In this document: piece after piece, positions 1 through 64,000 of the stretch | Numbering within the stretch: position 1 is the first letter of the stretch | Layout of the letters: each line of letters starts with the position of its first letter | Position numbers and translations under genes: made by a program | Origin: a virus | Taxonomy: Duplodnaviria > Caudoviricetes | Virus record (IMG/VR): IMGVR_UViG_3300033075_000275 | Location: 15,873-79,872 of that record | Strand: one strand, 5' to 3' | DNA: 64,000 nt | The notes under the pieces: model-generated | The model's database searches: none | What the model was told of the DNA's origin: nothing | The model's input: only the letters and a program-made list of their open reading frames with translations

Positions 1-1876
1 AGGCTGGGTATTCGAACGAATCATGTGCATTGCCATGCGCTGCCGGGCGGGTCAACAATGCACCGCGCGTCAGATTCTCAACCCTACCAGTGAAATTGAC
101 AGTACCATTGGCATCGGAGTACACTTCTGATAACTGCTGCTTACTCTTAACCGTTACAGTTTTATATGCACCCGTTGCTAGACTCAAATACTGATACTGC
201 ATCCCATCAAACTTTATGCACTCCTGATCGTACATCATATATCCAGAAAACGACCCCCAGCGAGAACTGCTCAACGCCGTGCTGTCTATGTACATATATG
301 TCTGTGTGTCATCCATCGCCTGAGTCACGCGGGCTGCGCCCAGCAATACAGGGTTTTCTGGTGAGTACAACACACGATCAGCCATTCTGGAATAGGCAAC
401 GGTTGATGTGTTCTTGTACTGTCCTTCATCCGGGTCATTGCTGCGACTCGGCTTCATCGGCTTGAATTTCATTATCGCCTTGTTTACGACTTCCAGGGGC
501 TCCGCCTCATGCTCTTCAATATTCGCTAGAACCGCACCCTCCGTCTGTCCGTAGAAATCCCATTGAGACGAGAATGTTCTGTCATACAGATATTCTTTCG
601 ACATGATGTTCAACTTACCATAATTGTCGAATGTCACGGCGCATTGATATCCACGACATATCTCTTTTATACATTCCCAAACATTCTGCTGCGATGTAGT
701 CCAGTACCAGTCAATTATCTGTTCAGGAATATCCTGTACTGTTTTGATCACAACGTCATTGAATCCCACCGAGTCAAGGATACGCCATATGGCGGCTGTC
801 GGGGTGGTCTTTGTCAGCAGCATATCCGGCGCCTGTATGCTTTGGAATTCCAGCGAGTAGTCAAACATGGATAGCGTAATCGCATCACCATCACCAGTTG
901 AGTGCGAGTCTACATACATATCCATATCATAGATAGTCTCATTGTTCACCACTGATGTTACTACCACGTTGGCCCAGCGCCTAGTCAGTATATTCAACGA
1001 TCCAGAATCGTTGAATGCATAGTCGGTATTGTCTAGTAGAACCTCACCATTGTTGGCGCTCACTGTTCCAAGTGGGGTCAGCGCATCATCTTCTGCAAGG
1101 TTATTGGTTGTACTCCATGAAATAAGTCTACTTGTTACATCAACAACTAGACGAGGTGAAACCTCGATAATCGCCGGATAGTGACCCTGTGTCATTGAAT
1201 CGACAGAGAATCTGATTCCAGTTATCTGAATGGCATCACTTATAGCAAATGTTGTTGGTGGCGTTGTAGACCATGTGTTGTTCTTTCTATAGTAAACAAT
1301 ACGACCGTCTGCATCCGGCGCCGTCTCACATAATAGATTCCAGTCTCCAAGCGTATCCCTATACTCGATATACACAGATAGCGGCTTATCGAGTGTTGCT
1401 TCGAACAACATGTAGAACTTGTTGGTAGAAACTGGTGCGTCATATGTCATCTCAACATATGGAGACTGTACCGCCGCCGCAAAATATTCGTATCTATCTT
1501 CTGATCCCACAACGTAGAGTCTTGGTATCAGGGTCCATCCATCTATTGATGAGTTGTATGTTGCACACAGATTAACATTGTTTGCTCTTGACTGGCTCCA
1601 CCATTTACCATTGATATTACCACTATAATTCCTGGCACGGGGCTTCACAATTCCGGCCCGGCGGGGGCGATGAGGCTTCACTATGTTGTCTACGTTGAAC
1701 TTTGCCTCAAAATATTCCTGTTCTTCAATGTCCGCCGTTCCATAGATATCAGCCTTGTTGCCGAATGAAGAAACCGTCAGATATCTGTTCATGTTCAACT
1801 CGACCACAGCCTTGTTCGTCATATTGACAACGTGGTTTTGTTTCACATAGTTCTTGGTTGCGGTTAAACCTCTCAT
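1..1876 (-). CDS. Large minor tail / baseplate hub protein, truncated by window start
   Basis: ATG at 1876 overlaps the upstream TAA. Frame reads MRGLTATKNYVKQNHVVNMTNKAVVELNMNRY... with no stop seen in the parts translated; position after TMP and distal-tail gene. Not in the ORF track (incomplete). Confidence 0.75.
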   Translation of the reverse strand, partial: MRGLTATKNYVKQNHVVNMTNKAVVELNMNRYLTVSSFGNKADIYGTADIEEQEYFEAKFNVDNIVKPHRPRRAGIVKPRARNYSGNINGKWWSQSRANNVNLCATYNSSIDGWTLIPRLYVVGSEDRYEYFAAAVQSPYVEMTYDAPVSTNKFYMLFEATLDKPLSVYIEYRDTLGDWNLLCETAPDADGRIVYYRKNNTWSTTPPTTFAISDAIQITGIRFSVDSMTQGHYPAIIEVSPRLVVDVTSRLISWSTTNNLAEDDALTPLGTVSANNGEVLLDNTDYAFNDSGSLNILTRRWANVVVTSVVNNETIYDMDMYVDSHSTGDGDAITLSMFDYSLEFQSIQAPDMLLTKTTPTAAIWRILDSVGFNDVVIKTVQDIPEQIIDWYWTTSQQNVWECIKEICRGYQCAVTFDNYGKLNIMSKEYLYDRTFSSQWDFYGQTEGAVLANIEEHEAEPLEVVNKAIMKFKPMKPSRSNDPDEGQYKNTSTVAYSRMADRVLYSPENPVLLGAARVTQAMDDTQTYMYIDSTALSSSRWGSFSGYMMYDQECIKFDGMQYQYLSLATGAYKTVTVKSKQQLSEVYSDANGTVNFTGRVENLTRGALLTRPAAHGNAHDSFEYPA

Positions 1877-2301
1877 TAGACCTCTTCTAACTCTAGGGAT
1901 ACGTTCACAAGGTCGAACCCGGCTGGATGGTCAGATCGCTTTAGCACTACATATGAAAATGAAGAAATCATGCATGACTTGGTTATGCTGGTCCCGCCTC
2001 CGGGCTGGTCATATGTCAGAACTACAGTCACAACACCCGTGCTATTCTCATAGATATACTTGATATATCTAGCACCCTTGGCGCCATTGGCGGCATCAAC
2101 GACATACGAGTCGTTACTAGGAAGATTCTCCCACGACACTGATATGCGCTCTTTTGTGGCAATGACATTCTTGCGTAGAGTCCCGTCTATCATCCGGCGC
2201 TTGTTCTCTATACGCTCTGGCGATATCTCTATTTCTGAACGATTATGCTCTGTGAGTTTAGTGCCACCGATTGTTATGGCTGTACCACGGGGCAGATACA
2301 T
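1876..2301 (-). CDS. Minor tail protein (distal-tail-like)
   Basis: 141 aa immediately after tape measure, translationally coupled on both sides. Confidence 0.65.
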   Translation of the reverse strand: MYLPRGTAITIGGTKLTEHNRSEIEISPERIENKRRMIDGTLRKNVIATKERISVSWENLPSNDSYVVDAANGAKGARYIKYIYENSTGVVTVVLTYDQPGGGTSITKSCMISSFSYVVLKRSDHPAGFDLVNVSLELEEV

Positions 2302-5300
2302 TACCTATAGCCACCCTTTTTCTTTTCCAGTAGACGCATCTTATCCATCACAAGTTTAGCCACCTTTTCCTCATCCAAGTCCTTGCCGCTAGCATTCACT
2401 ATTACATTATACTGTGCTGAACCAGAATTTCCAAACGTGGCCGGATCGTATGTAAGGCTATTAATTGCACTCATCATACCAGAACCATACTTCTGTACAG
2501 CCGCGCGTTGTTGCACGAACTCTCCCGCCTGTGCAATGATAGAAACATCACTGCCTACTCCACCGAATACTGGACCGCCAGAGTGACGAGTCGGAACAGA
2601 CGGACCATGCACATTGGCATCTGGATTTCTTCCACCGCGATTTGGTCCCCATGGAACCCGTATGTCAGCAAATGTACCATTTACGATAGCCATGGTAGCG
2701 GGAGATACGCCAGCAAAGATCGCCAGCCCAGTAGCACCATTACCAATATTACGAGCAATGATACCAATGTCTCTAGTGTTTAGATGCAACTTGGCTAGAT
2801 TTATGCCAATATCATTAGCCACTACCTGTATATCCTTTACCTGTGCTGCCACCATTTCCTTGAAGTTGTCCTTGATACCCTTAAACAGTGTTTTTGCATC
2901 TACACCAAGCGTTTCTAATATACCTGTAAATGGTTTAAGCAAACCATTGATTTTATCTTCGGTTAATTCTGGATGGTTCATAATGTAGGCAACAGTTTCA
3001 TTGAACCTAGTCTTTAGTTTGTCTGCTGATTCAAGTGCTGATGTAGCGGCTGTATTCTGTGCTTCCGCCGCCGCGTCAGCGGCTTCCTTCGCAGCATCGT
3101 ATGCCTCTCTAGCCTTCTCGGTAAGTTTATCGTATGCATCCTTCTGTGCCTGCAATGACTCCTTGATCTTTTCATGCTTTGCGATTTCAGCATCAATAGC
3201 ATCCTGCTTGTTGTTCTGAGCAGTTTCATTGTTGAAGTCAATACGAGCAGACTCCATATCGTTCTTTACAAGGGCGGCTGCACCGAAGTCACCCGCCGCG
3301 ATTGCTTCACGGTACTTGATCTGCTGATCACGCATAGATTTTTCGAAATCAAGTTGGCGCTTGCGGGCGTCAAATGCCTTCTTCTCGGCATCCTGCTTTT
3401 CCTTGATCTTCTTGATTTCTTTATCTTCTGCCTTGATCTTGTCATCAATGGCTTCCTTTTGTGCCTTGTATGGATCAGTGAATTTCGGAGTCTTAGCCTT
3501 CTTGGCATTTTGCATTGTCCTATTCGCTTTGTCCTGAACGCCACTGAATGCATCATTTATCAGTTTTGCAGAATCTCCAAGTGCCTGCTCTCTAGCCGCA
3601 ATGATGTTGGCTTGAATTGCTCGCCCAATTGCTGTTTGTGCTGCCAATACTCCTTCTGCATTAATCTTCGCCATATTCATCATGTCAGCGAATGACTCAG
3701 CGCCTCGATATGCCGGATCAAGTTGAGAAACGACTGCGCCCCACTCTGTTGCTGTCAGCCCGGCATCCTTTGCCCCCGCCGCAAAAGCATCGCGCATCTT
3801 TGTAAAGTCTTGTCCATTCATTTCAGCCACATAGAAGCCAATTTGTCCAAAATTATTGGCAGCAAGTTGTAGATTCTCTGTATCAAAGAGCCTCTGGTTT
3901 GATAGTATTTGAAGGCTAGTCGTTGCCAACGGCAACCCCGCTGGTCCGGTAAACTCCGCATTATCCCTTATTTGCTGACTAATATCATCTATCGCCGTTT
4001 TCCAATCAGTTGTCTTAAGTCTTTCACGTAGAGCGTTCACCCATTGGTCGCCATTTTTAACACCAGCCTCTTGCAATATTCTGCCAAACTCACTGATACC
4101 ATCCTCAACCTTCTTTTTGTATGTACCCTTACCAAAGAATTCTATTTGCTGATCCACCCACTCCTGAGCGAATCCCTGCTTGTTTACAAGTCCACTCTTT
4201 GTTGTTGGTAGAGCCTCTATCTCTGTCTTAACTCTCAACAAATACTGTTCCTTTCCAGCCTTTTCTAGAATGGTCTGAATCATTAACTTAGTCTTTTCTG
4301 GATCAGCACCCTTTACTATCTTATCAATATAGAAGTCTTTTAGCGTTCCGACTATTTGATCAGCATTGTTTGACTCGGCAATCTTGCTGTACATCTGCTT
4401 GATAGCATCATTATCTGGAAGTTCGTCAATTGCCTTGCTGAGTTCGTCCATCTTTTTCCTAGCATCATCAATGGCGGGAATCAATGAGGTTCTAATAGGC
4501 TCCGCCATCTTGCCAAGTTTATACCCAAGTTGACCAGCCATATCAGCAGAATCTCGGAATTGTGCAACGGCCTTCTGATTAAATTCCTCTGTATTATTCT
4601 TCAACCACCACAGAGCAGTGATAAGACCGGCAATAGCAACACCCCATGGCCCGAACATCAATGACGCCGCCCTTCCGACCGTTGCCATTATTCCTGGGAG
4701 CGCCTTTAGCGCACCGGCAACCATTCCAATACCAGAAGAACCAACTTTACCAACGGCTCCAAGTGCCCCTCCCACCTTAGTTGCCCCGGTGGCAAGTATG
4801 CTCATCCTTCCAGATAGAGAGGTAATACTTGTTGCCATATTGGAAAATGTCTTAGCCAGTTTTTCAGACTTTGCAGCCTGACCGATCATAGGAGCAATCA
4901 TTGACGCCATGAAGCCGAACTGAGTTATTGATGCCATTGCCTCGCCACCAATACCCATCATTCCAGACATTGATGCTAGCATACCAACCTGACCAACATT
5001 GGTCATTCTATCTGCAAACCTACCACGGCGCTCTGCACCAGTAGACATTGGTATTGGCATATTTGGATCAGCAGCCTGTTGAGCAGCGGCCTCTTGTTGC
5101 TTTTGTGCCGCCACGTCTTGTTTGTCCGCAGCGACCTTGTTATCCCTGGCAGCCTTTTCGTTTTTATCTGCGGCAGCCTTTTGAGTATTTGCAGACGCTT
5201 TTTCAACCTCTGCGACCGCCTTATCTCTTGCAGTCTCCTGCTCGGTCAAAATGCGTTTAGTATCATCCTGCGAAACAAGATGAGAAGCGTCTCCTACAAC

Positions 5301-8213
5301 GTCGCCTGGGCTAATAACACCAACATCTTGTTGCCGTGCCAACTGCTCCATATAAACAAATCCCACCTGAGCACCACGGGTCAATCCACTATTATGTTGT
5401 GGTGCAAATACCTGATTTGGATTCAATCCAGAACCGCCACTAGTATATCTAACTCCCGCATTGGTTTGTGCCTGTGCTTTTGCTTGAATTTCTCCCAATT
5501 CTGACGCTAATACTCTCTTTATCGCCTTCTCTCGCTCTGTCGCGTCCTTAATGCCTCTTGTAGCATTCCTTATTTTTGTTTCTACATCTCTTACACGTTG
5601 CTTGATGGCTTCCTGTAATATTTCATCATTCGCAATAAAGTCATCCATTGCCTTACTTATTACTTGCGCTCGATCTGCCTCGGTAAATGGAACTTTTTTG
5701 TCGCTAGCCTTTTTTCTCGCTGCTGTCACTGCCGCTTTTGTAGCCTGTGTCAGTTTTGTCTCGACCCTACCAGTCTTTTCATCTGCTACAAACGTTGGAA
5801 GTTCAGAAAGCACCTGAGCCCTAGCGTTCCATTGCATTGTAACTGCCTTGCGCTCCTCTGGTGAAATTGCTAACTGGCGCATTGTAGTTCTCTGTTCAGG
5901 TGAAATATTCTTAATAGCCTCTTGAACCTTAGCAATATCCTGTGATAATATGTCACCAAGAACCTTTTTAGTTTTTGCATCTAACTTATCGGCAAATCTT
6001 TGAATCTCAGTTGCCCTTGCCATTAACATTGCATCAGTATCTATTTTGTTACCACTATCATCCTTGGTATATCTCTTATTCTTCGCTGGTAGCGCGCCAA
6101 AACCTTCAAATGCTGTTCGTGGAAAATATACGTCACCTATGCGCTCCTGTGCCGTCGCAACTATATTACCAACTGGCATATACATTCCAGCACCATATGC
6201 GGCTCTATCATATGAATGTACGCCCGTAGCACGACCGGTACCATTAACCGCAGCCTCCTGTGCAACCTCGGCAGCAGCCTTACGCGCAGCAGCACCAGAC
6301 GCAGTAGCGGCAGTAGCACTAACACTTGTAAGTTGTTCAAGTGCTTCGACAAGTTTCCGAACCGCGTTCTCCATAACATTTGTAGCCTTTGCCTGATCGA
6401 ACATACTCTTTTCAAGCAAGTCCCCCGCCTGTTTTGTTGCAACGTCCTGGGCGGTTAACATCTGGAAGGCTCCGACTCCACCGCTCACCAATGAACGCAT
6501 AGTTGCAATACCCTTGATCATATATCCAAGGAAGTTACCGAAAATACCGGCCATCATAATCAGTGGACCGACAATCGCCATCGCTATTGATCCCATGATC
6601 AACATAGATTTCATCGACTCTGGCAGAGCATTAAACTTTTCTAGTAGCGAGTCAACAACACCTAGAATCTTTGTTCCAAATTCTAAGAACTGTTCACCGA
6701 TTGGAATAAGTTGTGCCTGGATTCCTTCCCATGTCCGCTTGAATCTACCTGATGCCGATTCGGTTAGAATTTTGATTTCTCGATCAGCAACCGCCGCTAA
6801 TTCTGCCGTGGATGCACCCATCAACTTCATAACCTGAATGGTCTGCGAACCCTGTTCACCAATATTATTCAACAGGGCCGAGATTCTGGCGAATTGGAAC
6901 TTACCGAATACCTGCTCGATAACGCGGGCGCGGGAAAGATCGTCAAGGCCAGCCAACGACTTCTTGAATGCCATAATGGTAGGAATAAGTTTTCCAGCAT
7001 TGTTGTTGATGATACCAACAATATCCACTCCGAATGTCTTTAGAACCTCGGTAGTCTGCTTTGTCGGGTTAATCAGCGAAGCCAATGATGACTTGATCGC
7101 GTTAGCGGCCTCTGATGCGGGGATACCACCCTCGCGCATAGCAACCAGCATCAGAGTTAGGTCTTTAATGTCACCGCCAAGGCTCTTGACAACCGGCCCG
7201 GCCTTTGGAATGGCGGTCGTAATATCCTGTAGGCTGGCAGACGTCTGGTTTTCTACGGCGTTAAGGAAGTTAATGGAATTAGCGAGTTCCACCGTATTTT
7301 GCTTGAAAGCAGTTTGAATGGACAGGGTGGTTTTCATGGCGTCCTGTCTGTCAATTTCACCCAGGACGGCTAGACGTGTCGTCTGCTCTATCGAGCCCAT
7401 AAGTTTCTCGCCTTCAAGGCCGGTAGCAGCCAGTTCAGCCGCCAGGCCAAGCGTTTCCTTTACGGCAATACCATATGTACTGGCAATGGATGTTGCCACT
7501 GCAAGTGTTTGTGTGCGTAGTCGATCCATTGCCCCGGGATCAGCCATTGTCTGTAGCGAGTTACCATAAACCTTAGTAAGTCGAACTAACTGCTGATCCA
7601 CTTCATAGAAGGCCTTTGCAGATGCAGCGGCGAATATCATCGTTGGAATAGTAAGACCAACCATCAACTGACGACCGGCCCATTGAGTGTTCTTACCCCA
7701 ATTAATCATCGCGGTACCACCATCGGACAGTACCTTGTTGAATATCTGCAACTGCTTGCGAGCAAGCATGGTCTTTGAGGCATGAGTTGCCATGTCTACC
7801 CCGGTCGGGGTGTATACATCAGCAGCCAGCGCACCCGTAGCAGTGCGCCCCTTCGCCACAATAATACTACGCTCCATTGCGGTCTGCTGCTTTGCTAATT
7901 TTCTGATATTACTTTCACGCTTGGAAACAAAATTACCGAACTCCCTGGCATACTGACGGAGCGTGAGTTTCTGATCCATCAGTGATCTACCGAAAGTCTC
8001 GGTCGCATTGGCAATTTGTACCGTTTGCTTCGTATATTGACCAGACCTTGTTAAAGCAGTACCAAATGTATTCAGTGCAGTAGTGACGCCTTCTGCGTTG
8101 ACAGCATTCAGCGATGCGTTCAAACGTCCGATGGACGAGTTGACAGCAGTAATGTCAGCGATAAGATCAGCGAAATGACCATTTGCCCGGAACTCAATAT
8201 TAACTATTGACAT
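2301..8213 (-). CDS. Tape measure protein
   Basis: 1970 aa Ala-rich helical protein with TP901-type core (AFYEVDQQLVRLTKVYG...GIPASEAANAIK), hydrophobic segments, C-terminal HSGGPV..AGEFV motif; follows tail chaperones. Confidence 0.95.
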   Translation of the reverse strand: MSIVNIEFRANGHFADLIADITAVNSSIGRLNASLNAVNAEGVTTALNTFGTALTRSGQYTKQTVQIANATETFGRSLMDQKLTLRQYAREFGNFVSKRESNIRKLAKQQTAMERSIIVAKGRTATGALAADVYTPTGVDMATHASKTMLARKQLQIFNKVLSDGGTAMINWGKNTQWAGRQLMVGLTIPTMIFAAASAKAFYEVDQQLVRLTKVYGNSLQTMADPGAMDRLRTQTLAVATSIASTYGIAVKETLGLAAELAATGLEGEKLMGSIEQTTRLAVLGEIDRQDAMKTTLSIQTAFKQNTVELANSINFLNAVENQTSASLQDITTAIPKAGPVVKSLGGDIKDLTLMLVAMREGGIPASEAANAIKSSLASLINPTKQTTEVLKTFGVDIVGIINNNAGKLIPTIMAFKKSLAGLDDLSRARVIEQVFGKFQFARISALLNNIGEQGSQTIQVMKLMGASTAELAAVADREIKILTESASGRFKRTWEGIQAQLIPIGEQFLEFGTKILGVVDSLLEKFNALPESMKSMLIMGSIAMAIVGPLIMMAGIFGNFLGYMIKGIATMRSLVSGGVGAFQMLTAQDVATKQAGDLLEKSMFDQAKATNVMENAVRKLVEALEQLTSVSATAATASGAAARKAAAEVAQEAAVNGTGRATGVHSYDRAAYGAGMYMPVGNIVATAQERIGDVYFPRTAFEGFGALPAKNKRYTKDDSGNKIDTDAMLMARATEIQRFADKLDAKTKKVLGDILSQDIAKVQEAIKNISPEQRTTMRQLAISPEERKAVTMQWNARAQVLSELPTFVADEKTGRVETKLTQATKAAVTAARKKASDKKVPFTEADRAQVISKAMDDFIANDEILQEAIKQRVRDVETKIRNATRGIKDATEREKAIKRVLASELGEIQAKAQAQTNAGVRYTSGGSGLNPNQVFAPQHNSGLTRGAQVGFVYMEQLARQQDVGVISPGDVVGDASHLVSQDDTKRILTEQETARDKAVAEVEKASANTQKAAADKNEKAARDNKVAADKQDVAAQKQQEAAAQQAADPNMPIPMSTGAERRGRFADRMTNVGQVGMLASMSGMMGIGGEAMASITQFGFMASMIAPMIGQAAKSEKLAKTFSNMATSITSLSGRMSILATGATKVGGALGAVGKVGSSGIGMVAGALKALPGIMATVGRAASLMFGPWGVAIAGLITALWWLKNNTEEFNQKAVAQFRDSADMAGQLGYKLGKMAEPIRTSLIPAIDDARKKMDELSKAIDELPDNDAIKQMYSKIAESNNADQIVGTLKDFYIDKIVKGADPEKTKLMIQTILEKAGKEQYLLRVKTEIEALPTTKSGLVNKQGFAQEWVDQQIEFFGKGTYKKKVEDGISEFGRILQEAGVKNGDQWVNALRERLKTTDWKTAIDDISQQIRDNAEFTGPAGLPLATTSLQILSNQRLFDTENLQLAANNFGQIGFYVAEMNGQDFTKMRDAFAAGAKDAGLTATEWGAVVSQLDPAYRGAESFADMMNMAKINAEGVLAAQTAIGRAIQANIIAAREQALGDSAKLINDAFSGVQDKANRTMQNAKKAKTPKFTDPYKAQKEAIDDKIKAEDKEIKKIKEKQDAEKKAFDARKRQLDFEKSMRDQQIKYREAIAAGDFGAAALVKNDMESARIDFNNETAQNNKQDAIDAEIAKHEKIKESLQAQKDAYDKLTEKAREAYDAAKEAADAAAEAQNTAATSALESADKLKTRFNETVAYIMNHPELTEDKINGLLKPFTGILETLGVDAKTLFKGIKDNFKEMVAAQVKDIQVVANDIGINLAKLHLNTRDIGIIARNIGNGATGLAIFAGVSPATMAIVNGTFADIRVPWGPNRGGRNPDANVHGPSVPTRHSGGPVFGGVGSDVSIIAQAGEFVQQRAAVQKYGSGMMSAINSLTYDPATFGNSGSAQYNVIVNASGKDLDEEKVAKLVMDKMRLLEKKKGGYR

Positions 8214-8886
8214 TATTCAACTATTTCATATTCAAGCCCAAAGCCAATACCGAAGCCCGCTTCTTCTGCTAGCGCGCCCTTTAATCCAACGATATCGTTG
8301 ACTGTTGGGTCGTCTCCTAGCGCCCGTCTGCGAACGTCCGACGCTGTAACTTCTGACTCGTCCTTTCCGAAATCCCCGCCGCCCCACGGTGCCAGCAATA
8401 TTCTGTACAGTTCTTTGTCCTTTTCGTTCAATGCCTTTGCCGTAGCGAACAATTCCGGTAGTGATAAACATTCCTCCAAATCATCATAATTTTTCCATAC
8501 ACCGACCTTAGAGAATACTAATGACTCTATGTATTCAAGGTCTAACTCAGCCCAGCCTGTGCCTGACTCATTATTGCTGCCTGAATTAAATTTTCATCGT
8601 TCAGTTTTAACCCACCGCATATCTCTAGTACGCGATAGATAGTTTCGATATCCAGGGCCTCTTCAAGAGCGTCCCTGTCTGCTACCAAGTCCGGTAGTTC
8701 TTTTGCTAGACAAATGGCAGTAAGGTCAACGAAAATATCAGTTGCTTGCTCATCAGTTTCGGCAGTCTTTAGACCTTCTAGCGTCTTTTGAAAAGCCTTC
8801 ATAGCCTTGATGTTCAATGGCCTTAATGTAGCCACCGATCCATCCTGCAACTCGATTTCTTCAACCTGATAAACTGTCTTTGGCAT
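8213..8886 (-). CDS. Tail assembly chaperone, long (-1 frameshift) form
   Basis: The -1 frame is open from the slippery site through WAELDLEYIESLVFSKVGVWKNYDDLEECLSLPEL... to the TAA at 8213 that overlaps the TMP ATG. Confidence 0.8.
8542..8886 (-). CDS. Tail assembly chaperone, short form
   Basis: 114 aa between major tail and TMP, GGAGG RBS. Confidence 0.85.
   Translation of the reverse strand: MPKTVYQVEEIELQDGSVATLRPLNIKAMKAFQKTLEGLKTAETDEQATDIFVDLTAICLAKELPDLVADRDALEEALDIETIYRVLEICGGLKLNDENLIQAAIMSQAQAGLS
8587..8593 (-). other. -1 ribosomal slippery heptamer A AAT TTA
   Basis: Canonical X XXY YYZ in the correct frame, located just after the last -1-frame stop. Confidence 0.75.
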
Positions 8887-8940
8887 TAATCCTCCTAGTG
8901 TTATGTCATCATTATAGCAAGTTTGTTAGAAAACACAAAT

Positions 8941-8970
8941 GACGAGGGGCCGCGTCTGCGACCCCTCGCC
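8941..8970 (-). terminator. Intrinsic terminator after major tail gene
   Basis: GCGAGGGG...CCCCTCGT stem followed by T-rich tract on minus strand. Confidence 0.65.
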
Positions 8971-8991
8971 TATTCAATTGTTGTTAAGTTG

Positions 8992-9603
8992 TCACCAAGC
9001 GCGGTCTACGATTTTACCATATGCGTTTGATGTTGATGCCAACGGAAGCAATCGGAATGAAACTGGGAATACTGTTGCCTCGTTACGCTTAATACCCTGC
9101 TCGGAAGCCTCCATCGAAAGTGCTCGATGAGCGAAGTAAATACGCTCTGATACTGTCGCTGTACGCGGGGCGGGTCCAATCGCAAGAAGCGAACGCTCCT
9201 GCGGGAACTCACCCAACTGTCCCGCCTGAATCTCTAGCGATGATACTGCATCTGCTACTCCTGCGTGAGCAGTGTTGTATCCGGCAGACTGTGCATAAAC
9301 AACAAACAGATTCTCTAGAGTTGCCTCTGCGAACGTTGTGTTTAGCATAACCTTCATGCCCTGCTTGAACAGCAGCGATACGTCAAGGCTCTGGTCTACC
9401 TGAACCTCACCAAAATCAGGTTCGTAACGGAGAGTCAGACCTTCCTGCGTGAATCCTACGTCTCTCCAATTGGTTGTGTCGGCTGCTACTGTCGTAGCGG
9501 CCCTAACTCCCGCGCTCAATGTTGGGAACGCTGGTGTAACATTTGTGTTCTTTGCTACAAAGAATGCGGCAGCACCGACGATAATATTACGCTCTAATGC
9601 CAT
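8992..9603 (-). CDS. Major tail (tube) protein
   Basis: 203 aa, WRDVGFTQEGLTLRYEPDFGEVQVDQ motif; position before chaperones. Confidence 0.85.
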   Translation of the reverse strand: MALERNIIVGAAAFFVAKNTNVTPAFPTLSAGVRAATTVAADTTNWRDVGFTQEGLTLRYEPDFGEVQVDQSLDVSLLFKQGMKVMLNTTFAEATLENLFVVYAQSAGYNTAHAGVADAVSSLEIQAGQLGEFPQERSLLAIGPAPRTATVSERIYFAHRALSMEASEQGIKRNEATVFPVSFRLLPLASTSNAYGKIVDRAW

Positions 9604-9696
9604 GTGAAAATTTCACCTACCTTTATTTTGTGAATTTTTTGCTGGCTAGGCACTTCCTTTATGCCAATGGTATGCCCAAATAAATTAAAATGCAAA

Positions 9697-10206
9697 TTAG
9701 GTGTATCTGCCGGATGAATCAAGTTTTCTACTGTACTTATATGAAAGTATAAGGTCAGCCGTCTGGCGTCCGCCCTCATTCTCGGATTCACCGGATGCAA
9801 TAAATCCACCCACTTCTGTCGAAAAGAATGTGAACTTTGATGCAGCCGTTATATGTGTGTTGAGGTCACGGGCGGATTCGTCCATACGACGGAACAGATC
9901 GAGCATGAAGTTACCTATCTCCATGATTTTGTTGAAGTCTGGACAGAATATCGTCATAGTGATTTCGTCATTCAGGATTGCCCACAGGTCGGGGTCCTGC
10001 TCTGTATACACCGTATATACTATGTATGGTTTATCACCCAACAGGTTATGTGTTTCTGGCTGTTCCTGTGCTGGAATAAAAGGCATCAATGTTATATCAA
10101 GATCATCAAGATAGTAGTCGGCCTGGTTCAACACCCCGGCTGCGTCAATCTTGTCCCATACATATCCAAGCACTTCGAATGCTGCTGTAGCGGAGTAATC
10201 AGCCAC
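9697..10206 (-). CDS. Tail terminator / completion protein
   Basis: 169 aa acidic protein directly upstream of major tail gene. Confidence 0.6.
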   Translation of the reverse strand: MADYSATAAFEVLGYVWDKIDAAGVLNQADYYLDDLDITLMPFIPAQEQPETHNLLGDKPYIVYTVYTEQDPDLWAILNDEITMTIFCPDFNKIMEIGNFMLDLFRRMDESARDLNTHITAASKFTFFSTEVGGFIASGESENEGGRQTADLILSYKYSRKLDSSGRYT

Positions 10207-10996
10207 GAAGTCTCACCGCCCCCTCTATTGCGGAACGAGTCGGCTTAGACTTTGGATGTGGGTTTGCAATGTGTGCCGGAACGCTGGAACTCTTCTCAAT
10301 TCTACGAACCGGCTTATTGATGACGCCAGACTTGTTCAGGCGCTCCGTGAACATACGCCCACCGAAATAAGAATTGAACACCTTAGCGAATCCACCCTTA
10401 GTCATAATACCACCGGGAAGATTTACTCTGATTGGGCCAGTGCTAAACGCTATACCCCGCTTATTAGTATGACCACGAAAACTCCTAGCAATAAACGCCA
10501 TATATCTACCCCCAGGAGAGCGTCTCCGCATAGTTACGGGGATACCAAGTTCCATTACGGCGGCCTTCTGCTTGAATATCTGACTCTTGGTAACTTTACG
10601 TCCGTTTGGGCCTGGTACCTTTAAGTCTGGATGAATCGGAGCCTTACGCTTTGATAGTATGAATGAATATCCAGCAACGAATCCATTGCCTTTGTTGTTC
10701 TTCTTCAACCTCCACAGACGATTGCTTCCAATAGCATTCCACTCGTATACGTGGTGCAATGCTTTCGGGTTCGTCAAGGCGCGTGCATCAACAAACTGCC
10801 CGAAATCGTCCTTAGCGAATTCGTATACTTCGGCAGAAAACTTACGCATCTCTTTCGAACTTAACGCCTTTTCTGCAACAGCAAGTTCATAGTACAGAGT
10901 TCCAGCGATTGCCTGCCCCATGTTAGTGCTTATGTTGATTCTGCGACCAGGACGAATCGGCGTCACGGCCCGCTCAAAACCACCGACTCTAGCCAA
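10199..10996 (-). CDS. Neck / virion morphogenesis protein
   Basis: 265 aa basic protein in head-tail joining block, coupled to neighbours. Confidence 0.55.
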   Translation of the reverse strand: MARVGGFERAVTPIRPGRRINISTNMGQAIAGTLYYELAVAEKALSSKEMRKFSAEVYEFAKDDFGQFVDARALTNPKALHHVYEWNAIGSNRLWRLKKNNKGNGFVAGYSFILSKRKAPIHPDLKVPGPNGRKVTKSQIFKQKAAVMELGIPVTMRRRSPGGRYMAFIARSFRGHTNKRGIAFSTGPIRVNLPGGIMTKGGFAKVFNSYFGGRMFTERLNKSGVINKPVRRIEKSSSVPAHIANPHPKSKPTRSAIEGAVRLRG

Positions 10997-11423
10997 CTGG
11001 CTGCACCTCTACTCTTTTAGCAAGAATTTCGTTCTCTATAAAATCACCGAATGGATCAAATCTCCGATAGTTACCTTGAACCTCAAACATAGTGGCCCGG
11101 CCATCAAAACTACCAACCTCATACCATAATAGTTCTCCGTCCGCACCACGTATGTTTGTGATTCTGTATCGCTTCGATACATCTTCTACAGTAAGAATCT
11201 TTATGACTTCGAATTCTCTGTAGATGGCATTAAACTTCTTACCACTCGATGCATCAGACACAGCATCGGTGGCAATTGATGTTGCATAGCATGGTATGGT
11301 TTTCTTGTATGTCCAGGCACGGTTGATTGCACCACTCGCCTCATCCTGCGTAACTTCAAGTTCCAGCAGATCGGCGGTCATGTTATAGTTACCAGAAACT
11401 AAACAACCGCTGAATGGCATCAT
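10989..11423 (-). CDS. Head closure (stopper) protein
   Basis: 144 aa, position after adaptor. Confidence 0.55.
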   Translation of the reverse strand: MMPFSGCLVSGNYNMTADLLELEVTQDEASGAINRAWTYKKTIPCYATSIATDAVSDASSGKKFNAIYREFEVIKILTVEDVSKRYRITNIRGADGELLWYEVGSFDGRATMFEVQGNYRRFDPFGDFIENEILAKRVEVQPVG

Positions 11424-12349
11424 ATCACAAACATACCTGGCGCACGGTATTCTGAAAGCAACTGATCAACCATCAAGTTTCCCGTTCCAAGGAATGCGGC
11501 GGTTGAGAAGTCTAGTTTCCAGTCTCTCATTTGAATAGCCTTTACATACTTGGCCCGCCACTTTGCATCTCTGCACAAGAAGTCATGCATCAATAACATC
11601 GTGGCCTCGGTAATATCTACCGGAACATACTCATATCCGAATAATCCAGTAATATCGTACTTCCATCCAGTGCGGAATATTCCGCGAGTCCACACAACAC
11701 TCTTTGTCTCGTACTCATCAATATTATGATCTGCTACTATTCTGATAGACATTCCTGTTTCTGTAGGAACAACATCGTATCCGAATGTATTGAGCATTAT
11801 TTCTGTATCTATTACAGGAACATTATTCTCGGCCAGGGCTAGTACGGACGTTACATTCTCACCGATCCATAGAACATCAGCCCCGGTCCCGTAGGCAGTA
11901 ACAACTTTAGTCTCCCTACCGAACGTCTGACCACAATACTTATCAACAATATATCTGGCGTAACGTTCAGCAACTACAGTTTCTTCATATACGGCTGGAT
12001 CGCCAAGGTTCAAGCCATACCGCCCGGCGAATTCCTCTGGCGTAGCATATGGTCTAACCATGTGGTGACCATCTATAAATGAAACAGTCTCGGTTGAATC
12101 CTGCGATCCCAACGGGAAAGTCCAGATCAATTCAAACGTGCCGGGATCACCAGACGGAACATCAACCGCCCATGCCTTAGAAGCACTGGCTGGCAGTTCA
12201 TTCGGTACAACCAGTGTCGGCGTCAAAACAACATCAGCCATCAGCGGTCGCCTAAACAACACATCCGGTGTGTACTGCAACCTAGTTGCGTCTACTGGAT
12301 ATATGTAACGATGTGCTGTTCCGCCTCTGTCACTATAAAATTCAGCCAT
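11420..12349 (-). CDS. Head-to-tail adaptor
   Basis: 309 aa, YATPEEF...ARYIVDKYCGQ and VPVDITEATMLLM motifs typical of gp6/gp15-like adaptors. Confidence 0.7.
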   Translation of the reverse strand: MAEFYSDRGGTAHRYIYPVDATRLQYTPDVLFRRPLMADVVLTPTLVVPNELPASASKAWAVDVPSGDPGTFELIWTFPLGSQDSTETVSFIDGHHMVRPYATPEEFAGRYGLNLGDPAVYEETVVAERYARYIVDKYCGQTFGRETKVVTAYGTGADVLWIGENVTSVLALAENNVPVIDTEIMLNTFGYDVVPTETGMSIRIVADHNIDEYETKSVVWTRGIFRTGWKYDITGLFGYEYVPVDITEATMLLMHDFLCRDAKWRAKYVKAIQMRDWKLDFSTAAFLGTGNLMVDQLLSEYRAPGMFVI

Positions 12350-12353
12350 TATA

Positions 12354-12752
12354 TTACGAGTAGTATTCCTCTACCTCTTTGGGGGTTGCTACTCTAAAGC
12401 CTTCCTCGTTATCAAATATTTTTTGTGCCTCTTTCTTTGACATAACCACGAACGGGTGAGTCTTTGTGAATACGTGGCCGAATGTCTCGTAATGCGGATT
12501 GGCACGTACCATTCTTACTAGAACGGTCTGCCCAGGTGTCAGAACCGGCTCGGTAGCATTAAACAGATCAAGGACATCTGTGGCTTCCTGCTCGCGGGCA
12601 TCTGGCGTAAGAGCAACATACTGATCCCATGTAACACCATCAGCCTCAATGGCAGCAATAATATCAGCCTTGTGGGTTGTTCCGTCTAACTCTACACCGA
12701 AATACTCGGCAACATCTCTTAATTCTGCAACCTTTAGTGTTTCAAACGACAT
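12354..12752 (-). CDS. Virion-associated protein with N-terminal HeH/Rho-N-like motif
   Basis: LKVAELRDVAEYFGV...KADII; own TGaTATAAT promoter near 12777-12785. Confidence 0.55.
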   Translation of the reverse strand: MSFETLKVAELRDVAEYFGVELDGTTHKADIIAAIEADGVTWDQYVALTPDAREQEATDVLDLFNATEPVLTPGQTVLVRMVRANPHYETFGHVFTKTHPFVVMSKKEAQKIFDNEEGFRVATPKEVEEYYS

Positions 12753-12807
12753 ATTTTTCCTCCTATGTGTCCATCTGATTATATCATATGCCAATACAAA
12801 GACAAAC

Positions 12808-12840
12808 TGCTAGGGCCGGAGATAAACCCCGGCCCTAGCA
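12808..12840 (-). terminator. Intrinsic terminator after major capsid gene
   Basis: Perfect 12-bp stem TGCTAGGGCCGG/CCGGCCCTAGCA, T-rich tail on minus strand. Confidence 0.85.
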
Positions 12841-12858
12841 TGTTAGTTGTTCAATCGA

Positions 12859-13860
12859 TCAGGATGCTACCTTGACATCCCTTACGTGTACCCATGCATC
12901 CAGGTTCTCAACCTGCACGCCTGTACGGACATAAACTGTGTACTCGATTGCGTCCTTCTTTGGCTTGAATTCACGGTAAACCTGTACCTCACGCTTTACT
13001 CCCCAAATACGGTTCTGTGGGAACGTAAGATCAATGTCACCATGCTCTCCTACTGCACCGGAATACGATCCAGCAAGAGTCTCGTCATATAGAGGAACCT
13101 CGACTACGGGAATTCCGAACGCTAGTGCAGAGACGTTACCGGGAGCCGAAGGGCTACCGACAATCACTGATGCAGCGATTGATTCAGGCGTTACGGCAAT
13201 GTTTGTCATACCGTATACGTAATCCTGAGTCAAGTTGCTTCCGGCGTAGAAGCGCAACTGGTTACGACGCTGTAGGTACTTACGAGGCATGTTCTTGATT
13301 GCCTGATTAAATACGTACTTACCGTCAGTTGCACCCGATCCAGAAAGCGTTGCTCCACCAGCCGAAATCACTCTACCACCATCTAGGGCTAACTTGCGGT
13401 AGCCATTAAATGACTTCAAAAGCGGGTCTGCTGAGTGAACGACTGTATCACCGTTGATTGCCAAGTCCTCAACATCGTTACCGAATTGAGTAGCCATCAG
13501 ACGAGCGATGTGATCTTCCAGGCCTGCGCCCTCGATGTTATCTTCCAAAGACTCAGTTGTCAACTCGTAGTCCAAACGGAGTTTCGTAGTTGTAAGAGAA
13601 ATCTTTGTGAATGTAGCATCTTCGTTCACACCGTCATCGACACCCTCAGTGGCCTTGCGTACAATACGCTGACCAACATTTACCTTGTCAATATCAACCG
13701 TGTCAGCGCGCATTCTTACTGTGCGGCCTTCCTTTGCGAGAACTGTTGTATCCCACATGTAGTCGATGAAACGGTTGGACTGTTCTGCGTTCAACAGACC
13801 ACCACTGTCAGCACCAACCTCTGTGGTATTGATTACCTTCTCTAAAAGTTCGTTGCTCAT
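12859..13860 (-). CDS. Major capsid protein (HK97 fold)
   Basis: GGLLNAEQSNRFIDYM, LATQFGNDVEDLAINGD motifs; follows protease/scaffold; start placed at MSNELL behind AGGTG RBS. Confidence 0.92.
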   Translation of the reverse strand: MSNELLEKVINTTEVGADSGGLLNAEQSNRFIDYMWDTTVLAKEGRTVRMRADTVDIDKVNVGQRIVRKATEGVDDGVNEDATFTKISLTTTKLRLDYELTTESLEDNIEGAGLEDHIARLMATQFGNDVEDLAINGDTVVHSADPLLKSFNGYRKLALDGGRVISAGGATLSGSGATDGKYVFNQAIKNMPRKYLQRRNQLRFYAGSNLTQDYVYGMTNIAVTPESIAASVIVGSPSAPGNVSALAFGIPVVEVPLYDETLAGSYSGAVGEHGDIDLTFPQNRIWGVKREVQVYREFKPKKDAIEYTVYVRTGVQVENLDAWVHVRDVKVAS

Positions 13861-13895
13861 TTTGTTATTTTTCACCTACCTTTTTATTTGTAATT

Positions 13896-15146
13896 TCAGA
13901 TATCGCGGGTTGAAAGGAAGCGCCCGCCCCATACACCGGTTTGTTCTGATTTGGTGATGGTTTCCTCAGACCCGCCAAGGTCTGCGGACTTCTGTACAGC
14001 AGCCTGCTTGTCAATGGCCGCTAGGCCCTTTTCCACGCGCTCAACTCCTTCGTTGAGAGCGCCAACAGACTTGCTTAAATCTTCATACTTTGCTTCGAAT
14101 GCCTCAAAACGGCTCTCTACGCTCTTTTGCAGTTCATCAATTGTTGTGATTACTTCTGCCAAGCGGTCAGCACTCAATGCCTTCGCCGCCACGTCATTAA
14201 CATAAGCGCGCAAATCGTCAAGGCTCTTAACAAGATCAGGCTCGCCCGACTCGTCAACCTCCGAAACCTCCGCTGCCTTTTCTTCGACAACTACTTCATC
14301 GGATACTACCTCTTCGACAACATCTGCCTTTTCTACTATTTCTGTGTCCATTTCGTTACCTCCTTCGCCAATATTCTTTTCTACCTGCGTGAGTTCCGAA
14401 ACTGAGTCGGGCAGGGAGTCGTTGTGCATCGAGGCCATGACAGCCTTAATCGCCAATACCTTTTCATTGGCTGATGCTACATCTTCAATCCATCCTATAT
14501 TATTCATCTGGCACCCGCACGAAACACATTCGGCAGATTCACTATCACTAGTCTTGGCAACGGAATCATTTTCGCAATAGAATACGTTTAATGTTTTTGT
14601 GTCTACGGCCATTCCGGTCACAACACCGTCCTTAACCTTCACAACTGACAAGACATTAGCGAGTTGATTCGCTGGTGAATCCACTAGGCTCAACTCCACC
14701 ATTTCATAATCAGTTACAACGCGAATGGTCTTATCCATCTCTGCATCGTAATAAACATCTGCATCCTTGATTTGTGCGCCGATTGAGAATCCACTCAAAG
14801 TGCCGTCCAATACCTTTTCCCAAGTATCCTGGGCGCCCTTGGAAACATATGCAGTAACATAGATTCCGCTGTACATCTTTGATGTGGTCGGGTCATAGTA
14901 GGCTTCCTGTGAAAATGATAGAACCTTGCCAACTGCCACCGGGGCGTGCATCTCACGTAGATTTCCACGGAAGGTGTCAAACGCCTTCACGCTGGCCTCG
15001 TATGAAACAATGTCGTCCTGACGATCAACATTGTCAAGGGTCGCAAATCCACTCACAGTCCGCTTTTCCTGATCTACTTTTTGAAAAGGAACGCTGAGAG
15101 AAAGACTATCTCCGTTTGTATGCCAATGATTTTTCTCTATTTTCAT
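13896..15146 (-). CDS. Capsid maturation protease fused to acidic scaffold
   Basis: LREMH, GFSIGA, ELSLVDSPANQLA motifs (HK97-type protease), Cys-rich linker, acidic coiled-coil C-terminus. Confidence 0.88.
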   Translation of the reverse strand: MKIEKNHWHTNGDSLSLSVPFQKVDQEKRTVSGFATLDNVDRQDDIVSYEASVKAFDTFRGNLREMHAPVAVGKVLSFSQEAYYDPTTSKMYSGIYVTAYVSKGAQDTWEKVLDGTLSGFSIGAQIKDADVYYDAEMDKTIRVVTDYEMVELSLVDSPANQLANVLSVVKVKDGVVTGMAVDTKTLNVFYCENDSVAKTSDSESAECVSCGCQMNNIGWIEDVASANEKVLAIKAVMASMHNDSLPDSVSELTQVEKNIGEGGNEMDTEIVEKADVVEEVVSDEVVVEEKAAEVSEVDESGEPDLVKSLDDLRAYVNDVAAKALSADRLAEVITTIDELQKSVESRFEAFEAKYEDLSKSVGALNEGVERVEKGLAAIDKQAAVQKSADLGGSEETITKSEQTGVWGGRFLSTRDI

Positions 15147-15185
15147 GGTGTTTTCATAATAGTAGCAAATAAATTAAAAAGCAAA

Positions 15186-16748
15186 TTACGCCGTTGTTCT
15201 GCCACTACCTTGTGTATTTCTTCCCTCCCCTGCTGAATCTGTTTGATTATTTGTACGCTCCTGGTCGCGCGTTCTGGTCTGTCCCTGCTGGGCTCGCGCT
15301 TCGGCTGCCTGCTGTGGCTTCAAATCAACAACCTTATCGCCGCCCTTCAATGGCGCTAGACCCTGACGGGCACGAATCTCATTCGGAGTCAACCACTGAT
15401 TTCTGATTCCACGCTCGTCAATCTTTGACTGAGTGTCCTCATCGGTCAGAGTTAATTCGTTCAACTTGACAACAAAAATGTCGGTGAACTCAGCAATGAT
15501 ACGATTAAGCCGCTTTTCCAAACGTGCCTGTTCTGGCCTGGTTACCTGCTCCTTGAAATTCTTGTCAGAATCTCTGGCAGCCGCCAGACCAACGCCGTCC
15601 ATGATTCCAACCTTTGTCAAAGGAACACGGTGGCTCATCAATACCTCGTCACGATTGGATTTACGATACTGATTGAATGAACTGTCCTGCGAGCCCGACT
15701 CGATTGGCTTGATTTCAAGCGACACCTTTGCTTCCGGGGTATCTGCTGGTAGAGGAATATATATGCTTCTGTGATTCTTTCCCTTCAATGTTGAAAGGAA
15801 GAACTCATGCATACTCTTCTCTGCCTTCGATCCCATCGAAATACCCTTAGACACAATCATATACTTTGGTACAGCCTTGTGTTCGAAGTAGTCAAGATTA
15901 AATCTCTGTGCGAACTCATCACCGGCAACCGCCGACTTGGCAGCCATTACATCCGGCACACCATAGTATGTATTAGTGGGACTATATTTCTTTATATGAA
16001 TTAACTCATTGGGACTTCCATCGCCATTGAGGGGGTCGGATGTCTTTCTATCGCCAAAGTTTCTGAAAAATACAGTCTTGTTTCCTACTACCTGCACGAA
16101 CCCGTCTCTATTTACTCGTACTCTAATCGTAGTAGACGGAGCATGGCCAATATATCCTATTTGTCCGCCCTTAGTCCTACCAATCTCAATATATCCATTG
16201 CCAGTAGCCTCGTAGTCGATCCATGCTTTAGAAAGAACTTCTACAAGAGTATCCTCATCATTGAGAGTATCGAGAAATTCCTTCAAGCGGTTGCGCTCGC
16301 GGGTGATCTTTTTACCCATCTTTTCACGCTTACCGGAATCCTCCACCGCCTCTAGGCGTTCCTTCATGCGGGGCGACTCTATCAACTCCCACCCAAGACC
16401 GACAATGTTGGATGTCTTTGCATTTATCGCTGATCTGTTCGGTGACGAAATGTCATATATCTGGGCCAGATAGTCTAGGTTATATGGAGGCTGGACAACC
16501 TGAAAAGCATCATAGCCGGTGTACTGCCATGACTCTAGATACTTTGACTTGGCCCCGCCCGTGCCAGTATATGCTTTTTCAATTCCACGGGATATTCTAC
16601 GCTTTGCTGATAATGAAGCAACACTTAATGTCTTAACCTCGTCTCCAGAAACAGCAAACGGATCAGCATTTTTGAATGCCTCGGTATATGTTCCAAGGCT
16701 TACTTCTATCTCCGTTGACTCAACACTATCCACTGATTCAGCCCTCAT
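15186..16748 (-). CDS. Portal protein
   Basis: 520 aa; DYEATGNGYIEI, YYGVPD, HRVP, LTPNEIRARQGLAP motifs. Confidence 0.92.
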   Translation of the reverse strand: MRAESVDSVESTEIEVSLGTYTEAFKNADPFAVSGDEVKTLSVASLSAKRRISRGIEKAYTGTGGAKSKYLESWQYTGYDAFQVVQPPYNLDYLAQIYDISSPNRSAINAKTSNIVGLGWELIESPRMKERLEAVEDSGKREKMGKKITRERNRLKEFLDTLNDEDTLVEVLSKAWIDYEATGNGYIEIGRTKGGQIGYIGHAPSTTIRVRVNRDGFVQVVGNKTVFFRNFGDRKTSDPLNGDGSPNELIHIKKYSPTNTYYGVPDVMAAKSAVAGDEFAQRFNLDYFEHKAVPKYMIVSKGISMGSKAEKSMHEFFLSTLKGKNHRSIYIPLPADTPEAKVSLEIKPIESGSQDSSFNQYRKSNRDEVLMSHRVPLTKVGIMDGVGLAAARDSDKNFKEQVTRPEQARLEKRLNRIIAEFTDIFVVKLNELTLTDEDTQSKIDERGIRNQWLTPNEIRARQGLAPLKGGDKVVDLKPQQAAEARAQQGQTRTRDQERTNNQTDSAGEGRNTQGSGRTTA

Positions 16749-17067
16749 GCTGTTGCTTAAACCTCAATTCATCCTGTACTGCGCCGAAGTCATACTCATC
16801 CGGCAACAGCCCGGCTGCCATACGCTCTCGCTGATGCTGATACTCAGATTCAGATACCTTTCTGTGCCCGGCCAGGAAAACTGGCTTGCCGTCAGGGAAT
16901 CCATAGTGAGCGGCCACGGTCGCCAGGCGATTCATTTTCTTCACGTCGTATTTGGTCGAGGCTATACTGAGATGATTTCCTTCATCATCCGTTAAATATC
17001 TTCCATCTGGTAACTGCCAGACGTATAGACCATGATTGGTATGATCAACAACTTGTATTTTACTCAT
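16738..17067 (-). CDS. Hypothetical protein upstream of portal (leaderless)
   Basis: 109 aa; TGaTACAAT -10 exactly 6 nt before ATG. Confidence 0.7.
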   Translation of the reverse strand: MSKIQVVDHTNHGLYVWQLPDGRYLTDDEGNHLSIASTKYDVKKMNRLATVAAHYGFPDGKPVFLAGHRKVSESEYQHQRERMAAGLLPDEYDFGAVQDELRFKQQHEG

Positions 17068-17108
17068 GTGTGGATTGTATCATTTCTATTACTTTAAAGC
17101 AAAATATG

Positions 17109-19478
17109 TCAACGTGTGGCACCGGTTGTCTCCCAACTGTACGAATATGTGAAGATCGCTGGCGTAGATTCGATGTGTTGTACCTCATTTTTGTTCGGCG
17201 CTGATCGCTCATCTATCTTGATGGCATTATCAGCACTGGCCGCGCCCCAATGCTTTAACATCATATTTTCTGTCATTGCGTAGTCATATGTTGCTATATC
17301 GAAAAAGATTACTTCTGGGCCGTCAGCGAGATTTGCTGTTCCAGTTGCCCCATACTCAATTATTGCTGCTATAGCATCGGTAAGTACCCCGATAATATGC
17401 ATTGGGCGCTTATCCACAATGGCATAACTTCCATCGAGAGTAACATCAACTCCATTGATCTGTATTGTATCAAGACCGCTCCACGTCAACTCCCCCGCGC
17501 TTGCGCGCAGGTACGGTCCATCATTGCTGGAAAAAACATCGAAGTAACCAGTTGTCGGTGGCTGCACACTGGCAACCAATTCTATAGTTCCATATACTTC
17601 TTCTGCGGAAACCAATCCACTACGAGACTCATCTGCATATGGCAACATCCATGCTCCATCAAATACTCTGACAAGTGTGGGGTGACTATAGTTTTCTCCA
17701 AATAAGTATAGCCCGGCTCCTGGCGTTAGCACATCAGTAGAACCCTCTGACTTCAAGACGGGGCCATCAGCATTATATATCTTAAACCCTATCTTCTGAA
17801 TGACACTAAAATTAGAAACTTGATACGATATTCTGGCCGGATCAACCGTATTTCCAAATTCGCCCGTCTGTGGAATTACTAGATCAGCACTTGGTATCGT
17901 GTCGATACCATGCGGCTCTTTGAACGAAATAAGTGGATCGAATGTTTTAGATGTTGCTTCATAATCGTCACCGGCTATAGTAATATAACCTCCGACTCCA
18001 TAATGAGTAATCTGGTGGCCACTGTATATTCCTGTACTGGGTGTATCAAAATAGACTCTTATATATGGAATCTTTAACACTGTCATCCTAGCGTTATCAT
18101 CCATCAACACATACGCGGTTGCCGAGTCGGTAAGATGCGCCGCCCCAGGCGCAAATACTGTCGTTTCCATTGGAGCAATATTATTGAAATAAAGAAATCC
18201 TACCTGATAGATCGGAGTTAATCCATAATAATCAACGTCCTGTCCGAATATCAAATTACCCGTATATCCAGACGGAAATAGTGACGGAATGTCTGGATCG
18301 GCAGAAAACTCTAACAATGTATCGCCAACATATATATTTATCACATCATTGGTAGCAACGATTGATATAGTTGTTTCTATAAGATCATGAGTTGTATCAG
18401 ATGTATATGAAACAATTGCAACGTTGTCCCATCCACTAAATTCTACAGTGATATGATCGGTGGAATCTCTGGAAATTTTAAATTTTAGCATATCACTAAG
18501 ATAACTAACAAGCGTAAGAATGCGGGCTTCGCCCGGAGCGGCAGCATTGACGTAGAAAGATGTACTACCACTATTTAATGACATATATCTATGAACATCA
18601 TCAATTCGTATACAACTAGATGCATCCAACTCTATTAATCCAAGGGTGCCCCTGGTCGGCGTTGCCGCCGATCCATTTTCAAGATACTGGGCGTAACCGG
18701 GGTCATCATCCTCAACGGCCACCAAATTTCCATCTACATCTATGGACGCATTGGCAACCATTACAGCAGTGAACTCTTTGCCAGTAATCTCCTTTTCAAG
18801 AAGCAGGACCGAATCCTTGTCTGTCATTTTATAGAACTCTCCGCCGTCAGAAATACAAATATCTGAATATAGCATATTAGTCGTTGATATTGCTTCATAG
18901 CGTTCACTGATTTCGTCCAGCGAACACACCCTGTCATACATGGAAAAATGCCCGATTCGCCTACAGTTTACACTGAATTCTAGACATTCAAGGAATGCAT
19001 CTGTTCTGATTACATATTCTTCCGGCTCGCCATCAATTATGATCGCAGCCGCCTGGCCCGTGGAAACGATTGATACGAGATGAATCTCTCGCTGCGGCAA
19101 TCTGATTGTAAAAATACCGAATCCTTGCATTGTTAATTCTAGCGAACCATTTGCATATATGACCTGTAAATTATCTGATGTGATATACGACACATTATTA
19201 TCAGTTCTATATACCACAAACTCTATTGTCCATGGCTTTAATTCGGCATCTATTTGGTAGACCCGCCCATCATTAGGGATGGAGTGAGTCTCATCAAAAC
19301 TTGAAAAGATTGATCCTGGGAATTGCCCCACAGATGGTGGAACTGTTGACAGATGATCGACAGAGTTTGTAATATCTGCACCGATACGTCCATAGTTATT
19401 CGCCCAATCACTGTCTTGGTTCAGTTTGTAATATGCTAATGGGCTGGATGATCTTACTAAATCTTCATACTTGGACAT
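17109..19478 (-). CDS. LamG/concanavalin-like minor tail protein
   Basis: 789 aa starting SPLAYYKLNQ...WTIEF, a motif typical of LamG-domain phage proteins. Confidence 0.7.
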   Translation of the reverse strand: MSKYEDLVRSSSPLAYYKLNQDSDWANNYGRIGADITNSVDHLSTVPPSVGQFPGSIFSSFDETHSIPNDGRVYQIDAELKPWTIEFVVYRTDNNVSYITSDNLQVIYANGSLELTMQGFGIFTIRLPQREIHLVSIVSTGQAAAIIIDGEPEEYVIRTDAFLECLEFSVNCRRIGHFSMYDRVCSLDEISERYEAISTTNMLYSDICISDGGEFYKMTDKDSVLLLEKEITGKEFTAVMVANASIDVDGNLVAVEDDDPGYAQYLENGSAATPTRGTLGLIELDASSCIRIDDVHRYMSLNSGSTSFYVNAAAPGEARILTLVSYLSDMLKFKISRDSTDHITVEFSGWDNVAIVSYTSDTTHDLIETTISIVATNDVINIYVGDTLLEFSADPDIPSLFPSGYTGNLIFGQDVDYYGLTPIYQVGFLYFNNIAPMETTVFAPGAAHLTDSATAYVLMDDNARMTVLKIPYIRVYFDTPSTGIYSGHQITHYGVGGYITIAGDDYEATSKTFDPLISFKEPHGIDTIPSADLVIPQTGEFGNTVDPARISYQVSNFSVIQKIGFKIYNADGPVLKSEGSTDVLTPGAGLYLFGENYSHPTLVRVFDGAWMLPYADESRSGLVSAEEVYGTIELVASVQPPTTGYFDVFSSNDGPYLRASAGELTWSGLDTIQINGVDVTLDGSYAIVDKRPMHIIGVLTDAIAAIIEYGATGTANLADGPEVIFFDIATYDYAMTENMMLKHWGAASADNAIKIDERSAPNKNEVQHIESTPAIFTYSYSWETTGATR

Positions 19479-19502
19479 AGATCAATTATAGGTTCATTTG
19501 GG

Positions 19503-19626
19503 GGAAAAGGCAAGCGGTAGGATGATTGCCCCTACCGCCGCCCGTAACTAAAACCATCCTAAGTGTAACCTGCACTTAGGCCGAACGACTCCAACGCTGC
19601 CAACTCGCGGACTCCGCAGAATCGTT
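19503..19626 (-). ncRNA. Candidate structured small RNA
   Basis: TATAAT at 19633-19638, three separate stem-loop domains, terminator hairpin 19514-19538 with T tract. Confidence 0.4.
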
Positions 19627-19640
19627 ACTAGCATTATACA

Positions 19641-20153
19641 CTATTTCACGCCCCAATGATCGGGGAAGATTTCTCGTAATCTTCTACCGAATGTGTCACT
19701 TGTAGTGTGTGCGCTCATATCTTCATCCCATACAGCCACCGCAATTTCGTCAACCGTTGGTGCAGTTGAGCCGCCGCCGCCGGTTGTTGAGAACGAAATA
19801 GCCTGAACTGGCTGCTGGTAGTTTATACGAACAACATAATTACCATCGGTGTTCTTGAACGGATCACCACCACCAGCCACAAGCAGGATACCGTCTCTGA
19901 CACTCAAAGTATGGTTCGCTTCTTGTGGCTTTATCTTCCATCCATTTTGGACAAAGACATATATGGGGATATACGTACCGGCAGATGGATCAATTGGATC
20001 ACCACCAGTTGATGAAAACGCAGGATAGTATTTTGAGTTATCACTAACTGCAAGCCAGTCCACCCACCGACTCCATAAATCACGTATAGAGACGTTAGTT
20101 GTTCCAGCAGTAAGTGTTATTGTCTTAGTGACTCCATCAAAAACATATCCCAT
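19641..20153 (-). CDS. Tail-fibre module structural protein
   Basis: 170 aa beta-rich, co-transcribed with 20166-25215. Confidence 0.6.
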   Translation of the reverse strand: MGYVFDGVTKTITLTAGTTNVSIRDLWSRWVDWLAVSDNSKYYPAFSSTGGDPIDPSAGTYIPIYVFVQNGWKIKPQEANHTLSVRDGILLVAGGGDPFKNTDGNYVVRINYQQPVQAISFSTTGGGGSTAPTVDEIAVAVWDEDMSAHTTSDTFGRRLREIFPDHWGVK

Positions 20154-20165
20154 GTCATTATCCTA

Positions 20166-21518
20166 TCACGGTAGGTAGGCGCGGTCCTGCTCAGCAACCA
20201 ATGAAATACCTTGTCCAGTTGAGCGAGTGATAGTATATGTTGAAACAACTGGCTTGGCCGACCCTGGATTACCAGCAACAACTGTCACAGACGCATCTGT
20301 TCCGGCAGTTCTACCTCCCTGGACGTTACCGTCGTAATCAAACGTGAACGGAATTGATCCAGATGATATTGTTCCAGTAATATCTGCATCTGAGGCATCC
20401 TGTACCGTAATCGCGCCAGCCAAACCGTAGTCATTTGATCCTGCTAGATCAGTGAAATACATTCTGTAATATCCCGTTCCACCAGCAGAAAGGAACGAGT
20501 TGAAGTTCAGCGTTCCAGTTGCAACGTATGGGAATGTACGAGGCGTACCACCCTGATCAGTGAACGTCAATCTGTTCGTGTCATCGGTGTTAAAGTTATC
20601 AATGTACACGCCCTGAGTTGTTACGAGCGTATCACCGACAAAATTCAACAGCGCGGCGGCGGTGCGACCGTTGACTGTTCCAGAACCAGCATCAATATCT
20701 GAATCTTGTCGAAGCAAATACTGAACCTTGGTATAAATCTGCTCAGCCGTAGCATTTGCACCATCAATGATAACGCGGAATTGATATTCGGTTCCACCAA
20801 TTGTTCTAGCCTGATCTGTCGCATAATACGTCACATCAATACTTGTGTATGGAGCATCAGCAGCGACAGCCGTGTCATCTGCCTGGATTTTTAGATCATC
20901 TTCGTTAGACAGCAGGAGGTTAACAATATAGGCACCAGTTGCCGTCTTACCCGTATCTGCAAGAATCGAATCACGATACTTCTTTCCATACTCTCGCACG
21001 TAGCCCTTGAAATATGTTCTAGTATCAAAATTACCATTTGTAGAATCCCCGAACACCTGAATTCCTTCATTTACCTCATCAGTAAAGGTAAAACTAGCAG
21101 CAGCGCCGCCGGATGATCGCTGATAGTACAACTGCGCACCAGAACTTACTTCACCGAGCGATACAATACCAACATACTGTCTATTCAGTGCCCCGGCATT
21201 TGAATATTCTGACCATCCACCATCCCTCAACATCTGCCTTGTTGCATCATTTCCCGGCTTCCATCCGTTATATGAGTTACCATCGAATCCAAAAATATAC
21301 TGTCCTGACAGGGCGTCAATGGTATACATTGGGAATGGGTATTTATTATATGCGCTTGTTGTCCATAGGTCAACAAACTTAGAGTATAACGCCTGTAGCG
21401 TTACACCATCTTTCGCTACCAAATTCCCGGCAACATTTAACGTGAATGTCTTTGCTGTTGTATCCACAGTCAACTCTGTACCCACATTAATATTATCCGG
21501 GTCTATAATCTTTGCCAT
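20166..21518 (-). CDS. Tail-fibre module structural protein
   Basis: 450 aa Thr/Gly/Asp-rich beta protein. Confidence 0.65.
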   Translation of the reverse strand: MAKIIDPDNINVGTELTVDTTAKTFTLNVAGNLVAKDGVTLQALYSKFVDLWTTSAYNKYPFPMYTIDALSGQYIFGFDGNSYNGWKPGNDATRQMLRDGGWSEYSNAGALNRQYVGIVSLGEVSSGAQLYYQRSSGGAAASFTFTDEVNEGIQVFGDSTNGNFDTRTYFKGYVREYGKKYRDSILADTGKTATGAYIVNLLLSNEDDLKIQADDTAVAADAPYTSIDVTYYATDQARTIGGTEYQFRVIIDGANATAEQIYTKVQYLLRQDSDIDAGSGTVNGRTAAALLNFVGDTLVTTQGVYIDNFNTDDTNRLTFTDQGGTPRTFPYVATGTLNFNSFLSAGGTGYYRMYFTDLAGSNDYGLAGAITVQDASDADITGTISSGSIPFTFDYDGNVQGGRTAGTDASVTVVAGNPGSAKPVVSTYTITRSTGQGISLVAEQDRAYLP

Positions 21519-21528
21519 TTTTCACTCC

Positions 21529-24500
21529 TTATGGGTTTTTGTAGTTTCTATCTATTGACTGGAATACGGGAATCGTTAGACCCGCCGATCCCAAAATCTG
21601 ATTATCATATCTGATCCATTGGTATCCAACCTTTATCACAGTTATGAACACGTTCACATCGGAACCTGTCCATGTGTATGCATAATCAAATGTACTTCCT
21701 ATTGTACCTTCTGTTCCCGCTAATTCCAAACCATCTGATGTCCTATATACATGAATCTCAGAACCAGTAGAAAGACCATATAGTTGTAGGTTCGCCTCTA
21801 CCGTATCAAGCGGGTAAAGATTATCTTGCGAGGCTGCTGTAGTGCTTGTTGGTATAGTAATATACGTCAACCCCATGGTCTTTCCAGGCGTATCCGCCGT
21901 AATCCTAATTTTCAGCCCGAAACCAGTGGAAGCACTTATTGTCTCGGTTGGAAGCCTGTTGAATATCAACTGCTGATTTGAATTTGTAACGTCAGCAGTT
22001 TGTGACAATGTAATTTGAGTTGCCGAATCAATGGACTGAACTGTTACATCAGGCTTGACACCAGGAGCATATACATAATCGCCAGCCGCTATTCCTGCTG
22101 TGCTGACCATCGTAACAGTAGCGGAGCCCGAGGTCACGGCGCATCCCACTTTATATAGAACAAGATTTCGCCAAGAAGCATTGTAGCCAGTACCGGTATC
22201 AATTTTGTACTCAACCCGGACAAGACGGAACGCCGTACAGTTTCCAGATGTACCAGACCCGACCAATGAAATCGTATATGTATTCGCGGTCGGAACGGTG
22301 GCAATGGTATAAAGACCGTCCGGCAACGTACCAGAAGATGCGTCCAAAAATACCTGATCACCAGCAATTAGTCCATGGGCAGTAAATGTAACCGTCACAA
22401 CGCCTGCGGACCACGTATACGTGGATGCCTGTGAGACGGGGGCACCAGTTATTATTGCCGGAATGTTAGGAAATGCCGAATGACCGATAATCGTATATGG
22501 TGACTCTATAACGGCTTCATCATTGGCGGCTGGTAGCGATAAACTTGGGGTAGAGGTAAACTGGGCGGACCCGGCCAGCGTCACATACGAAGATGTTTCT
22601 GTGGTTGCCTCATTCATAGGGAAGTGCAATCTTCCTTGTGTAGTAAGTAGATCAGTCGGAGTAGAGGTCAGGTGTCGCCAAGAAATACAGTTTCCCGCTG
22701 TACCCGATCCGGCCAAATCAACTGTGAATGAGTTGGCCGCTGACGACCTAACCGTATAAACACCGCTCGCCGTTGCGCCACCAGAAGTAAAATCAAGATA
22801 CACCTTGTCGCCAACCACATATCCATGAGCAGTGAATGAAACCGTCACTACGTTACCAGACCACGTATAGGTGGATGCCCGCCGGAACCAATACGTAAAG
22901 CAGTCCCAAATATGGGTACCGTACACTGATGCGTTAGCGGCAGTCGTCAGCGTCGGCGCGTAGCAGCCCTTTACAGTTGCGTTGAGCGCAGCCACCGTGA
23001 GCGTGTAAGCGAGGTTTGTGGAGAGAGAGCGAGCCGATACCGATTCGTATATGACGTTTTTGTCAGTATTAGTATCGGTGATGAGAGATGTCCTAATGGA
23101 GTTCAGATAACACCGTTGCAATTTGATGCTTGAATTATTACCACCGGAGACGTAGATCGAGGCAGGTTGGGCAGTGTTGACCGTTGCGCTGCTCAGCGGG
23201 GTCGTCCGCGTTCCAACATTTCTCATGGTGATCCGGTCGCACGATGTCACATTGAAGAATCCTGCATATGGATGAACGTCTGAGACTGTATTGCTGTACC
23301 CACAGGTGACGCCCTTGATGGCGATATCCGCGCATTTAGTAATGATTGCAAACGCATACGTAGCAGATGTGACGTTAGTTCGTCCAATGAAGCGGTCAAC
23401 ATGGTCATAATCGTTGACCTCGATGTTTGCACATGTTGTCATCGTGAACGCTCCGCCGTTGATGCCACGGCAGTCAGTGAACGTCAGATTACGGCAAAGT
23501 GATACGTTCCACGATACACCACTGGACCGCGCAAACTGGATAATTCCCGCTTCGCAATTGATGAAGGTTTGTCCGGCACACAAGGAGAGTGTAACGGCAT
23601 GGTCGTTGGTGCCTGGGGTGTTGCCGCGAAAGAACTTCCAGCCTTCAATTGTCCCGCCTGCAAAGCACGACGTAAGAGTAAAGGTTACTAAGTCAAGTGC
23701 CTGGTTCATCGAAACGCCGCCGTCGAGCATATCAATGGCAGTAGCACACTCCGAGATAGCCATTGCGTCGTACCCGGCCGCTACGTGTCGCAGTCTGATG
23801 GAGTACGGCTGCGAGAAATTGTAATACCAGTCTGAGTAAGCGTACTCATGATCTATAGTTCCAGCACCAGTGGTGGTGAAAGTCGGGCGCGAGGTGTGGG
23901 TCGCGTGAGGGCGTGCGTTGGTGGCGCGAGCCGCTGTCGTACACTGACGCATGATGACATTGGGGATTCGTACCTTGCATCCAGCAGGAGGAACATCACC
24001 GATGGTGACGTTCATCGTGACGTTTCCGGTATCCGATGTGCCTATCCCTGTATCGACGTAGAAATAATCGGTAACTGCGGTATGCAGGATGGTATACGTC
24101 CCATCAACACCGGCACCGGACGTGAAATCTAGCGCGACCTTGTTACCGAGCGACATTCCGTGAGCGGTGAGGCTGCACCGGAGTCGGGACACACTCACAT
24201 TGCCTGAAGTGCCCGCTCCCGGCATGGCAACAGTGAAGTTGTTGGCACCCGTCACAGTCTCGATGGTGTACGTTCCGTCAACACCGGAACCTGACGTGAA
24301 GTCAAAGTACAGAGTCTCGCCCGCGTTAAGTGCATGGCCAGTAATAGTAACGGTCAGAATGTTATTTGCCCAGTTATATGTTCCGGATTGCGTCCAGGCA
24401 AGGTACGTTCCAGAGACGCTGTACGACTGACCGATTTGAAGTTGTCCACTTCCCAGGTCCTTGACGAAACGTTGACGACGGTCTGTCCCACCAGCAGGCC

Positions 24501-25215
24501 CGCCCAAATGCGTGTGGAGCCAGCCGTTCGCAGAGGCTGCGGTAAGCGCAGGCCAATACTCGTACTCATCACTGCCTGGTGCAGTTTCGATCCACACGCC
24601 AGGACAGTAGGTGTTTGCACCACCACCGTTGGTAGGTATTTGGAGTACCTGTCCAACTGATCCACTAGTATTGTCTAGATAGAACCAATCACCACGAACC
24701 TGATGCCCGGTTCCCTTTCGGGACACTGTAATTGCAGTTGATTGATCCTGAACGACCTCGATCCAACCAGTTACATCTGCTCCGGTAGCACTAGCACCGA
24801 TACCAGACAAGGCACCCGCTGTGTAGGCCCCACCGGTTACTTCACGCAATTTTATGAATCCGTCTGCTGGCATAGCGCCACCGGCAGCACTAGGAGCAGA
24901 TGTTAATGTATCCCATACACCAAGAAGGTATCCTGACACTCCGCCCTGCGTAATAGACGTACCAATCGACGGAACATTCCCAGTTCCAGTATTATATGGC
25001 AGCCAGCGTACATTTCTTCCATCAATAAGGATTCCACCACCGAGGGTGGCAGAAACAGTTTGGGCTCCAAGCGATCCCGTCATGGATGCAGGACTTCCAG
25101 CGTGCCAACGTGTGTCAGTACGTATTGTTAGTTTTCCACCGTTGCATGTCCAAGCCTCACCGGCTGCTCTAGCCGTACCATCGTCAAGATATGTGTCTAC
25201 TGTGATTGTAGCCAT
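21529..25215 (-). CDS. Tail fibre / receptor-binding protein with beta-helix region and four internal ~60-aa repeats
   Basis: 1228 aa; repeats TYxW..VTV..TAHG..GD.V.LDFTSG...G.YT.; Cys-containing right-handed beta-helix-like region. Confidence 0.7.
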   Translation of the reverse strand: MATITVDTYLDDGTARAAGEAWTCNGGKLTIRTDTRWHAGSPASMTGSLGAQTVSATLGGGILIDGRNVRWLPYNTGTGNVPSIGTSITQGGVSGYLLGVWDTLTSAPSAAGGAMPADGFIKLREVTGGAYTAGALSGIGASATGADVTGWIEVVQDQSTAITVSRKGTGHQVRGDWFYLDNTSGSVGQVLQIPTNGGGANTYCPGVWIETAPGSDEYEYWPALTAASANGWLHTHLGGPAGGTDRRQRFVKDLGSGQLQIGQSYSVSGTYLAWTQSGTYNWANNILTVTITGHALNAGETLYFDFTSGSGVDGTYTIETVTGANNFTVAMPGAGTSGNVSVSRLRCSLTAHGMSLGNKVALDFTSGAGVDGTYTILHTAVTDYFYVDTGIGTSDTGNVTMNVTIGDVPPAGCKVRIPNVIMRQCTTAARATNARPHATHTSRPTFTTTGAGTIDHEYAYSDWYYNFSQPYSIRLRHVAAGYDAMAISECATAIDMLDGGVSMNQALDLVTFTLTSCFAGGTIEGWKFFRGNTPGTNDHAVTLSLCAGQTFINCEAGIIQFARSSGVSWNVSLCRNLTFTDCRGINGGAFTMTTCANIEVNDYDHVDRFIGRTNVTSATYAFAIITKCADIAIKGVTCGYSNTVSDVHPYAGFFNVTSCDRITMRNVGTRTTPLSSATVNTAQPASIYVSGGNNSSIKLQRCYLNSIRTSLITDTNTDKNVIYESVSARSLSTNLAYTLTVAALNATVKGCYAPTLTTAANASVYGTHIWDCFTYWFRRASTYTWSGNVVTVSFTAHGYVVGDKVYLDFTSGGATASGVYTVRSSAANSFTVDLAGSGTAGNCISWRHLTSTPTDLLTTQGRLHFPMNEATTETSSYVTLAGSAQFTSTPSLSLPAANDEAVIESPYTIIGHSAFPNIPAIITGAPVSQASTYTWSAGVVTVTFTAHGLIAGDQVFLDASSGTLPDGLYTIATVPTANTYTISLVGSGTSGNCTAFRLVRVEYKIDTGTGYNASWRNLVLYKVGCAVTSGSATVTMVSTAGIAAGDYVYAPGVKPDVTVQSIDSATQITLSQTADVTNSNQQLIFNRLPTETISASTGFGLKIRITADTPGKTMGLTYITIPTSTTAASQDNLYPLDTVEANLQLYGLSTGSEIHVYRTSDGLELAGTEGTIGSTFDYAYTWTGSDVNVFITVIKVGYQWIRYDNQILGSAGLTIPVFQSIDRNYKNP

Positions 25216-25658
25216 TATGGACCGTATACGAGCAAGGCACGGCTATCCCATGCATGGGTAAACTCAGCCGTACCGCCCGCCCAATCAACTTTTGTGCTAG
25301 AGCCACTTTCGGTGATCCTGCGTATACGCCAAAATGATTGGCTGGTCGCCGTGCCGGGAGCGGCCTGGCCAACATACGTAATGCCTGGTGTACTCATATC
25401 AACTTCTACGTCATATACCATTTCTTCCTCCGAAGTCGGCGCCTCTATGATTATTGGCTTGCCGGTGATCATATCCATCGTGTATTCGTAAGCGTAGATA
25501 ACTAGATTATCTCCATTTACAATTTCTATCTCTTCACCGTCGAATTCGTTGAACAGCATGAACGCTATCGGTTCTTCTACAGACAGAAATGTCTGGATGC
25601 TGTCAGTATCCTCAAATTCGACGGTTACCAGCGAACCATCTACTAGAAGGTCATCCAT
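25215..25658 (-). CDS. Virion structural protein
   Basis: 147 aa, YVGQAAPG..WRIRRI..WAGG..F...WD.RA motif seen in phage structural genes. Confidence 0.6.
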   Translation of the reverse strand: MDDLLVDGSLVTVEFEDTDSIQTFLSVEEPIAFMLFNEFDGEEIEIVNGDNLVIYAYEYTMDMITGKPIIIEAPTSEEEMVYDVEVDMSTPGITYVGQAAPGTATSQSFWRIRRITESGSSTKVDWAGGTAEFTHAWDSRALLVYGP

Positions 25659-26026
25659 GTCGAACTCTCCTTTACTAACACCTTCCCGTCAAGGGGGCAT
25701 AGCGTTGGTGAGTCATCTTTGTATAGGAATAAATCAAAATAACCAACTCTAAATCTGAACTCTTTTGTCACTATATCGTCTATCTCAACAGCCACGGAGC
25801 CCTCCAAAGCATTTATGGTTATAGAGCCTCCCTGATCATACTCAGAGTCAAGAAAAGTATCAATATGACAGTATATTGGTGAAAACTCCGATCCGGCCTG
25901 TTTCCGTATCTGTAGGACAGCATTATATCCAGTAAGCACAAAGGGCGACCCATCGGAATTCTTCAACCTCAATGAAAACCGATATGTCGCCCCTTGCTTT
26001 ACTATAAGATTAACAGTCTTTGCCAT
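25643..26026 (-). CDS. Virion structural protein (BppU-N-like Ig fold)
   Basis: 127 aa, LIVKQGATY...LTGY.A..QIRK motif; leaderless promoter. Confidence 0.6.
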   Translation of the reverse strand: MAKTVNLIVKQGATYRFSLRLKNSDGSPFVLTGYNAVLQIRKQAGSEFSPIYCHIDTFLDSEYDQGGSITINALEGSVAVEIDDIVTKEFRFRVGYFDLFLYKDDSPTLCPLDGKVLVKESSTWMTF

Positions 26027-26061
26027 GTTGACATTATATCAACATGACGGAAAAGATGCAA

Positions 26062-26679
26062 CTATCTAGGACCCGCGAAAACTCTCGCTGGCCGAATACC
26101 TCTAGGCACAACTATCTTCTCACCTGGCTTGGCCTGGCGAGTATTTAACCATGGGTTGTATGACACGATCCTGGCTGCACTGGTACCTAGTTGAGCAGCA
26201 ATTAGTCCCGGCCCAATTGGGGTTCTACCCTCGACCTTTACGGTGATATGAGCAACTCCACCATTTTCTACCCATGGGGCTGCTACTACGGCTAAGGCCT
26301 TTGCTTCAAGATACGCTGGTGTCTGATCCCGCCAGGCGTACCATGCAGACCAGTTGGTACCCTTTCTGGAAAGTTCATATGTCTTTTCACCACAAATCCA
26401 TGGATTATATGCCTGTGCGTCGGTAACATATGGCTCATCTGATTGCTCATATCCTTCTGGACCGTGCCAGTATTTAGATATCTGCCATAAACCACGATCC
26501 TCTGATGGTTTTCCGTTGGCCATTAGACTATTTGTAAATTGCTCTGAATCAAACGACGACTCTCCGCCAGCGACCGCAACTGCTTCAACTAGGGCATTGC
26601 CCCTGAATCCAGCATTATATGCCACGAATGCCACTTGTTTTGATGATAGGTAAAACTTTGGATAATATAATATCTTCAT
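26062..26679 (-). CDS. Lysozyme-like transglycosylase with C-terminal LysM-like domain (lysin component)
   Basis: AVAVAGGESS (catalytic E), DRGLWQIS, NWSAW motifs; LysM-like IVSYNPWL..PGEKIVVP. Confidence 0.75.
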   Translation of the reverse strand: MKILYYPKFYLSSKQVAFVAYNAGFRGNALVEAVAVAGGESSFDSEQFTNSLMANGKPSEDRGLWQISKYWHGPEGYEQSDEPYVTDAQAYNPWICGEKTYELSRKGTNWSAWYAWRDQTPAYLEAKALAVVAAPWVENGGVAHITVKVEGRTPIGPGLIAAQLGTSAARIVSYNPWLNTRQAKPGEKIVVPRGIRPARVFAGPR

Positions 26680-26683
26680 TGTT

Positions 26684-27289
26684 TCACCTCCTGGGTCCAG
26701 CATAAACTGGAACTGCTTTTACATCTAACGGAAGTACGAGTACAGTACCAGGCTTGATCCTGGCTGGTAACCCGCCATTAAATACATCGAATCGCGCCAG
26801 GCTCATTCCTAGTTGCTTGGCCGCTGCACTATGAGTAACGGGGGTCCTTCCAATGACGGTTGTGTAATGACGGCGTGGATTCACGGCTTCGCTCTTTAGA
26901 TTAATTGATCCGCTGGGAGTCCAATCAACCCATCCACGGAATCTATATCCCCATGCGTCCTCAAATGTGTTCCATCTCACAACATCAATCTTCCCGCGCC
27001 TTAGAATATCATTAGAATACACGTAACCATTGTCAATGGCGAATGTGACATGGCCATATCCATATGACGTTGGGCCATAATACACTAACGATCCTGCTGG
27101 TGGTGGGGTTGAAGAATGCTTATGGTTCGACGGAATAGCATTATAGGCAAGGCGGGCGCTGGCAGCCCAGGCGTCGGCGCCCACGCATTGTCTAGAGAAT
27201 GCCTGACATAAATTATCCCAACTCTGAGTCGGGTGGCGGCGCTGGCCTTCTGCGAAGGCAACTGCCTGACTATACGTTCTCATCCTCAT
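26684..27289 (-). CDS. CHAP/NlpC-P60-like peptidoglycan peptidase with C-terminal LysM-like domain
   Basis: LCQAF (Cys), GYGHV (His), LysM-like tail; start at 27289 or 27283. Confidence 0.75.
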   Translation of the reverse strand: MRMRTYSQAVAFAEGQRRHPTQSWDNLCQAFSRQCVGADAWAASARLAYNAIPSNHKHSSTPPPAGSLVYYGPTSYGYGHVTFAIDNGYVYSNDILRRGKIDVVRWNTFEDAWGYRFRGWVDWTPSGSINLKSEAVNPRRHYTTVIGRTPVTHSAAAKQLGMSLARFDVFNGGLPARIKPGTVLVLPLDVKAVPVYAGPRR

Positions 27290-27353
27290 CCTCTTCTATG
27301 TCCGGTAGTACCGGAGCATAATCATCTTGTATTTCTTCTACTGGCTGAGTCAT
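27270..27353 (-). CDS. Acidic micro-ORF MTQPVEEIQDDYAPVLPDIEEDEDENV
   Basis: 27 aa, AGGTGG RBS, 2 nt after upstream stop. Confidence 0.4.
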   Translation of the reverse strand: MTQPVEEIQDDYAPVLPDIEEDEDENV

Positions 27354-27355
27354 GC

Positions 27356-27406
27356 TTATCCACCTGATTTCTTTTTCTTCGGCTTGCTCTTAGGCTTGCA
27401 CGCCAT
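27356..27406 (-). CDS. Basic micro-ORF MACKPKSKPKKKKSGG
   Basis: 16 aa, GGAG RBS, downstream of TGaTATCAT -10 near 27466. Confidence 0.4.
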   Translation of the reverse strand: MACKPKSKPKKKKSGG

Positions 27407-27426
27407 GTTATGCTCCCCTGATTTTG

Positions 27427-29364
27427 TCATACTGCGGAATCCTCCGCTTGTGTCAAATCTATGATATCACAACTTCCGGCAACACAGGCAAGTTCCTGTG
27501 ATCCAGTCGTCATATCCTCAGTCTCATACAGCGAGAGAGCATCCCATTGAATCGTCTTAGGTGTTCTGGCAACCCACTCGTCATATTCTTCTCTGGTTAT
27601 CTCGATATATGGAGCCTGCTGATATACATGATCATCATATGGAAGGAAGGAGATTCCACCAACATCGTCCCAATTCTCATTCACCCAGGCCGCTACGTCC
27701 AGCCATTCATTTTCTCTGACGTTGACGGTGATGCTTGGATTGTGTTCTGTCCAGAACTTCTTATATGTTTTCCAGATATTCAAGTGTTCTATAGCGGTCA
27801 GATCAGCCCTGGTGATAGAACCTTCCGGGGCTGCCTTCGGGAAATAGAACACGGTCGCACTAGTCGGACGCATCACATCAGGCTCCCAATAAACGCCAGA
27901 ATCCTTCAAGAACACCGTCAGCGGGTCCTTGTTGTCTGCTCGTACTGTACGAATGTAATACTGTGAGTGCCATGGATGCATACCGCTGCTGACCCCGGCC
28001 AACTGGCTTACCGTGCCGGAAGGCTTTACAGTGGTGATTGCGGCTGACGTTGGAATGCCGAGCAGCCCCGCCCATTCCTCATTTGTTGAGATTGCAACAG
28101 ACTTTAAACTTGACAATGTATTTTCTAGTTCAGAAAGTCCATTATGTCCATTTAGTAACTTGTTGCCGAATTGTCCAGTAAGTGAAACTCCGAGGAGACG
28201 TTCTTCCTCGGTGTTATCACGCCAAATCTTACGAATATACTTGAAATTGGTGAGCGTTGATTGCCAAGTTCCAAGAATCGTCGTCAGTTCTACTTTTCTT
28301 TTAAGACTGACAGCATCGTCAGATTCCTTGACGATAACCTCCGAGAGATTACAGAACTGATAGGCTCTGAGGTTAATCTCTCCACAAGGATTTGTTCCAG
28401 CAATCTTGGTTCCATCGCGGCGCGGGGCGCTGCGCTGAGCCATCTCCCTATTGAAAATGCCACGTTCGCCAGACTTAGATTCATATAGGTTTCCCCACTC
28501 TCTGATAAATTGCCCGGTGCTTGGCTTTGTTGTATATACTGCTGAATTGTTTGCAAGACTACGTTGACTGTTGATGTTCCACCAAGCACCAGACTTCGCC
28601 TTCGCCATCTCAAAATCTTCAAGATCAGATAGTGAAATCATTGCTGATCTACGCACCCCGCCGACCACGACAACCTCACCGATCTTGCACATTAGATCAT
28701 GCGCCTCGATTGGCTTCAATTGACGCCCGGCTGCGGCCTTGAATGTCTTTACTGCAAACTTGAATAGATCGACCAGTGGTTCCGGTCCAGACGCGCGACC
28801 TCCGAACGTTTCCAGCCTAGCCCCAGCAGGCCTGACGCGAGAAACGTCCCACTCTGGAATCTGGCCCTGCCATAGCAAAGCCAGTAATTCTCTTAGGCCC
28901 CTAGCCCAACCGGCCTTTGAATCCTCGATCACCAATGTTGTATTTGTCTGCTCAAAATGTTCGTTGACCACTGGAAGTTTCTCGATGTACTGAGATTCAA
29001 CTGAGAATCCAACTCCGGTTCCACACATCAGAATATACATTGCTTCATCAAATGATCTTGGGCTGTCCACCGGAATGAATGAACAGTTGTATGCTGCAAC
29101 ATGATCACGGGCCAGGGCGGGTCCAGCGGTCATAATGGCACGCATGGAGGGAACGATATCTCTGTTGAAGATCGCCGCCCTGATTTCTTCAACGAGGCTG
29201 CGGTCGATAGCCACGCCATAATTCTTTTCTACGTGCTTGACCATGAAATCGACATAACGATCCACGGACTCGCCCCACGTCTCACGGCGATTTTCTGCTT
29301 TAAGCCATCTTGCGTACCTGCTAACGGCAATAAAGTTTTCGAACGGTGTTTCAATGCTTGACAT
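27427..29364 (-). CDS. nrdJ: Class II (adenosylcobalamin-dependent) ribonucleotide reductase
   Basis: 645 aa; PSMRA, AYNCSF, GGVRRSAMISL, TNPCGEI, TTVKPSGTVS, EHNPS motifs; no nrdB in window. Confidence 0.92.
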   Translation of the reverse strand: MSSIETPFENFIAVSRYARWLKAENRRETWGESVDRYVDFMVKHVEKNYGVAIDRSLVEEIRAAIFNRDIVPSMRAIMTAGPALARDHVAAYNCSFIPVDSPRSFDEAMYILMCGTGVGFSVESQYIEKLPVVNEHFEQTNTTLVIEDSKAGWARGLRELLALLWQGQIPEWDVSRVRPAGARLETFGGRASGPEPLVDLFKFAVKTFKAAAGRQLKPIEAHDLMCKIGEVVVVGGVRRSAMISLSDLEDFEMAKAKSGAWWNINSQRSLANNSAVYTTKPSTGQFIREWGNLYESKSGERGIFNREMAQRSAPRRDGTKIAGTNPCGEINLRAYQFCNLSEVIVKESDDAVSLKRKVELTTILGTWQSTLTNFKYIRKIWRDNTEEERLLGVSLTGQFGNKLLNGHNGLSELENTLSSLKSVAISTNEEWAGLLGIPTSAAITTVKPSGTVSQLAGVSSGMHPWHSQYYIRTVRADNKDPLTVFLKDSGVYWEPDVMRPTSATVFYFPKAAPEGSITRADLTAIEHLNIWKTYKKFWTEHNPSITVNVRENEWLDVAAWVNENWDDVGGISFLPYDDHVYQQAPYIEITREEYDEWVARTPKTIQWDALSLYETEDMTTGSQELACVAGSCDIIDLTQAEDSAV

Positions 29365-29430
29365 AAATCCTCCTACCGCTAGCGCGGCTTTTCTTTAAAG
29401 TGTGTTTCCTTCTAGTATAGCACCGGGTTT

Positions 29431-30429
29431 TCATGGGATAGAAAGTTGTGAGAATCTTTTGACCAGCGGCCTGAATGCTGCTTCCGTCAATCTGTCCCAA
29501 TCATATGTCTCATGCACGGCTGGCGCCTGTGCGTAGAACATATTTGCATAATGAGTGTAGTTATCAGCCACAGTACGCATCAATGTCACAAGATGGTCGG
29601 TGGACGGCTCGCACATTTTCCCGGGATGTTCTTTTGGCCATCTACTGTTCGCTGGCCTGGAATCAATACCAAGATCAAGTAGGTAGTCCGAGTAAGCCGC
29701 CCAGGCAGCGGTGCAGATCACCGGCATTCCGGTCGCCAATCCCTGCAATGGGATGAAGCCGAAGCCCTCTCCCCATGAAGGATACACCAGAACGTCATGC
29801 ATATGATACAAACTCAATAATTCTTCCTGCGAAACCTCTTCCGTGATCAATTTGATATTTGGGGCGGAGGTTATCGGGCCGAGGATACTTCCGTAATGAT
29901 CATATAGTCTGGTTGTGTTAACGTCATGGGCTTTGATCGTCAGACTTACATCTGATCTGTTGCCGAATGCTTTTCTGAAAGCATTTACTGTGGTTTGCCC
30001 GCCCTTGCGGCTGGCTGGCTCTCCGATGTGCAGGAATCTTATCCTTGTATCAGGCTCGCGTAGTTGTGGAGTCCAAAATTCCTCAATACCATGCTCGTAG
30101 ACTTTAATGGGAACAGATACTCCGTTGTTCCTAAATACATCAGCACACCAGGGGGAGGTAGTCCAAAATTCATCAAGGTTATTGATTTCAGGCAGCCAGG
30201 TATCAGGCAATTCGGTGGACTCCCATGGAGTGTATCCAATCTTGTACTGATTCTCGTAGAAGAAATAGTATTCCGGTTGGACGAACGACAGTTGCACCAG
30301 AGCGGTCGGGTCCTCTAGTACGACCTTATGACCAATTCTCTGTAATGCACGTATGATATTGTAACCAGCATAACCATATCCTACACTAGTGTTATAGTTA
30401 CCAGGATCAGTAGAGTAAGATACTTTCAT
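29431..30429 (-). CDS. GT-B (family 4-like) glycosyltransferase
   Basis: DVLVYPSWGEGFGFIPLQGLATGMPVI signature. Confidence 0.88.
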   Translation of the reverse strand: MKVSYSTDPGNYNTSVGYGYAGYNIIRALQRIGHKVVLEDPTALVQLSFVQPEYYFFYENQYKIGYTPWESTELPDTWLPEINNLDEFWTTSPWCADVFRNNGVSVPIKVYEHGIEEFWTPQLREPDTRIRFLHIGEPASRKGGQTTVNAFRKAFGNRSDVSLTIKAHDVNTTRLYDHYGSILGPITSAPNIKLITEEVSQEELLSLYHMHDVLVYPSWGEGFGFIPLQGLATGMPVICTAAWAAYSDYLLDLGIDSRPANSRWPKEHPGKMCEPSTDHLVTLMRTVADNYTHYANMFYAQAPAVHETYDWDRLTEAAFRPLVKRFSQLSIP

Positions 30430-30517
30430 TATGTACTTCCTATTATGATATAAATACTATCTTCTTCTAGTATAAAGAACATCGTAGCACAGGTTGCGCC
30501 ATGATACAATTAGTTCC

Positions 30518-30754
30518 ATGAGAATCCAATTGATTAACGCCTACCTAAATTTGATGGATGAGGGCAAGGCACCGCTCGTCCGCTGTGGAAGTGACGTAAA
30601 TCACCCTCGCGTCCAGGCCAGATTGACCGATACAGAGGAAATTGAACTCTGGTGCCTCGCCTGTAACTGGAAAATGAGGCCGGGAGTGCATACCTACGAG
30701 TCAATGAGACAGATTTTAGGCCTGTACGACGTGAGATGGCTCACATTCGTTTAG
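30518..30754 (+). CDS. Hypothetical Zn-ribbon protein
   Basis: WCLACNW motif; TGaTACAAT -10 just upstream; first gene of rightward block. Confidence 0.65.
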   Translation: MRIQLINAYLNLMDEGKAPLVRCGSDVNHPRVQARLTDTEEIELWCLACNWKMRPGVHTYESMRQILGLYDVRWLTFV

Positions 30755-30791
30755 CGTTGCCCTAGAGAAAAAATGATGCTAGACTAGTCGG

Positions 30792-31352
30792 ATGGCTAAA
30801 TTTAGCAAGGTAGCAACCCCCGTTGTAGCCCTTCTTGCGACCATCGTAATATTTATTGCGATGTTCGTATCGGTACCTACAGCCCAGGGTAGCACCCCAG
30901 TAAATCAAACCACCGCTATGATAGATGACTCTGCTAAGCCTGTTCCGCCGAGGCCCGCGCCTCGCGCTAGCAGGGCTCAAATCAGAGCAGCGGTATTCCC
31001 CAATTTGCACAAGGCTTCACCAGCAAGATCGAAAGCCTATGCAAAGTTCTATATCAATTGGAGATACAAGTGGGGATATGAACAATTCAAGTGCTTGGTT
31101 CCTCTTTGGGAGCGCGAGAGCGGTTGGACATATAATTCATATGATCCGGCCCAGGGAAATCGTATGGCTGGTGGTGTCCGTAGAACGTGGGGCATCCCCC
31201 AGGCCAATCCCGGCACAAAAATGGCTAGCGAAGGAAAAGACTGGCGGACCAACACGGCCACCCAAATAAGGTGGGGTGCCAAATATATCAAAAAAACCTA
31301 TAAAACACCGTGCAATGCGCTAGCCTTTTGGAATAACCACCATTGGTACTAG
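30792..31352 (+). CDS. Exported lytic transglycosylase (SLT/Rpf-like)
   Basis: N-terminal signal/TM segment; CLVPLWERESGW, GIPQA, TQIRWG..YI...Y..PC motifs. Confidence 0.8.
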   Translation: MAKFSKVATPVVALLATIVIFIAMFVSVPTAQGSTPVNQTTAMIDDSAKPVPPRPAPRASRAQIRAAVFPNLHKASPARSKAYAKFYINWRYKWGYEQFKCLVPLWERESGWTYNSYDPAQGNRMAGGVRRTWGIPQANPGTKMASEGKDWRTNTATQIRWGAKYIKKTYKTPCNALAFWNNHHWY

Positions 31353-31373
31353 GAGTATGATATACATAGATGT

Positions 31374-31997
31374 ATGACACTACATCGTACATCTAAGTCT
31401 TGTGAATGGTGTGGGGCCTTGTTCCATAAAACTATAGAAAGAGACAGACATCAATTCAGTTTAAAGAAATTTTGCTCTAGAGAATGCCGCCGGGCTGCCA
31501 GAAAAACTATTGTTAGGCAAAATGGAAACCCTGGCGAGTATTGTCTCTGTGGTTGTGGCAACAAGGCCCCCATCGCAAAAACATCATCTGTAAGAGATCA
31601 AACAATCAGGGGAATGCCAGCACGTTACTTGCCCGGTCACGCTACCAGGCATAAGGCTGTAAAAACAGGCGGAATTGGAAAGTATGGATATGGTCGCTAT
31701 TTAAACGGCCAGGGATATATTATGCTACTGGTTTCCAGCATCCCGGCTGAGGATAGACTTTTAGTTGGTAATATGATCGCAAATTATGCTGATAAACAGT
31801 GCGTGCTTGAACATAGATACGTTATGGCAAAATATATCGGTAGACCCCTCGTGGATGGAGAAAACGTTCACCATAAAAATGGTAGACGAGACGACAACTC
31901 TATTGAAAATTTAGAACTCTGGAGAAATAGTCAGCCCAAGGGTCAGAGAGTCCAAGACGTTTATCCTACCTGTCATGGCTCTGGACTGGTGGATTAG
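31374..31997 (+). CDS. HNH endonuclease with Zn-finger N-terminus
   Basis: EHRYVM...ENVHHKNGRRDDNSIENLELW. Confidence 0.85.
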   Translation: MTLHRTSKSCEWCGALFHKTIERDRHQFSLKKFCSRECRRAARKTIVRQNGNPGEYCLCGCGNKAPIAKTSSVRDQTIRGMPARYLPGHATRHKAVKTGGIGKYGYGRYLNGQGYIMLLVSSIPAEDRLLVGNMIANYADKQCVLEHRYVMAKYIGRPLVDGENVHHKNGRRDDNSIENLELWRNSQPKGQRVQDVYPTCHGSGLVD

Positions 31998-32036
31998 AGT
32001 GTGCTATCCTAGGGGCAGGACTCTTGGAGGAAGTTA

Positions 32037-32282
32037 GTGAAAGATGAAGTAGCGGTATATGTAAAATATATCAGTGGTGAAATACAGGAAGAAACAACCG
32101 TATTGTCAAGCACGTATATGCCAAAGTCGGGAATGTATGTGTTTACTATTCTAGGCAACGACATGAGAATTCAAATTAGGACGGAGGCGTTCACTATATC
32201 CAAATTATTAGATGGAGCGGGGCTCCTCCACCCGCTCGACCAAGAGATTGCAGAGTTACTTTATGGAGAGAGAATTTTATGA
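32037..32282 (+). CDS. Hypothetical protein
   Basis: 81 aa, GTG start with GGAGG RBS. Confidence 0.6.
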   Translation: MKDEVAVYVKYISGEIQEETTVLSSTYMPKSGMYVFTILGNDMRIQIRTEAFTISKLLDGAGLLHPLDQEIAELLYGERIL

Positions 32283-32488
32283 GGCCGGATAAAGAGGAAG
32301 AACTACGAGTCATAGACCAGCAGATAAATACTGCTGAGAACAGTATTGCTGCACTACAGGCCCGTATCCTTGCGAAGAACAAGGAACTACAGCATTTCCA
32401 GCGAGAAATGTGGTCGATGATCATTGACTACAATGAGCAGATGGGACGACTAATAGCAAGACGTAAGGGGATTCTAAATGAAGATTGA
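32279..32488 (+). CDS. Coiled-coil hypothetical protein
   Basis: 69 aa, ATGA overlap with upstream gene. Confidence 0.6.
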   Translation: MRPDKEEELRVIDQQINTAENSIAALQARILAKNKELQHFQREMWSMIIDYNEQMGRLIARRKGILNED

Positions 32489-33596
32489 TGTTCTAGACCA
32501 TGGTTACGTCCGCCTTGTAGACCACCTTGGAGATGATCTTTCTATAGTTAACGCTGCTAGAGTATCTTATGACAAGGAGTCTAAGGACTTTAGCCCCGCC
32601 GACGCCCGACTCCTTGATTTTCTTATACGTGAGGACCACACCTCGCCCTTACGTCACGCGGCCCTGACCTTTGAGGTTTACGCTCCACTGATGGTGGCGC
32701 GTCAGCACTGGAAGTATGCCGTGGCATCTACCTTTGTCGATGATCAGAATGGCTGGAACGAGAGTTGCTTACCGGCATGGCAAGAACTATGGTCTTATGG
32801 AAACCTAAGAGTAACTGTACAAGATATTCTGGATGAAAAAGCATTACCACTCAGATCAGTAAATGATGATGGTGTGGTTGTTCCAAATAGAGTAAAAAAT
32901 ATTTGGCCCTCCGGAAAGCAGGAAATTATTACCATTATTGATGAGTTTGGTAATAAGATATCTTGTACCAAGAATCATAGAATAAAAACTCCTAGTGGCT
33001 GGGTGGAAGCCGGGGAACTTAAGGTTAATAATCTAGTTGGTCTATGCAACGAGCATCACTACTTGATTCATGGAAAGCGCCCTCAGGTATTTGGATATGG
33101 AAAGGTTGTGTCTATTAATTCTGCTGGAATTCATGAAACATATGATATTGAAATGGAACTAGAGTCTAATTTTGTGGCTGGCGGAATTGTTGTACATAAT
33201 TCCCGTCGATATGTCACTGAAAATGAAGAGTTTTATGTTCCTGAGCATTTTCGGGAGGCACCACCCAATAGCAAGCAGGGAAGCGGCGGAAACCTTGGTG
33301 CGTGGGCTAATATGACATGGCAAACCCGTCTGGATGCACATATTAAAAACTCTCTGTATTTTTATGACATGGCTTTAAAAGAGGGACTGGCTCCTGAGCA
33401 GGCCAGACTATTCTTGCCAGCCTACGGTTTGTATGTACGGTACCGCTGGACCGTCAGCCTGGCCGGTGTGCTACACTTCCTAGACCAGCGCCTCGCCCAC
33501 GACGCGCAGGTTGAGATACAGGCATACGCCGAGGCTGTGCGCGATCTGACCAAGACTGTATTTCCTAAGACATTGGAGGCTTGGCTTGCTAAGTGA
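32478..33596 (+). CDS. thyX: Flavin-dependent thymidylate synthase interrupted by a mini-intein
   Basis: VLDHGYVRLVD, NAARVSY, HTSPLRH, NES|SRRY, EQAR.FLP, HAQ-type DAQVEI motifs. Confidence 0.93.
   Translation: MKIDVLDHGYVRLVDHLGDDLSIVNAARVSYDKESKDFSPADARLLDFLIREDHTSPLRHAALTFEVYAPLMVARQHWKYAVASTFVDDQNGWNESCLPAWQELWSYGNLRVTVQDILDEKALPLRSVNDDGVVVPNRVKNIWPSGKQEIITIIDEFGNKISCTKNHRIKTPSGWVEAGELKVNNLVGLCNEHHYLIHGKRPQVFGYGKVVSINSAGIHETYDIEMELESNFVAGGIVVHNSRRYVTENEEFYVPEHFREAPPNSKQGSGGNLGAWANMTWQTRLDAHIKNSLYFYDMALKEGLAPEQARLFLPAYGLYVRYRWTVSLAGVLHFLDQRLAHDAQVEIQAYAEAVRDLTKTVFPKTLEAWLAK
32766..33200 (+). mobile_element. Mini-intein (145 aa) in ThyX
   Basis: Starts CLPAW, block B ISCTKNHRI, block F TYDIEM, ends VVHN followed by Ser; no endonuclease domain. 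Confidence 0.9.
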
Positions 33597-34023
33597 ACGG
33601 CATGGAAACTTGGTTGAGGAAATTTGGAAGCCTGGCGGATACATCGGCATTACTACTAATGGATTTGTCAAGAATAACGGCGAGTGCGTTATGGGACGAG
33701 GTATCGCAAAGACTCTCCGCGATCTTTGCCCAGGACTCGCAGGAGAAATAGGTTCCGCTATTCAGCAATACGGAAACCTACCACATGTGTTCCATGACTA
33801 TAGAGTCTGGACATTTCCAGTGAAGCATAACTGGTGGGAAATGGCTGATTTAGAACTTATTGCTCAGTCGGCCAGGGCTATCATGCGTCTAGAGCATAAC
33901 TATGAAATGCACTTCAACAGGCCGGGGTCGGGTAACGGTAGACTCGATTGGCAGACGGTATGGAACGTTATAGAGCCAATATTCGGTCCTAGCGAGCGAA
34001 ACTACTACGTGTGGAGTTTCTGA
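33586..34023 (+). CDS. Macro domain (Poa1p/DarG-like ADP-ribosylglycohydrolase)
   Basis: ITTNG..VMGRGIA, FPVKHNW, PGSGNGRLDW motifs; TTG start 6 nt after GGAGG. Confidence 0.7.
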   Translation: MLSERHGNLVEEIWKPGGYIGITTNGFVKNNGECVMGRGIAKTLRDLCPGLAGEIGSAIQQYGNLPHVFHDYRVWTFPVKHNWWEMADLELIAQSARAIMRLEHNYEMHFNRPGSGNGRLDWQTVWNVIEPIFGPSERNYYVWSF

Positions 34024-34155
34024 TGAGACTAGAAGATAGCGTCGTCTTGATATCTATTGTATTTACGTTCTTGGTAATTATTCCAGGTATAATTGTGATG
34101 ACGTGAATAGAAAACGAAGAACGTAGAGACGTTGAACGATACGAAAGGAAAAGAA

Positions 34156-34335
34156 ATGGAAGATGGAGTAACTCCTGAACAGGAGTTGCTGTGGGCGATA
34201 TACATACAGACGACCAGAATACTTGATGTACTGTATATCACAGCCGCCGCCCTTGGGGCAGATGCCGAGCAGTTAAAGCAATTGCACACTGATGGAAAGA
34301 TAATATCACCGGAGGTATGGCTAGATGTTAGTTGA
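34156..34335 (+). CDS. Hypothetical protein
   Basis: 59 aa, AGGA RBS. Confidence 0.6.
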   Translation: MEDGVTPEQELLWAIYIQTTRILDVLYITAAALGADAEQLKQLHTDGKIISPEVWLDVS

Positions 34336-34471
34336 TATGATAGGTGTCGTCATCGGTTGGATCATATTGATCGTACTGATTGCTACATTTGTCGAATATT
34401 GGCCTGTCGTACTCGTCCTGGGCGGGTTGACAATCGGCTGCCTGTATGCCAATAGATATGGGAGAGAGTAG
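34325..34471 (+). CDS. Small two-TM membrane protein
   Basis: MLVDMIGVVIGWIILIVLIATFVEYWPVVLVLGGLTIGCLYANRYGRE; GGAGG RBS. Confidence 0.55.
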   Translation: MLVDMIGVVIGWIILIVLIATFVEYWPVVLVLGGLTIGCLYANRYGRE

Positions 34472-34686
34472 TGTATACCGTAGTATCAAAGCGGGATGAG
34501 AACGGACATTGGGAGACAGTAATACGTAATAGCCATGGTAAGGAAGTATGGCGGGAGACGATGGATCGTGGCCTACACCCTGCTATAGCATATGACGATC
34601 CAAGCCAGGCAGAAGTAGCACAACACTATGCAATAAGAAACTTCAAGGCTCTAGGCGAATACGAAAAATGGGACATGTTTAGGTGA
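34471..34686 (+). CDS. Hypothetical protein
   Basis: 71 aa, GTG start coupled to neighbours. Confidence 0.55.
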   Translation: MYTVVSKRDENGHWETVIRNSHGKEVWRETMDRGLHPAIAYDDPSQAEVAQHYAIRNFKALGEYEKWDMFR

Positions 34687-34955
34687 CACGTAACAAACTG
34701 CGTGCCGCCAAGTGGCACGCGATAGGCCAGCACAAAATAGCGCGCGGCTGCGAAGCAGCCGACTGTCCACTACCCGAAGGGTTCGATTTTCGGGCGGTGG
34801 ACTTGGATTTTGACCATCTACATGATAAGCGTATGAATGTATCCAATATGATACGCAGCGACTACGGCTGGGCGGCGGTGCTTGAAGAAATAGCCAAGTG
34901 TAGAGTATTATGCAAGATATGCCATGCCAGGCATAGCGCGCGTCAGCGTGCATAG
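34683..34955 (+). CDS. Small HNH endonuclease
   Basis: C...C...LDFDH...LEEIAKCRVLCKICH; same family as 40932-41228. Confidence 0.8.
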   Translation: MTRNKLRAAKWHAIGQHKIARGCEAADCPLPEGFDFRAVDLDFDHLHDKRMNVSNMIRSDYGWAAVLEEIAKCRVLCKICHARHSARQRA

Positions 34956-34968
34956 TCCAGCACAAATC

Positions 34969-35015
34969 CCCGATTTTTATTAATTTTGAGTATTTTCCCG
35001 ATTTTTATTAATTTT
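34969..35015. repeat. 19-bp AT-rich direct repeat x2 (CCCGATTTTTATTAATTTT)
   Basis: Copies at 34969 and 34997. Confidence 0.9.
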
Positions 35016-35076
35016 CAGATATGTATGATCCCGGTTCGGGCGCTTGGAAACGAACTTTTCGGTAGTGCGCCCATTT

Positions 35077-35134
35077 CCCTTGTGCCACAGGCACTTTCGG
35101 GCCTCGGATTCCCTTGTGCCGCAACGATTTTCGG
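35077..35134. repeat. CCCTTGTG(G/C)CACA..ACTTTCG motif, cluster 1 (2 copies)
   Basis: Copies at 35077 and 35111. Confidence 0.85.
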
Positions 35135-35213
35135 GCACGGTCACCGTGAGTTGATCCTAGATCACAGAGAGTCACTCATACTTTCGGATGATGCCCACTC
35201 ATACTTTCGGTGG

Positions 35214-35243
35214 TTGTGGTCTGTCGGACCTAGGGCATACCCT
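35214..35243 (+). promoter_or_regulatory. Housekeeping-sigma promoter TTGTGG-18-TACCCT
   Basis: Spacer shares TGTCGGACC with promoters at 36814, 37865 and 38624. Confidence 0.6.
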
Positions 35244-35271
35244 GGCAGTAGATAGAGAGAGGGGACAGGAC

Positions 35272-35511
35272 ATGAGCACTCTGACCACAATGGTAGCGGG
35301 AGCAAGCATTCCCGCCGCCGGAACACAATGCGATTGGGCGCAGCACGAATACTGCCCTTGCTGCCGGTGCGAGGATGACGCGGTTGTTACTCAGCACTTT
35401 CGCACTGTCCTGACCGACTCCTACGGCAAGGTTCTGCGCGTGTCAGAATACACCGAATCATGGTGCGCGTCGCACGTTCACACTACGTCCGTCGTCACAA
35501 TCGAAATCTAG
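35272..35511 (+). CDS. Cys-rich hypothetical protein
   Basis: 79 aa, strong purine-rich RBS. Confidence 0.65.
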   Translation: MSTLTTMVAGASIPAAGTQCDWAQHEYCPCCRCEDDAVVTQHFRTVLTDSYGKVLRVSEYTESWCASHVHTTSVVTIEI

Positions 35512-35523
35512 AGAGGCAAGGCA

Positions 35524-35754
35524 ATGCACATTCTGCACAATCAGACATTCTCCGCACAGGAGAGCAGCGCCATTCGATTCATCGAATACAACGCGCGCAC
35601 CTACACAATGTTGGTCGAAATGCGAAAAGGTCAGTGCTACACCGTTTCGCGCGTGCGGTACTCGGACTACGTTTCCATCATCGAGGCATACTCCATTGGC
35701 AAGGCGTGGAATGCGTTTCGCATGACGCCGGGCATCATCATCGAAAAGGCGTGA
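35524..35754 (+). CDS. KTSC-domain protein
   Basis: SSAIRFIEYN...MLVEMRKG..Y..S.V...DY..I.EA.SIGKAWN matches KTSC consensus. Confidence 0.65.
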   Translation: MHILHNQTFSAQESSAIRFIEYNARTYTMLVEMRKGQCYTVSRVRYSDYVSIIEAYSIGKAWNAFRMTPGIIIEKA

Positions 35755-35759
35755 GACAA

Positions 35760-35915
35760 ATGGCCCTCGCAATTATCGCATTGTTCGCCTCCCTCGTCCT
35801 GCTGGCAATCGCCATTGTCCTGCACATTCGGGATGAAATCGCATTCCGTCGGTCGATTGAGGCAATCGCGTTTCACTCGATCATGAACTACTACGGCACC
35901 CACCGTATCTACTGA
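35760..35915 (+). CDS. Small membrane protein
   Basis: MALAIIALFASLVLLAIAIVLH..., single TM. Confidence 0.6.
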   Translation: MALAIIALFASLVLLAIAIVLHIRDEIAFRRSIEAIAFHSIMNYYGTHRIY

Positions 35916-35927
35916 AAGGGAAAAGCA

Positions 35928-36062
35928 ATGCTGACCATGACGCCGGAACTGCACAGTGCGGCCATTGCTCACTGTGCAATGTTCGGAATGGAAATGTGCG
36001 ATTTGGACGCTACCGATTGGGAAATCATTTCCGCAGACGTGGATTTCGGAAAGGGTGAGTGA
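35928..36062 (+). CDS. Small acidic protein
   Basis: 44 aa, AAGGGA RBS. Confidence 0.55.
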   Translation: MLTMTPELHSAAIAHCAMFGMEMCDLDATDWEIISADVDFGKGE

Positions 36063-36063
36063 A

Positions 36064-36288
36064 ATGGCAAGGGTTTCATGGCACAGGGACGCAAACGAAA
36101 TGCGCGTTTCGGTTGACCGTGGCGCAGGAACAGCATTCCCGCTCGCAATCAATGGATATCCGTTTGAGGGGACGGCGGCATTTATCAATGCGTTTGTTTC
36201 GCCTGCCGGATACCTTTTCGCAACGTACATGGATTCCATTGGCAATATGGCGCAATTGCGCGCCGGATTCGTTTCCCGCTCACTCTAG
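36064..36288 (+). CDS. Hypothetical protein
   Basis: 74 aa MARVSWHRDANEM... Confidence 0.55.
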   Translation: MARVSWHRDANEMRVSVDRGAGTAFPLAINGYPFEGTAAFINAFVSPAGYLFATYMDSIGNMAQLRAGFVSRSL

Positions 36289-36300
36289 AAAGGTAGAACA

Positions 36301-36381
36301 ATGGATTTCCCCGACCCCATGGCCGTAATGGCATGGTTCGCATTTTGGTTTATCCTTTTGCGGTTTATGGGTGATGACTAA
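36301..36381 (+). CDS. Membrane micropeptide
   Basis: MDFPDPMAVMAWFAFWFILLRFMGDD, AAGGT RBS. Confidence 0.5.
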   Translation: MDFPDPMAVMAWFAFWFILLRFMGDD

Positions 36382-36406
36382 AGTCTGGGACTAAGGTCCC
36401 GACTTT
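36380..36406 (+). terminator. Hairpin terminator
   Basis: AAAGTC-T-GGGAC/GTCCC-GACTTT. Confidence 0.6.
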
Positions 36407-36408
36407 CT

Positions 36409-36585
36409 GTTAGCTGAATCTTAACCCTCCCTTAGCCTCGGCTTAGGGGAGGGTTTCTTAGCTTAATCTTAACCCCTTCTTAGCTTGGTCTTAGCTAAAT
36501 CAACACGCCCGCAATCTTAGCTAAACCTTAACCACCCCTTAGCTTGCTCTTAACCGCGCGCCCGCCTTAGCTTAATCTTAACCTT
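36409..36585. repeat. 11-bp-phased CTTA(A/G)C array
   Basis: CTTAR at 36420, 36431, 36442; 36457, 36468, 36479, 36490; 36516, 36527, 36538, 36549; 36566, 36577 (extra at 36462, 36571). Confidence 0.9.
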
Positions 36586-36619
36586 CTGTTTACGACATAT
36601 TAAGAAAGCGCCGGAAAGT

Positions 36620-36715
36620 CCTGTGGCACAGACACTTTCGAGGTCGTGAAAACCCTTGTGGCAGAGGCACTTTCGGCGTTGAGGCCCCAAAACCCTTGTG
36701 CCACAACGGAATCCG
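36620..36715. repeat. TGTG-N-CACA motif, cluster 2 (3 copies)
   Basis: Copies at 36620, 36653, 36693. Confidence 0.85.
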
Positions 36716-36776
36716 AGCATAGACGTGTATCTATGCGTTCCCGACGCACTGTAACCTATTTAGCTCGTTCTTAACC

Positions 36777-36842
36777 TGTGACGCAAGTCACACTGGGAAG
36801 GGGCCTCTAGGGCTTGTGTGTGTCGGACCCTAGGTGTACCTT
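36777..36842 (+). promoter_or_regulatory. Perfect CRP-consensus box (TGTGA-cgcaag-TCACA) plus promoter TTGTGT-17-TACCTT
   Basis: Box 36777-36792; -35 at 36814; -10 at 36837. Confidence 0.7.
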
Positions 36843-36866
36843 GTAAGTAGAGAGAAAGGGAAGATC

Positions 36867-37013
36867 ATGGGACACATGAACGTAGTTGAGAACCTTCGGC
36901 CTCTGCCCGAGCGGGTCGGTTGCGCCGTTGTGTGGCCGGATTTCGGAAAGCACGAAACGTACACTCCGGGTTGTTTCGAGTGCTTCATTGCAAATGGTGG
37001 AGGAAACGACTAA
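36867..37013 (+). CDS. Small Cys-containing protein
   Basis: 48 aa, AAAGGGA RBS. Confidence 0.55.
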   Translation: MGHMNVVENLRPLPERVGCAVVWPDFGKHETYTPGCFECFIANGGGND

Positions 37014-37207
37014 TGTCAAAGGTGTTTAGCCCCCGATTCCGTGGCCCAAAGACCACGGTTAGCCACTACGCGGGTAATGGCGCGCATACTCCCACTCAGC
37101 ACAATTGGGTTAGGCTTTCCCCCAATTCCCGGTCTCTGCGCAAGGTTGACTTTTGCGCGGAATGCCGTGCCAAAAGAATCACGACCACTTACCCCGGGGG
37201 GTACTGA
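37013..37207 (+). CDS. Small basic protein
   Basis: 64 aa, GGAGG RBS, TAATG coupling. Confidence 0.55.
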   Translation: MSKVFSPRFRGPKTTVSHYAGNGAHTPTQHNWVRLSPNSRSLRKVDFCAECRAKRITTTYPGGY

Positions 37208-37209
37208 TA

Positions 37210-37362
37210 ATGTGGTGGTTCCCGATTAGCAATGGCACTACCGTAACGGTGTGCAATGAATGCGCTAAGCATGGATCATTTGCGGAGCGGATTGACGGCG
37301 ATCATTTCCTCGCGTGGCACGATAAGTGCTGCGTTTGCGGCGAAACGTTCACCGATATCTGA
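37210..37362 (+). CDS. Small Zn-binding protein
   Basis: CNEC...CCVC, 50 aa. Confidence 0.55.
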   Translation: MWWFPISNGTTVTVCNECAKHGSFAERIDGDHFLAWHDKCCVCGETFTDI

Positions 37363-37373
37363 AATGTGATAAA

Positions 37374-37540
37374 ATGATTCTGTGGATCGTATTTCTTTTG
37401 TTTGTCGCAACAATCCTGTTTTGGAGGCCATAATGGTGCTTTTCGCCGGGCGCAATGAGTGCGATCACCTTTTCGCACACATGACCATTTCCATGCATTT
37501 CGTTTGCGTGCATTGCGGAAGGGTTATCACAACTAAATAG
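37374..37540 (+). CDS. Two coupled micro-ORFs: TM peptide MILWIVFLLFVATILFWRP (37374-37433) and Zn-ribbon peptide (37433-37540)
   Basis: TAATG overlap; GGAGG RBS for second. Confidence 0.45.
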
Positions 37541-37541
37541 G

Positions 37542-37587
37542 CAAAATTAGGCAAATTTCCGAATTTTGGCAAATTTGCCTAATTTTG
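37542..37587. repeat. Perfect 16-bp AT-rich inverted repeat
   Basis: CAAAATTAGGCAAATT (37542-37557) / AATTTGCCTAATTTTG (37572-37587). Confidence 0.85.
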
Positions 37588-37598
37588 TGCAAATTTTT

Positions 37599-37673
37599 CT
37601 TAACTAAAATTTAACTGTCTCTTAACCTGGCCTTAACCGGGCGCCCGCCTTAACCCTTTCTTAACGTTACGAT
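37599..37673. repeat. Second 11-bp-phased CTTAAC array around a degenerate cassette core
   Basis: (C/T)TTAAC at 37599, 37610, 37621, 37632, 37649, 37660; CGGGCGCCCG at 37638; TTACGAT at 37667. Confidence 0.85.
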
Positions 37674-37697
37674 AACCTTTAAGAAGCGCCTGAAAAT

Positions 37698-37792
37698 CCC
37701 TCTGGCACAACGACTTTCGACCCTCCAAAGCCCTTGCAGCACAGGCACTTTCAGCCACGATACTGAAAATCCTTGTGGCACAGGCGTTTTCG
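37698..37792. repeat. TGTG-N-CACA motif, cluster 3 (3 copies)
   Basis: Copies at 37698, 37731, 37771. Confidence 0.8.
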
Positions 37793-37864
37793 ACATATCG
37801 ATCTGAATGAATATAGCTGAGCGTAATAGGCCTAAAGTCCTATCAAAGTAGGGACCTATGGGTC

Positions 37865-37893
37865 TATACCGTGTCGGACCCATGGTGTAGCCT
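37865..37893 (+). promoter_or_regulatory. Promoter TATACC-17-TAGCCT
   Basis: 17-nt spacer with shared GTGTCGGACC. Confidence 0.6.
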
Positions 37894-37915
37894 AGAGGCG
37901 AGAGAGAGGGAAGAA

Positions 37916-38104
37916 ATGACCAAGCCCATTGCCTACGCCGTCCGCCCCTGGACCCACCGTTGCCCTACGGGCACGGGTCACGTCGATGGGCCGATCCGTT
38001 GGGAGCGGAGGATCGGTAAGCAGTGGATCGGTGACCAGACGTGCCGTAACTGCGACGCTACTCAGCGCGTCATCGAGTACGCCGCTCACGCGCGCAACCG
38101 CTGA
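37916..38104 (+). CDS. Small Zn-binding protein
   Basis: H.C...H ... CRNC, GAGG RBS. Confidence 0.55.
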   Translation: MTKPIAYAVRPWTHRCPTGTGHVDGPIRWERRIGKQWIGDQTCRNCDATQRVIEYAAHARNR

Positions 38105-38116
38105 AAGGGAACTGAA

Positions 38117-38368
38117 ATGACCGCATACGCCCCGCCTTGCCACCCAGTCACTAACGGAATGGCGCAGGCCGATATCGACAAACTGCTTTACTCCGAATTG
38201 CCCTCAAAGGTCGAGCGGGTAAAGCGCGAATGGTGCGCCAATTGCGCCATTGTTAGCGAATGCCACGCTCAGGGCTTTTGGGTCAACGAGGATAACAAGC
38301 GCATTGCCCTTCCCGGTATTTTCGGTGGAATGACCGAAAAGGAGCGAAAGGCTCTGGTGCGCGCGTGA
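38117..38368 (+). CDS. whiB: WhiB-family Fe-S transcription factor
   Basis: C8...C40xxC43x5C49 and GIFGGMTEKER motif. Confidence 0.8.
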   Translation: MTAYAPPCHPVTNGMAQADIDKLLYSELPSKVERVKREWCANCAIVSECHAQGFWVNEDNKRIALPGIFGGMTEKERKALVRA

Positions 38369-38523
38369 TTACCGTTCCGCGTGAAATGGTATGGATTATC
38401 GGCATCCTGGCGTTTATCGCCATTTTCCTTTTCGGCCGGGTTTCGTATGAATACGGAATTATCGAGGGAAAGTGTATTGCCACGGGTGGAATACTAAATG
38501 CAAAGGAGGAATGCGTACATTAA
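38365..38523 (+). CDS. Small membrane protein
   Basis: GTGA overlap; single TM WIIGILAFIAIFLFG. Confidence 0.55.
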   Translation: MITVPREMVWIIGILAFIAIFLFGRVSYEYGIIEGKCIATGGILNAKEECVH

Positions 38524-38546
38524 CTGAATCTTAACCTCGTCTTAAC

Positions 38547-38652
38547 CGGGCGCCCGCGCGAGCGCGGGCTGTCAACCCCCTTACGATGTGATGTAGAACA
38601 CGCTCAACTTTTCGGATATGGGCTTGTCTGTGTCGGACCATTCTGCTAGAGT
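38547..38652 (+). repeat. Regulatory cassette copy 1 (no hairpin 1; preceded by CTTAAC x2)
   Basis: CGGGCGCCCG-CGCGAGCGCGGGC-TGTCAA-TTACGA-TGTGA-N6-ACACG; TTGTCT-17-TAGAGT (38624/38647). Confidence 0.9.
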
Positions 38653-38681
38653 TGTACCACGACCTAGGGAAAGGAACCATC

Positions 38682-38879
38682 ATGGATGACTACGCTGACT
38701 TCGCGGACTTCGCAGCGGAGGACTACTTCGATGACTACCCCGGCGACTTCGACGCCGAGCAGGACGACTGGTTCCCCGAGGACGACGACGCGCCCGAGCA
38801 GGACTGGCCCGAGGACGACGCGGAGCGGGACGCCTTCTACGCCGAGGCGTGGGCCGACAGTTATCCCGATTGGGGCTGA
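38682..38879 (+). CDS. Extremely acidic/aromatic 65-aa protein (DNA-mimic candidate)
   Basis: 27 D/E, 1 R, 0 K, 15 aromatic residues; AAGGA RBS; sole gene of its module. Confidence 0.75.
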   Translation: MDDYADFADFAAEDYFDDYPGDFDAEQDDWFPEDDDAPEQDWPEDDAERDAFYAEAWADSYPDWG

Positions 38880-38886
38880 CCCTAGC

Positions 38887-39002
38887 CCGACTACTCTCCG
38901 TAGTCGGCGGGCGCCCGCGCGAGCGCGGGCTGTCAAGCCCTTACGATGTGATCTACCTCACCCCTGAAAACACTAGACCTAGGCAGATTTTTCCGATAGC
39001 CT
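38887..39002 (+). repeat. Regulatory cassette copy 2
   Basis: CCGACTAC-TCTCC-GTAGTCGG hairpin, core 38908, TAGACC-17-TAGCCT. Confidence 0.92.
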
Positions 39003-39035
39003 AGGGGCACAAGGTAAACGACCTAGGGAGTCAAG

Positions 39036-39398
39036 ATGGTTGACGTCACATTCACCGACCACGCCTACCGAAAGTTGGGTGGTGACGTCGATCTGGCCAA
39101 GCGTGTCGTGCTGGCAGCGAAGGCTCCCACAGTGACCTACCCCAACGGTCGCTTCCCTGGCCAGGTCCGTTGCATCCGTGACGGCATGGTCGCCGTCGTC
39201 GCTGGCACTCGTATCGTGACGTTCTATGCGAATATCGTGGAGACGGACATTCGCCCGGACCAGACTGACGATGACGCCAAGGCGTATCAGGCGAAGCGTA
39301 ACGCCGAGCGCGCGAAGCGCGACCGGAAGCGCCAGCAGAAGCGCGACGCTGACCGCGCTTTCACCGCTGCACAGAAGGCCGGAAAGGGGCGCAAGTGA
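39036..39398 (+). CDS. DUF4258/RelE-like fold protein with basic C-terminal tail
   Basis: FTDHAYRK...P.VTY...R....R.G.VAVV....IVTFY pattern. Confidence 0.55.
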   Translation: MVDVTFTDHAYRKLGGDVDLAKRVVLAAKAPTVTYPNGRFPGQVRCIRDGMVAVVAGTRIVTFYANIVETDIRPDQTDDDAKAYQAKRNAERAKRDRKRQQKRDADRAFTAAQKAGKGRK

Positions 39399-39607
39399 CT
39401 ACTCACGACAAGATCGTTGATCTTGCTACTAAGATCGCGCGATACAGGCTGAATAACCCCTCCCAAAGGGCGGGGCAGGCATTCATGAATGTTCTTTCGG
39501 CAGAATATCCCGATCTGCATTCCGCAGTTTTTATCAGCGGTGTCGATCCATTCTACAATGACGGCTTGCTCTCCGCCGCTTGGGGCATTGTTTCGCAGAA
39601 TATCTAA
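39395..39607 (+). CDS. Hypothetical protein
   Basis: QRAGQAFMNVL...DPFY motif; GTGA overlap. Confidence 0.65.
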   Translation: MTTHDKIVDLATKIARYRLNNPSQRAGQAFMNVLSAEYPDLHSAVFISGVDPFYNDGLLSAAWGIVSQNI

Positions 39608-39615
39608 CAGCAATA

Positions 39616-39731
39616 CCGCGATTACTCTCCGTAATCGCGGGCGCCCGGCCCAGGCCGGGCTGTCAAGTCCTTACGATGTGATGTATGTCACGCCTAAAAG
39701 TGTAGACAGACTGGCGCTCATGGTGTAACCT
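39616..39731 (+). repeat. Regulatory cassette copy 3
   Basis: CCGCGATTAC-TCTCC-GTAATCGCGG, GCCCGGCC-CA-GGCCGGGC, TGTGA-N6-TCACG, TAGACA-17-TAACCT. Confidence 0.95.
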
Positions 39732-39750
39732 GACAGTAGGAGGTAAGGAA

Positions 39751-40026
39751 ATGATCTTGGGTATCGACCGAATCGAGCGCCGGGCCGCAGTGAATCTGCC
39801 CGCAACGTGCAACCTTTTCGGTGATTGTGGTCTGATTTTCAGTGTCGAGGTTTTCGTGCATTCCGTAAATGGTGACGTGTGGGAGGTAGAAATCCGCGAT
39901 TTGCAGAGTGGGGTTTCGATTTACTCTCCGCCTGACAAGGAATGGAATTTGCTCGTACCGGAAACAATGGCCGAGGCCGAGCCTTACCTTTACCTCCACC
40001 TGTGGACGATTGGAATGATTGACTAA
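39751..40026 (+). CDS. Hypothetical protein
   Basis: 91 aa, AGGAGG RBS. Confidence 0.7.
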   Translation: MILGIDRIERRAAVNLPATCNLFGDCGLIFSVEVFVHSVNGDVWEVEIRDLQSGVSIYSPPDKEWNLLVPETMAEAEPYLYLHLWTIGMID

Positions 40027-40313
40027 TGGGATACAAATTCACCGCGCATGGTAATTGGATGACCATGCACTTTGACGCGCCGCTGACAAGCGCGGGCGTT
40101 GTCAACGTTGGCGGTTACTGGTGGAATTCCCTTCGGGCCGACCCTTACCGGGCCGCTGCCAAATTCGCCAATGAGCGTACCCCATTCCGTAATGACCCTA
40201 ATTGCCCTACGGCAATGGAATTCTGGGCCGGGGTTACCGATGATGACCTTGCCGAATTCGACAAGCGTAATCAGGAATTGTCTGATAATGTTGCTAAGTG
40301 GGGTTCTGAGTAA
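40026..40313 (+). CDS. Hypothetical protein
   Basis: 95 aa, TAATG coupling. Confidence 0.65.
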   Translation: MGYKFTAHGNWMTMHFDAPLTSAGVVNVGGYWWNSLRADPYRAAAKFANERTPFRNDPNCPTAMEFWAGVTDDDLAEFDKRNQELSDNVAKWGSE

Positions 40314-40320
40314 TTCCAGG

Positions 40321-40437
40321 CCCGTGATTACTCTCCGTAATCGCGGGCGCCCGGCCCAGGCCGGGCTGTCAAGTAGTTACGATGTGACATAGGACACCCC
40401 TGAAAATATTGACACAGAGACTCGCAGGGTGTAGTCT
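40321..40437 (+). repeat. Regulatory cassette copy 4
   Basis: Hairpin 40321-40347, core 40344, TTGACA-17-TAGTCT. Confidence 0.95.
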
Positions 40438-40443
40438 AAAGAC

Positions 40444-40605
40444 ACAACAGAACAGAGGATGACAGCAGGAGCGGGCTAGACCGAGGGATTTAGTCACCCC
40501 CATGAAAGCCCACTACTCCCCAAGGGTGGACGCCGGATTGACGATCACAACTCCCAGGGACATAGGGGAAAGTCGAACCCGCTTCTGCCGTGATCTTCTG
40601 TTCGG
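40444..40605 (+). ncRNA. Candidate structured ncRNA (~160 nt)
   Basis: 40450-40475 pairs with 40578-40603 (24 of 26 positions paired incl. G.U); inner helices; own promoter upstream and a new promoter immediately downstream. Confidence 0.7.
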
Positions 40606-40610
40606 ACAAC

Positions 40611-40639
40611 TTGACAAGTCAATAGCGTGGCGATATACT
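40611..40639 (+). promoter_or_regulatory. Promoter TTGACA-17-TATACT for tRNA cluster
   Basis: Near-consensus hexamers. Confidence 0.85.
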
Positions 40640-40684
40640 AGTCTCCTACCGGGGCGCATCCAAAGGGACCGGCCCGGTAGTGTA

Positions 40685-40764
40685 TGCCATGGGCGCTGGG
40701 ACGCATACGAGTCTGTAAAACTTGTCTCATATGGGTAGCAAGGTTCGATTCCTTGACATGGCAC
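40685..40764 (+). tRNA. tRNA-Tyr(GTA)
   Basis: CGAGT-CTGTAAA-ACTTG anticodon arm, long variable arm, CAAGG-TTCGATT-CCTTG T arm; slightly irregular acceptor stem. Confidence 0.8.
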
Positions 40765-40765
40765 A

Positions 40766-40828
40766 AATCAAGGGTAATCCGGCTCGACGGCGACGGCTGT
40801 TGTGGTGTTCGAATCACCTCCCTTGATT
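40766..40828 (+). pseudogene. tRNA-like element without a canonical anticodon arm
   Basis: 9-bp acceptor-like stem AATCAAGGG/CCCTTGATT, GGTG-TTCGAAT-CACC T arm; middle only 29 nt. Confidence 0.55.
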
Positions 40829-40830
40829 AT

Positions 40831-40905
40831 GGCCCCATCGTCTAATGGCTAGGATTGCGCCCTTTCAAGGCGCAGGAAGGGGATCGAAACCCCTTGGGGC
40901 TACCA
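40831..40905 (+). tRNA. tRNA-Glu(TTC)
   Basis: GCGCC-CTTTCAA-GGCGC; encoded CCA. Confidence 0.92.
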
Positions 40906-40931
40906 GATTAGGAATATGGTATACTAATCAT

Positions 40932-41228
40932 ATGGCATATTCTGATATCGAAAAAAGAAATGAATGGTTTCGCAAACGCTATCAAGATAATCTTGAGTTT
41001 GTTCAAAACTATAAAATGAAAATCGGATGTTCTGACTGTGGATGGAATGAGCATCACGCGGGGTTAGAATTTGATCACGTAAATCCTCATGTGCGCGGAA
41101 CAGTTTCGTCACAATTAGGAAAGTCAAGAAGAGTTATACTAGAAGAAATATCTGCTTGTGAGGTAGTTTGTTCTAGGTGTCATTCACTTAGAACATGGAA
41201 CAGAAGAGCCCAGATGGTTCAAGAGTAA
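40932..41228 (+). CDS. HNH endonuclease inside tRNA array
   Basis: CSDC...LEFDHVNP...LEEISACEVVCSRCH; AGGA RBS; AT-rich. Confidence 0.8.
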   Translation: MAYSDIEKRNEWFRKRYQDNLEFVQNYKMKIGCSDCGWNEHHAGLEFDHVNPHVRGTVSSQLGKSRRVILEEISACEVVCSRCHSLRTWNRRAQMVQE

Positions 41229-41257
41229 GATTTCGGGTTCGATTCCCGTTGGGACTA
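41207..41257 (+). pseudogene. tRNA remnant lacking anticodon arm
   Basis: D-loop-like TGGTTCAAGAGTAAGAT joined directly to CGGG-TTCGATT-CCCG and TTGGGACT; overlaps HNH 3' end. Confidence 0.5.
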
Positions 41258-41366
41258 CGTAGCAAAACTATCGGCAAGGCCAGTCGGTAGAAAGGGAGGG
41301 CGCTGTAGCGAAAGCAGGCCCTAACAAAAACCGTCAATGACGGTAACAAAGCCTCCCAAATATAAT

Positions 41367-41440
41367 TCCGGTGTAGTGTAATGGTAACACAAGTGCTTCC
41401 AAACCATTTGATAGGGGTTCGATTCCTCTCACCGGGGCCA
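41367..41440 (+). tRNA. tRNA-Trp(CCA)
   Basis: TT-CCA-AA loop, GGTTCGATTCC T arm, encoded CCA. Confidence 0.85.
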
Positions 41441-41441
41441 A

Positions 41442-41513
41442 GCCTCCATAGTGAATGGGTTATCATGCATCCCTGTCAAGGATGCGAAACGGGTCCGAGT
41501 CCCGTTGGAGGCG
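41442..41513 (+). tRNA. tRNA-Asp(GTC)
   Basis: CATCC-CTGTCAA-GGATG; GCCTCCA/TGGAGGC acceptor. Confidence 0.88.
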
Positions 41514-41519
41514 CGTTAA

Positions 41520-41590
41520 TCTCCTATAGTTCAATGGCAGAACGGATGGCTGTTAACCATCTAATCTAGGTTCGAATCCTGGTGGGAGAG
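41520..41590 (+). tRNA. tRNA-Asn(GTT)
   Basis: GATGG-CTGTTAA-CCATC; TCTCCTA/TGGGAGA acceptor. Confidence 0.9.
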
Positions 41591-41636
41591 CGGGCGAGAG
41601 ATACCAGGGTTTAAACGTATTCCTCTCCACCCCTAA

Positions 41637-41707
41637 GGGGGTATAGTATAATGGCAAAACCGCTGGCTCTTACCCAGCAGATCGGAGTTCGACTCTCCGT
41701 GCCCCTA
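41637..41707 (+). tRNA. tRNA-Lys(CTT)
   Basis: GCTGG-CTCTTAC-CCAGC; CGGAG-TTCGACT-CTCCG. Confidence 0.85.
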
Positions 41708-41709
41708 CT

Positions 41710-41820
41710 GTTACCGTGAGTGATCGCGGGCGCCCGGCCCAGGCCGGGCTGTCAAGTGTTTACGATGTGATCTAGGACACTTCTAAATATCTTGACAGAT
41801 GACAACTTTTACTATAGCCT
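41710..41820 (+). repeat. Regulatory cassette copy 5 (degenerate hairpin 1)
   Basis: Core 41727, TGTGA-N6-ACACT, TTGACA-17-TAGCCT. Confidence 0.92.
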
Positions 41821-41826
41821 AGTTAC

Positions 41827-42096
41827 ATGAGCCGCACAGACAAGACCGACCCGTGGTGGACTCAGGGTACATGGGTTCCCGTACACGATCACTCTAGGGG
41901 AGCGTGTACTCTCCCTGCCAATCCGCCCTGTCACCACATCACCACGTCATACCGTCACGGTAAGTGCCACTGGACTAAGCGTTGGGATGAGGTCAAGTGG
42001 TCCCGTGACAAGTCGGCTGATCGTGCCGAGCGGGAATGGCTTACTCGCAAGACCCGCTATCGTCGTAACCGTTTGCAGAACGATGATTGGGATTGA
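41827..42096 (+). CDS. Basic His/Cys/Trp-rich hypothetical protein (leaderless)
   Basis: MSRTDKTDPWW...; ATG at predicted +1. Confidence 0.75.
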   Translation: MSRTDKTDPWWTQGTWVPVHDHSRGACTLPANPPCHHITTSYRHGKCHWTKRWDEVKWSRDKSADRAEREWLTRKTRYRRNRLQNDDWD

Positions 42097-42206
42097 TTAC
42101 TCTCAGTAATCACGGGCGCCCGGCCCAGGCCGGGCTGTCAAGTGTTTACGATGTGACTTAGATCACCTGGAAATATCTAGACCGTCACAGTGAATCGTGG
42201 TATAGT
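42094..42206 (+). repeat. Regulatory cassette copy 6
   Basis: TGATTAC-TCTCA-GTAATCA (contains upstream TGA stop), core 42113, TAGACC-17-TATAGT. Confidence 0.92.
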
Positions 42207-42212
42207 CTAACT

Positions 42213-42359
42213 ATGAGTAGCCGACCGAATCCTCGCCGGGCAAGTGAACACCAGCGTATCGTTATTGAGCGCCGTCGATCCAGCGCCGCATCCCCTCATG
42301 TCAACCGCGTCCGATATGATCGCAACCGTTCTAATAGGGAATGGAAGCGTGATGCCTGA
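42213..42359 (+). CDS. Small Arg-rich protein (leaderless)
   Basis: MSSRPNPRRASEHQRIVIERRRSSAASPHVNRVRYDRNRSNREWKRDA; ATG at predicted +1. Confidence 0.65.
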   Translation: MSSRPNPRRASEHQRIVIERRRSSAASPHVNRVRYDRNRSNREWKRDA

Positions 42360-42558
42360 CTCTATAAATCCAATGCATGAACCGCCACACGCGCACGGTA
42401 TTGCTCTCAGCCCCGCCGATGTGAGGCAACTAGAGGCAGCGCTAGACGCGCCTCCTGCCGTGATCGAATCGTTACGCAAACTTCTTGACACCCCCCCCCT
42501 CAATCTGATAGGGTACTCGTATGGCACTCACCCGATCCAAGGACCGCAAGGTTACTAA
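42352..42558 (+). CDS. Short protein with DUF1778 (TacA/AtaR antitoxin) C-terminal-like motif
   Basis: IALSPADVRQLEAALDAPPAVIESLRKLL; weak RBS, overlaps next gene. Confidence 0.35.
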   Translation: MPDSINPMHEPPHAHGIALSPADVRQLEAALDAPPAVIESLRKLLDTPPLNLIGYSYGTHPIQGPQGY

Positions 42559-43228
42559 CGCTGTTTCGCCTAATGGAAAGACGGCAGTAATTGCTAATTC
42601 ATTCGGCCTTCCTGCCGGAAAGGCATTTAGTTGCCCCGGCGCTACCCCATTCTGCGAGCGTATTTGCTACGCTGGCAAATTGGAAAAGGTTTACAAGGGT
42701 GTGCGTAATGTCCTTATGTCCAACTGGAATCAATTGCAGAATGTCACGTTTTCGGAAATGGTCGAATTGCTCGACCGTATGATTACCGATTTCGAGGCGG
42801 AATGCGATAAGCGCGGGGCCGATAAGGCATTCCGTATCCATTGGGATGGGGATTTCTTTAGCAACGATTACACTATCGCATGGCGCGAGGTTATCAACCT
42901 TCACCCCGATACTCATTTCTGGGTTTACACGCGGGTAAAGGATGCGGCAATGATGCTGCACAATGCCAACCTTTCTAACCTTTCGCTTTACTTTAGCGCC
43001 GACCGCGACAATATCTACAATGCCCGGTTGCTTTCTAGCGTCGGTATCAACGTTGCATATGTCGATGACACTTTCGCACAGGGTAAGGCAGAATTTCCGA
43101 AGGCTGCCCGGTGCCCTGAGAATAACAAGGCTATCCCCCTCATTTCCACTAAGGGTAGCGCGTGCATTGTTTGCGGCCTTTGCGTGAATGGTCGGAATGA
43201 CGTGCTGTTTGCGGTGAAAAAGCGATGA
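42521..43228 (+). CDS. GP88-family (radical-SAM-like Fe-S) protein, leaderless
   Basis: FGLPAG..FSCPGATPFCERICYA (CX6CX3C), RIHWDGDF, FWVYTR, NLSLYFSAD; promoter TTGACA-18-TAGGGT. Confidence 0.75.
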   Translation: MALTRSKDRKVTNAVSPNGKTAVIANSFGLPAGKAFSCPGATPFCERICYAGKLEKVYKGVRNVLMSNWNQLQNVTFSEMVELLDRMITDFEAECDKRGADKAFRIHWDGDFFSNDYTIAWREVINLHPDTHFWVYTRVKDAAMMLHNANLSNLSLYFSADRDNIYNARLLSSVGINVAYVDDTFAQGKAEFPKAARCPENNKAIPLISTKGSACIVCGLCVNGRNDVLFAVKKR

Positions 43229-43299
43229 ATAGTTTTGTCACCTTTCTAGTTATCCTGGGAATTGCATTCTTTTGGATGGTCTATTGGAAACCACGCTAA
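43225..43299 (+). CDS. Membrane micropeptide
   Basis: MNSFVTFLVILGIAFFWMVYWKPR, ATGA overlap. Confidence 0.5.
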   Translation: MNSFVTFLVILGIAFFWMVYWKPR

Positions 43300-43305
43300 G
43301 TAACC

Positions 43306-43421
43306 CCGCCGTCACTCTCTGTGACGGCGGGCGCCCGGCCCAGGCCGGGCTGTCAACCCCTTACGATGTGACGTGGATCACCCATAAAACTATAGACTCC
43401 CGACCCCTGATCATGTATGCT
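43306..43421 (+). repeat. Regulatory cassette copy 7
   Basis: CCGCCGTCAC-TCTCT-GTGACGGCGG, core 43328, TAGACT-17-TATGCT. Confidence 0.95.
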
Positions 43422-43452
43422 TGCATCATCACCTAGAGAAAGAGGTAATACA

Positions 43453-43584
43453 ATGGCTCTGTCCGTTCTCATCGCCGCCGAGGTTTGGAATCGTAAGGAC
43501 GGCGCGGTTGTCAAGTCCGTCGTTCGTACCGAGGATGGCCGATTCGTCGGCGTGACCAACCAGACGCGGGAGGTCAAGGCATGA
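43453..43584 (+). CDS. 43-aa protein with EVW..G..V..VVR.E.GRF.GVTN motif
   Basis: GAGGT RBS; paralogue of the repeats in 48449-48658. Confidence 0.65.
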   Translation: MALSVLIAAEVWNRKDGAVVKSVVRTEDGRFVGVTNQTREVKA

Positions 43585-43796
43585 GCGAGAAGTACGCTCT
43601 TGACGTAATGCCGGGGGACATTCTCGATCTTGACGAGCGTGGCCCCGTGCTGGTCGATTACGTTTTCCAACCTAGCGATGACTACTCCGCCGTTGTCATT
43701 AGCGGTTATGACCCCGATGGTGATGAATTCGATGAGGAATTCGACCCCGATGACGTGCTGACCGTTCGTCATAACCTCGCCTATCTTTGGGACTGA
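43581..43796 (+). CDS. Small acidic protein
   Basis: 71 aa, ATGA overlap. Confidence 0.65.
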   Translation: MSEKYALDVMPGDILDLDERGPVLVDYVFQPSDDYSAVVISGYDPDGDEFDEEFDPDDVLTVRHNLAYLWD

Positions 43797-43797
43797 T

Positions 43798-43986
43798 ATG
43801 CCTACCCCGTTCGAAATCCTGTTCCCCGCCGAGGCGGCAATGCGTGATATGCGTATCTGCCCGCTCTGCCAGGTTGCCATCAACCCCGGCGATTTCCGCG
43901 ATGCTATTTCGCTGCGAGAGTCAGAGATTAGCGGCATGTGCCAGACGTGCCAGGACAACTTTTTCACCGATGGAGACGAGTGGTAA
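43798..43986 (+). CDS. Small Zn-finger protein
   Basis: CPLC...FRDAISLRESEISGMCQTCQD. Confidence 0.7.
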   Translation: MPTPFEILFPAEAAMRDMRICPLCQVAINPGDFRDAISLRESEISGMCQTCQDNFFTDGDEW

Positions 43987-44207
43987 TGACCATTCTGTGT
44001 GGTAAGACCCGTCCGCAAGCCGACCCGTATGAGATTTGGGTCGATGGTGACTGGACGTGGCTGGTGCTGAAAAAGTATCAGAACGACGACCGCAAGCCTT
44101 ATGCACGCTGGCTTTGTGCGGTAAAGTCCCCGTTCACCTTCGGTTCGTATGAGGTTGGCGACGTGTATGCTGCCGAGGTCATGGATTCTGCGGAGCGGGT
44201 TCTCTAA
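43986..44207 (+). CDS. Hypothetical protein
   Basis: WTWLVLKKYQ..PYARWLCAVKSPFTFGSYEVGDVY; TAATG coupling. Confidence 0.7.
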   Translation: MTILCGKTRPQADPYEIWVDGDWTWLVLKKYQNDDRKPYARWLCAVKSPFTFGSYEVGDVYAAEVMDSAERVL

Positions 44208-44380
44208 TGGATAGGCAATGGCGTCGGACATTCTTTCTGTCCCTCGCCATTTGCTTTATCCTATTCAGTGTGTTTCGTGCCGTTCTACTGGTCTATATTG
44301 CTGAGCAGGAAAAGGTGACGGGCGAACCTAACTACAATTGTACAATTTGTACAACTGTCCCCCCTGATTACTCTCCGTAA
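44207..44380 (+). CDS. Small membrane protein ending inside cassette hairpin
   Basis: MDRQWRRTFFLSLAICFILFSVFRAVLLVY...CTICTTVPPDYSP*; stop in 3' arm of hairpin 1. Confidence 0.55.
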   Translation: MDRQWRRTFFLSLAICFILFSVFRAVLLVYIAEQEKVTGEPNYNCTICTTVPPDYSP

Positions 44381-44478
44381 TCACGGGCGCCCGGCCTAGG
44401 CCGGGCTGTCAAGTCTTTTACGATATGACATAGAGCACGCCTAAAACTATAGACTGTCACTCTGCCACATGCTATTCT
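44365..44478 (+). repeat. Regulatory cassette copy 8
   Basis: Core 44384, perfect GCCCGGCCTAGGCCGGGC, TAGACT-17-TATTCT. Confidence 0.93.
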
Positions 44479-44506
44479 TGACCTACCAACCGAGAAAGGA
44501 ACCCAA

Positions 44507-44737
44507 ATGTCATCATCCCCCGGAGTGTTCATCGTCAAGGACGGTCGGCCCTTCATCGACGTTCTCACCGTTACCGAAAACATGTGCCAGTTCGCGGTGA
44601 ATATGCTTCGATCCAACAACGCCCCCGTTCCCCGCGAGATGCTTGAGTTTTTCGGTGAGGCTGCGACGATGCGGGCGGAATACATCATTGTAGAGGCCGA
44701 CCTCGCCATGCTCGACCCCGATACTGTGATCGTCTGA
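44507..44737 (+). CDS. Hypothetical protein
   Basis: 76 aa, AAAGGA RBS. Confidence 0.65.
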   Translation: MSSSPGVFIVKDGRPFIDVLTVTENMCQFAVNMLRSNNAPVPREMLEFFGEAATMRAEYIIVEADLAMLDPDTVIV

Positions 44738-44744
44738 GGAGAGC

Positions 44745-45008
44745 ATGATGACTGATATTCCCGAGGGTGTAATCGGATCATACAAGGTCACCCTTCTAGT
44801 AGATCGGAAGCCTTGGATGCTCGACCCGGCTGATTGGGATTGGGAGGCTCTGTGTGGTCCCGATACCAAGGTTGTCGATTGCCACCTCGTAGGGGTTCGA
44901 CTGGATGATGATGAGTTATATGCCCGGCTGGATGAAACCCGCCAGACTTGCGGTCAGCCAGACAATTGTGGCGACTGCGACCACACTTCTGGGAATGGAA
45001 ATCTGTGA
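44745..45008 (+). CDS. Acidic hypothetical protein
   Basis: 87 aa, GAGGAG RBS, C-terminal C....CGDC. Confidence 0.65.
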   Translation: MMTDIPEGVIGSYKVTLLVDRKPWMLDPADWDWEALCGPDTKVVDCHLVGVRLDDDELYARLDETRQTCGQPDNCGDCDHTSGNGNL

Positions 45009-45499
45009 ACAGTAACAAGACTCAGATTCATCGCAAGCGTATATCACGCCCTATGCTATGGCTTGTGAATAACGTGCGAGTGTTTGAGAATGCACGTGTG
45101 CTTCATTTCGGTGAGGGCCGCGCGTTTCTCGACACCCAGGCCCTTATTGATGAGGGAGCATATGTAACTGCGTATGACCCTTATTCCCCCGCGCCTGCTC
45201 AGCGTGACGATGTTGTCATCTACAACTACTACGACTATGTAATTGCAGTCTACGTATTTAACGCTCTGGAACCGGGAGAGCGCATTCAGGCCTACTCCGA
45301 TTTCATTACCGCCAAGATGGGTGGAGTCGGATACATTGCCTTGCGTACTGACAAAATCGCCGGGGTACCCTATGAGGATGGCGTCATTACCCAAAAGTAT
45401 ACCTTTCAGAAGTCTTACACCCCCGAGTCAGCGGTCGAGGAATTCGGCGGCAAGGTAATTCACAAGGGTTCCGGCTTTCTCATTCTGGAGATTTCATAA
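45005..45499 (+). CDS. Small class I SAM-dependent methyltransferase
   Basis: VLHFGEGRA.LD (motif I variant), AYDPY, YDYV..VYVFNAL, TFQKSYT. Confidence 0.65.
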   Translation: MNSNKTQIHRKRISRPMLWLVNNVRVFENARVLHFGEGRAFLDTQALIDEGAYVTAYDPYSPAPAQRDDVVIYNYYDYVIAVYVFNALEPGERIQAYSDFITAKMGGVGYIALRTDKIAGVPYEDGVITQKYTFQKSYTPESAVEEFGGKVIHKGSGFLILEIS

Positions 45500-45515
45500 C
45501 TAACGACGATCTTAT

Positions 45516-45628
45516 CCGGTCCATTCTGGACGGCGGGCGCCCGCGCCAGCGCGGGCTGTCAAGTCTTTTACGATAAGTTAAATATTTCCCCTAAAAACCT
45601 TGACATCCACCCTGGCAGCATGTAGAAT
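45516..45628 (+). repeat. Regulatory cassette copy 9
   Basis: Core 45534, GCCCGCGC-CA-GCGCGGGC, TTACGAT, TTGACA-17-TAGAAT; no CRP-like box. Confidence 0.9.
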
Positions 45629-45634
45629 GACCCC

Positions 45635-45703
45635 ATGGACCTACTATTGATGATCTTGTTAGGTGTGACCCTCGTCATACTCGCAGTCACTTGGAAGCCC
45701 TAG
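45635..45703 (+). CDS. Leaderless membrane micropeptide
   Basis: MDLLLMILLGVTLVILAVTWKP; ATG at predicted +1. Confidence 0.5.
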   Translation: MDLLLMILLGVTLVILAVTWKP

Positions 45704-45729
45704 ACATAGCCGCCCGAATCTGCTAGACT
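45701..45729 (+). promoter_or_regulatory. Promoter TAGACA-17-TAGACT
   Basis: Directly upstream of DUF932 gene. Confidence 0.65.
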
Positions 45730-45760
45730 TGCATCACAAGCCAATCAAGGAAGGAACAAC

Positions 45761-46768
45761 ATGCCTGCTGCTGTCGAAACCTCCGGTCGCCTCGCGGCCT
45801 TTGCTTCCCGTGAGGTGCCCGCGTGGCACGCGCTGGGAACTGTCTTTGAGGGTAACCTCAACACTCAGGAAATGCTCGCTCTCGCTCACCTGAATGGATG
45901 GAACGTTCGGCTCGTCCCGTTTGAGGCTGTCCTCGACTTCGACACCTATGCCAAGCCGCAGTTTCTCGTCGTCCGCGATAACCCGTTCGGTGACGGCCAG
46001 GGCGTTCTCGGCACGGTCGGCTCCCGCTACAATGTCGTGCAGAACGAACAACTGTTCGACTTCGGTGACCTCATCCTCGATGGTGGTGGCCGCTGGGAGA
46101 CTGCCGGGTCCATCAAGGGCGGAACCCAGGTGTTCGGCTCTCTCGCCTTCGATGAAAAGACCATCACGCTCGACCCCGATGGTCGCTCTGACGAGGTAAA
46201 GACGTTCCTCCTGGTCGTGACCGGCCACGACGGCTCATGTGCCGTTACTGCTATCGTGACTCCTGTTCGTGTCGTGTGCGCGAACACGCTGGCCGTTGCC
46301 CTCGGTGGGGCCAAGTCTAAGTTCACGATTCGTCACACTTCCACGGTCGATGGCAAGATCGCTGCCGCTCGTAAGGCGCTCGGTGTGACCTTCGGTTACA
46401 TGGACGCTTTCCAGGCAGAGGCTCAGGCCATGATCGAGAAGGAAATCACTAAGGCCACCTTCGATGACCTTGTGACCTCTCTCTACCCGATGCCCGAGAA
46501 GGACGCCAAGGGATCGGTGAAGAAGTGGACGACCAAGATCGACCAGATCGAGGCAATTTATCTCGGTCAGGCTGACGGTCCCGACACGACCTCCGCCATT
46601 CGCGGAACGGTTTGGGGCGCGTACAATGCCCTTACCGAAAATCTGGACTGGTACGGTAAGATTCGGGCGGGTAACGTCGAATCCCTTACCCTTGGTGCTG
46701 CTGGTCTGGATATCGCTAAGGCTGCTGAGAAGGAGCGGATTCACTCCCGCGTCCTGGCTCTGCTCTGA
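45761..46768 (+). CDS. DUF932-family phage/plasmid protein
   Basis: AWHALG, LGTVGSRY.VVQN, ETAGS..GG..VF, GHDGS..V, TPVRVVCANTL, RHT, GT.WGAYNALTE.LD. Confidence 0.85.
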   Translation: MPAAVETSGRLAAFASREVPAWHALGTVFEGNLNTQEMLALAHLNGWNVRLVPFEAVLDFDTYAKPQFLVVRDNPFGDGQGVLGTVGSRYNVVQNEQLFDFGDLILDGGGRWETAGSIKGGTQVFGSLAFDEKTITLDPDGRSDEVKTFLLVVTGHDGSCAVTAIVTPVRVVCANTLAVALGGAKSKFTIRHTSTVDGKIAAARKALGVTFGYMDAFQAEAQAMIEKEITKATFDDLVTSLYPMPEKDAKGSVKKWTTKIDQIEAIYLGQADGPDTTSAIRGTVWGAYNALTENLDWYGKIRAGNVESLTLGAAGLDIAKAAEKERIHSRVLALL

Positions 46769-46835
46769 CATTCCATCCTGGGCATGATGTAAAACTGCCT
46801 CCACACTTTGTACCATTCAGCATCCACATAATGTA

Positions 46836-46963
46836 CCGCGATTACTGAGAGTAATTGCGGGCGCCCGGCCTAGGCCGGGCTGTCAAGTCCTATTACGATA
46901 GATTACGAAAATCACTGAAATTCGCAGAAAATCCTTGACACGCTGGCCTGTAGGGTGTACCCT
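46836..46963 (+). repeat. Regulatory cassette copy 10 (inverted hairpin-1 loop, duplicated TTACGA)
   Basis: CCGCGATTAC-TGAGA-GTAATTGCGG, core 46858, TTGACA-17-TACCCT. Confidence 0.92.
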
Positions 46964-47004
46964 AGGGGTAGTCAATGAGATGAAACCGACGGACTACAAG
47001 AAGG

Positions 47005-47235
47005 ATGGCTGACTGTATGACATTTCGTATTGACACCGCTAAGTTTGGTGACATGCTGCCCAACGGAGCCACCTTCATCGGTAGCCGGTGCAGGGCTAAG
47101 GGCGAGTGGATCGTCCTTGCCAACTATCGGGGAGAGTTTGTAACCTGGGCTTCTACCGTCAACGGTGAAACTTTTTGGGGTAGGTACTTCCAAACCCACA
47201 TCGTTGACGCCGTTTCCGATTTTCAGACGCGGTAA
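47005..47235 (+). CDS. Hypothetical protein
   Basis: LPNGA...EFVTW...G.TFWGRYF motif. Confidence 0.65.
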   Translation: MADCMTFRIDTAKFGDMLPNGATFIGSRCRAKGEWIVLANYRGEFVTWASTVNGETFWGRYFQTHIVDAVSDFQTR

Positions 47236-47265
47236 AGATAGTCCGAAGTGACTAGGCCAAAACCC

Positions 47266-47294
47266 TAGACAACCCCCCACCAAGCGTGTATCAT
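47266..47294 (+). promoter_or_regulatory. Promoter TAGACA-17-TATCAT
   Basis: Upstream of Lsr2-like operon. Confidence 0.7.
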
Positions 47295-47337
47295 AGTACA
47301 CATAAGAGCAAGACCCACCACCATAGTAGGAGGAACA

Positions 47338-47586
47338 ATGGCCACCACGGTCAAGCCCACCCCGTCCCTCGTCCGCGCGTTCGCTGCGGCTGCCAAGGAT
47401 CAGGGCCTCGCTCCTGACGACCTGGCTGTCCACCAGCGCGGCAAGGTTTCCAAGGCGGAGGTCATCTTCTACCTCCACCAGCACCCCGCGACTACGCGCG
47501 AACTTGCTACCGGCCTTGGCCTGGAAATCGGCAAGCGCGGCGTGATCGCTGAGTCCGTTTTCGCTGCCGTTGCCGACTCTCTCTGA
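47338..47586 (+). CDS. Protein with two degenerate Lsr2 DNA-binding repeats
   Basis: VRAFA...GL...QRGKVS and TRELA..LGLEIGKRGVIA; AGGAGG RBS. Confidence 0.6.
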   Translation: MATTVKPTPSLVRAFAAAAKDQGLAPDDLAVHQRGKVSKAEVIFYLHQHPATTRELATGLGLEIGKRGVIAESVFAAVADSL

Positions 47587-47615
47587 GGGTTGGCACGGCC
47601 CAACCCGATTGGAGA

Positions 47616-48140
47616 ATGATGGCAACTAAGAGAGAGTGGCTAGCGGCTCAGGGCCTAGCAAAGCCCGGCACCCGTGGCCGATTCGGTAAGGCAGCGCATG
47701 AGGCTCTAGAGCAGGCAGAAAAGGACGGCATCGTTTTCGATGACCCGACTCCCAAGCCTGCTAAGGAGGTGGCGACGGAGGGAGCGGAGGCTCCCTCCAA
47801 GCCTAGTCGGCCCACGTCTGAGAACGCAGAAATTAGGGCGTGGGCCAGGGATAACGGATTTACTATCGGTGAGCGCGGCAGAATCTCGGCAGAAATTCTA
47901 GCCGCCTACCATGGTGATCCTATTCCAGATAATGACTATGTACCACCGCCACCCCAGGTCCGGGTCCGCCCGGCGCGGGTGATGTACGGATTCGACAATG
48001 ACGGACATAAGATCGGGTTTGCTACCTGTGGACGATGCGCAGAACACATCTCGTACTGCGAGTGTTCAGAGGGAATCAAGACACCTTTCGGCGTGAACGC
48101 TATTGACGAGTCCCTTACGGAGTGGTACACTTCCGTATGA
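47616..48140 (+). CDS. Lsr2-like protein: two RGR AT-hook domains plus Cys cluster
   Basis: KREWL..QGL..PGTRGRFG; AEIRAWARDNGFTIGERGRISAEILAAY; CGRC....CEC. Confidence 0.8.
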   Translation: MMATKREWLAAQGLAKPGTRGRFGKAAHEALEQAEKDGIVFDDPTPKPAKEVATEGAEAPSKPSRPTSENAEIRAWARDNGFTIGERGRISAEILAAYHGDPIPDNDYVPPPPQVRVRPARVMYGFDNDGHKIGFATCGRCAEHISYCECSEGIKTPFGVNAIDESLTEWYTSV

Positions 48141-48153
48141 CGAAGGGAGTCTA

Positions 48154-48435
48154 ATGGCACAGGCACCGGAAGCCAGGGCCGCAAAGTCATTCGCCAACTA
48201 TGCGTGTGACAGTCGATTCGTCCCGGCTCTATTCGGCCAGGTCGTAACGCAAATGACGGTCGTTGAGCAGGAACGCATGGTCGCGGCACTGCTAGGCATT
48301 ACTCAAATGCTGGCGATCAACTACAGTTATGGGGCATTCACGACGGAGCAGGAACGATTGCTATACAAACTCTGTGCTGATATCTGGCGAGTCGCTGAAT
48401 CTTCCTACTTGACAATCCCACCCGATCTGCTTTAG
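48154..48435 (+). CDS. Hypothetical protein
   Basis: 93 aa, GGGAG RBS. Confidence 0.65.
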   Translation: MAQAPEARAAKSFANYACDSRFVPALFGQVVTQMTVVEQERMVAALLGITQMLAINYSYGAFTTEQERLLYKLCADIWRVAESSYLTIPPDLL

Positions 48436-48448
48436 AATGGAGTACGGA

Positions 48449-48658
48449 ATGCTAAAGACGCTGGAAGCCTGGAATACCAAGGCCGGACGAACCGTGCGCG
48501 TTGTGGTTCGTGATGAGGCTGGACGTTTCCTGGGCGTCACTAACAAGGCCACCGCCTTTGGTCTGGAAGTGTGGGACACCGCATCAGGACCGAAGGTGAA
48601 GGTTACCGCCCGTGAGGGTGGTAAGTTCCTGGGCGCAACAAACGTCGCCCTGTCCTAA
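48449..48658 (+). CDS. Two-repeat protein of the VVR..GRF.G.TN family
   Basis: AWNTKAGRTVRVVVRDEAGRFLGVTN and VWDTASGPKVKVTAREGGKFLGATN. Confidence 0.7.
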   Translation: MLKTLEAWNTKAGRTVRVVVRDEAGRFLGVTNKATAFGLEVWDTASGPKVKVTAREGGKFLGATNVALS

Positions 48659-48661
48659 GTA

Positions 48662-48750
48662 GGGAAGCGGGATCGGCTACTAAGGCATACCTTGGTCGGG
48701 GAGTCTTGCCGAGTCGAATATCCAAGAGAGAAATCCTCCCGCTCTTTCCC
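48662..48750 (+). ncRNA. Nested stem-loop element after last early gene (strand uncertain)
   Basis: GGGAAGCGGGA/TCCCGCT..TCCC, TCGGC/GCCGA, CTAAGG-CATA-CCTTGG. Confidence 0.45.
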
Positions 48751-48787
48751 CCGCCCCCTGTCTATCTAGAGCCTCATTATATCCAGC

Positions 48788-48817
48788 CTTGACAGCCCGG
48801 GCGAGGCCGGGCGCCCG
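48788..48817 (-). repeat. Inverted cassette core
   Basis: Reverse complement CGGGCGCCCGGCCTCGCCCGGGCTGTCAAG; minus-strand TATAAT at 48776-48781. Confidence 0.9.
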
Positions 48818-48836
48818 TTTATCATATTATATCCCA

Positions 48837-49300
48837 TATGTCCGTTTACGATTGCTTTTACGATGGGCATAAATTTTCGCCTGAAATGTCCGTTTGTTTG
48901 TTCTATTACGATTGGTGCCTTTAAACCCCTGAAATTATGCTAAAGTGGAGGGAAACCTTTATCAACACTTGGCTAAAAACCATACCAAGTGGAGGGAAAG
49001 TATCAGATTTAGGCTATTCTGAGGGTCTAAGTGGAGAGTTATTGAATATTGATATGGTCTGTGCGCGGGGTTTTCGGCCCCGCGCACTGTCGTTTTGTGC
49101 CTCAGTTCGTCAATATTTACATAATTGAGGCGGGATTTGCCCTATAATCCCCCCTCATACACCCTATATACAGTAGTAGAAGCATAGTAGCACCTTGTAT
49201 CTGTTGTACAAATTGTACAAAATTTGCTGAAAACATGTACATATTGTGCAGAATTTGCTGTATATGCCCTCAAAATGCATAAAAAATAGACATTACGATG
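48837..49300. repeat. AT-rich non-coding array
   Basis: TTACGAT at 48846, 48858, 48906, 49293; AAGTGGAG at 48943, 48987, 49029; TGTACA at 49205, 49214, 49236. Confidence 0.8.
49061..49087. terminator. Perfect 10-bp GC hairpin between convergent gene blocks
   Basis: GTGCGCGGGG-TTTTCGG-CCCCGCGCAC. Confidence 0.7.
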
Positions 49301-49383
49301 GTCAATTTAGGTAATTTTATATCACATAAAGAATCTTTTACTTAACGAAGGTAAGTTACCCCTGTTATCTTATTATCTTTTCG

Positions 49384-50025
49384 TTACTCTCTGTTACTTT
49401 GGGCATAGTTTTGACCCACCGCCGCCGACCATTGCATATACTTGAATGGTTTGTTTACTCCTATATTATGATGGGATGATGCTTCAAGACCCCGCTCCGG
49501 CTTTTCTACTACGGGGCTATGATACATAGCACCCAAGGCATACGCCCGGCCCACTCCGATAGCAGCATGATCAGTGTATACGAACACACTGTAGTCTGAC
49601 TGTATCTCTACTATGAATGGACCGAAGCCTATCAGTATCTCAAAGTCTGTTTCTGTATAGTTATGCTCGCCATGCACCCGCCTCAATTCATGCACAAAGT
49701 ATTGTACGAAGAATGATTCTACTTCATCGGTGGAAGGCATATCAAGTACGTGCGTCTTTGGTAGTTCAATCCCGCCCCGCCTGGCAGATTTCTTCGGCAG
49801 ATTTTCCATGAATTTGTTTTCCCAGGGATTTTTAGGCAGATTTTCATAGTATCGCAAAATTTGTGCCTGTCGGAAACTGCCAGCATAACCTATTAGATAT
49901 CCGTCTCTGGCAAAAAGTTTTCTATTCTGTGGTTTGGTGATTTCCCAGGTCGTCATATCTACTACAATGGAGTCCGCCCCCATGTAGGTGTCGTGGCCGT
50001 CAGTGGCGGCAACTATACACGTCAA
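49384..50025 (-). CDS. Ntn-hydrolase (HslV/proteasome-beta-like) protein
   Basis: MTCIV..MGADS, KLF, IGYAGS, AIGVG.AYALGAM. Confidence 0.7.
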   Translation of the reverse strand: MTCIVAATDGHDTYMGADSIVVDMTTWEITKPQNRKLFARDGYLIGYAGSFRQAQILRYYENLPKNPWENKFMENLPKKSARRGGIELPKTHVLDMPSTDEVESFFVQYFVHELRRVHGEHNYTETDFEILIGFGPFIVEIQSDYSVFVYTDHAAIGVGRAYALGAMYHSPVVEKPERGLEASSHHNIGVNKPFKYMQWSAAVGQNYAQSNRE

Positions 50026-50420
50026 TTTAGTTCATCAATTACGTCAAGCGTTCTCAGCAGGGCACGCCGCGCGCCCCATCTTGTCAACCCGAAGGCAATT
50101 GTAGGCCTGCCATAATCATCGCGCACGTATGCGATATAGCGACCATTCAGTCGCCAATACTTAATATCTATCATCATCGTCCTTCATCATTGATCCTATA
50201 ATAAAGCCAGGGCCTATTGATACAAGGAACCAGCCCGCCCATATTAATAACAGTGTAGTCATGCTCCTATGGTACCACGGATTCAGTCTGAGTCTGTCTT
50301 ATCAAAAGCAATAGACCTAATGTTAGACCAGTCGAATTCTAGGACGGCGGCGGAGGAAATGAATTCAAGCAATGATGCTTCCTCATCACCCTTGAAGTGT
50401 ATTGTTATAGTGACCATTGT

Positions 50421-50993
50421 TTATTTCCTTATTGTTTCTGGCTGGGCCAGTGGCTCGGGCGGCTTTCTTTCGATATAGTCAAACTTAGGCTCGGGCACTA
50501 TCATCGTCGTCGGTGGCTCTACTCGCTTAGCAGCCATATGCTGACCACCACGTTTGACAGGTATTGAGGGAAGTTCTTTCCAAGTCCTATGCTTTTCTAA
50601 AGAATCCGAAGGGTCAGGTATGATCCCAAGTTCAATTTCCAACCGCCGGATATCTTCCTGCAAGTCTAGGTCATCAGTATCATACACAATCTTTTGCTTT
50701 TTTCTGGCAGAAATTATCACAGCCAGTACAGGTACATAGATTGGGATTAGCCAGATCAGCAACGGCGCGCCAAGGAGCAATGCGAATGGAAGAAATGCCG
50801 TAACCCATATGCTAGCAAAGATTTTAAACCCACGCTCATTGAAAAAGTCATCATCCTCTAAAATTATTAGATATATCTGTCGCAGGATAAACAGAAAAGT
50901 AAAGAACCCGACGATACATGTCATCAATATATATAAAGTGGGGGTAGCCATGTACTTCCATGTCATAAAATTTTTGAAAATATCAAACATCAT
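50421..50993 (-). CDS. Membrane protein
   Basis: Two to three hydrophobic segments, Pro-rich tail; AT-rich. Confidence 0.65.
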   Translation of the reverse strand: MMFDIFKNFMTWKYMATPTLYILMTCIVGFFTFLFILRQIYLIILEDDDFFNERGFKIFASIWVTAFLPFALLLGAPLLIWLIPIYVPVLAVIISARKKQKIVYDTDDLDLQEDIRRLEIELGIIPDPSDSLEKHRTWKELPSIPVKRGGQHMAAKRVEPPTTMIVPEPKFDYIERKPPEPLAQPETIRK

Positions 50994-50999
50994 TACTCC

Positions 51000-51488
51000 T
51001 CAATAGTGGTGCGGATGGCAGATGTGCTCAACGACCACGGCATTCCCGTCCGCCTCATCGCACAGCGCACGCACCCGGTCGAGCGCAGCCCGCGCCTCGT
51101 CCCGCTCGGCTTCGGCTCTGGTAGCGCGTTCGGAATGGTTGCGCGACAGGTCGAGCAGGCGGTCGTATTCCTCGTACTTCCTGCGGATCGCCTGCCGCAG
51201 TTGCTCTGTTTCGGCTTCGGCCTTTACGGCGCGGCGAAGTGCCTCGTCCCGCTCAGCCCACGCCTCACGCAGCGCAGCGAGGAGAGCAGGAATGTCGGCA
51301 CGGGCGGCGGCGATGAACTCGGCGTCGGCTGGGTTCGACCACGCCCGAACGAGCATGAAGCCGCTGTACGGTGACGGTGCGCGGAACTCGCCCTTCTCGC
51401 CCCGGCGGTCGGTGGAGTCGTCGAAGGCCCACGGCCCCGGCGTTGCGGCAGCGCACCGCACTTCGATGGCGTCGAGGTCCGGTGTCAC
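51000..51488 (-). CDS. GC-island gene: LDAIE.R...TPGPW...DAEFIAAAR domain plus coiled coil
   Basis: GTG start in GTGA overlap; probable frameshift near 3' end. Confidence 0.7.
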   Translation of the reverse strand: MTPDLDAIEVRCAAATPGPWAFDDSTDRRGEKGEFRAPSPYSGFMLVRAWSNPADAEFIAAARADIPALLAALREAWAERDEALRRAVKAEAETEQLRQAIRRKYEEYDRLLDLSRNHSERATRAEAERDEARAALDRVRALCDEADGNAVVVEHICHPHHY

Positions 51489-51658
51489 GACGCCTCCCCG
51501 TCAATGGCGGACATGGACTGTTGGTAGGTCGACGTCATCCCGGCCCGCACGAACACGGTGAGCCGCGCCCGGTACTCGCGGGTCAGCAGGACCCGGCACA
51601 GGGCGTTGACGATGCGGACGCCTACGCGATCGCGCAGCGTCGGGGCGTAGGCGCTCAC
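51485..51658 (-). CDS. GC-island gene ending AIDGEAS
   Basis: VSAYAPTLRDRVG...; GTGA overlaps. Confidence 0.55.
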   Translation of the reverse strand: MSAYAPTLRDRVGVRIVNALCRVLLTREYRARLTVFVRAGMTSTYQQSMSAIDGEAS

Positions 51659-52080
51659 CGCGGCACCCGGCCCAGGTACGTGGACCACGCCTGGTCGGGC
51701 TCGATGATGACGAAGTCGTCCTCGTAGTCGCTCCACCGCTCGTAGCGCACGGCACGCTCTGCCACCTCTGCGTCGGTCCAGACGCGGGGATGTCCGTCGA
51801 CGCCGCCCATGACCTCGTCCAGGTCGTCGTCGCGGATGTCGACGTCGGCGAACACGCCCTCCCAGTCGTCGTCGCCGCGGAGGCTGGTGACCGAGACGGC
51901 GTTGCCGCTCGACCCGAACGTCATCCAGTACCCGTCGGAGAACCGACGCTTGACCTTCGTGACGTACAGCCCGCAGATACCGGGGACGGCGAGCACCAGC
52001 ACCGGGTTGCACAGTTGGTCGCAGGACCGGTGAAGGGGAGCCTGCCAGTAGCCCCACAGCCAACGGAACTGGAACCTCAC
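51655..52080 (-). CDS. GC-island acidic hypothetical protein
   Basis: 141 aa, GTGA overlaps. Confidence 0.55.
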   Translation of the reverse strand: MRFQFRWLWGYWQAPLHRSCDQLCNPVLVLAVPGICGLYVTKVKRRFSDGYWMTFGSSGNAVSVTSLRGDDDWEGVFADVDIRDDDLDEVMGGVDGHPRVWTDAEVAERAVRYERWSDYEDDFVIIEPDQAWSTYLGRVPR

Positions 52081-52313
52081 GACGCCTCCCCGTCGATGGC
52101 GGCGTAGAGCCGATTCTGGATGTCGTCCCCGATGGCGTGGCAGAATCTACCCGCCGTCAGTATCGGGTCGTGGGTGTAGTCAAACGCGGCCCGCTTCCAC
52201 AGTTCGTAGTCGGCCATACCACGCAGCACGGCGACTACCTGATCTTCCGACAGCCCGGCTTCACGGACGGCCTGCGAGGACATGATCCGATCAGCCAGCC
52301 AGTGCTCGCTCAT
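52077..52313 (-). CDS. GC-island gene ending AAIDGEAS
   Basis: MSEHWLADRIM... Confidence 0.65.
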   Translation of the reverse strand: MSEHWLADRIMSSQAVREAGLSEDQVVAVLRGMADYELWKRAAFDYTHDPILTAGRFCHAIGDDIQNRLYAAIDGEAS

Positions 52314-52699
52314 AACTCCCCCTCGATGGCGGCACGCAGGTAGTCGTCCGCGTCGCGGTCCCACTGCGCCCATGTCTCGTCCCCGCCGGGGGCACGCTCC
52401 CCGTTGATCCGAAGATGAAGCGCGTATCGGATCAGGCGGTTGGCCCGGTCGAGCGCGGCACGCAAGTAGCGGGCGTCGCCGGAGGCGATGGAGGCGCGGG
52501 TGAACAGGTCGTCTCGCTCGGCCTCGACCTCGTCCAGCGCGTCCGTCAGAAGGGTTACTGCGTCCACTAACCGCACGAAGTGACACGGCCACGGCTCGGC
52601 ATGTACGCCGCAGGTGTAGCCCTCTGCGCGGCAGGCAGGCCAGTGGCGCATCTGCTCCTCGCTCAGCGCGTCGTTGGCGAGCGCCCGTACGTCCTCCAT
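52310..52699 (-). CDS. GC-island gene ending RAAIEGEL
   Basis: MEDVRALAND...C...C..H..PWPC...ALDRA. Confidence 0.65.
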   Translation of the reverse strand: MEDVRALANDALSEEQMRHWPACRAEGYTCGVHAEPWPCHFVRLVDAVTLLTDALDEVEAERDDLFTRASIASGDARYLRAALDRANRLIRYALHLRINGERAPGGDETWAQWDRDADDYLRAAIEGEL

Positions 52700-53055
52700 C
52701 ACTCCTCCGTCCCGTCGATGGCGGCGCGGAGTTCGCCCGCTCCGATCATCGGAGAGCGGCGGTACAGCAAGGCCCGCACCCGGTCGAGTGCGACTTCGGC
52801 AGCCTGCGCTCGCGAACAGCACTCATGGACGACGGACGTGAAGATGCCGTCCACCTCGCCGCGCCGCATCCGTTCGACTTCGGCCTCGGCCTCATCGGTC
52901 GCACGCTGCTGGACGTACAGGTCGGCGGCGAGGCGCTCCACCTCGGCCCACGCCTCACGCAGCGCAGCGACGAGGCCGGGCACCTCATACCCCATGAAGA
53001 GGGGGCCGTAGTCGGCTACGTTGCGTTCGATGGCGTCCAGTTCCTTATCATCCAT
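52699..53055 (-). CDS. GC-island gene ending RAAIDGTEE
   Basis: MDDKELDAIER...LVAALREAWAE...ALDRVRAL. Confidence 0.7.
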   Translation of the reverse strand: MDDKELDAIERNVADYGPLFMGYEVPGLVAALREAWAEVERLAADLYVQQRATDEAEAEVERMRRGEVDGIFTSVVHECCSRAQAAEVALDRVRALLYRRSPMIGAGELRAAIDGTEE

Positions 53056-53510
53056 CACAGCACCCACACAGCAATTCTTCGAATGTCAATGTTAAACTTA
53101 TCATCCATCATCTCAGCAAACTCACTGAACCACTGCACGACAGGGGAGTTGCGGCGAGACTTGGTACTATCAAAGTAGAATTCTACGATTGCCTCGTCCG
53201 CTGCGGCGGAAATGCTTACATCATCCACTGACTCTCCACGCAGACAGGCGACGGCGCAGTATTTTACCGCCTCCTTGACCTTGCTGATATCTGAATTGGT
53301 GAAAAACATTACGCGACTAAAGTCAGGGTTCTCATCTACATAGTCAGGGAATACCGGATATATCCCAACAGCCGACACAGTTTTCACTGCTACATTCGTG
53401 GCATTCAGTCCATCGCGCCTGTCAAGATATTCTCGATATAGTGCTTCAAGGGCCACGCATTCATCAAAGGTGCGCTCTTCGGCTAGATACAGCCATTCCG
53501 TAAACTTCAT
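53055..53510 (-). CDS. Hypothetical protein
   Basis: 151 aa, GGAG RBS. Confidence 0.65.
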   Translation of the reverse strand: MKFTEWLYLAEERTFDECVALEALYREYLDRRDGLNATNVAVKTVSAVGIYPVFPDYVDENPDFSRVMFFTNSDISKVKEAVKYCAVACLRGESVDDVSISAAADEAIVEFYFDSTKSRRNSPVVQWFSEFAEMMDDKFNIDIRRIAVWVL

Positions 53511-53519
53511 TTTTTGCTC

Positions 53520-53738
53520 CTAGTCGTTAGTGATGGGTTCGTATTCCCACCAGCCGTCACGATCAACTACTGCTCCAATAACTTCATCATCGAAGCAAAC
53601 GCTTATCTCACCAGCCCCCAGGGTAAAACTTCCGGCTCCGGCAGGCCTCTTTATGTCATCTAGTTTTTCTAGATGCTCGATGATGGCAGCAACGAATGTC
53701 AATAGATCGGGGGTTAGCCCTAGGTTCTTATGTCTCAT
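53520..53738 (-). CDS. Hypothetical protein
   Basis: 72 aa. Confidence 0.55.
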   Translation of the reverse strand: MRHKNLGLTPDLLTFVAAIIEHLEKLDDIKRPAGAGSFTLGAGEISVCFDDEVIGAVVDRDGWWEYEPITND

Positions 53739-53753
53739 GGTGCTAGTCTACTC

Positions 53754-53981
53754 CTACTGGTCGATGCTGTCAAGGGTTTCTATGGTGGGGCATGGCCATC
53801 TAAATCCACAGTGCTTGCACATGTTTCTAGATGGTATCTCATAGTGAAGGTCGTACAGTTGCTCTACCCGCGCAATTACATCCATCGCTGCAATAGCAAG
53901 GTAGTGTTCTGGCGTGCCCTCTGGATTTACTCGCTGAACCCACCAGGCATCCTCAGATGCATAATGATACTTTCTGTTCAC
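53754..53981 (-). CDS. Hypothetical protein with LHYE..C.HC...WPC.T motif
   Basis: GTG start in GTGA overlap. Confidence 0.55.
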   Translation of the reverse strand: MNRKYHYASEDAWWVQRVNPEGTPEHYLAIAAMDVIARVEQLYDLHYEIPSRNMCKHCGFRWPCPTIETLDSIDQ

Positions 53982-54472
53982 GGCTTCACCATGTTCTCTG
54001 TGAAAGAATACTCTATAGTGTGCGAAGGCCAAAAGTAATTACAACTGCGACAGCAGACATAATTCCTAAATTTCTTGAACTCTTGAAGAAATTGAGGATA
54101 CTGTTCAGGAGATTTTTCATAAAGCCTTCCTCTGTGAGTGATTTTGATACGGTCGTCGTGAATCCAGGGCGGCGGAATATCGTCGTGCCAGTCGTGATAA
54201 TTGGCATCCATGAGGTCTGTTATGGCTCCGCGATATGTATTTCTGTATCCACGTCGTTCTACCTCATCAATGATGGCGTTTGTGTATAAATAGAGATAAC
54301 CCTCCGACCCCGCCCACATTTTTACTGCCGGATGATTACGCCAGCCCTTAGTCAGTCCAGCATTGATGCGTAGGATTTGATATGCCTCTACAGCCTGTTT
54401 GAGTAGTCTTTGTCTGTCTAATGTTTCGGCGGTGGACTTAAAATCAATGCCGTGTGGGAGAAATGTCTGCAC
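53978..54472 (-). CDS. Pyrimidine-dimer DNA glycosylase / endonuclease V family
   Basis: MQTFLP...LDRQRL.KQAVEAYQIL...W.NHPAVKMW.G. Confidence 0.8.
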   Translation of the reverse strand: MQTFLPHGIDFKSTAETLDRQRLLKQAVEAYQILRINAGLTKGWRNHPAVKMWAGSEGYLYLYTNAIIDEVERRGYRNTYRGAITDLMDANYHDWHDDIPPPWIHDDRIKITHRGRLYEKSPEQYPQFLQEFKKFRNYVCCRSCNYFWPSHTIEYSFTENMVKP

Positions 54473-54636
54473 TTACGAACCATCCTTCGCATCTGCACTG
54501 TGGATAGTCACAGGCCAGAATTGCGCGGTCGCCGTGACAGTGGACAGTGTGACCACAGATAGTACATCTTGGGGGTCTTTTTGCATCATGAGTGAGTGGC
54601 TCTTTTGTGTGAGTACGCCCCTCACCCATAATTAAC

Positions 54637-54930
54637 TTATGCCTTGTCGTCAGCGTGTTCATGCTGTACCGACTGGCCAACGAAAACACGCAGGTCGCTC
54701 AGCGAATAGGCGATTGTCTGTAGAATTCCGATAAGTGCGAGTCTGAATTCTCTGTCCAATGCCTCTCCATGCGACTTCGGATTTGCCAGCGGCAGGTTCG
54801 GATTCTTTTCTGAGAATTCCTGGTGAGCGGCTGCATAGCGACCAACAATGCTATTGATGTATGCAAGCATATCGAATTCTTGTGGTTCTCCCGTTTCCTC
54901 GGCGGGAACGGTGTCAGGCTGATCTGTCAT
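54637..54930 (-). CDS. Hypothetical protein
   Basis: 97 aa, AAGGA RBS. Confidence 0.6.
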   Translation of the reverse strand: MTDQPDTVPAEETGEPQEFDMLAYINSIVGRYAAAHQEFSEKNPNLPLANPKSHGEALDREFRLALIGILQTIAYSLSDLRVFVGQSVQHEHADDKA

Positions 54931-55192
54931 GTTGATCCTTTATCCTATTTGATAGCAGAGCGGCCAGCCCCGACGCATCATGCGCCAGAGCCACGCTCAG
55001 TTCTTTGTCATCAGTCATGATAGCATTTTTGAAGTATGTAGTCAAGAGCGCCAGTAAATCATCATTACTCACTGCATCATGGTGATAGAGCATGTGACTG
55101 TCCATCTTGCGATTGACTTCGTTTATGTCAATATTGCCATCGGCGGTGAAGTAGACGATATCACTACACACCTGGCATGTCACAGAGTACAT
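54914..55192 (-). CDS. Hypothetical Zn-finger protein
   Basis: CQVC...H...H. Confidence 0.55.
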   Translation of the reverse strand: MYSVTCQVCSDIVYFTADGNIDINEVNRKMDSHMLYHHDAVSNDDLLALLTTYFKNAIMTDDKELSVALAHDASGLAALLSNRIKDQHDRSA

Positions 55193-55262
55193 CGGTTTCC
55201 TATCTAGAAAAAATACAGAGCCCCTATTAATTGGGGGTGGTTAGATTGGACCCCCTATTAAT

Positions 55263-55684
55263 TTAGACGGGCGTTCTAGCCTCTTGCGAAAAATCAACGT
55301 ACCATTCCCCGCACTCGCTGTCATAAAAAACTTCTGCCAAGATAGTACCTACCTCATTGGCTACCTGAATGGAGGCATCATAAATTTCATGGTCACTGCC
55401 ACTATTCAGTTGTGAAGCCGCTTGCACAATATTTAGCAAATGCTCCAATTCGTATTCTGTCAACGAACGATCCAACTTCTCCTGATATGTCATTCGTCTA
55501 CCTCGCTTCTGTACAGTTGAATTAGAAATACGTCTCCATCGACCTCGACATAGCCTATAAGGCTGTCGTCATAGTCTACGTGAACCTGGACTTCCCGCCC
55601 CCTAAGTTTCAGATCAAAGTCTGTGATGGGGAACTCGTCTGTATCAATCGGAAAATTGTCATTGATCGTGACGATGTGTGCCAT
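55263..55684 (-). CDS. Two small acidic proteins (55490-55684 and 55263-55493)
   Basis: ATGA-coupled ORFs of 64 and 76 aa. Confidence 0.6.
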
Positions 55685-55687
55685 TGC

Positions 55688-55861
55688 TCAACCCTTCGAA
55701 ACTCTGTATTTATGTCTGATCTGTGGCCTGACCCCGGCCTTGACCAATGCCTGATAGGCCTGGCCGTATTGATTCTCTACACCCTGGGCGGACTTACCGA
55801 AAGCATCCCGGCGCCGCTTGGTAAGCGCAGCGAAATCACGCTCTAGGTTTTCTGCATTCAT
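55688..55861 (-). CDS. Small basic protein
   Basis: MNAENLERDFAALTKRRRD...YQALVKAGVRPQIRHKYR; ATGA overlap. Confidence 0.6.
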   Translation of the reverse strand: MNAENLERDFAALTKRRRDAFGKSAQGVENQYGQAYQALVKAGVRPQIRHKYRVSKG

Positions 55862-56157
55862 GCTGTCTCCAATGCATCAATAATGCCAGTGTGTGTCCTG
55901 GCTTTGATTTCGTTCACTACCTTACCATGCTTCATCACATAGACGGTTGGTACTGACTTGATACTATACTCTTCCAGATCGAACCTGTCAAGGGTATCTA
56001 TGTCGATGATATAAAAATCTTTGTCGGGCAGCATAACGGCAGCCTTGGCAAACTGTGGCTTCAATTGTTTGCACGGCCCGCACCATGTAGCAGTAAATGC
56101 TACCACGGCCTCTGGCCGTTGCTTTATCTTCTCTATACTTGTGTCTGTGCTTAACAT
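55858..56157 (-). CDS. Thioredoxin
   Basis: FTATWCGPCK, IKSVPT. Confidence 0.92.
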   Translation of the reverse strand: MLSTDTSIEKIKQRPEAVVAFTATWCGPCKQLKPQFAKAAVMLPDKDFYIIDIDTLDRFDLEEYSIKSVPTVYVMKHGKVVNEIKARTHTGIIDALETA

Positions 56158-56164
56158 ACGTTCC

Positions 56165-56458
56165 TCAATTCAATGCAATTTTTTGGCACGAAGGGCATGG
56201 CCACCACGCCAACGTCAATGCCTCGGTAGAGATTGTAACACACCACTGATTGTCTCTGTCCAATTCTACAACATTATACATACGCTGCTTCGTGTCAATA
56301 AGCGTTTCTGGCCTGATTTCACGCAAGGGCAGGAATCTTTTGCAGGTTTCGATGAACATATCTATGGATTGGATTGGATCGTATGACACAGAATCTCCGA
56401 TAACAGCATCGGTAATCGCCATGACGTGCCAGTGATCAATGGAGGTCATTAATGTCAC
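56165..56458 (-). CDS. Hypothetical protein
   Basis: 97 aa, C-terminal CPSC. Confidence 0.55.
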   Translation of the reverse strand: MTLMTSIDHWHVMAITDAVIGDSVSYDPIQSIDMFIETCKRFLPLREIRPETLIDTKQRMYNVVELDRDNQWCVTISTEALTLAWWPCPSCQKIALN

Positions 56459-56765
56459 TCTTTCCTAACTTGAGGGCGAGTTGTACCAGGACTTCGTTCA
56501 ATTCACGCTTCACGTCGAAATACTTTTCACGCATGGCGTCCAACTCTTTCTGTACTCTGTCAGTCTCAGCCTTGGCATCGTCCAACTCCTGACGCATCGC
56601 AGCCAGGTCTTTTCTAAGTTCATCACGATAAGCGGCGTCTAAATCAGACTTTGCTTTCGATCTGTTCAGAAACCACTCTACTGTTTTAAGCCCGACTCCA
56701 CCAGATAATGTACCAATTAGGGCTATCCATGCACTATCTATCTCCATGCTCACGTCCACAGGCAA
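56436..56765 (-). CDS. Single-TM protein with coiled coil (holin-associated candidate)
   Basis: AWIALIGTLSGGVGLK followed by heptad-rich region. Confidence 0.6.
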   Translation of the reverse strand: MPVDVSMEIDSAWIALIGTLSGGVGLKTVEWFLNRSKAKSDLDAAYRDELRKDLAAMRQELDDAKAETDRVQKELDAMREKYFDVKRELNEVLVQLALKLGKSDINDLH

Positions 56766-57162
56766 GATGCAGATGCAACGAGGCGCAGATTAGTGATAGT
56801 CCAAGTGTTGTCGTCCAGAACAACGGACTGATATCACCGGCCTCAATTGCCAGTATGCTGAGAAATAGGAATAACGCAAAGCCAGAAAATGTACCATATC
56901 GTCTAAATCTATACGAATACGGACACTTCATGAAGTATAGCCCGATTATTATGGCACTGCCGGTTACTATTTCAATCGTGCCAAATATAATTTCAGTGTA
57001 CGGGGAGTTCACGAAATTAAGGATACCATTTTGATACGGAATGCTGTAGTGTGGGGATATAGAAATTACCCCTTGCAGCAACAGTATGATGGCAACAATG
57101 AGTTCTGTGATATGTTCTGCTGTCGGCAGAATCCGCTTCACTTTCTGTTTAAATACCATCAT
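56734..57162 (-). CDS. Four-TM membrane protein (holin candidate)
   Basis: Four hydrophobic segments; leaderless TATAAT promoter. Confidence 0.55.
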   Translation of the reverse strand: MMVFKQKVKRILPTAEHITELIVAIILLLQGVISISPHYSIPYQNGILNFVNSPYTEIIFGTIEIVTGSAIIIGLYFMKCPYSYRFRRYGTFSGFALFLFLSILAIEAGDISPLFWTTTLGLSLICASLHLHLACGREHGDR

Positions 57163-57183
57163 ACTGCCATTATACTATAAATG

Positions 57184-57429
57184 TTATTTCAATAGATCGG
57201 CGGCTATGATAGGATCACCGATATATCGTTGGCGGGGCACCAGGAACCGCTTTACAGCGTCTACCCCTGATTGTCTACCAACCAAAATAATGATCCAACG
57301 TGGTTCGTAGTGCGCGCTTATGCATTCCTCACACATAACCAGCGTCATATCCTTGATCAGATATGAACGCTTGGCCCGCAACCGATGCTTGGGCCTGCCG
57401 CACGACTGACACACTCCATTAACACTCAT
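57184..57429 (-). CDS. Zn-binding hypothetical protein
   Basis: CQSC...CEEC...EPRWIIILVGR. Confidence 0.7.
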   Translation of the reverse strand: MSVNGVCQSCGRPKHRLRAKRSYLIKDMTLVMCEECISAHYEPRWIIILVGRQSGVDAVKRFLVPRQRYIGDPIIAADLLK

Positions 57430-57570
57430 GCTTCATCCAACATTTCATAATCTTCTGGCTCTAGCCATTCGAAGTATTCATCGCCATCTACCATCCAGAA
57501 CACATAGGCCTCTCCACTTGGCAACAACCGTAGAACAACACCAATTTCTGATTCCTCTACAATGCATACG

Positions 57571-57816
57571 TCATACCGATTTTGGTGGGTCACCGGCTAC
57601 GCCTCCTAGTTCTGCTCGGATGCCCATGGCAGCCAGCATGGACTTTATCTTTACCATGTAAAGCACCGCGTCCTGCTGCACATTGTCTGGCATGGCCATG
57701 ATTTCATTCGCATACACACGCAACTCTAGATAGTCGGGATGCTCCACAACGTCCATTGTAAAATGCTTTGGCTTTTTGACCTCGCGGATCATCTTGGCAA
57801 CTGCTTTGCTATACAT
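57571..57816 (-). CDS. Hypothetical protein
   Basis: 81 aa. Confidence 0.65.
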   Translation of the reverse strand: MYSKAVAKMIREVKKPKHFTMDVVEHPDYLELRVYANEIMAMPDNVQQDAVLYMVKIKSMLAAMGIRAELGGVAGDPPKSV

Positions 57817-58126
57817 AAAGTGCTTCTAACCTCTTCCAAGTCTCTGATGTTTTGTGTGCATTGAATTTCTTGTCGGCCTTACCGTTATTCAAATATACCC
57901 CACCGAATACGCCGGTGCTTTTCGTAGCGACTCCATAGCCTCCACAATACTTTATGACGGGGCAGGCCAAGCACATATTGTCGGCCTGCTCCGCCACAAC
58001 TCTGTCCGTTTCGTAGTCATCAAAGAATATATTGTACAGATTTGTTGGCATTCCACGGCAGGCGGCAAGGTGGTGCCACTCTACATCGCCCTCGTCTACT
58101 CCTAATATCTCTAGAATGTTTACCAT
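57809..58126 (-). CDS. whiB: WhiB-family transcription factor (second)
   Basis: WHHLAACRG...FF...CLACPV..YC...GVFGG. Confidence 0.85.
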   Translation of the reverse strand: MVNILEILGVDEGDVEWHHLAACRGMPTNLYNIFFDDYETDRVVAEQADNMCLACPVIKYCGGYGVATKSTGVFGGVYLNNGKADKKFNAHKTSETWKRLEALYV

Positions 58127-58138
58127 GACTACTCCATG

Positions 58139-58363
58139 TCAAGAATGATTGACATACTGCAACGGCACTCTCCATGTACCATCTGATCTGAGGGGGTAAA
58201 TGAACTGAATTCCCCACGATCCATTTTCGAACGTGCCTCGCCTGTCTGTATATCCACTAGCATCCCTTCGCCATGTTACGATATCCCAGCCGCGCCACTT
58301 CAAAAAGCGGTTGCCATTGACAACCTTGTGCGCGGCATCATAATCTAGTGTAACATACTTCAT
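58139..58363 (-). CDS. Hypothetical protein
   Basis: 74 aa Trp-rich, AAGGAG RBS. Confidence 0.7.
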   Translation of the reverse strand: MKYVTLDYDAAHKVVNGNRFLKWRGWDIVTWRRDASGYTDRRGTFENGSWGIQFIYPLRSDGTWRVPLQYVNHS

Positions 58364-58379
58364 GGGATTTCTCCTTTAT

Positions 58380-59162
58380 TTATTGGTGATAAACGTGATG
58401 TGGTGGCAAACTTAGTACAGTATAAGAAATCTCTCCGTCGCTAAAGTCTATAACTGCGGCGTTCCTAAAATCCCCGCCCCATTCGGCAGCACCGGCAGGG
58501 TTACACGACAGACTCAGAACATCACAGTCTCCAAACTTGTACTCTACATTACGATGGTAGTGTCCGTGCGCCCAAAATCTCGGCGCCAATTCTGACCCAA
58601 CCATGGTCATCAATTCGCGGTGGCTTTCTGAGGCATGGTCGTCATTAATAAAACCCTCCCGCATCGGCATCGTGGTCGGTGCATCATGAGTCAGCAGCAC
58701 GTCCACAGGGCCGCTCTCGGAAATCGTCCAGGCGTCCTTTAGGCTCAGTTGCTCGTCGGCCCACCACGAAATATACTCCTGCCTGTATTCTCTGTCAATA
58801 GAGACAGCACCGCCAGCGGAAGCAAACGATACCCCATCCCACTCCCAGCGATTAATCTTGCCAGAATAGGCAATATTGCTACGGACAATAAAAAACCCAT
58901 CATCACTAATCAGACAGTCCTCTTCAAAGCCTGCCAACTGTGTGTAATCCTCATGATTTCCGGGGAGGAAATAGATGGTGACAGACTTGTCATGAGCATA
59001 GTCATTGATAGTATTCAGAAAGTGCTGCCCACCCTGGCCCGGCCAAATGCCGAAGTCGCCTAGAACAAACAGTCTATCTATGTGGTGTTCAACACAGATA
59101 TCAACGGCGGCGTTAATATAAGCAGCATCACCGTGGCTGTCACCAGCCAGCAGAATCTTCAT
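58380..59162 (-). CDS. Metallophosphoesterase (calcineurin-like)
   Basis: GDSHG, LGDFG, PGNHE, LTHDAP, HGHYH. Confidence 0.9.
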   Translation of the reverse strand: MKILLAGDSHGDAAYINAAVDICVEHHIDRLFVLGDFGIWPGQGGQHFLNTINDYAHDKSVTIYFLPGNHEDYTQLAGFEEDCLISDDGFFIVRSNIAYSGKINRWEWDGVSFASAGGAVSIDREYRQEYISWWADEQLSLKDAWTISESGPVDVLLTHDAPTTMPMREGFINDDHASESHRELMTMVGSELAPRFWAHGHYHRNVEYKFGDCDVLSLSCNPAGAAEWGGDFRNAAVIDFSDGEISYTVLSLPPHHVYHQ

Positions 59163-59349
59163 CGGCTTCCTCTACGTGTCCATCATAGACGTGCCATGGC
59201 ACATCTATACTTCCAGTGGATAGAATAACAATCATTTTTTGATATGCCTTGTCCGGATAAACGTCCCAGGCAAGGGGGTCGTACAGCCCGACCTCATCGG
59301 GCCTACAATCGTAAGCATACCATAGGTGGCCCTGCTTGACAAGGATCAT
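59140..59349 (-). CDS. Hypothetical protein
   Basis: 69 aa. Confidence 0.55.
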   Translation of the reverse strand: MILVKQGHLWYAYDCRPDEVGLYDPLAWDVYPDKAYQKMIVILSTGSIDVPWHVYDGHVEEADEDSAGW

Positions 59350-59350
59350 C

Positions 59351-59746
59351 TCAGTTGAACTCCAACACTTTTATCTTGGCTGCTCGGGCTCGCGCCGCAC
59401 AGTCTTTCGTTCCCCGTGAATTCGGGGCTAGAAAGGCAACACATATGTCTGCACCAGCATCAACCATTTCTTGATTTCTGATTGGTCCCGCCCCCTTGCC
59501 ATACTTATTCCAATTGGCAGGGTGTACTTCTTCCTTAATGGTATATCCATGGCCAGCGAAATAACTGCGGGTATTGACAACAAAGTCGGCGGCTAAAGAG
59601 TCAGCGCCTCTCGCCCCACCATGGACAATAGTAATTGTCTTGTCATCCTTAAACTTGGTTGACAGTTCATCAATTGCCACCGTCAAGCCGCGTATCACCT
59701 TGTTATAGTCGCTCCAATGGCGACTTCCCGTTACTAGAATCCTCAT
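59351..59746 (-). CDS. SLOG-family (DUF2493/YspA-like) protein
   Basis: ILVTGSR, VHGGARGAD, HPANW..YGK.AGPIRNQEM, SRGT. Confidence 0.85.
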   Translation of the reverse strand: MRILVTGSRHWSDYNKVIRGLTVAIDELSTKFKDDKTITIVHGGARGADSLAADFVVNTRSYFAGHGYTIKEEVHPANWNKYGKGAGPIRNQEMVDAGADICVAFLAPNSRGTKDCAARARAAKIKVLEFN

Positions 59747-59757
59747 AGCATCCTCTC

Positions 59758-59901
59758 CTAGACTATCTTGGCAGACACTATTTCTAGACAATCCTCCATA
59801 GGGCCGGGGCCAACATAGTCAAGCACTAAAGTTTTTGCATCTTCCTTGTCAAGAGCAGTGGCCTTGACTTTAAGTGTTACCGTGAAGGTAAATTCTTCCA
59901 T
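59758..59901 (-). CDS. Small leaderless protein
   Basis: MEEFTFTVTLKVKATALDKEDA...; TGgTATACT 6 nt upstream. Confidence 0.6.
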   Translation of the reverse strand: MEEFTFTVTLKVKATALDKEDAKTLVLDYVGPGPMEDCLEIVSAKIV

Positions 59902-59937
59902 GTGACTAGTATACCATTGTCGGCCTAGGCGTGCTTG

Positions 59938-60195
59938 TCATAGCCAATCCAATGTTCCCTTAATAGCACTTCGTACATCACGGATTGCTACCAATCCAGT
60001 ATAATAATAACCTTCTTCCTGACGAGCAGTTTCATCCAATAACTTTCTGACTCGCACCACGGCATTGCCATACTCGATTAATTCTTCAAACAGTTTACGA
60101 CTAACACGCACGATTTCAGTATCAGGTGGATCAAAAGCAATCGCCACCTGACCATCAGGCAGTAGTGTACAAAGACCTTCACCAAGAGAACTCAT
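59938..60195 (-). CDS. Hypothetical protein
   Basis: 85 aa, ATGA overlap. Confidence 0.6.
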   Translation of the reverse strand: MSSLGEGLCTLLPDGQVAIAFDPPDTEIVRVSRKLFEELIEYGNAVVRVRKLLDETARQEEGYYYTGLVAIRDVRSAIKGTLDWL

Positions 60196-60584
60196 AATTT
60201 TCTCCTATCAATATCTTTAGCAAGACAGTCGTCGCACAGCGTTACAAGCCAGCGATTGATAGTCCGAAGGCTGCCAGGATTACCGCAACGTTCACAGATA
60301 TCTTGCGACTTTTGCTCATACAGATTGACTAGCCTGTCAATTTCCCAAGCCTTTTCAGGATCAAGCATCCGGTCATCTTCATAATAGAAGCGTAGACCAC
60401 CAAACTTTTCCTTGATCTGTACAATTCTGAATGGAACACCAGTCTTTACCAATTCATCAAACAGTTCATTGACCAGACCGATCCATCCCTCATCCACTGC
60501 TATACAGTGGGGCCACCCCGCCTCCCAATATGGCATCATTTTTTGTTCTAGTGTTGCCCTATCCATGTTGTCTCCTGTACTCAT
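60192..60584 (-). CDS. Hypothetical protein (QIKEKFGGLRFY family)
   Basis: EGW..LV...QIKEKFGGLRFY...CERCG...TLC..C. Confidence 0.75.
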   Translation of the reverse strand: MSTGDNMDRATLEQKMMPYWEAGWPHCIAVDEGWIGLVNELFDELVKTGVPFRIVQIKEKFGGLRFYYEDDRMLDPEKAWEIDRLVNLYEQKSQDICERCGNPGSLRTINRWLVTLCDDCLAKDIDRRKL

Positions 60585-61086
60585 ACATTACGATACCGCT
60601 TGCGGTACCCACGTTCAGGCTACGGACTGATCCGAACTGTGGGATATAGATAAGGTCATCACAATAACTCTTAGCCTCTTCCGACAGCCCGCGCTGTTCC
60701 TCACCAAAGATAAACAGAGTGCGAGGGATCAATGGATAGTCGTAGATTGACTTGGCCGATGCAATATTGTCAACGCCCAGCCAGTCATAGCCCACATAAT
60801 CCCCGGGCGGGTCGGCAAAAAAGTGAGCGACCGCCCCCCAATCAGGAAAGTGACGTATATGCTCGTAGTGATGAGTGCCCACAGCACCACGCTTGTCCCA
60901 TTTCTTATCCCCGACGAACCAAATTTCTCTACCCAGGAAGGCATTGTGGTTGCGTACTCCGGTTGCCTTGTTAAAGTCACCACTCAGATTCTCAAATACT
61001 GAGATAAATTGTCCGCGGTGAGTGTCAAGATCACCGCGAATGGCATCAACCTCCCACCACTGATAATAGTCGATGACATTATTCAT
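60559..61086 (-). CDS. TrmH/SpoU-family RNA 2'-O-methyltransferase
   Basis: N..T..R, FIFGEEQRGL, IYIPQFGSVRSLNVGTA SPOUT motifs. Confidence 0.88.
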   Translation of the reverse strand: MNNVIDYYQWWEVDAIRGDLDTHRGQFISVFENLSGDFNKATGVRNHNAFLGREIWFVGDKKWDKRGAVGTHHYEHIRHFPDWGAVAHFFADPPGDYVGYDWLGVDNIASAKSIYDYPLIPRTLFIFGEEQRGLSEEAKSYCDDLIYIPQFGSVRSLNVGTASGIVMYEYRRQHG

Positions 61087-61435
61087 TGGGCATCATTTAC
61101 CAGGGCGGCGGCTACCGTCTCCACGATAAGCGTAAGCGGGTATGCCAAATCTTCCGGGTGGTATGTCTGATCCAGTTTCATGTTCATAACTCTAGGGATA
61201 ACATCTTTGGCACAGTTTGCAACAAGATCAATGAAATCACTAGTAGAAATACGTGTCATTTTCCGATCAACCTCAACCCAATCTTGGCAATAAAATACAC
61301 ACAGAAGCCTAGTACCATCCCCGCCACAAACGTCAAAATCTTGTAAGCGGTCGGTGGCCACATATCTATGATCATTGGTACAAGCAGTAAGAATATTACG
61401 AATCCAACTAAGAAATAACCCATAAAACGCTTCAC
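61083..61435 (-). CDS. Two coupled small genes: two-TM protein (61256-61435) and hypothetical (61083-61259)
   Basis: GTGA/ATGA overlaps. Confidence 0.5.
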
Positions 61436-62079
61436 AACTGCTCCATAATCTGTTCTCCAATGTGCCTGGTATACGCAGGCGGGAAACCTTCCTTCAAGGA
61501 GTTCCATGGAATTTCCCTGGTGACTCCCATTACCTCCCGGCCATGCTCAACATTGCGGGCTGTTCTGCCGCCCTGTGGAATATTGTCAGAAGGCACATGA
61601 TACACGCCCCAGGGTCGCCCCTGCTCCTTATGCTTGCATCCCGAGCCAACAAGATCAAAGTCGTCGGATAGGAACAGACGGTGCCTACGGACGCCAAGAC
61701 CATATGCCGAACCGCACTCGATAACGGCATTCTCCATACCAGGAGCGCCCGGCACATTCTCAACTACATAGGGAACGTCAAGTTCGCGGAGAAGTTCTAG
61801 AGTCGGGGTCAGCAGATCGAGATACTTAGATGTTCCGCCCTGAGCATCACGCAAATGCTTGGCCCGCGTGTGAGCCTGGCATGGTGGGCTGGCGTGGACA
61901 AACGCGACACTACTAAGATCAATATTCTTCAAGATAGCCAGCGCATCAGCCTGTACAAAAGCATATGGATAATGTGGCTGTGGGTTGATATCAACACCGA
62001 TCACATCAAATCCCGCTTGAACGTATCCATCGGAAGCCATACCGGCTCCGCAGAACAAGTCAATTACGAGCGGCTTCAT
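61432..62079 (-). CDS. C5 DNA cytosine methyltransferase
   Basis: IDLFCGAG, HASPPCQ, VVENV, RRHRLF motifs; AAAGG RBS. Confidence 0.88.
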   Translation of the reverse strand: MKPLVIDLFCGAGMASDGYVQAGFDVIGVDINPQPHYPYAFVQADALAILKNIDLSSVAFVHASPPCQAHTRAKHLRDAQGGTSKYLDLLTPTLELLRELDVPYVVENVPGAPGMENAVIECGSAYGLGVRRHRLFLSDDFDLVGSGCKHKEQGRPWGVYHVPSDNIPQGGRTARNVEHGREVMGVTREIPWNSLKEGFPPAYTRHIGEQIMEQL

Positions 62080-62096
62080 TGTTTGCCTTTCTATTG

Positions 62097-62358
62097 TGGA
62101 GTAGGAGGGAATCGAACCCTCGTCCAATGATGTTCAAATTCTAGCAGTTACAACGATGCACTAGCGTTTGTAACAATTGTGTAACAATTTAGTACGGCCT
62201 GACCTTTATTGACGGGGTGGTGGTCAGGAACCCCGGCACTTGCCTATGCTGCGAGTGCTAGTTGAGATTGATTTGCATTTATTGTGTTGTGACTGATTGA
62301 GTCAGTCAGGCTCGTTGCCGCTTCGATCATAGCATCACTGTCGAAACCTGTCTACCCC
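62097..62358 (-). ncRNA. ssrA: tmRNA (compact, 262 nt), tag ANQSQLALAA
   Basis: 5' GGGGTAGACAGGTTTCGAC; G3.U70 acceptor GGGGTAG/CTACTCC; T arm GGGTTCGATTCCC; tag ORF 62244-62276 after ATAAAT. Confidence 0.93.
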
Positions 62359-62363
62359 TTGCG

Positions 62364-62448
62364 TGCCCAAGGCGGGGGTCGAACCCGCACGTCCTTGTGA
62401 GACAATAGTTTTTGAGACTATCGCGTCTACCTGTTCCGCCACTCGGGC
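62364..62448 (-). tRNA. tRNA-Leu(CAA)
   Basis: ATAGT-CTCAAAA-ACTAT, long variable arm. Confidence 0.92.
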
Positions 62449-62458
62449 TTGTCCTCCA

Positions 62459-62487
62459 ATTATAGGGCATCAATAGCAGCCTGTCAA
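62459..62487 (-). promoter_or_regulatory. Perfect promoter TTGACA-17-TATAAT for tRNA-Leu/tmRNA
   Basis: Exact consensus. Confidence 0.92.
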
Positions 62488-62489
62488 GG

Positions 62490-63220
62490 CTAAACGGTCT
62501 TGCGTTCCTTTTTCTTCGGAGGCCTTCCCCGTCTTTTGGGGGCCGGGTTATTATGACACGGACAGGAACAAGTGGCGCATGATATCTTTTCCACACAGGC
62601 CCCATGATAGCCGTCCAGGCACCATCCAAATTTCGTTGTTGTGACGAAAAGAGTGGTTGTGTGATCTTCTTTTTTACGAGCCACGGCGCTTACGGTCGAT
62701 GTACGTGTATCTAAGGAACCATCCTGGTAGCATTGAGTCCCAGCGCATAGACTCTAACATGTAGATTCCAAGAGCGGGGAGTTTTGCGTCGGGGCGAGAT
62801 ATCTGCTCTGCCTCTTCGGTAGTCATATCAAATATCAAGTCCTTGGTATGACTCACCTTCCGCACAGAGCCGTCTCTACGTCCGCCAGTAAAATATGCTA
62901 TATTAGTCACGGGATTCTCCAATAGGAGCGTGCCAGCGCGTGCCGCACGCCAAACATTCCATATCTGTCATGTAGAGGGCTACTTCTCCCTCGTCAAAAG
63001 CCACCAATAGTTTAAACCAAGTGTTACCACATGTACATTCATCTGTTATTACTGTGCGATGATCCTCTGCCTCACTATAATCGGTTTCAACATCCAGCCA
63101 TGATTGGAGCGGTCCTTCAATTTCTACATCCTCAAAGATTTCTGCTATTTGCTCTTCGATTGACAAGACTGGCTTATCAAACAATGATAACTGTCCATCT
63201 AATTCTTCTGACATACTCAC
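62490..63220 (-). CDS. Three small hypothetical genes (62490-62684 Cys/His with AT-hook-like KRRGRPPK tail; 62674-62922; 62903-63220 acidic Zn ribbon)
   Basis: Coupled ORFs from track; CTCG..CLACG in the last. Confidence 0.6.
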
Positions 63221-63228
63221 CCCTTACG

Positions 63229-63295
63229 TGCCACTACCGGGAGTCGAACCCGAAACTGCAAGCCTCGGATGCTCGCGCTGTTCCTTACTAGCGGC
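63229..63295 (-). tRNA. tRNA-Arg(CCG), reduced D arm
   Basis: CGAGC-ATCCGAG-GCTTG, CGGG-TTCGACT-CCCG; only 67 nt. Confidence 0.7.
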
Positions 63296-63299
63296 TGAG

Positions 63300-63372
63300 T
63301 GCGGGCGGTGGGATTCGAACCCACACTGATCAGATTTTAAGTCTGTTGCCTCTGCCATTGGGCTACGTCCGC
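63300..63372 (-). tRNA. tRNA-Leu(TAA), short variable loop
   Basis: CAGA-CTTAAAA-TCTG, GTGGG-TTCGAAT-CCCAC. Confidence 0.9.
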
Positions 63373-63563
63373 TCATCGAAGAAATCGTTTTGTACGTCCC
63401 ATCCCTGGGCCAGCAGTATAACGAAATACTCATGCCCATGGTGGCTACAAAAGTATAGCATGGAGTCTCCGCGCGTGGCAATGACACGCGCCTGTGCATT
63501 ACACTTGTCACAGCGATCATGCGCTGTCAGTGTAACCGGCTCAAACTTTTGTAGCGTTTCCAT
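63363..63563 (-). CDS. Small Zn-binding protein
   Basis: DRCDKC.A.A...L.FC.HH; GGAGG RBS; stop falls in tRNA 5' end. Confidence 0.7.
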   Translation of the reverse strand: METLQKFEPVTLTAHDRCDKCNAQARVIATRGDSMLYFCSHHGHEYFVILLAQGWDVQNDFFDERT

Positions 63564-63586
63564 TGTTCCTCCATTATATCAAACAA

Positions 63587-63610
63587 GCGTGGGGTCTGAC
63601 GACCCCACGC
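63587..63610. terminator. Hairpin GCGTGGGGTC/GACCCCACGC
   Basis: Perfect 10-bp stem after 63618-63776 ORF. Confidence 0.75.
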
Positions 63611-63617
63611 CTGCTAT

Positions 63618-63776
63618 TATTGGGCCTCGGTGTCGCCCTGGGGAACGCGCGTGTCGTAGTCCACGAATTCACGATTCCTACGATCTGCTTCGCGTCCATT
63701 CCAGCCACGAACCTTGCGGTCATTTTGAACCTGACCCCATTCACGACTCCAACGGCCTGCTGCTGCCTCTGCCATG
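63618..63776 (-). CDS. Small charged protein
   Basis: MAEAAAGRWSREWGQVQNDRKVRGWNGRE...; AGGAGG RBS; TGcTATAAT promoter near 63810. Confidence 0.6.
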
Positions 63777-63842
63777 ATAACCTCCTAATTGTAGAATTCT
63801 ACCATAGCATTATAGCAGATTGTGTGTTAAATTTCATAATGA

Positions 63843-63911
63843 GTCCCACACCAGGGAGTCGAACCCTGAGATTGAAACTTAGGAGGTTTCATCTGATCCT
63901 TTCGTGCGGGT
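63843..63911 (-). tRNA. tRNA-Arg(CCT), reduced D arm
   Basis: GAAAC-CTCCTAA-GTTTC, CAGGG-TTCGACT-CCCTG. Confidence 0.72.
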
Positions 63912-64000
63912 TGTGCATAGGGCACCTGGGTCCATCGGTCAACAGTTAGCAAGACTGTTTTTCAGGGCACCGCCCCTCAACCTATCCTCGGCTATGCTTT

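Follow-up and report, generated by a model that had tools for sequence, protein, structure and literature searches.

CRP/GlxR-type boxes on one helical face upstream of predicted early promoters in an uncultured phage and its relatives

The early region of this phage, an uncultured IMG/VR record whose contig (G000) is 63% complete, carries a dyad box upstream of many promoter-like sites. The window, by which we mean the whole 64-kb stretch analysed, contains 12 matches to TGTGA-N6-DCAC against 1.55 expected from shuffles, and eight of these, all on the + strand, start at 36777, 38587, 38947, 39677, 40383, 41766, 42152 and 43367. All nine boxes of the original prediction, including a TATGA variant at 44424, are present. 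Their placement suggests, without proving it, that a host global regulator helps to switch the early genes on, and we put the chance that the boxes are class-I-like upstream activator sites, most likely for host Crp/GlxR, at about one half.

Boxes, predicted promoters and the repeated cassette

Promoter calls were based on two conserved patterns, T(T/A)GACn-N17-TAnnnT and TGTCRGMCC-N7-TAnnnT, the -10 being a TAnnnT located 17 nt past a T(T/A)GACn hexamer or 7 nt past TGTCGGACC. The +1 was placed 12 nt downstream of the first -10 base, and start sites deduced in this way may be off by perhaps 1-2 bp. A generic scan for E. coli-consensus sigma70 promoters and for terminators gave no enrichment over shuffles here. 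The features are as follows, with box centres given relative to the predicted starts.

36777..36792, + strand: box TGTGACGCAAGTCACA, a perfect palindrome lying outside the cassette array, centre -64.5; predicted promoter with TGTCGGACC at 36821-36829 and -10 TACCTT at 36837-36842
38540..46975, + strand: array of ten cassettes, repeat unit about 110 nt
38587..38602, + strand: box TGTGATGTAGAACACG, cassette copy 1, centre -64.5; -10 TAGAGT at 38647-38652
38947..38962, + strand: box TGTGATCTACCTCACC, copy 2, centre -54.5; -35 TAGACC, -10 TAGCCT at 38997-39002
39677..39692, + strand: box TGTGATGTATGTCACG, copy 3, centre -53.5; -35 TAGACA, -10 TAACCT at 39726-39731
40383..40398, + strand: box TGTGACATAGGACACC, copy 4, centre -53.5; -35 TTGACA, -10 TAGTCT at 40432-40437
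41766..41781, + strand: box TGTGATCTAGGACACT, copy 5, centre -53.5; -35 TTGACA, -10 TAGCCT at 41815-41820
42152..42167, + strand: box TGTGACTTAGATCACC, copy 6, centre -53.5; -35 TAGACC, -10 TATAGT at 42201-42206
43367..43382, + strand: box TGTGACGTGGATCACC, copy 7, centre -53.5; -35 TAGACT, -10 TATGCT at 43416-43421
44424..44439, + strand: weakened box TATGACATAGAGCACG, copy 8, GTG lacking its first G, centre -53.5; -10 TATTCT at 44473-44478
45553..45628, + strand: cassette copy 9, boxless, with hairpin, TGTCAAG and TTACGAT kept; predicted consensus promoter TTGACA-N17-TAGAAT
45664..45679, + strand: tenth, degenerate box TGTGACCCTCGTCATA, found in this work, one mismatch (CAC to CAT), centre -64.5 from a predicted TAGACA-N17-TAGACT promoter with -10 at 45724-45729
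46877..46963, + strand: cassette copy 10, boxless, with TGTCAAG and TTACGAT kept; predicted promoter TTGACA-N17-TACCCT

Six of the nine original boxes are centred at -53.5 (44424 included), one at -54.5 (38947) and two at -64.5 (36777 and 38587), in agreement with the centres near -53.5 and -64.5 first proposed. The claim that nearly all early promoters are boxed was too strong, as the proportion is 9-10 of 16: of the 16 promoter-like sites that lie from 33.5 to 49.5 kb, a full box accompanies eight, the TATGA variant one and the one-mismatch box another one, and the other six are boxless. Matches at 19179, 26967 and 30731 have no predicted promoter linked to them and were treated as chance; 19179, the only one of the three that was examined further, lies inside an ORF. 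Downstream of the copy 4 box are an ORF-free stretch and a tRNA array, and the DUF932 gene (45761-46768) directly follows the promoter carrying the degenerate box, and the homologous genes of relatives have a full box.

Each cassette consists of two GC-rich hairpins, GGGCTGTCAA(G), N3-5, TTACGAT and, in copies 1-8 only, the box, followed by an A-rich tract and a predicted sigma-A-type promoter of the form T(T/A)GACn-N17-TAnnnT, with the 17-nt hexamer spacing in all ten copies. GGGCTGTCAA starts at 38566, 38927, 39657, 40363, 41746, 42132, 43347, 44403, 45553 and 46877. The hairpins have folding energies of -26 to -34 kcal/mol and no U-tract. The absence of the box from copies 9 and 10, as originally described, was borne out, and TGTCAAG and TTACGAT are retained there. 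In this small sample, boxless copies 9 and 10 have the consensus -35 hexamer TTGACA and most boxed copies have TAGACn, as one would expect were the boxed promoters in need of assistance. Within the eight cassette boxes the promoter-proximal half-site is the weaker, reading nCAC and then C, G or T but never A, which counts against host Crp.

Since eight of the nine boxes belong to one repeat family, the excess over shuffles does not represent nine independent events. A repeated stem-loop and sigma70-like promoter unit between small genes is an arrangement like that of PeSL (promoter-early stem-loop) cassettes, and the box could have been kept merely by descent or gene conversion among such cassettes, or be a flexible or bent DNA element, with no dedicated binder. 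TG/CA steps are flexible DNA, which agrees with this idea, as does the finding that the paralogous boxes are embedded, together with invariant neighbours, in a repeat of 110 nt; such cassettes recombine in T4-type phages (PMC2839356). We nevertheless consider it quite improbable, because the half-sites are kept in the cassette boxes (TGTGA in 7/8, CAC in 8/8) while the seven inner positions vary, because boxes also occur outside cassettes and in phages whose portal is 45-53% identical and whose spacers are less than 60% identical, and because descent leaves dyad symmetry and phasing unexplained.

Motif, relatives and helical phasing

The same box is present in seven contigs of related phages from IMG/VR, whose portal proteins are 45-53% identical. 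With the cassette repeated ten times, enrichment within the window is not independent, and it is the relatives that give independent evidence. Many of their boxes are perfect TGTGA-N6-TCACA without cassette flanks; perfect palindromes lacking TTACGA were found in G002, in G004 and, five times within 8 kb, in G007, as well as at 36777 here. Genome-wide box counts are 15 in G000, 10 in G002 and 15 in G007, compared with about 3 in simulated sequences. In G004, a single palindrome serves two divergent predicted promoters, at -53.5 and -54.5. Jay2Jay and Tomas, the closest cultured relatives (Streptomyces cluster BE), have no boxes above background, so these phages of known host provide no tractable system.

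A motif matrix was built from 35 sites at canonical positions, and the columns that the search had left free were scored. T1 is present in 31/35, A5 in 29/35, T8 in 25/35, A9 in 27/35 and A16 in 25/35, and position 12 is the weakest of the GlxR-preferred columns (T 18, A 12). The unconstrained columns give TGTGAynTAsr(T/A)CACA, which agrees at every specified position with the GlxR consensus TGTGANNTANNTCACA (PMC4254451), as the original assignment to a CRP/GlxR-type dyad had it: T1, A5, T12, A16 and the central TA all follow the GlxR preferences outside the cores. The nine window sites are 16-bp dyads with GTG/CAC cores 8 bp apart. The dyad also resembles the TGTGA-N6-TCACA of E. coli and M. 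tuberculosis, and its invariant positions include G2 and G4, the bases contacted by CRP.

Another host regulator with a similar dyad, such as the redox sensor Rex or a second CRP/FNR paralogue such as Cmr, might bind instead, which we regard as very improbable. The Rex operator known from Streptomyces, TTGTGAA-N4-TTCACAA, does contain TGTGA...TCACA; it requires A6 and T11, and these occur in only 3/35 and 2/35 boxes. Moreover, Rex is a repressor acting over promoters, not 50-85 bp upstream of them. For Cmr, PMC5758884 describes overlapping Cmr and CRP motifs in M. tuberculosis, and a CRP paralogue and Crp are not separable by sequence alone.

Several other readings of the box were rejected. 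A second promoter within it (TTACGA-N17/18-TAAAAn or TTGTCA-N17-TAAGAC) would have a -10 without the final T, and flankless boxes exist; a divergent promoter with TGTCAA as reversed -35 would run into a hairpin that offers no -10; no convincing likeness to a T7-like phage polymerase promoter was seen; and BldD, WhiA (GACAC) and Rex sites misfit in spacing or bases. A literature search with the motif strings returned unrelated primer matches only.

For the phasing analysis we used 48 instances, falling into 40 clusters with spacers less than 60% identical. Across the 40 clusters, the distance separating the end of the box from the -10 has maxima at 33-34, 42-44, 54-57 and 62-65 nt, which places the box centres of these dissimilar promoter regions at about -53.5, -64.5, -75.5 and -85.5. 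The vector strength at a 10.5-bp period is 0.73, a value that none of 20,000 uniform random sets reached, and several spacers are equal in length (39 nt) yet less than 60% identical. In a control that started from the promoters, GTG-N8-CAC was found 41 times upstream of 345 promoter-like sites, compared with 6 times for GAG-N8-CTC, and it peaked at the same four positions. In this phage and its relatives, the spacing between box and promoter thus holds the box to a single face of the helix. Out-of-phase sites exist at -62.5, -69.5 and -83.5 (three times), which counts against reading the boxes as host Crp sites.

Candidate binders

Pfam Crp-family domains PF13545 and PF00027 gave no match past threshold in the eight contigs, two of which are 92-94% complete. 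With no Crp-family gene found in the phages, a host protein is the simplest candidate, and the likeliest binder would be the Crp/GlxR orthologue of an actinobacterial host. Pfam HTH families were likewise absent from the 30 ORFs scanned of the region, whose only DNA-related matches were WhiB and an Lsr2 domain, genes that indicate an actinobacterial host. One DNA-binding signature is common to the Crp of Mycobacterium, Corynebacterium, Gordonia and Streptomyces (PMC10187061).

Searches for the host itself gave no name: the phage tmRNA tag ANQSQLALAA had no match in 185,579 genomes, and the cassette pattern in genomes led to chance matches, mis-binned contigs of phage origin and a single conserved element in Cohnella. 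DNA of the record turns up in wastewater and activated-sludge sequencing runs, and no RNA run is listed for this stretch. With this origin and the BE phages boxless, the proposed connection to Streptomyces and spore germination is not supported; a further point against it is the S. coelicolor Crp site, which is only a loose GTG(N)6GNCAC (PMC3520106). Nor would binding by Crp in itself imply gating by nutritional state, considering that cAMP has only a moderate effect on DNA binding by mycobacterial Crp (PMC10187061).

Alternatively, the box may be an operator bound by a dimeric protein of CRP-like specificity that the phage encodes or brings in with the virion, and that would either switch on delayed-early cassettes or turn early transcription off. 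Such a factor could be the product of an immediate-early set formed by the six boxless promoters; no family can be recognised for most of the small early ORFs, Pfam often misses small DNA-binding proteins of phages, and the contig is incomplete. TTACGA and TGTCAAG beside the box are as conserved as the box itself, which counts against host Crp, and the asymmetric TTACGA flank suggests recognition beyond the 16-bp CRP core; the perfect palindromes of G007, however, lack that flank. We regard this alternative as rather unlikely, in view of the missing Crp-family domain, the match to a host-type consensus that extends to the central TA, and the phased sites 50-85 bp upstream, an odd arrangement for simple repression. 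Furthermore, tblastn revealed no candidate DNA-binding ORF co-occurring with the boxes across relatives. Only one ORF of this phage recurs in each of the five box-bearing relatives that were compared in full and is missing from the two BE phages; it encodes a pyrimidine-dimer glycosylase.

Returning to host Crp/GlxR, we infer that a dimeric regulator of the CRP family would use the 16-bp dyads, which lie on one helix face at about -53.5 plus whole turns, as upstream activator sites. The promoters downstream would be read by host RNA polymerase with the primary sigma factor, and the bound dimer would help to recruit the polymerase, as at class I CRP promoters, giving a boost to the first-expressed small-gene, tRNA and DUF932 cassettes. 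The further idea that this clade of lytic actinophages ties its first transcription wave to host cAMP-Crp, with strong early expression only where Crp is active, is doubtful; if true, the start of infection would be a read-out of the metabolic or dormancy state of the host, and the host-state checkpoint would sit in the early promoters, not in a repressor switch.

Comparison with known systems

Phage early promoters are usually seen as strong, self-sufficient sites for host polymerase, and we found no report of CRP sites on them in the open literature searched. If they were built to need a host global regulator as activator, the onset of infection would hinge on host physiology, which would provide a testable link between actinobacterial cAMP signalling and phage susceptibility in a group to which pathogenic and sludge-foaming mycolata belong. 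Actinobacterial genetics would also gain, in the phased modular cassettes, a ready-made series of graded Crp-responsive promoters.

The cassettes resemble the PeSL of T4-type phages, in which a repeated stem-loop and a strong sigma70-like promoter lie between small non-essential genes in a plastic region. In contrast, 8/10 units here are boxed, whereas the abstract on PeSL reports no activator site (Arbiol et al. 2010, PMC2839356), and our units have a conserved TGTCAAG...TTACGA flank and hairpins without a U-tract.

Among actinobacterial Crp/GlxR operators, the S. coelicolor site fits GTG-N8-CAC, and there too one half is better kept (PMC3520106). The ChIP sites of M. tuberculosis Rv3676 upstream of starts include -55.5, -56.5, -57.5, -62.5, -64.5 and -75.5, positions read off a table that establish no phasing. 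Unlike those operators, the present sites are on phage DNA and known from sequence alone.

In E. coli, class I CRP sites are centred at -61.5, -71.5, -82.5 and -92.5, and -53.5 is not known as an activating CRP position. Measured from predicted start sites in a phage early region, the centres here differ from this series by about 3 bp, and the commonest, -53.5, is just upstream of the -35. On the same predicted starts, the boxes are otherwise like class I sites of the lac type, at which RNA polymerase is recruited via the alpha C-terminal domain (PMC10187061): a TGTGA-N6-TCACA dyad precedes the -35, keeping to one helical face and to successive whole turns, and the boxed promoters have the weaker -35 hexamers.

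Boxes and cassettes in the early region

A motif scan of the window recovered all nine 16-bp CRP/GlxR-type dyads (TGTGA-N6-TCACA-like, hereafter boxes) of the original prediction, each at its predicted coordinate (36777, 38587, 38947, 39677, 40383, 41766, 42152, 43367 and the variant at 44424). All start sites were inferred, with +1 placed 12 nt after the first base of the -10 hexamer. On this basis the predicted centres near -53.5 or -64.5 also held, as six boxes (the 44424 variant among them) are centred at -53.5, one at -54.5 and two at -64.5. The claim that nearly all early promoters are boxed was too broad: among 16 promoter-like sites at 33.5-49.5 kb, eight carry a full box, one the TATGA variant and one a degenerate box, and six carry none. 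The window holds 12 motif matches versus 1.55 in shuffles; since the boxes are paralogous copies, this excess does not count as independent evidence for function.

Features of the window
35222-35230, 36821-36829, 37872-37880, 38631-38639: second promoter element, TGTC(A/G)G(A/C)CC, with many sites also in the seven related contigs G001-G007
36777: perfect palindromic box outside the cassette, 5' of a second-type promoter with TGTCGGACC 7 nt before the -10
38117-38368: early-region gene for a WhiB-family protein (Pfam)
40682-41708 and 62096-63372: six tRNA genes, in cassette slots 3' of boxed promoters, and the tmRNA gene
45664-45679: newly found degenerate box, at -64.5 of the promoter preceding the DUF932 gene
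47619-48140: early-region gene for a protein with an Lsr2 DNA-binding domain (Pfam)
53978-54472, - strand: DenV-like pyrimidine-dimer DNA glycosylase (PF03013), also absent from G001

Eight of the nine boxes lie inside a cassette of about 110 nt, present in ten + strand copies at 38.5-47.0 kb. In each cassette, two GC-rich hairpins lacking a U-tract precede GGGCTGTCAA(G), which a gap of 3-5 nt separates from TTACGAT; the box comes next, and an A-rich tract then leads to T(T/A)GACn-N17-TAnnnT. As predicted, copies 9 and 10 lack the box, and they retain every other part; their -35 is the consensus TTGACA, whereas the -35 hexamers of the boxed copies are weaker, in a small sample. Within the cassette boxes, TGTGA is kept in 7/8 and CAC in 8/8 while the seven inner bases vary, the pattern that would be expected of a dyad protein site. 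The neighboring TGTCAAG-N3-5-TTACGA is conserved equally to the box, persists in the box-less copies and is missing at many palindromic boxes. The second hairpin differs between the copies at 38549-38566 and 38910-38927 and those from 39640-39657 onward; its two versions, GCCCGCGCGAGCGCGGGC and GCCCGGCCCAGGCCGGGC, are compensated, so that the stem is maintained through paired changes.

Other elements accompany the boxes. TGTC(A/G)G(A/C)CC occupies about -28 to -20 in the promoter spacer, its end exactly 7 nt from the -10, often at promoters without a recognisable -35. It has 6-16 sites per related contig versus 2-4 in the Streptomyces cluster-BE phages Jay2Jay and Tomas, and may represent a separate promoter class or the site of another factor. 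Eight direct repeats CCTTGTGGCACAGGCACTTTCG, 22-29 nt long, form clusters of two, three and three at 35071-35136, 36612-36719 and 37691-37795, each 5' of one TGTCGGACC-type promoter; they contain a short TGTG-G-CACA dyad distinct from the CRP-type box. The TGTCGGACC-type promoters are also closely preceded by series of short repeats of the CTTA(A/G)C(C/T) type (TCTTAGCTTAATCTTAACC...), at 36408-36602, 37598-37668 and 38518-38555. A second perfect palindrome, TGTGATATTGGTCACA, lies at genome position 9524, 6.3 kb 5' of the window start, within a 687-aa ORF with no promoter close by; about 0.08 would be expected by chance per 80 kb.

Relatives and likely host

The source record, of which the window is bases 15873-79872, is 79,872 bp long with a CheckV completeness of 63%, and megablast found no DNA-level match to any phage record. 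Near-identical DNA was found in wastewater and activated-sludge sequencing runs of several studies; runs X1 and X2 contain 99% of the words sampled from the sequence. The closest cultured relatives are cluster-BE phages of the family Stanwilliamsviridae, Jay2Jay and Tomas among them, with which the studied phage shares 59-60% identity in the portal protein. Since a WhiB-family protein and an Lsr2 domain are both encoded, and these families are, to our knowledge, found only in Actinobacteria and their phages, the host is likely an actinobacterium. Both proteins are also candidates for takeover of host transcription or nucleoid. The tmRNA tag, ANQSQLALAA, searched as a back-translated pattern, had no match among 185,579 species genomes.

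A scan of IMG/VR for the TTACGA flank plus box yielded about twenty contigs, of which seven were fetched whole (G001-G007); their portals are 48-53% identical to that of the studied phage in the five tested, and 45-52% by tblastn in all seven. A comparable array of cassettes, with about ten boxes, occurs in G002. The full element is present once or twice in each of G003-G006, where it mostly precedes the DUF932 homologue or a block of small genes that includes whiB; G007 has one copy besides its palindromes. G007 has at least 10 boxes in 8 kb, five of them perfect TGTGA-N6-TCACA without the TTACGA flank. Genome-wide, boxes number 15 in the studied phage, 10 in G002 and 15 in G007 versus about 3 simulated; the same count gave no enrichment in Jay2Jay or Tomas, and the cassette was not found in either. 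In G004 the perfect palindrome TGTGATCTGTCTCACA (G004:C1:93555-93570, in stretch L158) lies between two divergent promoters and serves both, with its centre at -53.5 relative to the first and -54.5 relative to the second.

Several G002 cassettes have a direct repeat, GGTTGCAGAA(T/C)GGTTGCA, between box and promoter (49470, 50874 and 55002; stretch L040, G002:C1:44000-63000), which may be a further regulator site. Outside phages, an upstream element TGTCAA(T/A)ATTGTTACGnTGTGA-N6-TCACA is conserved before an ORF starting MKKW in nine Cohnella genomes (L192, L194, L197, L203-L205, L209, L211, L213) and a matching Bacillota MAG (L201). Its fit to the phage pattern was a condition of the search, and the element is probably a Cohnella site for a CRP-family protein.

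Helical phasing and motif identity

To each box we assigned the best promoter-like site 20-80 nt 3' of it by an automatic rule. The resulting 48 instances fall into 40 clusters with <60% identity in spacer plus promoter, and these clusters are not fully independent. Between the end of the box and the -10 lay 33-34 nt (10 clusters), 42-44 nt (8), 54-57 nt (11) or 62-65 nt (6), corresponding to centres near -53.5, -64.5, -75.5 and -85.5 from the inferred +1, with outliers at -62.5, -69.5 and -83.5. The vector strength peaked at 0.73 for a 10.5-bp period, a value that no set attained among 20,000 drawn uniformly at random; a 39-nt length is common to several spacers that are nevertheless <60% identical. 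In a promoter-first analysis, the 160 nt 5' of 345 promoter-like sites contained the minimal GTG-N8-CAC 41 times versus 6 for the control GAG-N8-CTC, and peaks fell at the same positions as in the box-first analysis. The two BE phages gave three scattered matches only.

At positions left free by the search, the consensus of 35 sites is TGTGA-yn-TA-sr-(T/A)CACA. The E. coli CAP and M. tuberculosis CRP site is TGTGA-N6-TCACA, with protein contacts to G2 and G4 (PMC10187061, PMC4117774), the C. glutamicum GlxR site is TGTGANNTANNTCACA (PMC4254451), and the S. coelicolor Crp site is GTG(N)6GNCAC with unequally conserved halves (PMC3520106). A Rex-type operator was ruled out by the bases at positions 6 and 11 of the 35 sites.

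Predicted binder and comparison with known systems

The eight contigs, of which two have a completeness of 92-94%, contain no detectable Crp-family domain. Pfam families among thirty ORFs at 34-63 kb of the window, mostly early, were only WhiB, Lsr2 domain, DUF932, GP88, KTSC and pyrimidine-dimer glycosylase. In a tblastn comparison, one ORF of the studied phage alone, the glycosylase, was shared by G002-G005 and G007, the five box-bearing relatives compared in full, and had no counterpart in either BE phage. A small phage protein that evolves fast may bind the box; given the missing Crp-family domain and the ORF surveys, host Crp/GlxR is the most economical predicted binder. cAMP dependence is reported as moderate for the mycobacterial protein (PMC10187061) and as about 100-fold for GlxR, and should not be assumed for the predicted binding here.

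Host Crp/GlxR, bound upstream on one helical face, would recruit host polymerase in a class-I-like manner, as suggested by the phasing, the weaker -35 of the boxed copies (a small sample) and the site shared by divergent promoters. Our searches of the open literature turned up no mention of phage early promoters with CRP sites. Compared with the E. coli class I scheme, the phage phase is about 3 bp off, and -53.5 is not known to be an activating position in E. coli; both argue against a simple copy of that scheme. As context only, Crp sites from ChIP-seq in M. tuberculosis, relative to mapped start sites, include -55.5, -56.5, -57.5, -62.5, -64.5 and -75.5, and upstream binding was associated with activation in that study. 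For the cassettes themselves, the nearest described architecture is PeSL of T4-type phages (PMC2839356).

Follow-up and report, generated by a model that had tools for sequence, protein, structure and literature searches.

The promoter-early stem-loops (PeSLs) of the T4-like phages are composite repeats in which a stem-loop is joined to a strong early promoter of the host type, with an AT-rich tract upstream. Small ORFan genes are separated by them in a region of high plasticity, and relatives vary by cassette indels or replacements at the repeats (Arbiol et al. 2010, PMC2839356; Comeau et al. 2014, PMC4122927). In SPO1 and T5, a terminal repeat of ~10-13 kb is packed with many short small-gene operons, each provided with a strong early promoter and a ribosome site (PMC5764925). 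The repeats of the BE1 phages, ~11 kb in length with 20-25 small ORFs including lsr2, have been likened to those of T5 and SPO1 (PMC5764925). The array described here is best read, with a probability of roughly 0.8, as the region of early ("host-takeover") transcription in a BE-related, large lytic actinophage, where a repeated insulator and early-promoter unit works like the PeSLs.

As can be seen from Table 1, in which positions refer to the window (the entire stretch of 64,000 nucleotides that was analyzed), a recurring signal of hairpins plus promoter splits ~12 kb into small gene cassettes, about a dozen in number. A pattern scan with the 29-nt core, CGGGCGCCCG-SSS-NN-SSS-CGGGC-TGTCAA, returned ten forward matches and one inverted match, with 0 expected from 100 shuffles. 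CGGGCGCCCG occurs again in one of two degenerate units and in a one-mismatch form in the other, so that the copy set of the original prediction stands in full. The 79.9-kb contig was scanned in its entirety, and no core copies were found outside the array. The parts of the element are arranged, from 5' to 3', as two hairpins, TGTCAA, TTACGA, a Crp/GlxR-like GTG-N8-CAC box, an A-tract, and a promoter of the form TTGACA/TAGACA-17-TAnnnT. TGTCAA-N4-6-TTACGA is observed in all ten forward copies, and the Crp/GlxR-like box in eight. In the window as a whole, TGTGA-N7-CAC occurs 12 times versus 2.6 expected, with seven of the 12 lying inside the array. The gap between TTACGA and the -35 hexamer is 26 nt in seven copies, 27 nt in one, and 36 and 37 nt in the remaining two; the copy at 46858 has a second TTACGA at 26 nt. 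Measured over all ten copies, these distances and the exact 17-nt spacer are as first claimed. Neighboring copies had also been said to share variants and, indeed, adjacent copies resemble each other beyond random order (permutation p about 0.001-0.002).

Table 1 Features of the array and its borders, in window positions.
Feature	Positions	Strand	Description
Degenerate unit 1	36410..36846	+	11-bp-phased CTTAGC/CTTAAC repeats; core CGCGCGCCCG (36555); TTACGA; dyad repeats ending ACTTTCG; perfect palindrome TGTGACGCAAGTCACA (36777-36792); promoter type GGGCTTGT..GTGTCGGACC
Degenerate unit 2	37598..37895	+	Layout as degenerate unit 1; core CGGGCGCCCG (37638); cargo: small ORF, WhiB gene (38117-38368), membrane peptide
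Copy 1, core 38547	38520..38652	+	CTTAAC repeats replace hairpin 1; TTGTCT-17-TAGAGT; TTACGA gap 37
Copy 2, core 38908	38885..39002	+	Hairpins, boxes, promoter TAGACC-17-TAGCCT
Copy 3, core 39638	39616..39731	+	Hairpin 1 39616-39640; hairpin 3 39643-39660; TAGACA-17-TAACCT
Copy 4, core 40344	40320..40437	+	TTGACA-17-TAGTCT; cargo: ~165-nt structured RNA, then second promoter (40611), six tRNAs, HNH gene
Copy 5, core 41727	41714..41820	+	Begins right behind tRNA-Lys; TTGACA-17-TAGCCT; leaderless-type ATG 6 nt past -10
Copy 6, core 42113	42094..42206	+	TAGACC-17-TATAGT; leaderless-type ATG; cargo includes GP88-family protein (42521-43228)
Copy 7, core 43328	43305..43421	+	TAGACT-17-TATGCT; cargo: five small ORFs
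Copy 8, core 44384	44361..44478	+	TAGACT-17-TATTCT; stop codon of upstream gene within hairpin arm
Copy 9, core 45534	45519..45628	+	TTGACA-17-TAGAAT (11/12 consensus positions); no Crp-like box; cargo: leaderless 22-aa peptide, DUF932 (45761-46768)
Copy 10, core 46858	46836..46963	+	Hairpin-1 loop flipped; two TTACGA boxes; TTGACA-17-TACCCT; cargo includes Lsr2 (47616-48140)
Inverted core, closing copy	48789..48817	-	No TTACGA or promoter downstream on minus strand
TTACGA box cluster past array	48838..48934	+	48-nt tandem repeat; matches TTTACGA cluster in last 700 bp of Jay2Jay terminal repeat
Canonical terminator	49061..49087	+	12-bp stem and T-run, where array meets minus-strand genes

Each copy carries two tandem GC-rich hairpins that are backed by compensatory changes. 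Pairing is retained in 93% of the cells versus 79% in shuffles, with double changes at all six pairs of hairpin 1 and, in hairpin 3, two pairs swapped from GC to CG in three copies. The RNA fold z-scores are -3 to -6 for most copies. Three interlocking and mutually exclusive inverted repeats had been proposed. The interlocking is real, but exclusivity does not necessarily follow: the minimum-energy RNA fold consists of two compatible tandem hairpins, with the 10-mer palindrome at the junction between them. In most cassettes a stop codon lies 0-20 nt ahead of hairpin 1 or within it, and the tandem hairpins stand at the 3' end of the preceding cassette, where they may terminate, attenuate, or stabilize the upstream transcript and thereby insulate the cassettes. 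Mycobacterial RNA polymerase is reported to require a U-tract; none of the hairpins of the array copies is followed by one, so that intrinsic termination cannot be taken for granted.

Every cassette has its own predicted promoter. Past TTACGAT, the invariant columns are limited to a set that includes the GA of the -35 hexamer and the A and T of TAnnnT; the sequence of the 17-nt spacer between the hexamers varies. In three cassettes an ATG is positioned exactly 6 nt past the -10 hexamer, which is the actinobacterial leaderless arrangement. Together with the hairpin covariation, this promoter geometry bears out the proposed architecture of hairpin, promoter, and gene or genes in each unit. The predicted promoter, of the host type (HrdB/sigma-70-like), would restart transcription, with one to five small genes or RNAs downstream. 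With reference to the promoter, TGTCAA, TTACGA, the Crp/GlxR-like dyad, and the A-tract are kept on a single helical face, and the upstream boxes may serve as sites for a host or phage factor alongside a UP-like element. With respect to the cargo, the labels DUF932, Lsr2, tRNAs (with an HNH gene), and a hyper-acidic protein of 65 residues hold, whereas "MTase" and "toxin-like" are unsupported. A cargo protein of 235 residues is a member of the Pfam family GP88.

The portal protein is 59% identical to those of Jay2Jay, Tomas, and other BE phages. Judged by its sequence, the phage is an uncultured, distant relative of the large Streptomyces cluster BE phages, and the presence of WhiB, Lsr2, and leaderless starts agrees with the portal match in pointing to an actinophage. 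The array is syntenic with the ~11-kb direct terminal repeat of the BE phages. To its left, the window matches the part of Jay2Jay that borders the left repeat on its inner side (RNR, glycosyltransferase, ThyX) and, to its right, it is colinear, in reverse, with Jay2Jay from 122.2 to 106.4 kb. From this synteny, the array most likely lies within the long direct terminal repeat of the phage, represented by a single collapsed copy in the metagenome assembly. By analogy, its transcription would be early. Counting against the terminal-repeat position, the sequence at 50.7 kb is homologous to Jay2Jay gene 1, which would extend the repeat to about 14 kb and thus beyond those of the BE phages.

Homologous arrays in two IMG/VR contigs display hairpin 1, a CGGGCAAG-NN-CTTGCCCG palindrome, an interlocked second hairpin, TGTCAA, and TTA(C/A)GA. 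Their gaps fall into classes of 25-28 and 35-37 nt, one helical turn apart as in the array; three of the values, from relative G002 (25, 37, and 37), were read from the sequences by eye. Module order among relatives is not fixed, in that Lsr2 and other families shift position, as the original prediction of shuffling demands; GP88 ahead of DUF932 is a constant anchor. Relative L021 displays the order DUF932 followed by families F3 and F11, and L024 and L028 display the reverse, with about 72-88% nucleotide identity in the segments concerned and breakpoints inside intergenic elements of 70-110 nt. In the L021/L024 swap the promoter moves with its gene and the palindrome is genome-specific, which calls for the assumption of either subsequent homogenization or a binding protein specific to the genome. 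Among six BE1 repeats, cassette indels and replacements end overwhelmingly in intergenic elements: only 49 of 300 ends (counted in several pairs, and thus non-independent) fall within coding sequence, which makes up ~70-76% of the total. Between Peebs and Samisti12, one cassette replacement has conserved elements on both flanks.

The role of the conserved boxes allows for another reading, compatible with that of promoter and hairpins, in which the invariant core (CGGGCGCCCG, TGTCAA, TTACGA, GTG-N8-CAC) acts chiefly as a set of operators. A phage-encoded regulator or host Crp-cAMP would bind at every cassette and switch the entire early region on or off jointly, in a manner comparable to the cluster A mycobacteriophage stoperators or the phiC31 CIR operators. 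The 10-mer palindrome is retained in the two degenerate units without flanking hairpins, and palindromes are genome-specific whereas promoters travel with genes. TGTCAA and TTA(C/A)GA are kept as sequence across three phages with protein identities of only 43-65%, and the two gap classes recur in all three. The excess of TGTGA-N7-CAC points the same way, and the boxes agree with two motifs published for actinobacteria, GTG(N)6GNCAC and GTG(N)8CAC (PMC10033298). Neither a Crp-type helix-turn-helix gene nor another candidate regulator was found in the 80 kb available, however, and the center of the box, near -53.5 relative to the inferred start, matches neither of the classical CRP positions (class I and class II). 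In relative G001 the dyad is replaced by TCACGGGAA, at times within the spacer, and the TGTCAA-TTACGA distance ranges from 0 to 6 nt across the phages, so that the two do not form one rigid site. We regard a chiefly operator function as possible but rather unlikely.

As for the shuffling, the array repeats one stretch of 60-110 nt at intervals of about 1 kb and would therefore give homologous recombination its sites of cassette exchange. Whole cassettes may be added, removed, or swapped at the repeats, as proposed for the PeSLs, with no need for a dedicated recombinase. The turnover pattern fits such recombination at repeated regulatory DNA plus selection for intact cassettes; illegitimate recombination with selection for intact genes would likewise leave breakpoints in intergenic DNA. 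A recombinant junction in the array's own element could not be placed because the collections searched contain no close relative. A dedicated, structure-defined system that excises and inserts cassettes at the hairpins, in the manner of integron attC sites and their integrase, would be one form of the original prediction. Structure kept through compensatory changes, inverted repeats that interlock in the relatives as well, and variable cassette content and order would suit it. It is nevertheless very improbable: no integrase or resolvase gene, tyrosine or serine recombinase, RecT, Sak4-type, or AAA_24 gene is found in the 80 kb available (contig about 63% complete), each cassette carries a promoter, in contrast to the promoterless integron cassettes, the order of the anchor genes is maintained, and hairpins plus promoters account for every feature without a recombinase. 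Ordinary homologous recombination most simply explains the shuffling. That the copies are selfish palindromic mini-elements (REP/MITE-like) spread into intergenic gaps, with incidental promoter-like parts, is scarcely credible, for although the composite palindromes are recurrent, homogeneous inside one genome, and different between genomes, the copies are uniformly co-directional with the genes and confined to one region of the contig, what they conserve is the location of the -35 and -10 hexamers and the length of the spacer, the leaderless ATGs keep a constant spacing to the -10 hexamer, and neither target-site duplications nor a transposase was seen.

The BE phages (Jay2Jay and others, Stanwilliamsviridae; PMC5764925) share with the array the anchors GP88, DUF932, and Lsr2, homologous to Jay2Jay terminal-repeat genes gp10, gp5, and gp9, and the same flanking synteny. 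In their terminal repeats, small genes are likewise separated by a recurring unit of hairpin, palindrome, and promoter, with cassette turnover at intergenic elements. The element of the Jay2Jay repeat has its own sequence, that of BE1 reading GGGCCCTTCGGGGCCC, GTCCGGGCCCGGAC, and TGTAGACT; TTTACGA boxes are concentrated at the repeat ends in Jay2Jay whereas TTACGA is present in every unit of the array, the Lsr2/DUF932 order is reversed, and a search of the Jay2Jay region detected homologues for just four of 27 cargo proteins. The stoperators of the cluster A mycobacteriophages and the CIR operators of phiC31 serve temperate phages as repressor sites, distributed genome-wide. They, too, are many short, conserved, co-oriented sites in the intergenic gaps and transcription-unit ends of actinophages, but the array has no known repressor, belongs to a lytic phage family, is limited to one region, and is fused to predicted promoters. 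As in SPO1 and T5, an early promoter and ribosome site are predicted for each operon, and the cargo (Lsr2, WhiB, the acidic mimic-like protein) is predicted to act on the host nucleoid and transcription. The array differs in that its repeat position is deduced from synteny, its cargo has no homology to that of SPO1 or T5, its regulatory units vary far less in sequence, and divergent phages have its upstream boxes in common. The PeSL analogy holds in the repeat units and in the cassette indels and replacements of relatives. There is no sequence homology, and the PeSL hosts are Gram-negative rather than actinobacterial. PeSLs number ~50 dispersed copies versus one tandem, co-oriented set of ~12, probably in a terminal repeat; the array also has two tandem hairpins, always 5' of the predicted promoter, and additional sequence-conserved boxes (TGTCAA, TTACGA, Crp-like dyad) helically phased with it. 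The suggestion that the system is undescribed in this form thus applies to the specific boxes and not to the kind, for which SPO1, T5, and T4 counterparts are known. The array may be viewed as the actinophage counterpart of the SPO1, T5, and T4 early host-takeover regions and of the PeSL cassettes, with the upstream boxes as the new detail.

The repeated element of the array is a putative insulator and early-promoter unit around which a BE-like actinophage would organize its host-takeover region, probably within the terminal repeat. The original prediction listed ten forward copies, one inverted copy, and two degenerate ones, and these were all recovered. The pattern CGGGCGCCCG-SSS-NN-SSS-CGGGC-TGTCAA matches ten times in the forward direction, at the predicted cores, and once in the inverted direction, with none expected in shuffled sequence. 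The 10-mer CGGGCGCCCG also occurs at 37638, and a form with one mismatch is located at 36555. The whole 79.9-kb IMG/VR contig, in which the window spans bases 15873-79872, contains no further copies of the core. The proposed spacings held as well. Indeed, TGTCAA-N4-6-TTACGA is found in 10 of 10 copies, and the end of TTACGA precedes the -35 hexamer by 26 nt in seven copies and by 27 nt in an eighth. The remaining two have 36 and 37 nt, and the copy at 46858 possesses a second TTACGA at 26 nt. Adjacent copies, which had been said to have variants in common, are more alike than in random order (permutation p ~0.001-0.002).

The two degenerate units lengthen the array upstream to ~12 units. Both contain 11-bp-phased CTTAAC/CTTAGC repeats, the core 10-mer, TTACGA, and dyad repeats with an ACTTTCG end, and both share the promoter subtype GGGCTTGT..GTGTCGGACC..TAGNNT with copy 38547. 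The phased hexamers could serve to bend the DNA, to bind a protein in array, or as a signal for packaging or injection. Their counterpart in the Streptomyces phage Jay2Jay consists of phased GTACATA repeats situated ~0.7-0.9 kb inside the inner terminal-repeat boundary. A second, ~29-bp repeat is confined to the two degenerate units, where it lies between the core and the promoter. Coordinates are provided in the table.

Features of the array and its surroundings (window coordinates)
Feature	Position	Strand	Remarks
Degenerate unit 1	36.4-36.85 kb		core at 36555
Degenerate unit 2	37.6-37.9 kb		core at 37638
CTTAAC/CTTAGC hexamers	36410-36603; 37598-37668; 38520-38546		period 11 bp (~one helical turn); ahead of the first three units
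~29-bp repeat GAAAnnCCnTGTGGCACAGnCACTTTCG	36612-36700; 37691-37792		8 copies; internal dyad TGTGGCACA
Structured RNA candidate, ~165 nt	40444-40610	+	first half of cassette 4 (copy at 40344); long closing stem; MFE -66 kcal/mol; z = -4.95
Second strong promoter, TTGACA-17-TATACT	40611-40639	+	after the structured RNA, into the tRNAs
Paralogous small proteins	43453-43584; 48437-48658 (M10e)		motif ..W(N)xKxG..V..VRxExGRFxGVTN..
Inverted core copy	48789-48817
TTACGA box cluster	48.84-48.93 kb
Canonical terminator	49061-49087		sole hairpin plus U-tract among the sites compared
Candidate physical genome end	50.8-51.1 kb		would be the outer repeat boundary
tmRNA, tRNA-Leu(caa), tRNA-Leu(taa)	62094-62448; 63299-63372	-	adjoining; tmRNA tag ANQSQLALAA

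When folded as RNA, most copies form two compatible tandem hairpins with low fold z-scores. Hairpin 1 has an extended stem of 7-12 bp and, usually, a UCUCC loop, with the CGGG of the core forming the end of its 3' arm. Hairpin 3 is GCCCGGC-CCAG-GCCGGGC, and the GCCCG of the core begins its 5' arm. The 10-mer palindrome is thus the junction of two hairpins that are compatible with one another, and the earlier description of the inverted repeats as mutually exclusive overstates the case. Compensatory changes are found in both stems: six of six pairs of hairpin 1 are altered on both sides in some copy, and three copies have two of the pairs in hairpin 3 exchanged from GC to CG. Overall, 93% of the cells in the hairpin stems pair, versus 79% for shuffled controls and 24-43% with the partners shifted out of register. 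A stable stem-loop is joined to the promoter. In most cassettes, stop codons are located 0-20 nt before hairpin 1 or within its arm. The array hairpins are followed not by a U-run but by UGUCAAG, and so do not have the form of canonical intrinsic terminators; termination at these sites is accordingly putative.

Each copy is predicted to carry a host sigma-70-type early promoter. The arrangement TTGACA/TAGACA-17-TAnnnT is present in 10 of 10 copies, with the promoter of copy 43328 read by alignment as TAGACT-17-TATGCT. In the ten-copy alignment, no variation occurs in the core, in TGTCAA or TTACGAT, in the GA of the -35 hexamer, or at the A and T of TAnnnT, and the sequence of the 17-nt spacer is freely variable. 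Invariant -35 and -10 columns flanking a variable spacer are characteristic of host-type promoters. Three copies (41727, 42113, and 45534) have an ATG exactly 6 nt 3' of the -10 hexamer. This leaderless arrangement, common in actinobacteria, speaks for the promoters as well as for the host assignment. By analogy only, the array would be expressed first after infection. Other promoter assignments were considered. TGTCAA as an opposite-strand -35 hexamer and TTACGA-18-TAAAAN as a second promoter were both rejected by eye, since neither has a -10 hexamer that could be used (its final T is lacking). An N4-type hairpin promoter was set aside given the ordinary -35/-10 pair that follows each copy.

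Searches with megablast and blastn, using the array and one element against 50,697 phage records, revealed no close relatives, and the exact core pattern had no match in IMG/VR or metagenome contigs. A box pattern led to two IMG/VR contigs, G001 and G002, with homologous arrays of 10-13 kb. The palindrome pattern CGGGYAAGNNCTTRCCCG identified in IMG/VR these same two contigs and just one more likely relative (L067). A looser box pattern gave at least 120 single matches in metagenomes; the only true relative among the matches listed was the source of contig G002. In G001 and G002, the units are ordered as a variable hairpin 1, the palindrome CGGGCAAG-NN-CTTGCCCG, a second hairpin sharing GCCCG, TGTCAA, TTA(C/A)GA, a phage-specific box, and the promoter. 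The palindrome of the present phage corresponds to CGGGCAAG-NN-CTTGCCCG with the center deleted. Jay2Jay and other BE1 phages have their own repeat, alike in layout but different in sequence. The TTTACGA boxes of Jay2Jay are concentrated around the first promoter and over the final 700 bp of its repeat, which resembles the cluster listed in the table.

The related arrays display some features of their own. Repeated DnaA-box-like TTATCCACA motifs occur within intergenic elements of L021 (7760-7810), L026, and L033 (~3440-3465), the last of these being G001, where they form the two arms of a hairpin 1. The G001 box TCACGGGAA is positioned either immediately upstream of the -35 hexamer or within the -35/-10 spacer, thereby defining two promoter sub-classes.

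The proteins of G001 and G002 are 43-65% identical to those of the present phage, yet the boxes are kept, which argues that the boxes are constrained as sequence. The distances from TTA(C/A)GA to the -35 hexamer are 26, 28, 35, 36, and 36 nt in G001 and, as read by eye, 25, 37, and 37 nt in G002. In these two phages, as in the present one with its classes of 26-27 and 36-37 nt, the two distance classes are one helical turn apart. Such phasing suggests that a factor, or a bend, acts from a single side of the helix. Eight copies contain (T)GTGA-N6-NCAC in the interval from TTACGA to the A-tract. Boxes of this kind (TGTGA-N7-CAC) occur 12 times in the window versus 2.6 expected, with seven exact matches in the array and one more with a single mismatch. 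Published motifs are GTG(N)6GNCAC for Crp of S. coelicolor and GTG(N)8CAC for GlxR of C. glutamicum (PMC10033298). The GTG-N8-CAC dyads of the array fit these operator motifs and are putative Crp/GlxR sites, centered at approximately -53.5 (or -64) relative to the inferred start. A phage Crp gene (HTH_Crp_2) is absent from the contig, which is ~63% complete.

On the basis of its portal and tape measure sequences and of synteny, the phage is placed with the siphoviral Streptomyces BE phages; its portal is 59% identical to those of cluster BE members such as Jay2Jay and Tomas. The BE phages are siphoviruses of ~130 kb and ~50% GC with many tRNAs and a tmRNA, and their direct terminal repeats of ~11 kb, likened to those of T5 and SPO1, hold 20-25 small ORFs including lsr2 (PMC5764925). 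Within the array, GP88, DUF932, Lsr2, and the small protein M10e are homologues of gp10, gp5, gp9, and gp19 of the Jay2Jay repeat. To the left lie genes for a ribonucleotide reductase (RNR), a glycosyltransferase, and ThyX, the same as those inside the left repeat boundary of Jay2Jay. To the right, 50.7-63.3 kb of the window is reverse-colinear with Jay2Jay from 122.2 to 106.4 kb, namely the right-hand unique end and repeat gene 1. This synteny, on both sides of the array and inside it, fits an assembly that runs through a collapsed terminal repeat, and thus the array probably lies in the terminal-repeat equivalent, at roughly 36-51 kb. Homology to Jay2Jay repeat gene 1 stops near 50.75 kb. 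The tmRNA/tRNA-Leu region corresponds in synteny to the right arm of the BE phages, which is rich in tRNAs. Note that in the Jay2Jay record (NC_029098.1), bases 1-1407 align at 100% identity with 122,094-123,500, the end of the stretch compared. Base 1 therefore equals base 122,094, giving a terminal repeat of 11,438 bp in the RefSeq record, including the HNH gene gp26; the table of the genome announcement has 10,778 bp (PMC5764925).

The units are interspersed among small genes, mostly ORFans, in a plastic region. Of the 27 cargo ORFs, the majority match nothing in PHROG or Pfam, and only four have a homologue in the part of Jay2Jay that was searched. Among the proposed cargo labels, the acidic protein (65 aa, hyper-acidic), the ncRNA, the tRNAs, DUF932, and Lsr2 were borne out, whereas "MTase" and "toxin-like" found no Pfam or PHROG support at E up to 1. 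The tRNAs number six and are accompanied by an HNH gene, Lsr2 is a DNA-binding protein, and the cargo also includes a GP88-family protein. A WhiB gene directly precedes the first full copy. The structured RNA candidate contains no credible ORF and, with E allowed up to 1, has no counterpart in Rfam. Homologues of the paralogous small proteins, which belong to different cassettes, are found in Jay2Jay (gp19), G002, and L014 at differing array positions.

Across the twelve arrays compared, GP88 always precedes DUF932, while Lsr2 and several other families shift and the number of intervening cassettes varies. The order [DUF932][F3 F11] of L021 is reversed in L024 and L028, with ~72-88% nucleotide identity in these segments. 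The breakpoints of this swap fall in intergenic elements of 70-110 nt; the promoter moves with its gene, and the palindrome is genome-specific. Among the 300 indel or replacement ends scored in six BE1 terminal repeats, only 49 fall within coding sequence, which makes up 70-76% of the total, although events recur across pairs and the ends are not independent. Peebs differs from Samisti12 by one cassette replacement, which has conserved elements on its flanks. Among these relatives, module order thus varies, with the seams at the repeats, which is indirect but consistent evidence for the present phage. Such seams do not separate repeat-promoted recombination from selection for intact cassettes. 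Nothing calls for a dedicated attC-like recombination system, and the 80 kb available hold no integrase, resolvase, RecT, or Sak4-type gene. Specifically, RecT, AAA_24, Phage_integrase, Resolvase, Sigma70_r2, and HTH_Crp_2 are all absent from the contig, but at ~63% completeness these absences weigh little.

What is new here is the set of upstream boxes conserved in sequence, their helical phasing in divergent phages, and the Crp/GlxR-like dyads. A bolder proposal, which we regard as unlikely, is that the TGTCAA/TTACGA boxes and the Crp-like dyad constitute a shared enhancer phased with the promoter. Acting at this enhancer, either a host factor (for example Crp-cAMP) or a phage protein that is injected or made very early would gate the host-takeover program of the phage family by host physiology, and the units would also be active substrates yielding cassette circles and exchanges during infection. 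Boxes common to divergent phages, together with helical phasing, point to a single regulator of host takeover, and a Crp/cAMP link, if true, would tie early phage expression to host physiology. More generally, the array supplies a defined set of likely promoters for early genes, likely insulators, and likely upstream control boxes in a large, little-studied family of Streptomyces-type phages, in which very few terminal-repeat genes have a known function. The units are also candidate compact promoter/insulator parts for Streptomyces.

In the literature searched, no description of a repeated hairpin-promoter array in BE phages was found. The array differs from integrons, in which an integrase gene lies beside the array and promoterless cassettes depend on one Pc; here, each cassette has its own promoter, and the contig gives no match to PF00589 or PF00239. 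It would work in a manner similar to the SPO1 host-takeover module, to which it is not homologous. The fitting parallel is that originally drawn with the PeSLs of T4-like phages, in which repeated regulatory DNA serves as the seam for accessory-gene exchange (PMC2839356, PMC4122927) and adjacent copies recombine to give mini-circles. The changing module order and the seams at repeats in the relatives reproduce this picture, and the two promoter sub-classes of G001 recall the variable stem-loop positions of PeSLs. These arrays thus widen the PeSL idea from T4-like phages to actinophages. The present phage has neither T4-like (myoviral) lineage nor sequence homology to PeSLs, and the likeness is one of function rather than of descent.

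Follow-up and report, generated by a model that had tools for sequence, protein, structure and literature searches.

The element examined here lies in the genome of an uncultured, Streptomyces-type phage (Duplodnaviria; Caudoviricetes), represented by the 79.9-kb IMG/VR virus contig IMGVR_UViG_3300033075_000275, which has a completeness rating of 63%. The window, that is, the whole stretch of 64,000 nucleotides (64 kb) that was analyzed, corresponds to bases 15873-79872 of this contig, and coordinates below are those of the window unless stated otherwise. Streptomyces cluster BE phages of the family Stanwilliamsviridae, among them Tomas and Jay2Jay, have portal proteins with 59% identity to that of the contig, and no portal relative exceeds this value. 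Near the genes for ribonucleotide reductase and for structural proteins, the gene order mirrors that of Tomas, and the contig carries tRNAs and a tmRNA, as do cluster BE phages. Every gene between 30.7 and 48 kb is on the plus strand. At 42.5-48 kb, the GP88, DUF932 and Lsr2-like genes have their counterparts in the terminal-repeat early region of Tomas. A ThyX thymidylate synthase gene (32478-33596) holds an intein (Pfam Intein_splicing, residues 110-241).

This region is organized in cassettes, which are separated by a repeated boundary element composed of a covarying hairpin, an invariant GC palindrome, TTACGAT, a -35 box, a 17-nt spacer and a -10 box of the form TANNNT. The boundary core is present in 10 exact copies at 38.5-46.9 kb, and nine copies were aligned. 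The features of the cassette that contains the candidate element are as follows.

40322-40408, plus strand: copy of the cassette-boundary repeat (repeat families D1/D2), with hairpin 1, the GC palindrome core, TTACGAT and a TGTGA-N6-ACAC box
40409-40437, plus strand: promoter P1, TTGACA-17-TAGTCT
40444-40605, plus strand: candidate element, ~160 nt, non-coding, reaching from the predicted +1 almost to P2, with an MFE of -66 kcal/mol
40450-40475, plus strand: 5' arm of the clamp helix, purine-rich, single copy in the window
40476-40577, plus strand: interior loop, 102 nt, U-poor, containing CUAGAC (40476-81) and GUCGAA (40572-77)
40578-40603, plus strand: 3' arm of the clamp helix, pyrimidine-rich, with no U tract after it
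40611-40639, plus strand: promoter P2, TTGACA-17-TATACT
40646-40681, plus strand: leader hairpin between P2 and tRNA-Tyr, 36 nt, -22.1 kcal/mol, z -2.76
40682-40905, plus strand: tRNA-Tyr (40682-40762), a tRNA-like minihelix (40766-40828) and tRNA-Glu (40831-40905), from ARAGORN, Rfam and folding
40932-41228, plus strand: HNH endonuclease gene within the tRNA operon
41367-41708, plus strand: tRNA-Trp, tRNA-Asp, tRNA-Asn and tRNA-Lys, which end the cassette; the next boundary repeat begins at 41705

Promoter P1 belongs to the repeated boundary element, and its -35 and -10 boxes occupy the same position as in nine other cassette copies. Its +1 is predicted near 40444. This is supported by the next cassette (41728; window 41792-41829), where the ATG of an 89-aa gene, at 41827, is located exactly 7 nt past the -10 and provides a calibration. 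This spacing suggests that the mRNA of the 89-aa gene is leaderless; leaderless mRNAs are common in actinobacteria. P2 matches the promoter consensus at 11 of 12 positions, is not preceded by a boundary repeat, and is the top promoter-like site within 36-46 kb. A first-pass annotation of the sequence had proposed both promoters, the former as a cassette promoter with its +1 at 40444 and the latter as a new promoter at 40611, and both placements stand. Its description of the element as a stand-alone RNA that fills a cassette slot is wrong, as the next boundary, at 41705, follows tRNA-Lys. The order after the element is P2, six tRNAs together with the minihelix and the HNH gene, and then this boundary. 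As there is no boundary repeat between the element and the tRNAs, the 160 nt constitute the first segment of a tandem-promoter tRNA-operon cassette.

The HNH gene shows the H-N-H motifs in its translation, its ORF is present in the protein collection, and tblastn aligns it at 36% with an HNH endonuclease gene from phage Tomas. The early region of Tomas that is homologous to the surroundings of the element contains no tRNA genes, indicating that the module of leader, P2, tRNAs and HNH gene is lineage-specific. The tRNA-Tyr(GTA) at 40682-40762, called by ARAGORN, is atypical: it does not pass the Rfam tRNA model and reaches only 22-27 bits with the tRNA-Sec model. The minihelix at 40766-40828 (z -2.62) combines a 9-bp acceptor-like stem with a T arm (GGUG-UUCGAAU-CACC), and where an anticodon arm would be expected it has a 7-bp hairpin closed by a 4-nt loop; neither ARAGORN nor Rfam calls it. 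Right after the HNH stop codon, in a 138-nt non-coding stretch ahead of tRNA-Trp, there is a T-arm-like hairpin (41221-41268; CGGG-UUCGAUU-CCCG), which may be a remnant of a tRNA that was disrupted by the endonuclease gene. Among the cassettes, the sole other long non-coding leader is that of the DUF932 cassette (45629-45760), where ~130 nt of 5' UTR separate the -10 from the start codon.

The element is non-coding, as had been stated in the first-pass annotation. Gene callers placed no ORF in 40444-40605, and the sole plus-strand ORF of at least 25 aa (40502-40738), which runs through P2 into tRNA-Tyr, is absent from a 15-billion-protein collection and has no tblastn match. None of the ORFs of the element region that were looked up in the protein collection was present there. 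In tblastn searches no forward frame of the element showed protein similarity, and a pseudogene remnant was rejected on the same grounds.

Searches for homologues of the RNA were likewise negative. Against Rfam 15, only the tRNAs and the tmRNA of the contig scored above gathering thresholds, and the element itself matched nothing at E<=10 with permissive filters. Neither blastn of 40300-40700 nor megablast of the 30-50 kb region against 50,697 phage records revealed a homologue of the element, nor did blastn and nhmmer against 82 loci. No match was obtained in IMG/VR with the exact arm pattern, with a degenerate pattern of the boundary core or with a 25-mer of tRNA-Tyr used as an anchor, in JGI metagenomes with the boundary core and an interior 23-mer, or in 185,579 species genomes with an arm 22-mer. 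A single-sequence model, R1, recovered its own locus as a control and matched nothing in Tomas and nine IMG/VR relatives. The element is single-copy in the 79.9-kb contig, and neither a second copy nor a close phage relative was found in phage records, IMG/VR, JGI metagenomes or species genomes, with the exception of one 833-nt fragment. This fragment, a contig of NCBI assembly GCA_041442895.1, encodes the one relative (82% identity) of the 95-aa protein encoded upstream of the element. A 70-aa gene follows directly after the 95-aa homologue in this contig, in place of a boundary repeat and the element, and this difference in gene order points to reshuffling of cassettes between relatives. For the downstream 89-aa protein, no relative was found.

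The two ends of the element can form a long helix, here termed the clamp. The arms (40450-40475 and 40578-40603) pair at 24 of 26 positions, through 22 Watson-Crick and two G-U pairs, each with a probability of at least 0.99; the two mismatches are G/G (40461/40592) and A/C (40464/40589). Past a small internal loop, GAC (40479-81) forms three additional pairs with GUC (40572-74). These findings confirm what the first-pass annotation had read from the sequence, namely, the 24 of 26 pairings and a CUAGAC that faces GUCGAA at the top of the stem. The inner helix it had placed between CCCCCAUG and CAUAGGGG, however, is absent from both the MFE and the centroid structures, and its 3' half pairs elsewhere, with GGG at 40566-68 bound to CCC at 40509-11 (p 0.96).

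The clamp starts 6 nt downstream of the predicted +1, and its 3' end is 7 nt upstream of the P2 -35; it measures 154 nt from helix end to helix end and ~160 nt from the predicted +1. It is the top ungapped long-range helix on either strand of the 64 kb (score 20; spans 40-260 nt). Its statistical significance is modest, as 3 of 40 dinucleotide shuffles of the window also reach a score of 20. Both G-U pairs exist as pairs on the plus, transcribed strand only, which favors this strand only slightly. The clamp occupies one of the few non-coding gaps in the window, and its ends meet the predicted +1 and the next -35. These two points make a moderate case that the clamp is probably not a product of chance. 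In Tomas, a scan of 86 kb that included the tRNA-rich 90-134 kb region found no analogous long helix above chance in intergenic or tRNA regions.

The interior gives no sign of selection for structure beyond chance. On the plus strand, the interior (40476-40577) is less stable than 198 of 200 shuffles (z +1.86), and on the minus strand it is no better than chance (z -0.35). The framed 162-nt element does have a z of -4.65, but this value is a consequence of the outer stem and of the choice of frame. When compared with all native 165-nt windows of the 64 kb, with correction for G+C, the element has a z of -2.1 and ranks 85 of 4256. Moreover, its reverse complement folds more stably than the plus strand (-74.9 versus -66 kcal/mol). 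The first-pass description of a structured non-coding RNA therefore stands in part: the element is non-coding, is fed by a promoter, has a long closing helix and matches no described family, but neither the interior nor the rank among native windows bears out a structured RNA as a whole. The strongest G+C-corrected plus-strand folding in the window, above that of the element, occurs at 47776-47940, 31411-31575, 36301-36480 and 37426-37620 (z -4.5 to -3.3). The region at 36.3-37.6 kb is repeat-rich and apparently non-coding (repeat families D3 and D6-D8). A Rho-loading site was also considered for the interior and rejected, the C/G ratio being merely 1.11.

One reading of these data is that the helix has no function. 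The spacer between the tandem promoters would then contain an inverted repeat that arose by chance or is decaying, and that perhaps remained when an older cassette received the tRNA/HNH module. The shuffles that equal the clamp score and the rank of the element among native windows are consistent with this, as are an interior less structured than chance and a folding energy that shows no strand preference. The element is also a single copy with no homologues, and the syntenic region of Tomas lacks the module. Against these points, the best helix of the window falls in a rare non-coding gap with ends that coincide with the predicted +1 and the next -35, and no coding remnant is detectable there. 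On balance we consider a functionless helix somewhat unlikely.

The inverted repeat could, alternatively, act as DNA, either as a miniature inverted-repeat insertion or as a palindrome that is bound by a protein. Like miniature inverted-repeat transposable elements, the element is non-coding, ~154 bp in total, with 26-bp terminal inverted repeats that surround 102 bp, and its two strands fold equally well. ACAAC is found near both flanks (40444-48 and 40606-10). However, the left copy is offset from its arm by 1 nt and the right copy by 2 nt, and hence they do not form a clean target duplication. Unlike such transposable elements, the element has no related copies in exact-match searches: it occurs once in the contig, and exact 22-26-mers are absent from the viral, genome and metagenome collections. 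There is also no transposase or invertase nearby. A DNA-level role is quite improbable.

The same open interior can be viewed from the standpoint of an RNA that acts in trans, in which case the element would possibly be an undescribed phage RNA, as proposed in the first-pass annotation. A discrete RNA of a new kind, made early from P1, might use the clamp to present the open 100-nt loop as a decoy, a sponge or a surface for base pairing. The element has its own promoter, its ends are joined by the clamp, and its loop is unusually free of structure (z +1.86), as is expected of an accessible binding surface, although random sequence sometimes also yields an open loop. No terminator signal, conservation, recognizable motif or partner was identified for such an RNA, and we regard this explanation as unlikely. 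A more specific form of it, in which a discrete early RNA of a new class offers the ~100-nt loop as a decoy or platform, maybe for the Ro60 of this phage lineage or for a host RNA-processing or defense factor, is distinctly unlikely. Phage T4 provides a precedent, as it produces stable RNAs of unknown role from its tRNA cluster. The element resembles T4 species 1 and 2 (rnaC and rnaD) in being a small non-coding RNA beside phage tRNAs in a region with a homing endonuclease gene. However, the T4 RNAs are demonstrated stable transcripts, whereas the RNA of the element is predicted, and no sequence relation is expected between them.

Two known RNA classes had been suggested as counterparts. The first, a 6S/Ms1-like RNA, would sequester RNA polymerase by imitating open promoter DNA. 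The predicted MFE structure of the element is indeed rod-like, with a closing stem, an asymmetric open region (~33 nt versus 9 nt) and an imperfect apical hairpin (40509-40568), and the element falls in the 150-200 nt size class of 6S RNA (RF00013 and related families), with which it shares the rod-like outline and open center. Beyond this outline we found no support for the suggestion. In contrast to 6S RNA, the element has no model match, as searches of Rfam, including the 6S families, returned nothing at E<=10; no sign of a stable terminal stem was seen, and its apical part is no more stable than chance. Further, a decoy of this kind would also be expected to hit phage transcription, since the promoters of the phage are themselves of the host sigma-70 type. 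A polymerase mimic is very unlikely. A retron msr-msd was also tried and rejected, as a reverse transcriptase gene (RVT_1, E<=1) is absent from the contig.

The second suggestion was a Y RNA. Bacterial YrlA RNAs are defined by a GNCGAAN0-1G motif close to the 5' end, within the stem that binds Ro60 (PMC4201824). They also have tRNA-like T and D arms, are 80-130 nt long and are encoded no more than 4 kb from the Ro60 gene, on its strand (Chen et al. 2014, PMC4201824). The general outline of the element is compatible with this class (RF02553; PMC4201824), as its paired ends form a long stem that closes a large loop, with a GNCGAA-like hexamer, GUCGAA, at the loop end of the stem. Moreover, the related Stanwilliamsviridae encode Ro60 and carry Y-like RNAs, and the contig is only 63% complete, so that a divergent Y RNA might be bound by a phage Ro60 encoded in the missing part of the genome.

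The details, however, do not agree with this assignment. The only GNCGAA of the element (40572-77) is on the 3' strand of the stem, opposite to that in YrlA, and is followed by CC, so that the G of the motif is missing. There is no GGUUCGA-type loop in 40444-40605, in line with the first-pass observation that a tRNA-like T loop is lacking, and there is no D arm; at ~160 nt, the element also exceeds the 80-130 nt of Y RNAs. A search for a TROVE gene gave no match at E<=1 in the 79.9-kb contig (63% complete), while control genomes were detected; hence there is none in the contig within 4 kb of the element. The YrlA model RF02553 (gathering threshold 69 bits) had no match on the element at E<=10.

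As Tomas and 115 Streptomyces phage records encode a Ro-like protein, the corresponding RNAs of the family provide a comparison. In six Stanwilliamsviridae phages, one or two Y-like RNAs per phage are located in unannotated gaps just upstream of the Ro-like (TROVE) gene. The phage Y-like RNAs share a 5' GGGUCGAAUGA-type motif, UCGGUUAUC and a 3' strand paired with the 5' end. They come in two forms, of which the long one has a T arm and the short one has none, and 8 of 21 pairs show compensatory changes. Their positions, given in the coordinates of each locus or of Tomas, are as follows.

L105:7119-7221 and 7233-7300: Y-like RNAs of Tomas (phage Tomas 83118-83299), with another at Tomas 74297-74376
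L114:619-727: Y-like RNA of another phage
L115:620-729: Y-like RNA of another phage
L116:913-1023 and 1034-1102: Y-like RNAs of another phage
L117:617-681 and 706-834: Y-like RNAs of another phage
L118:544-607 and 634-763: Y-like RNAs of another phage

A covariance model built from six of these Stanwilliamsviridae RNAs (R2) recovered the short Tomas copy, on which it was not trained (E 2e-4), as well as the third Tomas copy, while the Rfam YrlA model did not detect the Tomas Y-like RNAs at E<=10. R2 thus provides a stricter comparison, tailored to this lineage. Applied to 40444-40605 with filters off, it gave no plus-strand match at E<=10, and its sole minus-strand match was a fragment of 2.6 bits. 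Elsewhere in the contig, the YrlA model and R2 gave only partial matches to T arms, at real tRNAs. With the motif strand, T arm, length, TROVE search and both covariance models all negative, it is highly improbable that the element is a Y RNA, and neither this reading nor the 6S one needs to be retained. No description of Y RNAs in Streptomyces phages was found in the literature searched.

Taken together, an unstructured interior, the lack of detectable relatives and a position at the head of a tRNA operon indicate that the element is most likely a leader or processing hairpin, rather than a Y RNA or a 6S RNA. The best explanation for the 160 nt is that they form the untranslated leader of a phage tRNA-operon cassette with two tandem promoters, and we tentatively propose that the element serves this operon in cis, as a leader, processing or termination hairpin that acts on the transcripts from P1. 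In this proposal, transcripts that start at P1 would fold into the long duplex, which would clamp a ~100-nt open loop. The duplex would then act in cis, either as an RNase III-type processing site or as a U-less ("I-shaped") terminator or insulator. With either function, transcripts from P1 would be terminated or cleaved directly ahead of P2, which would give the tRNA precursor a clean start at P2. A discrete RNA of ~155 nt might be released, either as a by-product or as the product.

Several observations argue for such a cis-acting leader. Its helix, in which 24 of 26 positions pair, outscores every other long-range helix of the 64 kb, it starts 6 nt past the predicted +1 and stops 7 nt short of the P2 -35, and its G-U pairs form only on the plus strand, the strand of all genes at 30.7-48 kb. 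The tRNAs are not preceded by a boundary repeat of their own, the element has neither an ORF nor protein similarity, and the neighboring GP88, DUF932 and Lsr2-like genes align with an early region of Tomas that is devoid of tRNAs. The absence of a selected fold in the interior also fits a role that is carried by the duplex alone. Duplexes of at least ~20 bp are substrates of RNase III, for example, in T7 early sites and in the stems that flank rRNAs, and the plus strand provides a near-continuous duplex of this kind. Tandem promoters are common in stable-RNA operons, and actinobacterial terminators often lack U tracts. The sequence after the helix is GGACAAC, which does not correspond to a canonical terminator, and a consensus scan that covers only the U-tract type reported no site.

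Other observations weigh against a cis-acting leader. No relative with the element was found that could show covariation; the helix is of modest significance, with 3 of 40 shuffles equal to it, and no similar helix was found in 86 kb of Tomas. In addition, a 102-nt loop is atypical of known RNase III sites or terminators, and the minus strand folds at least as well as the plus strand, as a palindrome at the DNA level would. Comparison with rRNA-flanking stems, T7 RNase III sites and tandem P1/P2 operons illustrates both sides. In common with these systems, the element is an untranslated stable-RNA leader with two promoters and a duplex of more than 20 bp formed by distant segments. However, the predicted duplex of the element encloses only 102 nt of apparently meaningless sequence and not a mature RNA. 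A further difference is its location between the two promoters, and the relatives show no counterpart.

As a single-sequence prediction with no conservation, the element has so far been of mostly negative value. Should the helix prove to terminate or cleave transcripts, it would reveal how a regulated early promoter is kept apart from a strong tRNA promoter in large actinophages, and it would provide a compact insulator part for Streptomyces. The more useful by-product of the analysis is the set of conserved, covarying Y-like RNAs beside Ro60 in the Stanwilliamsviridae, which are unannotated in the records examined.
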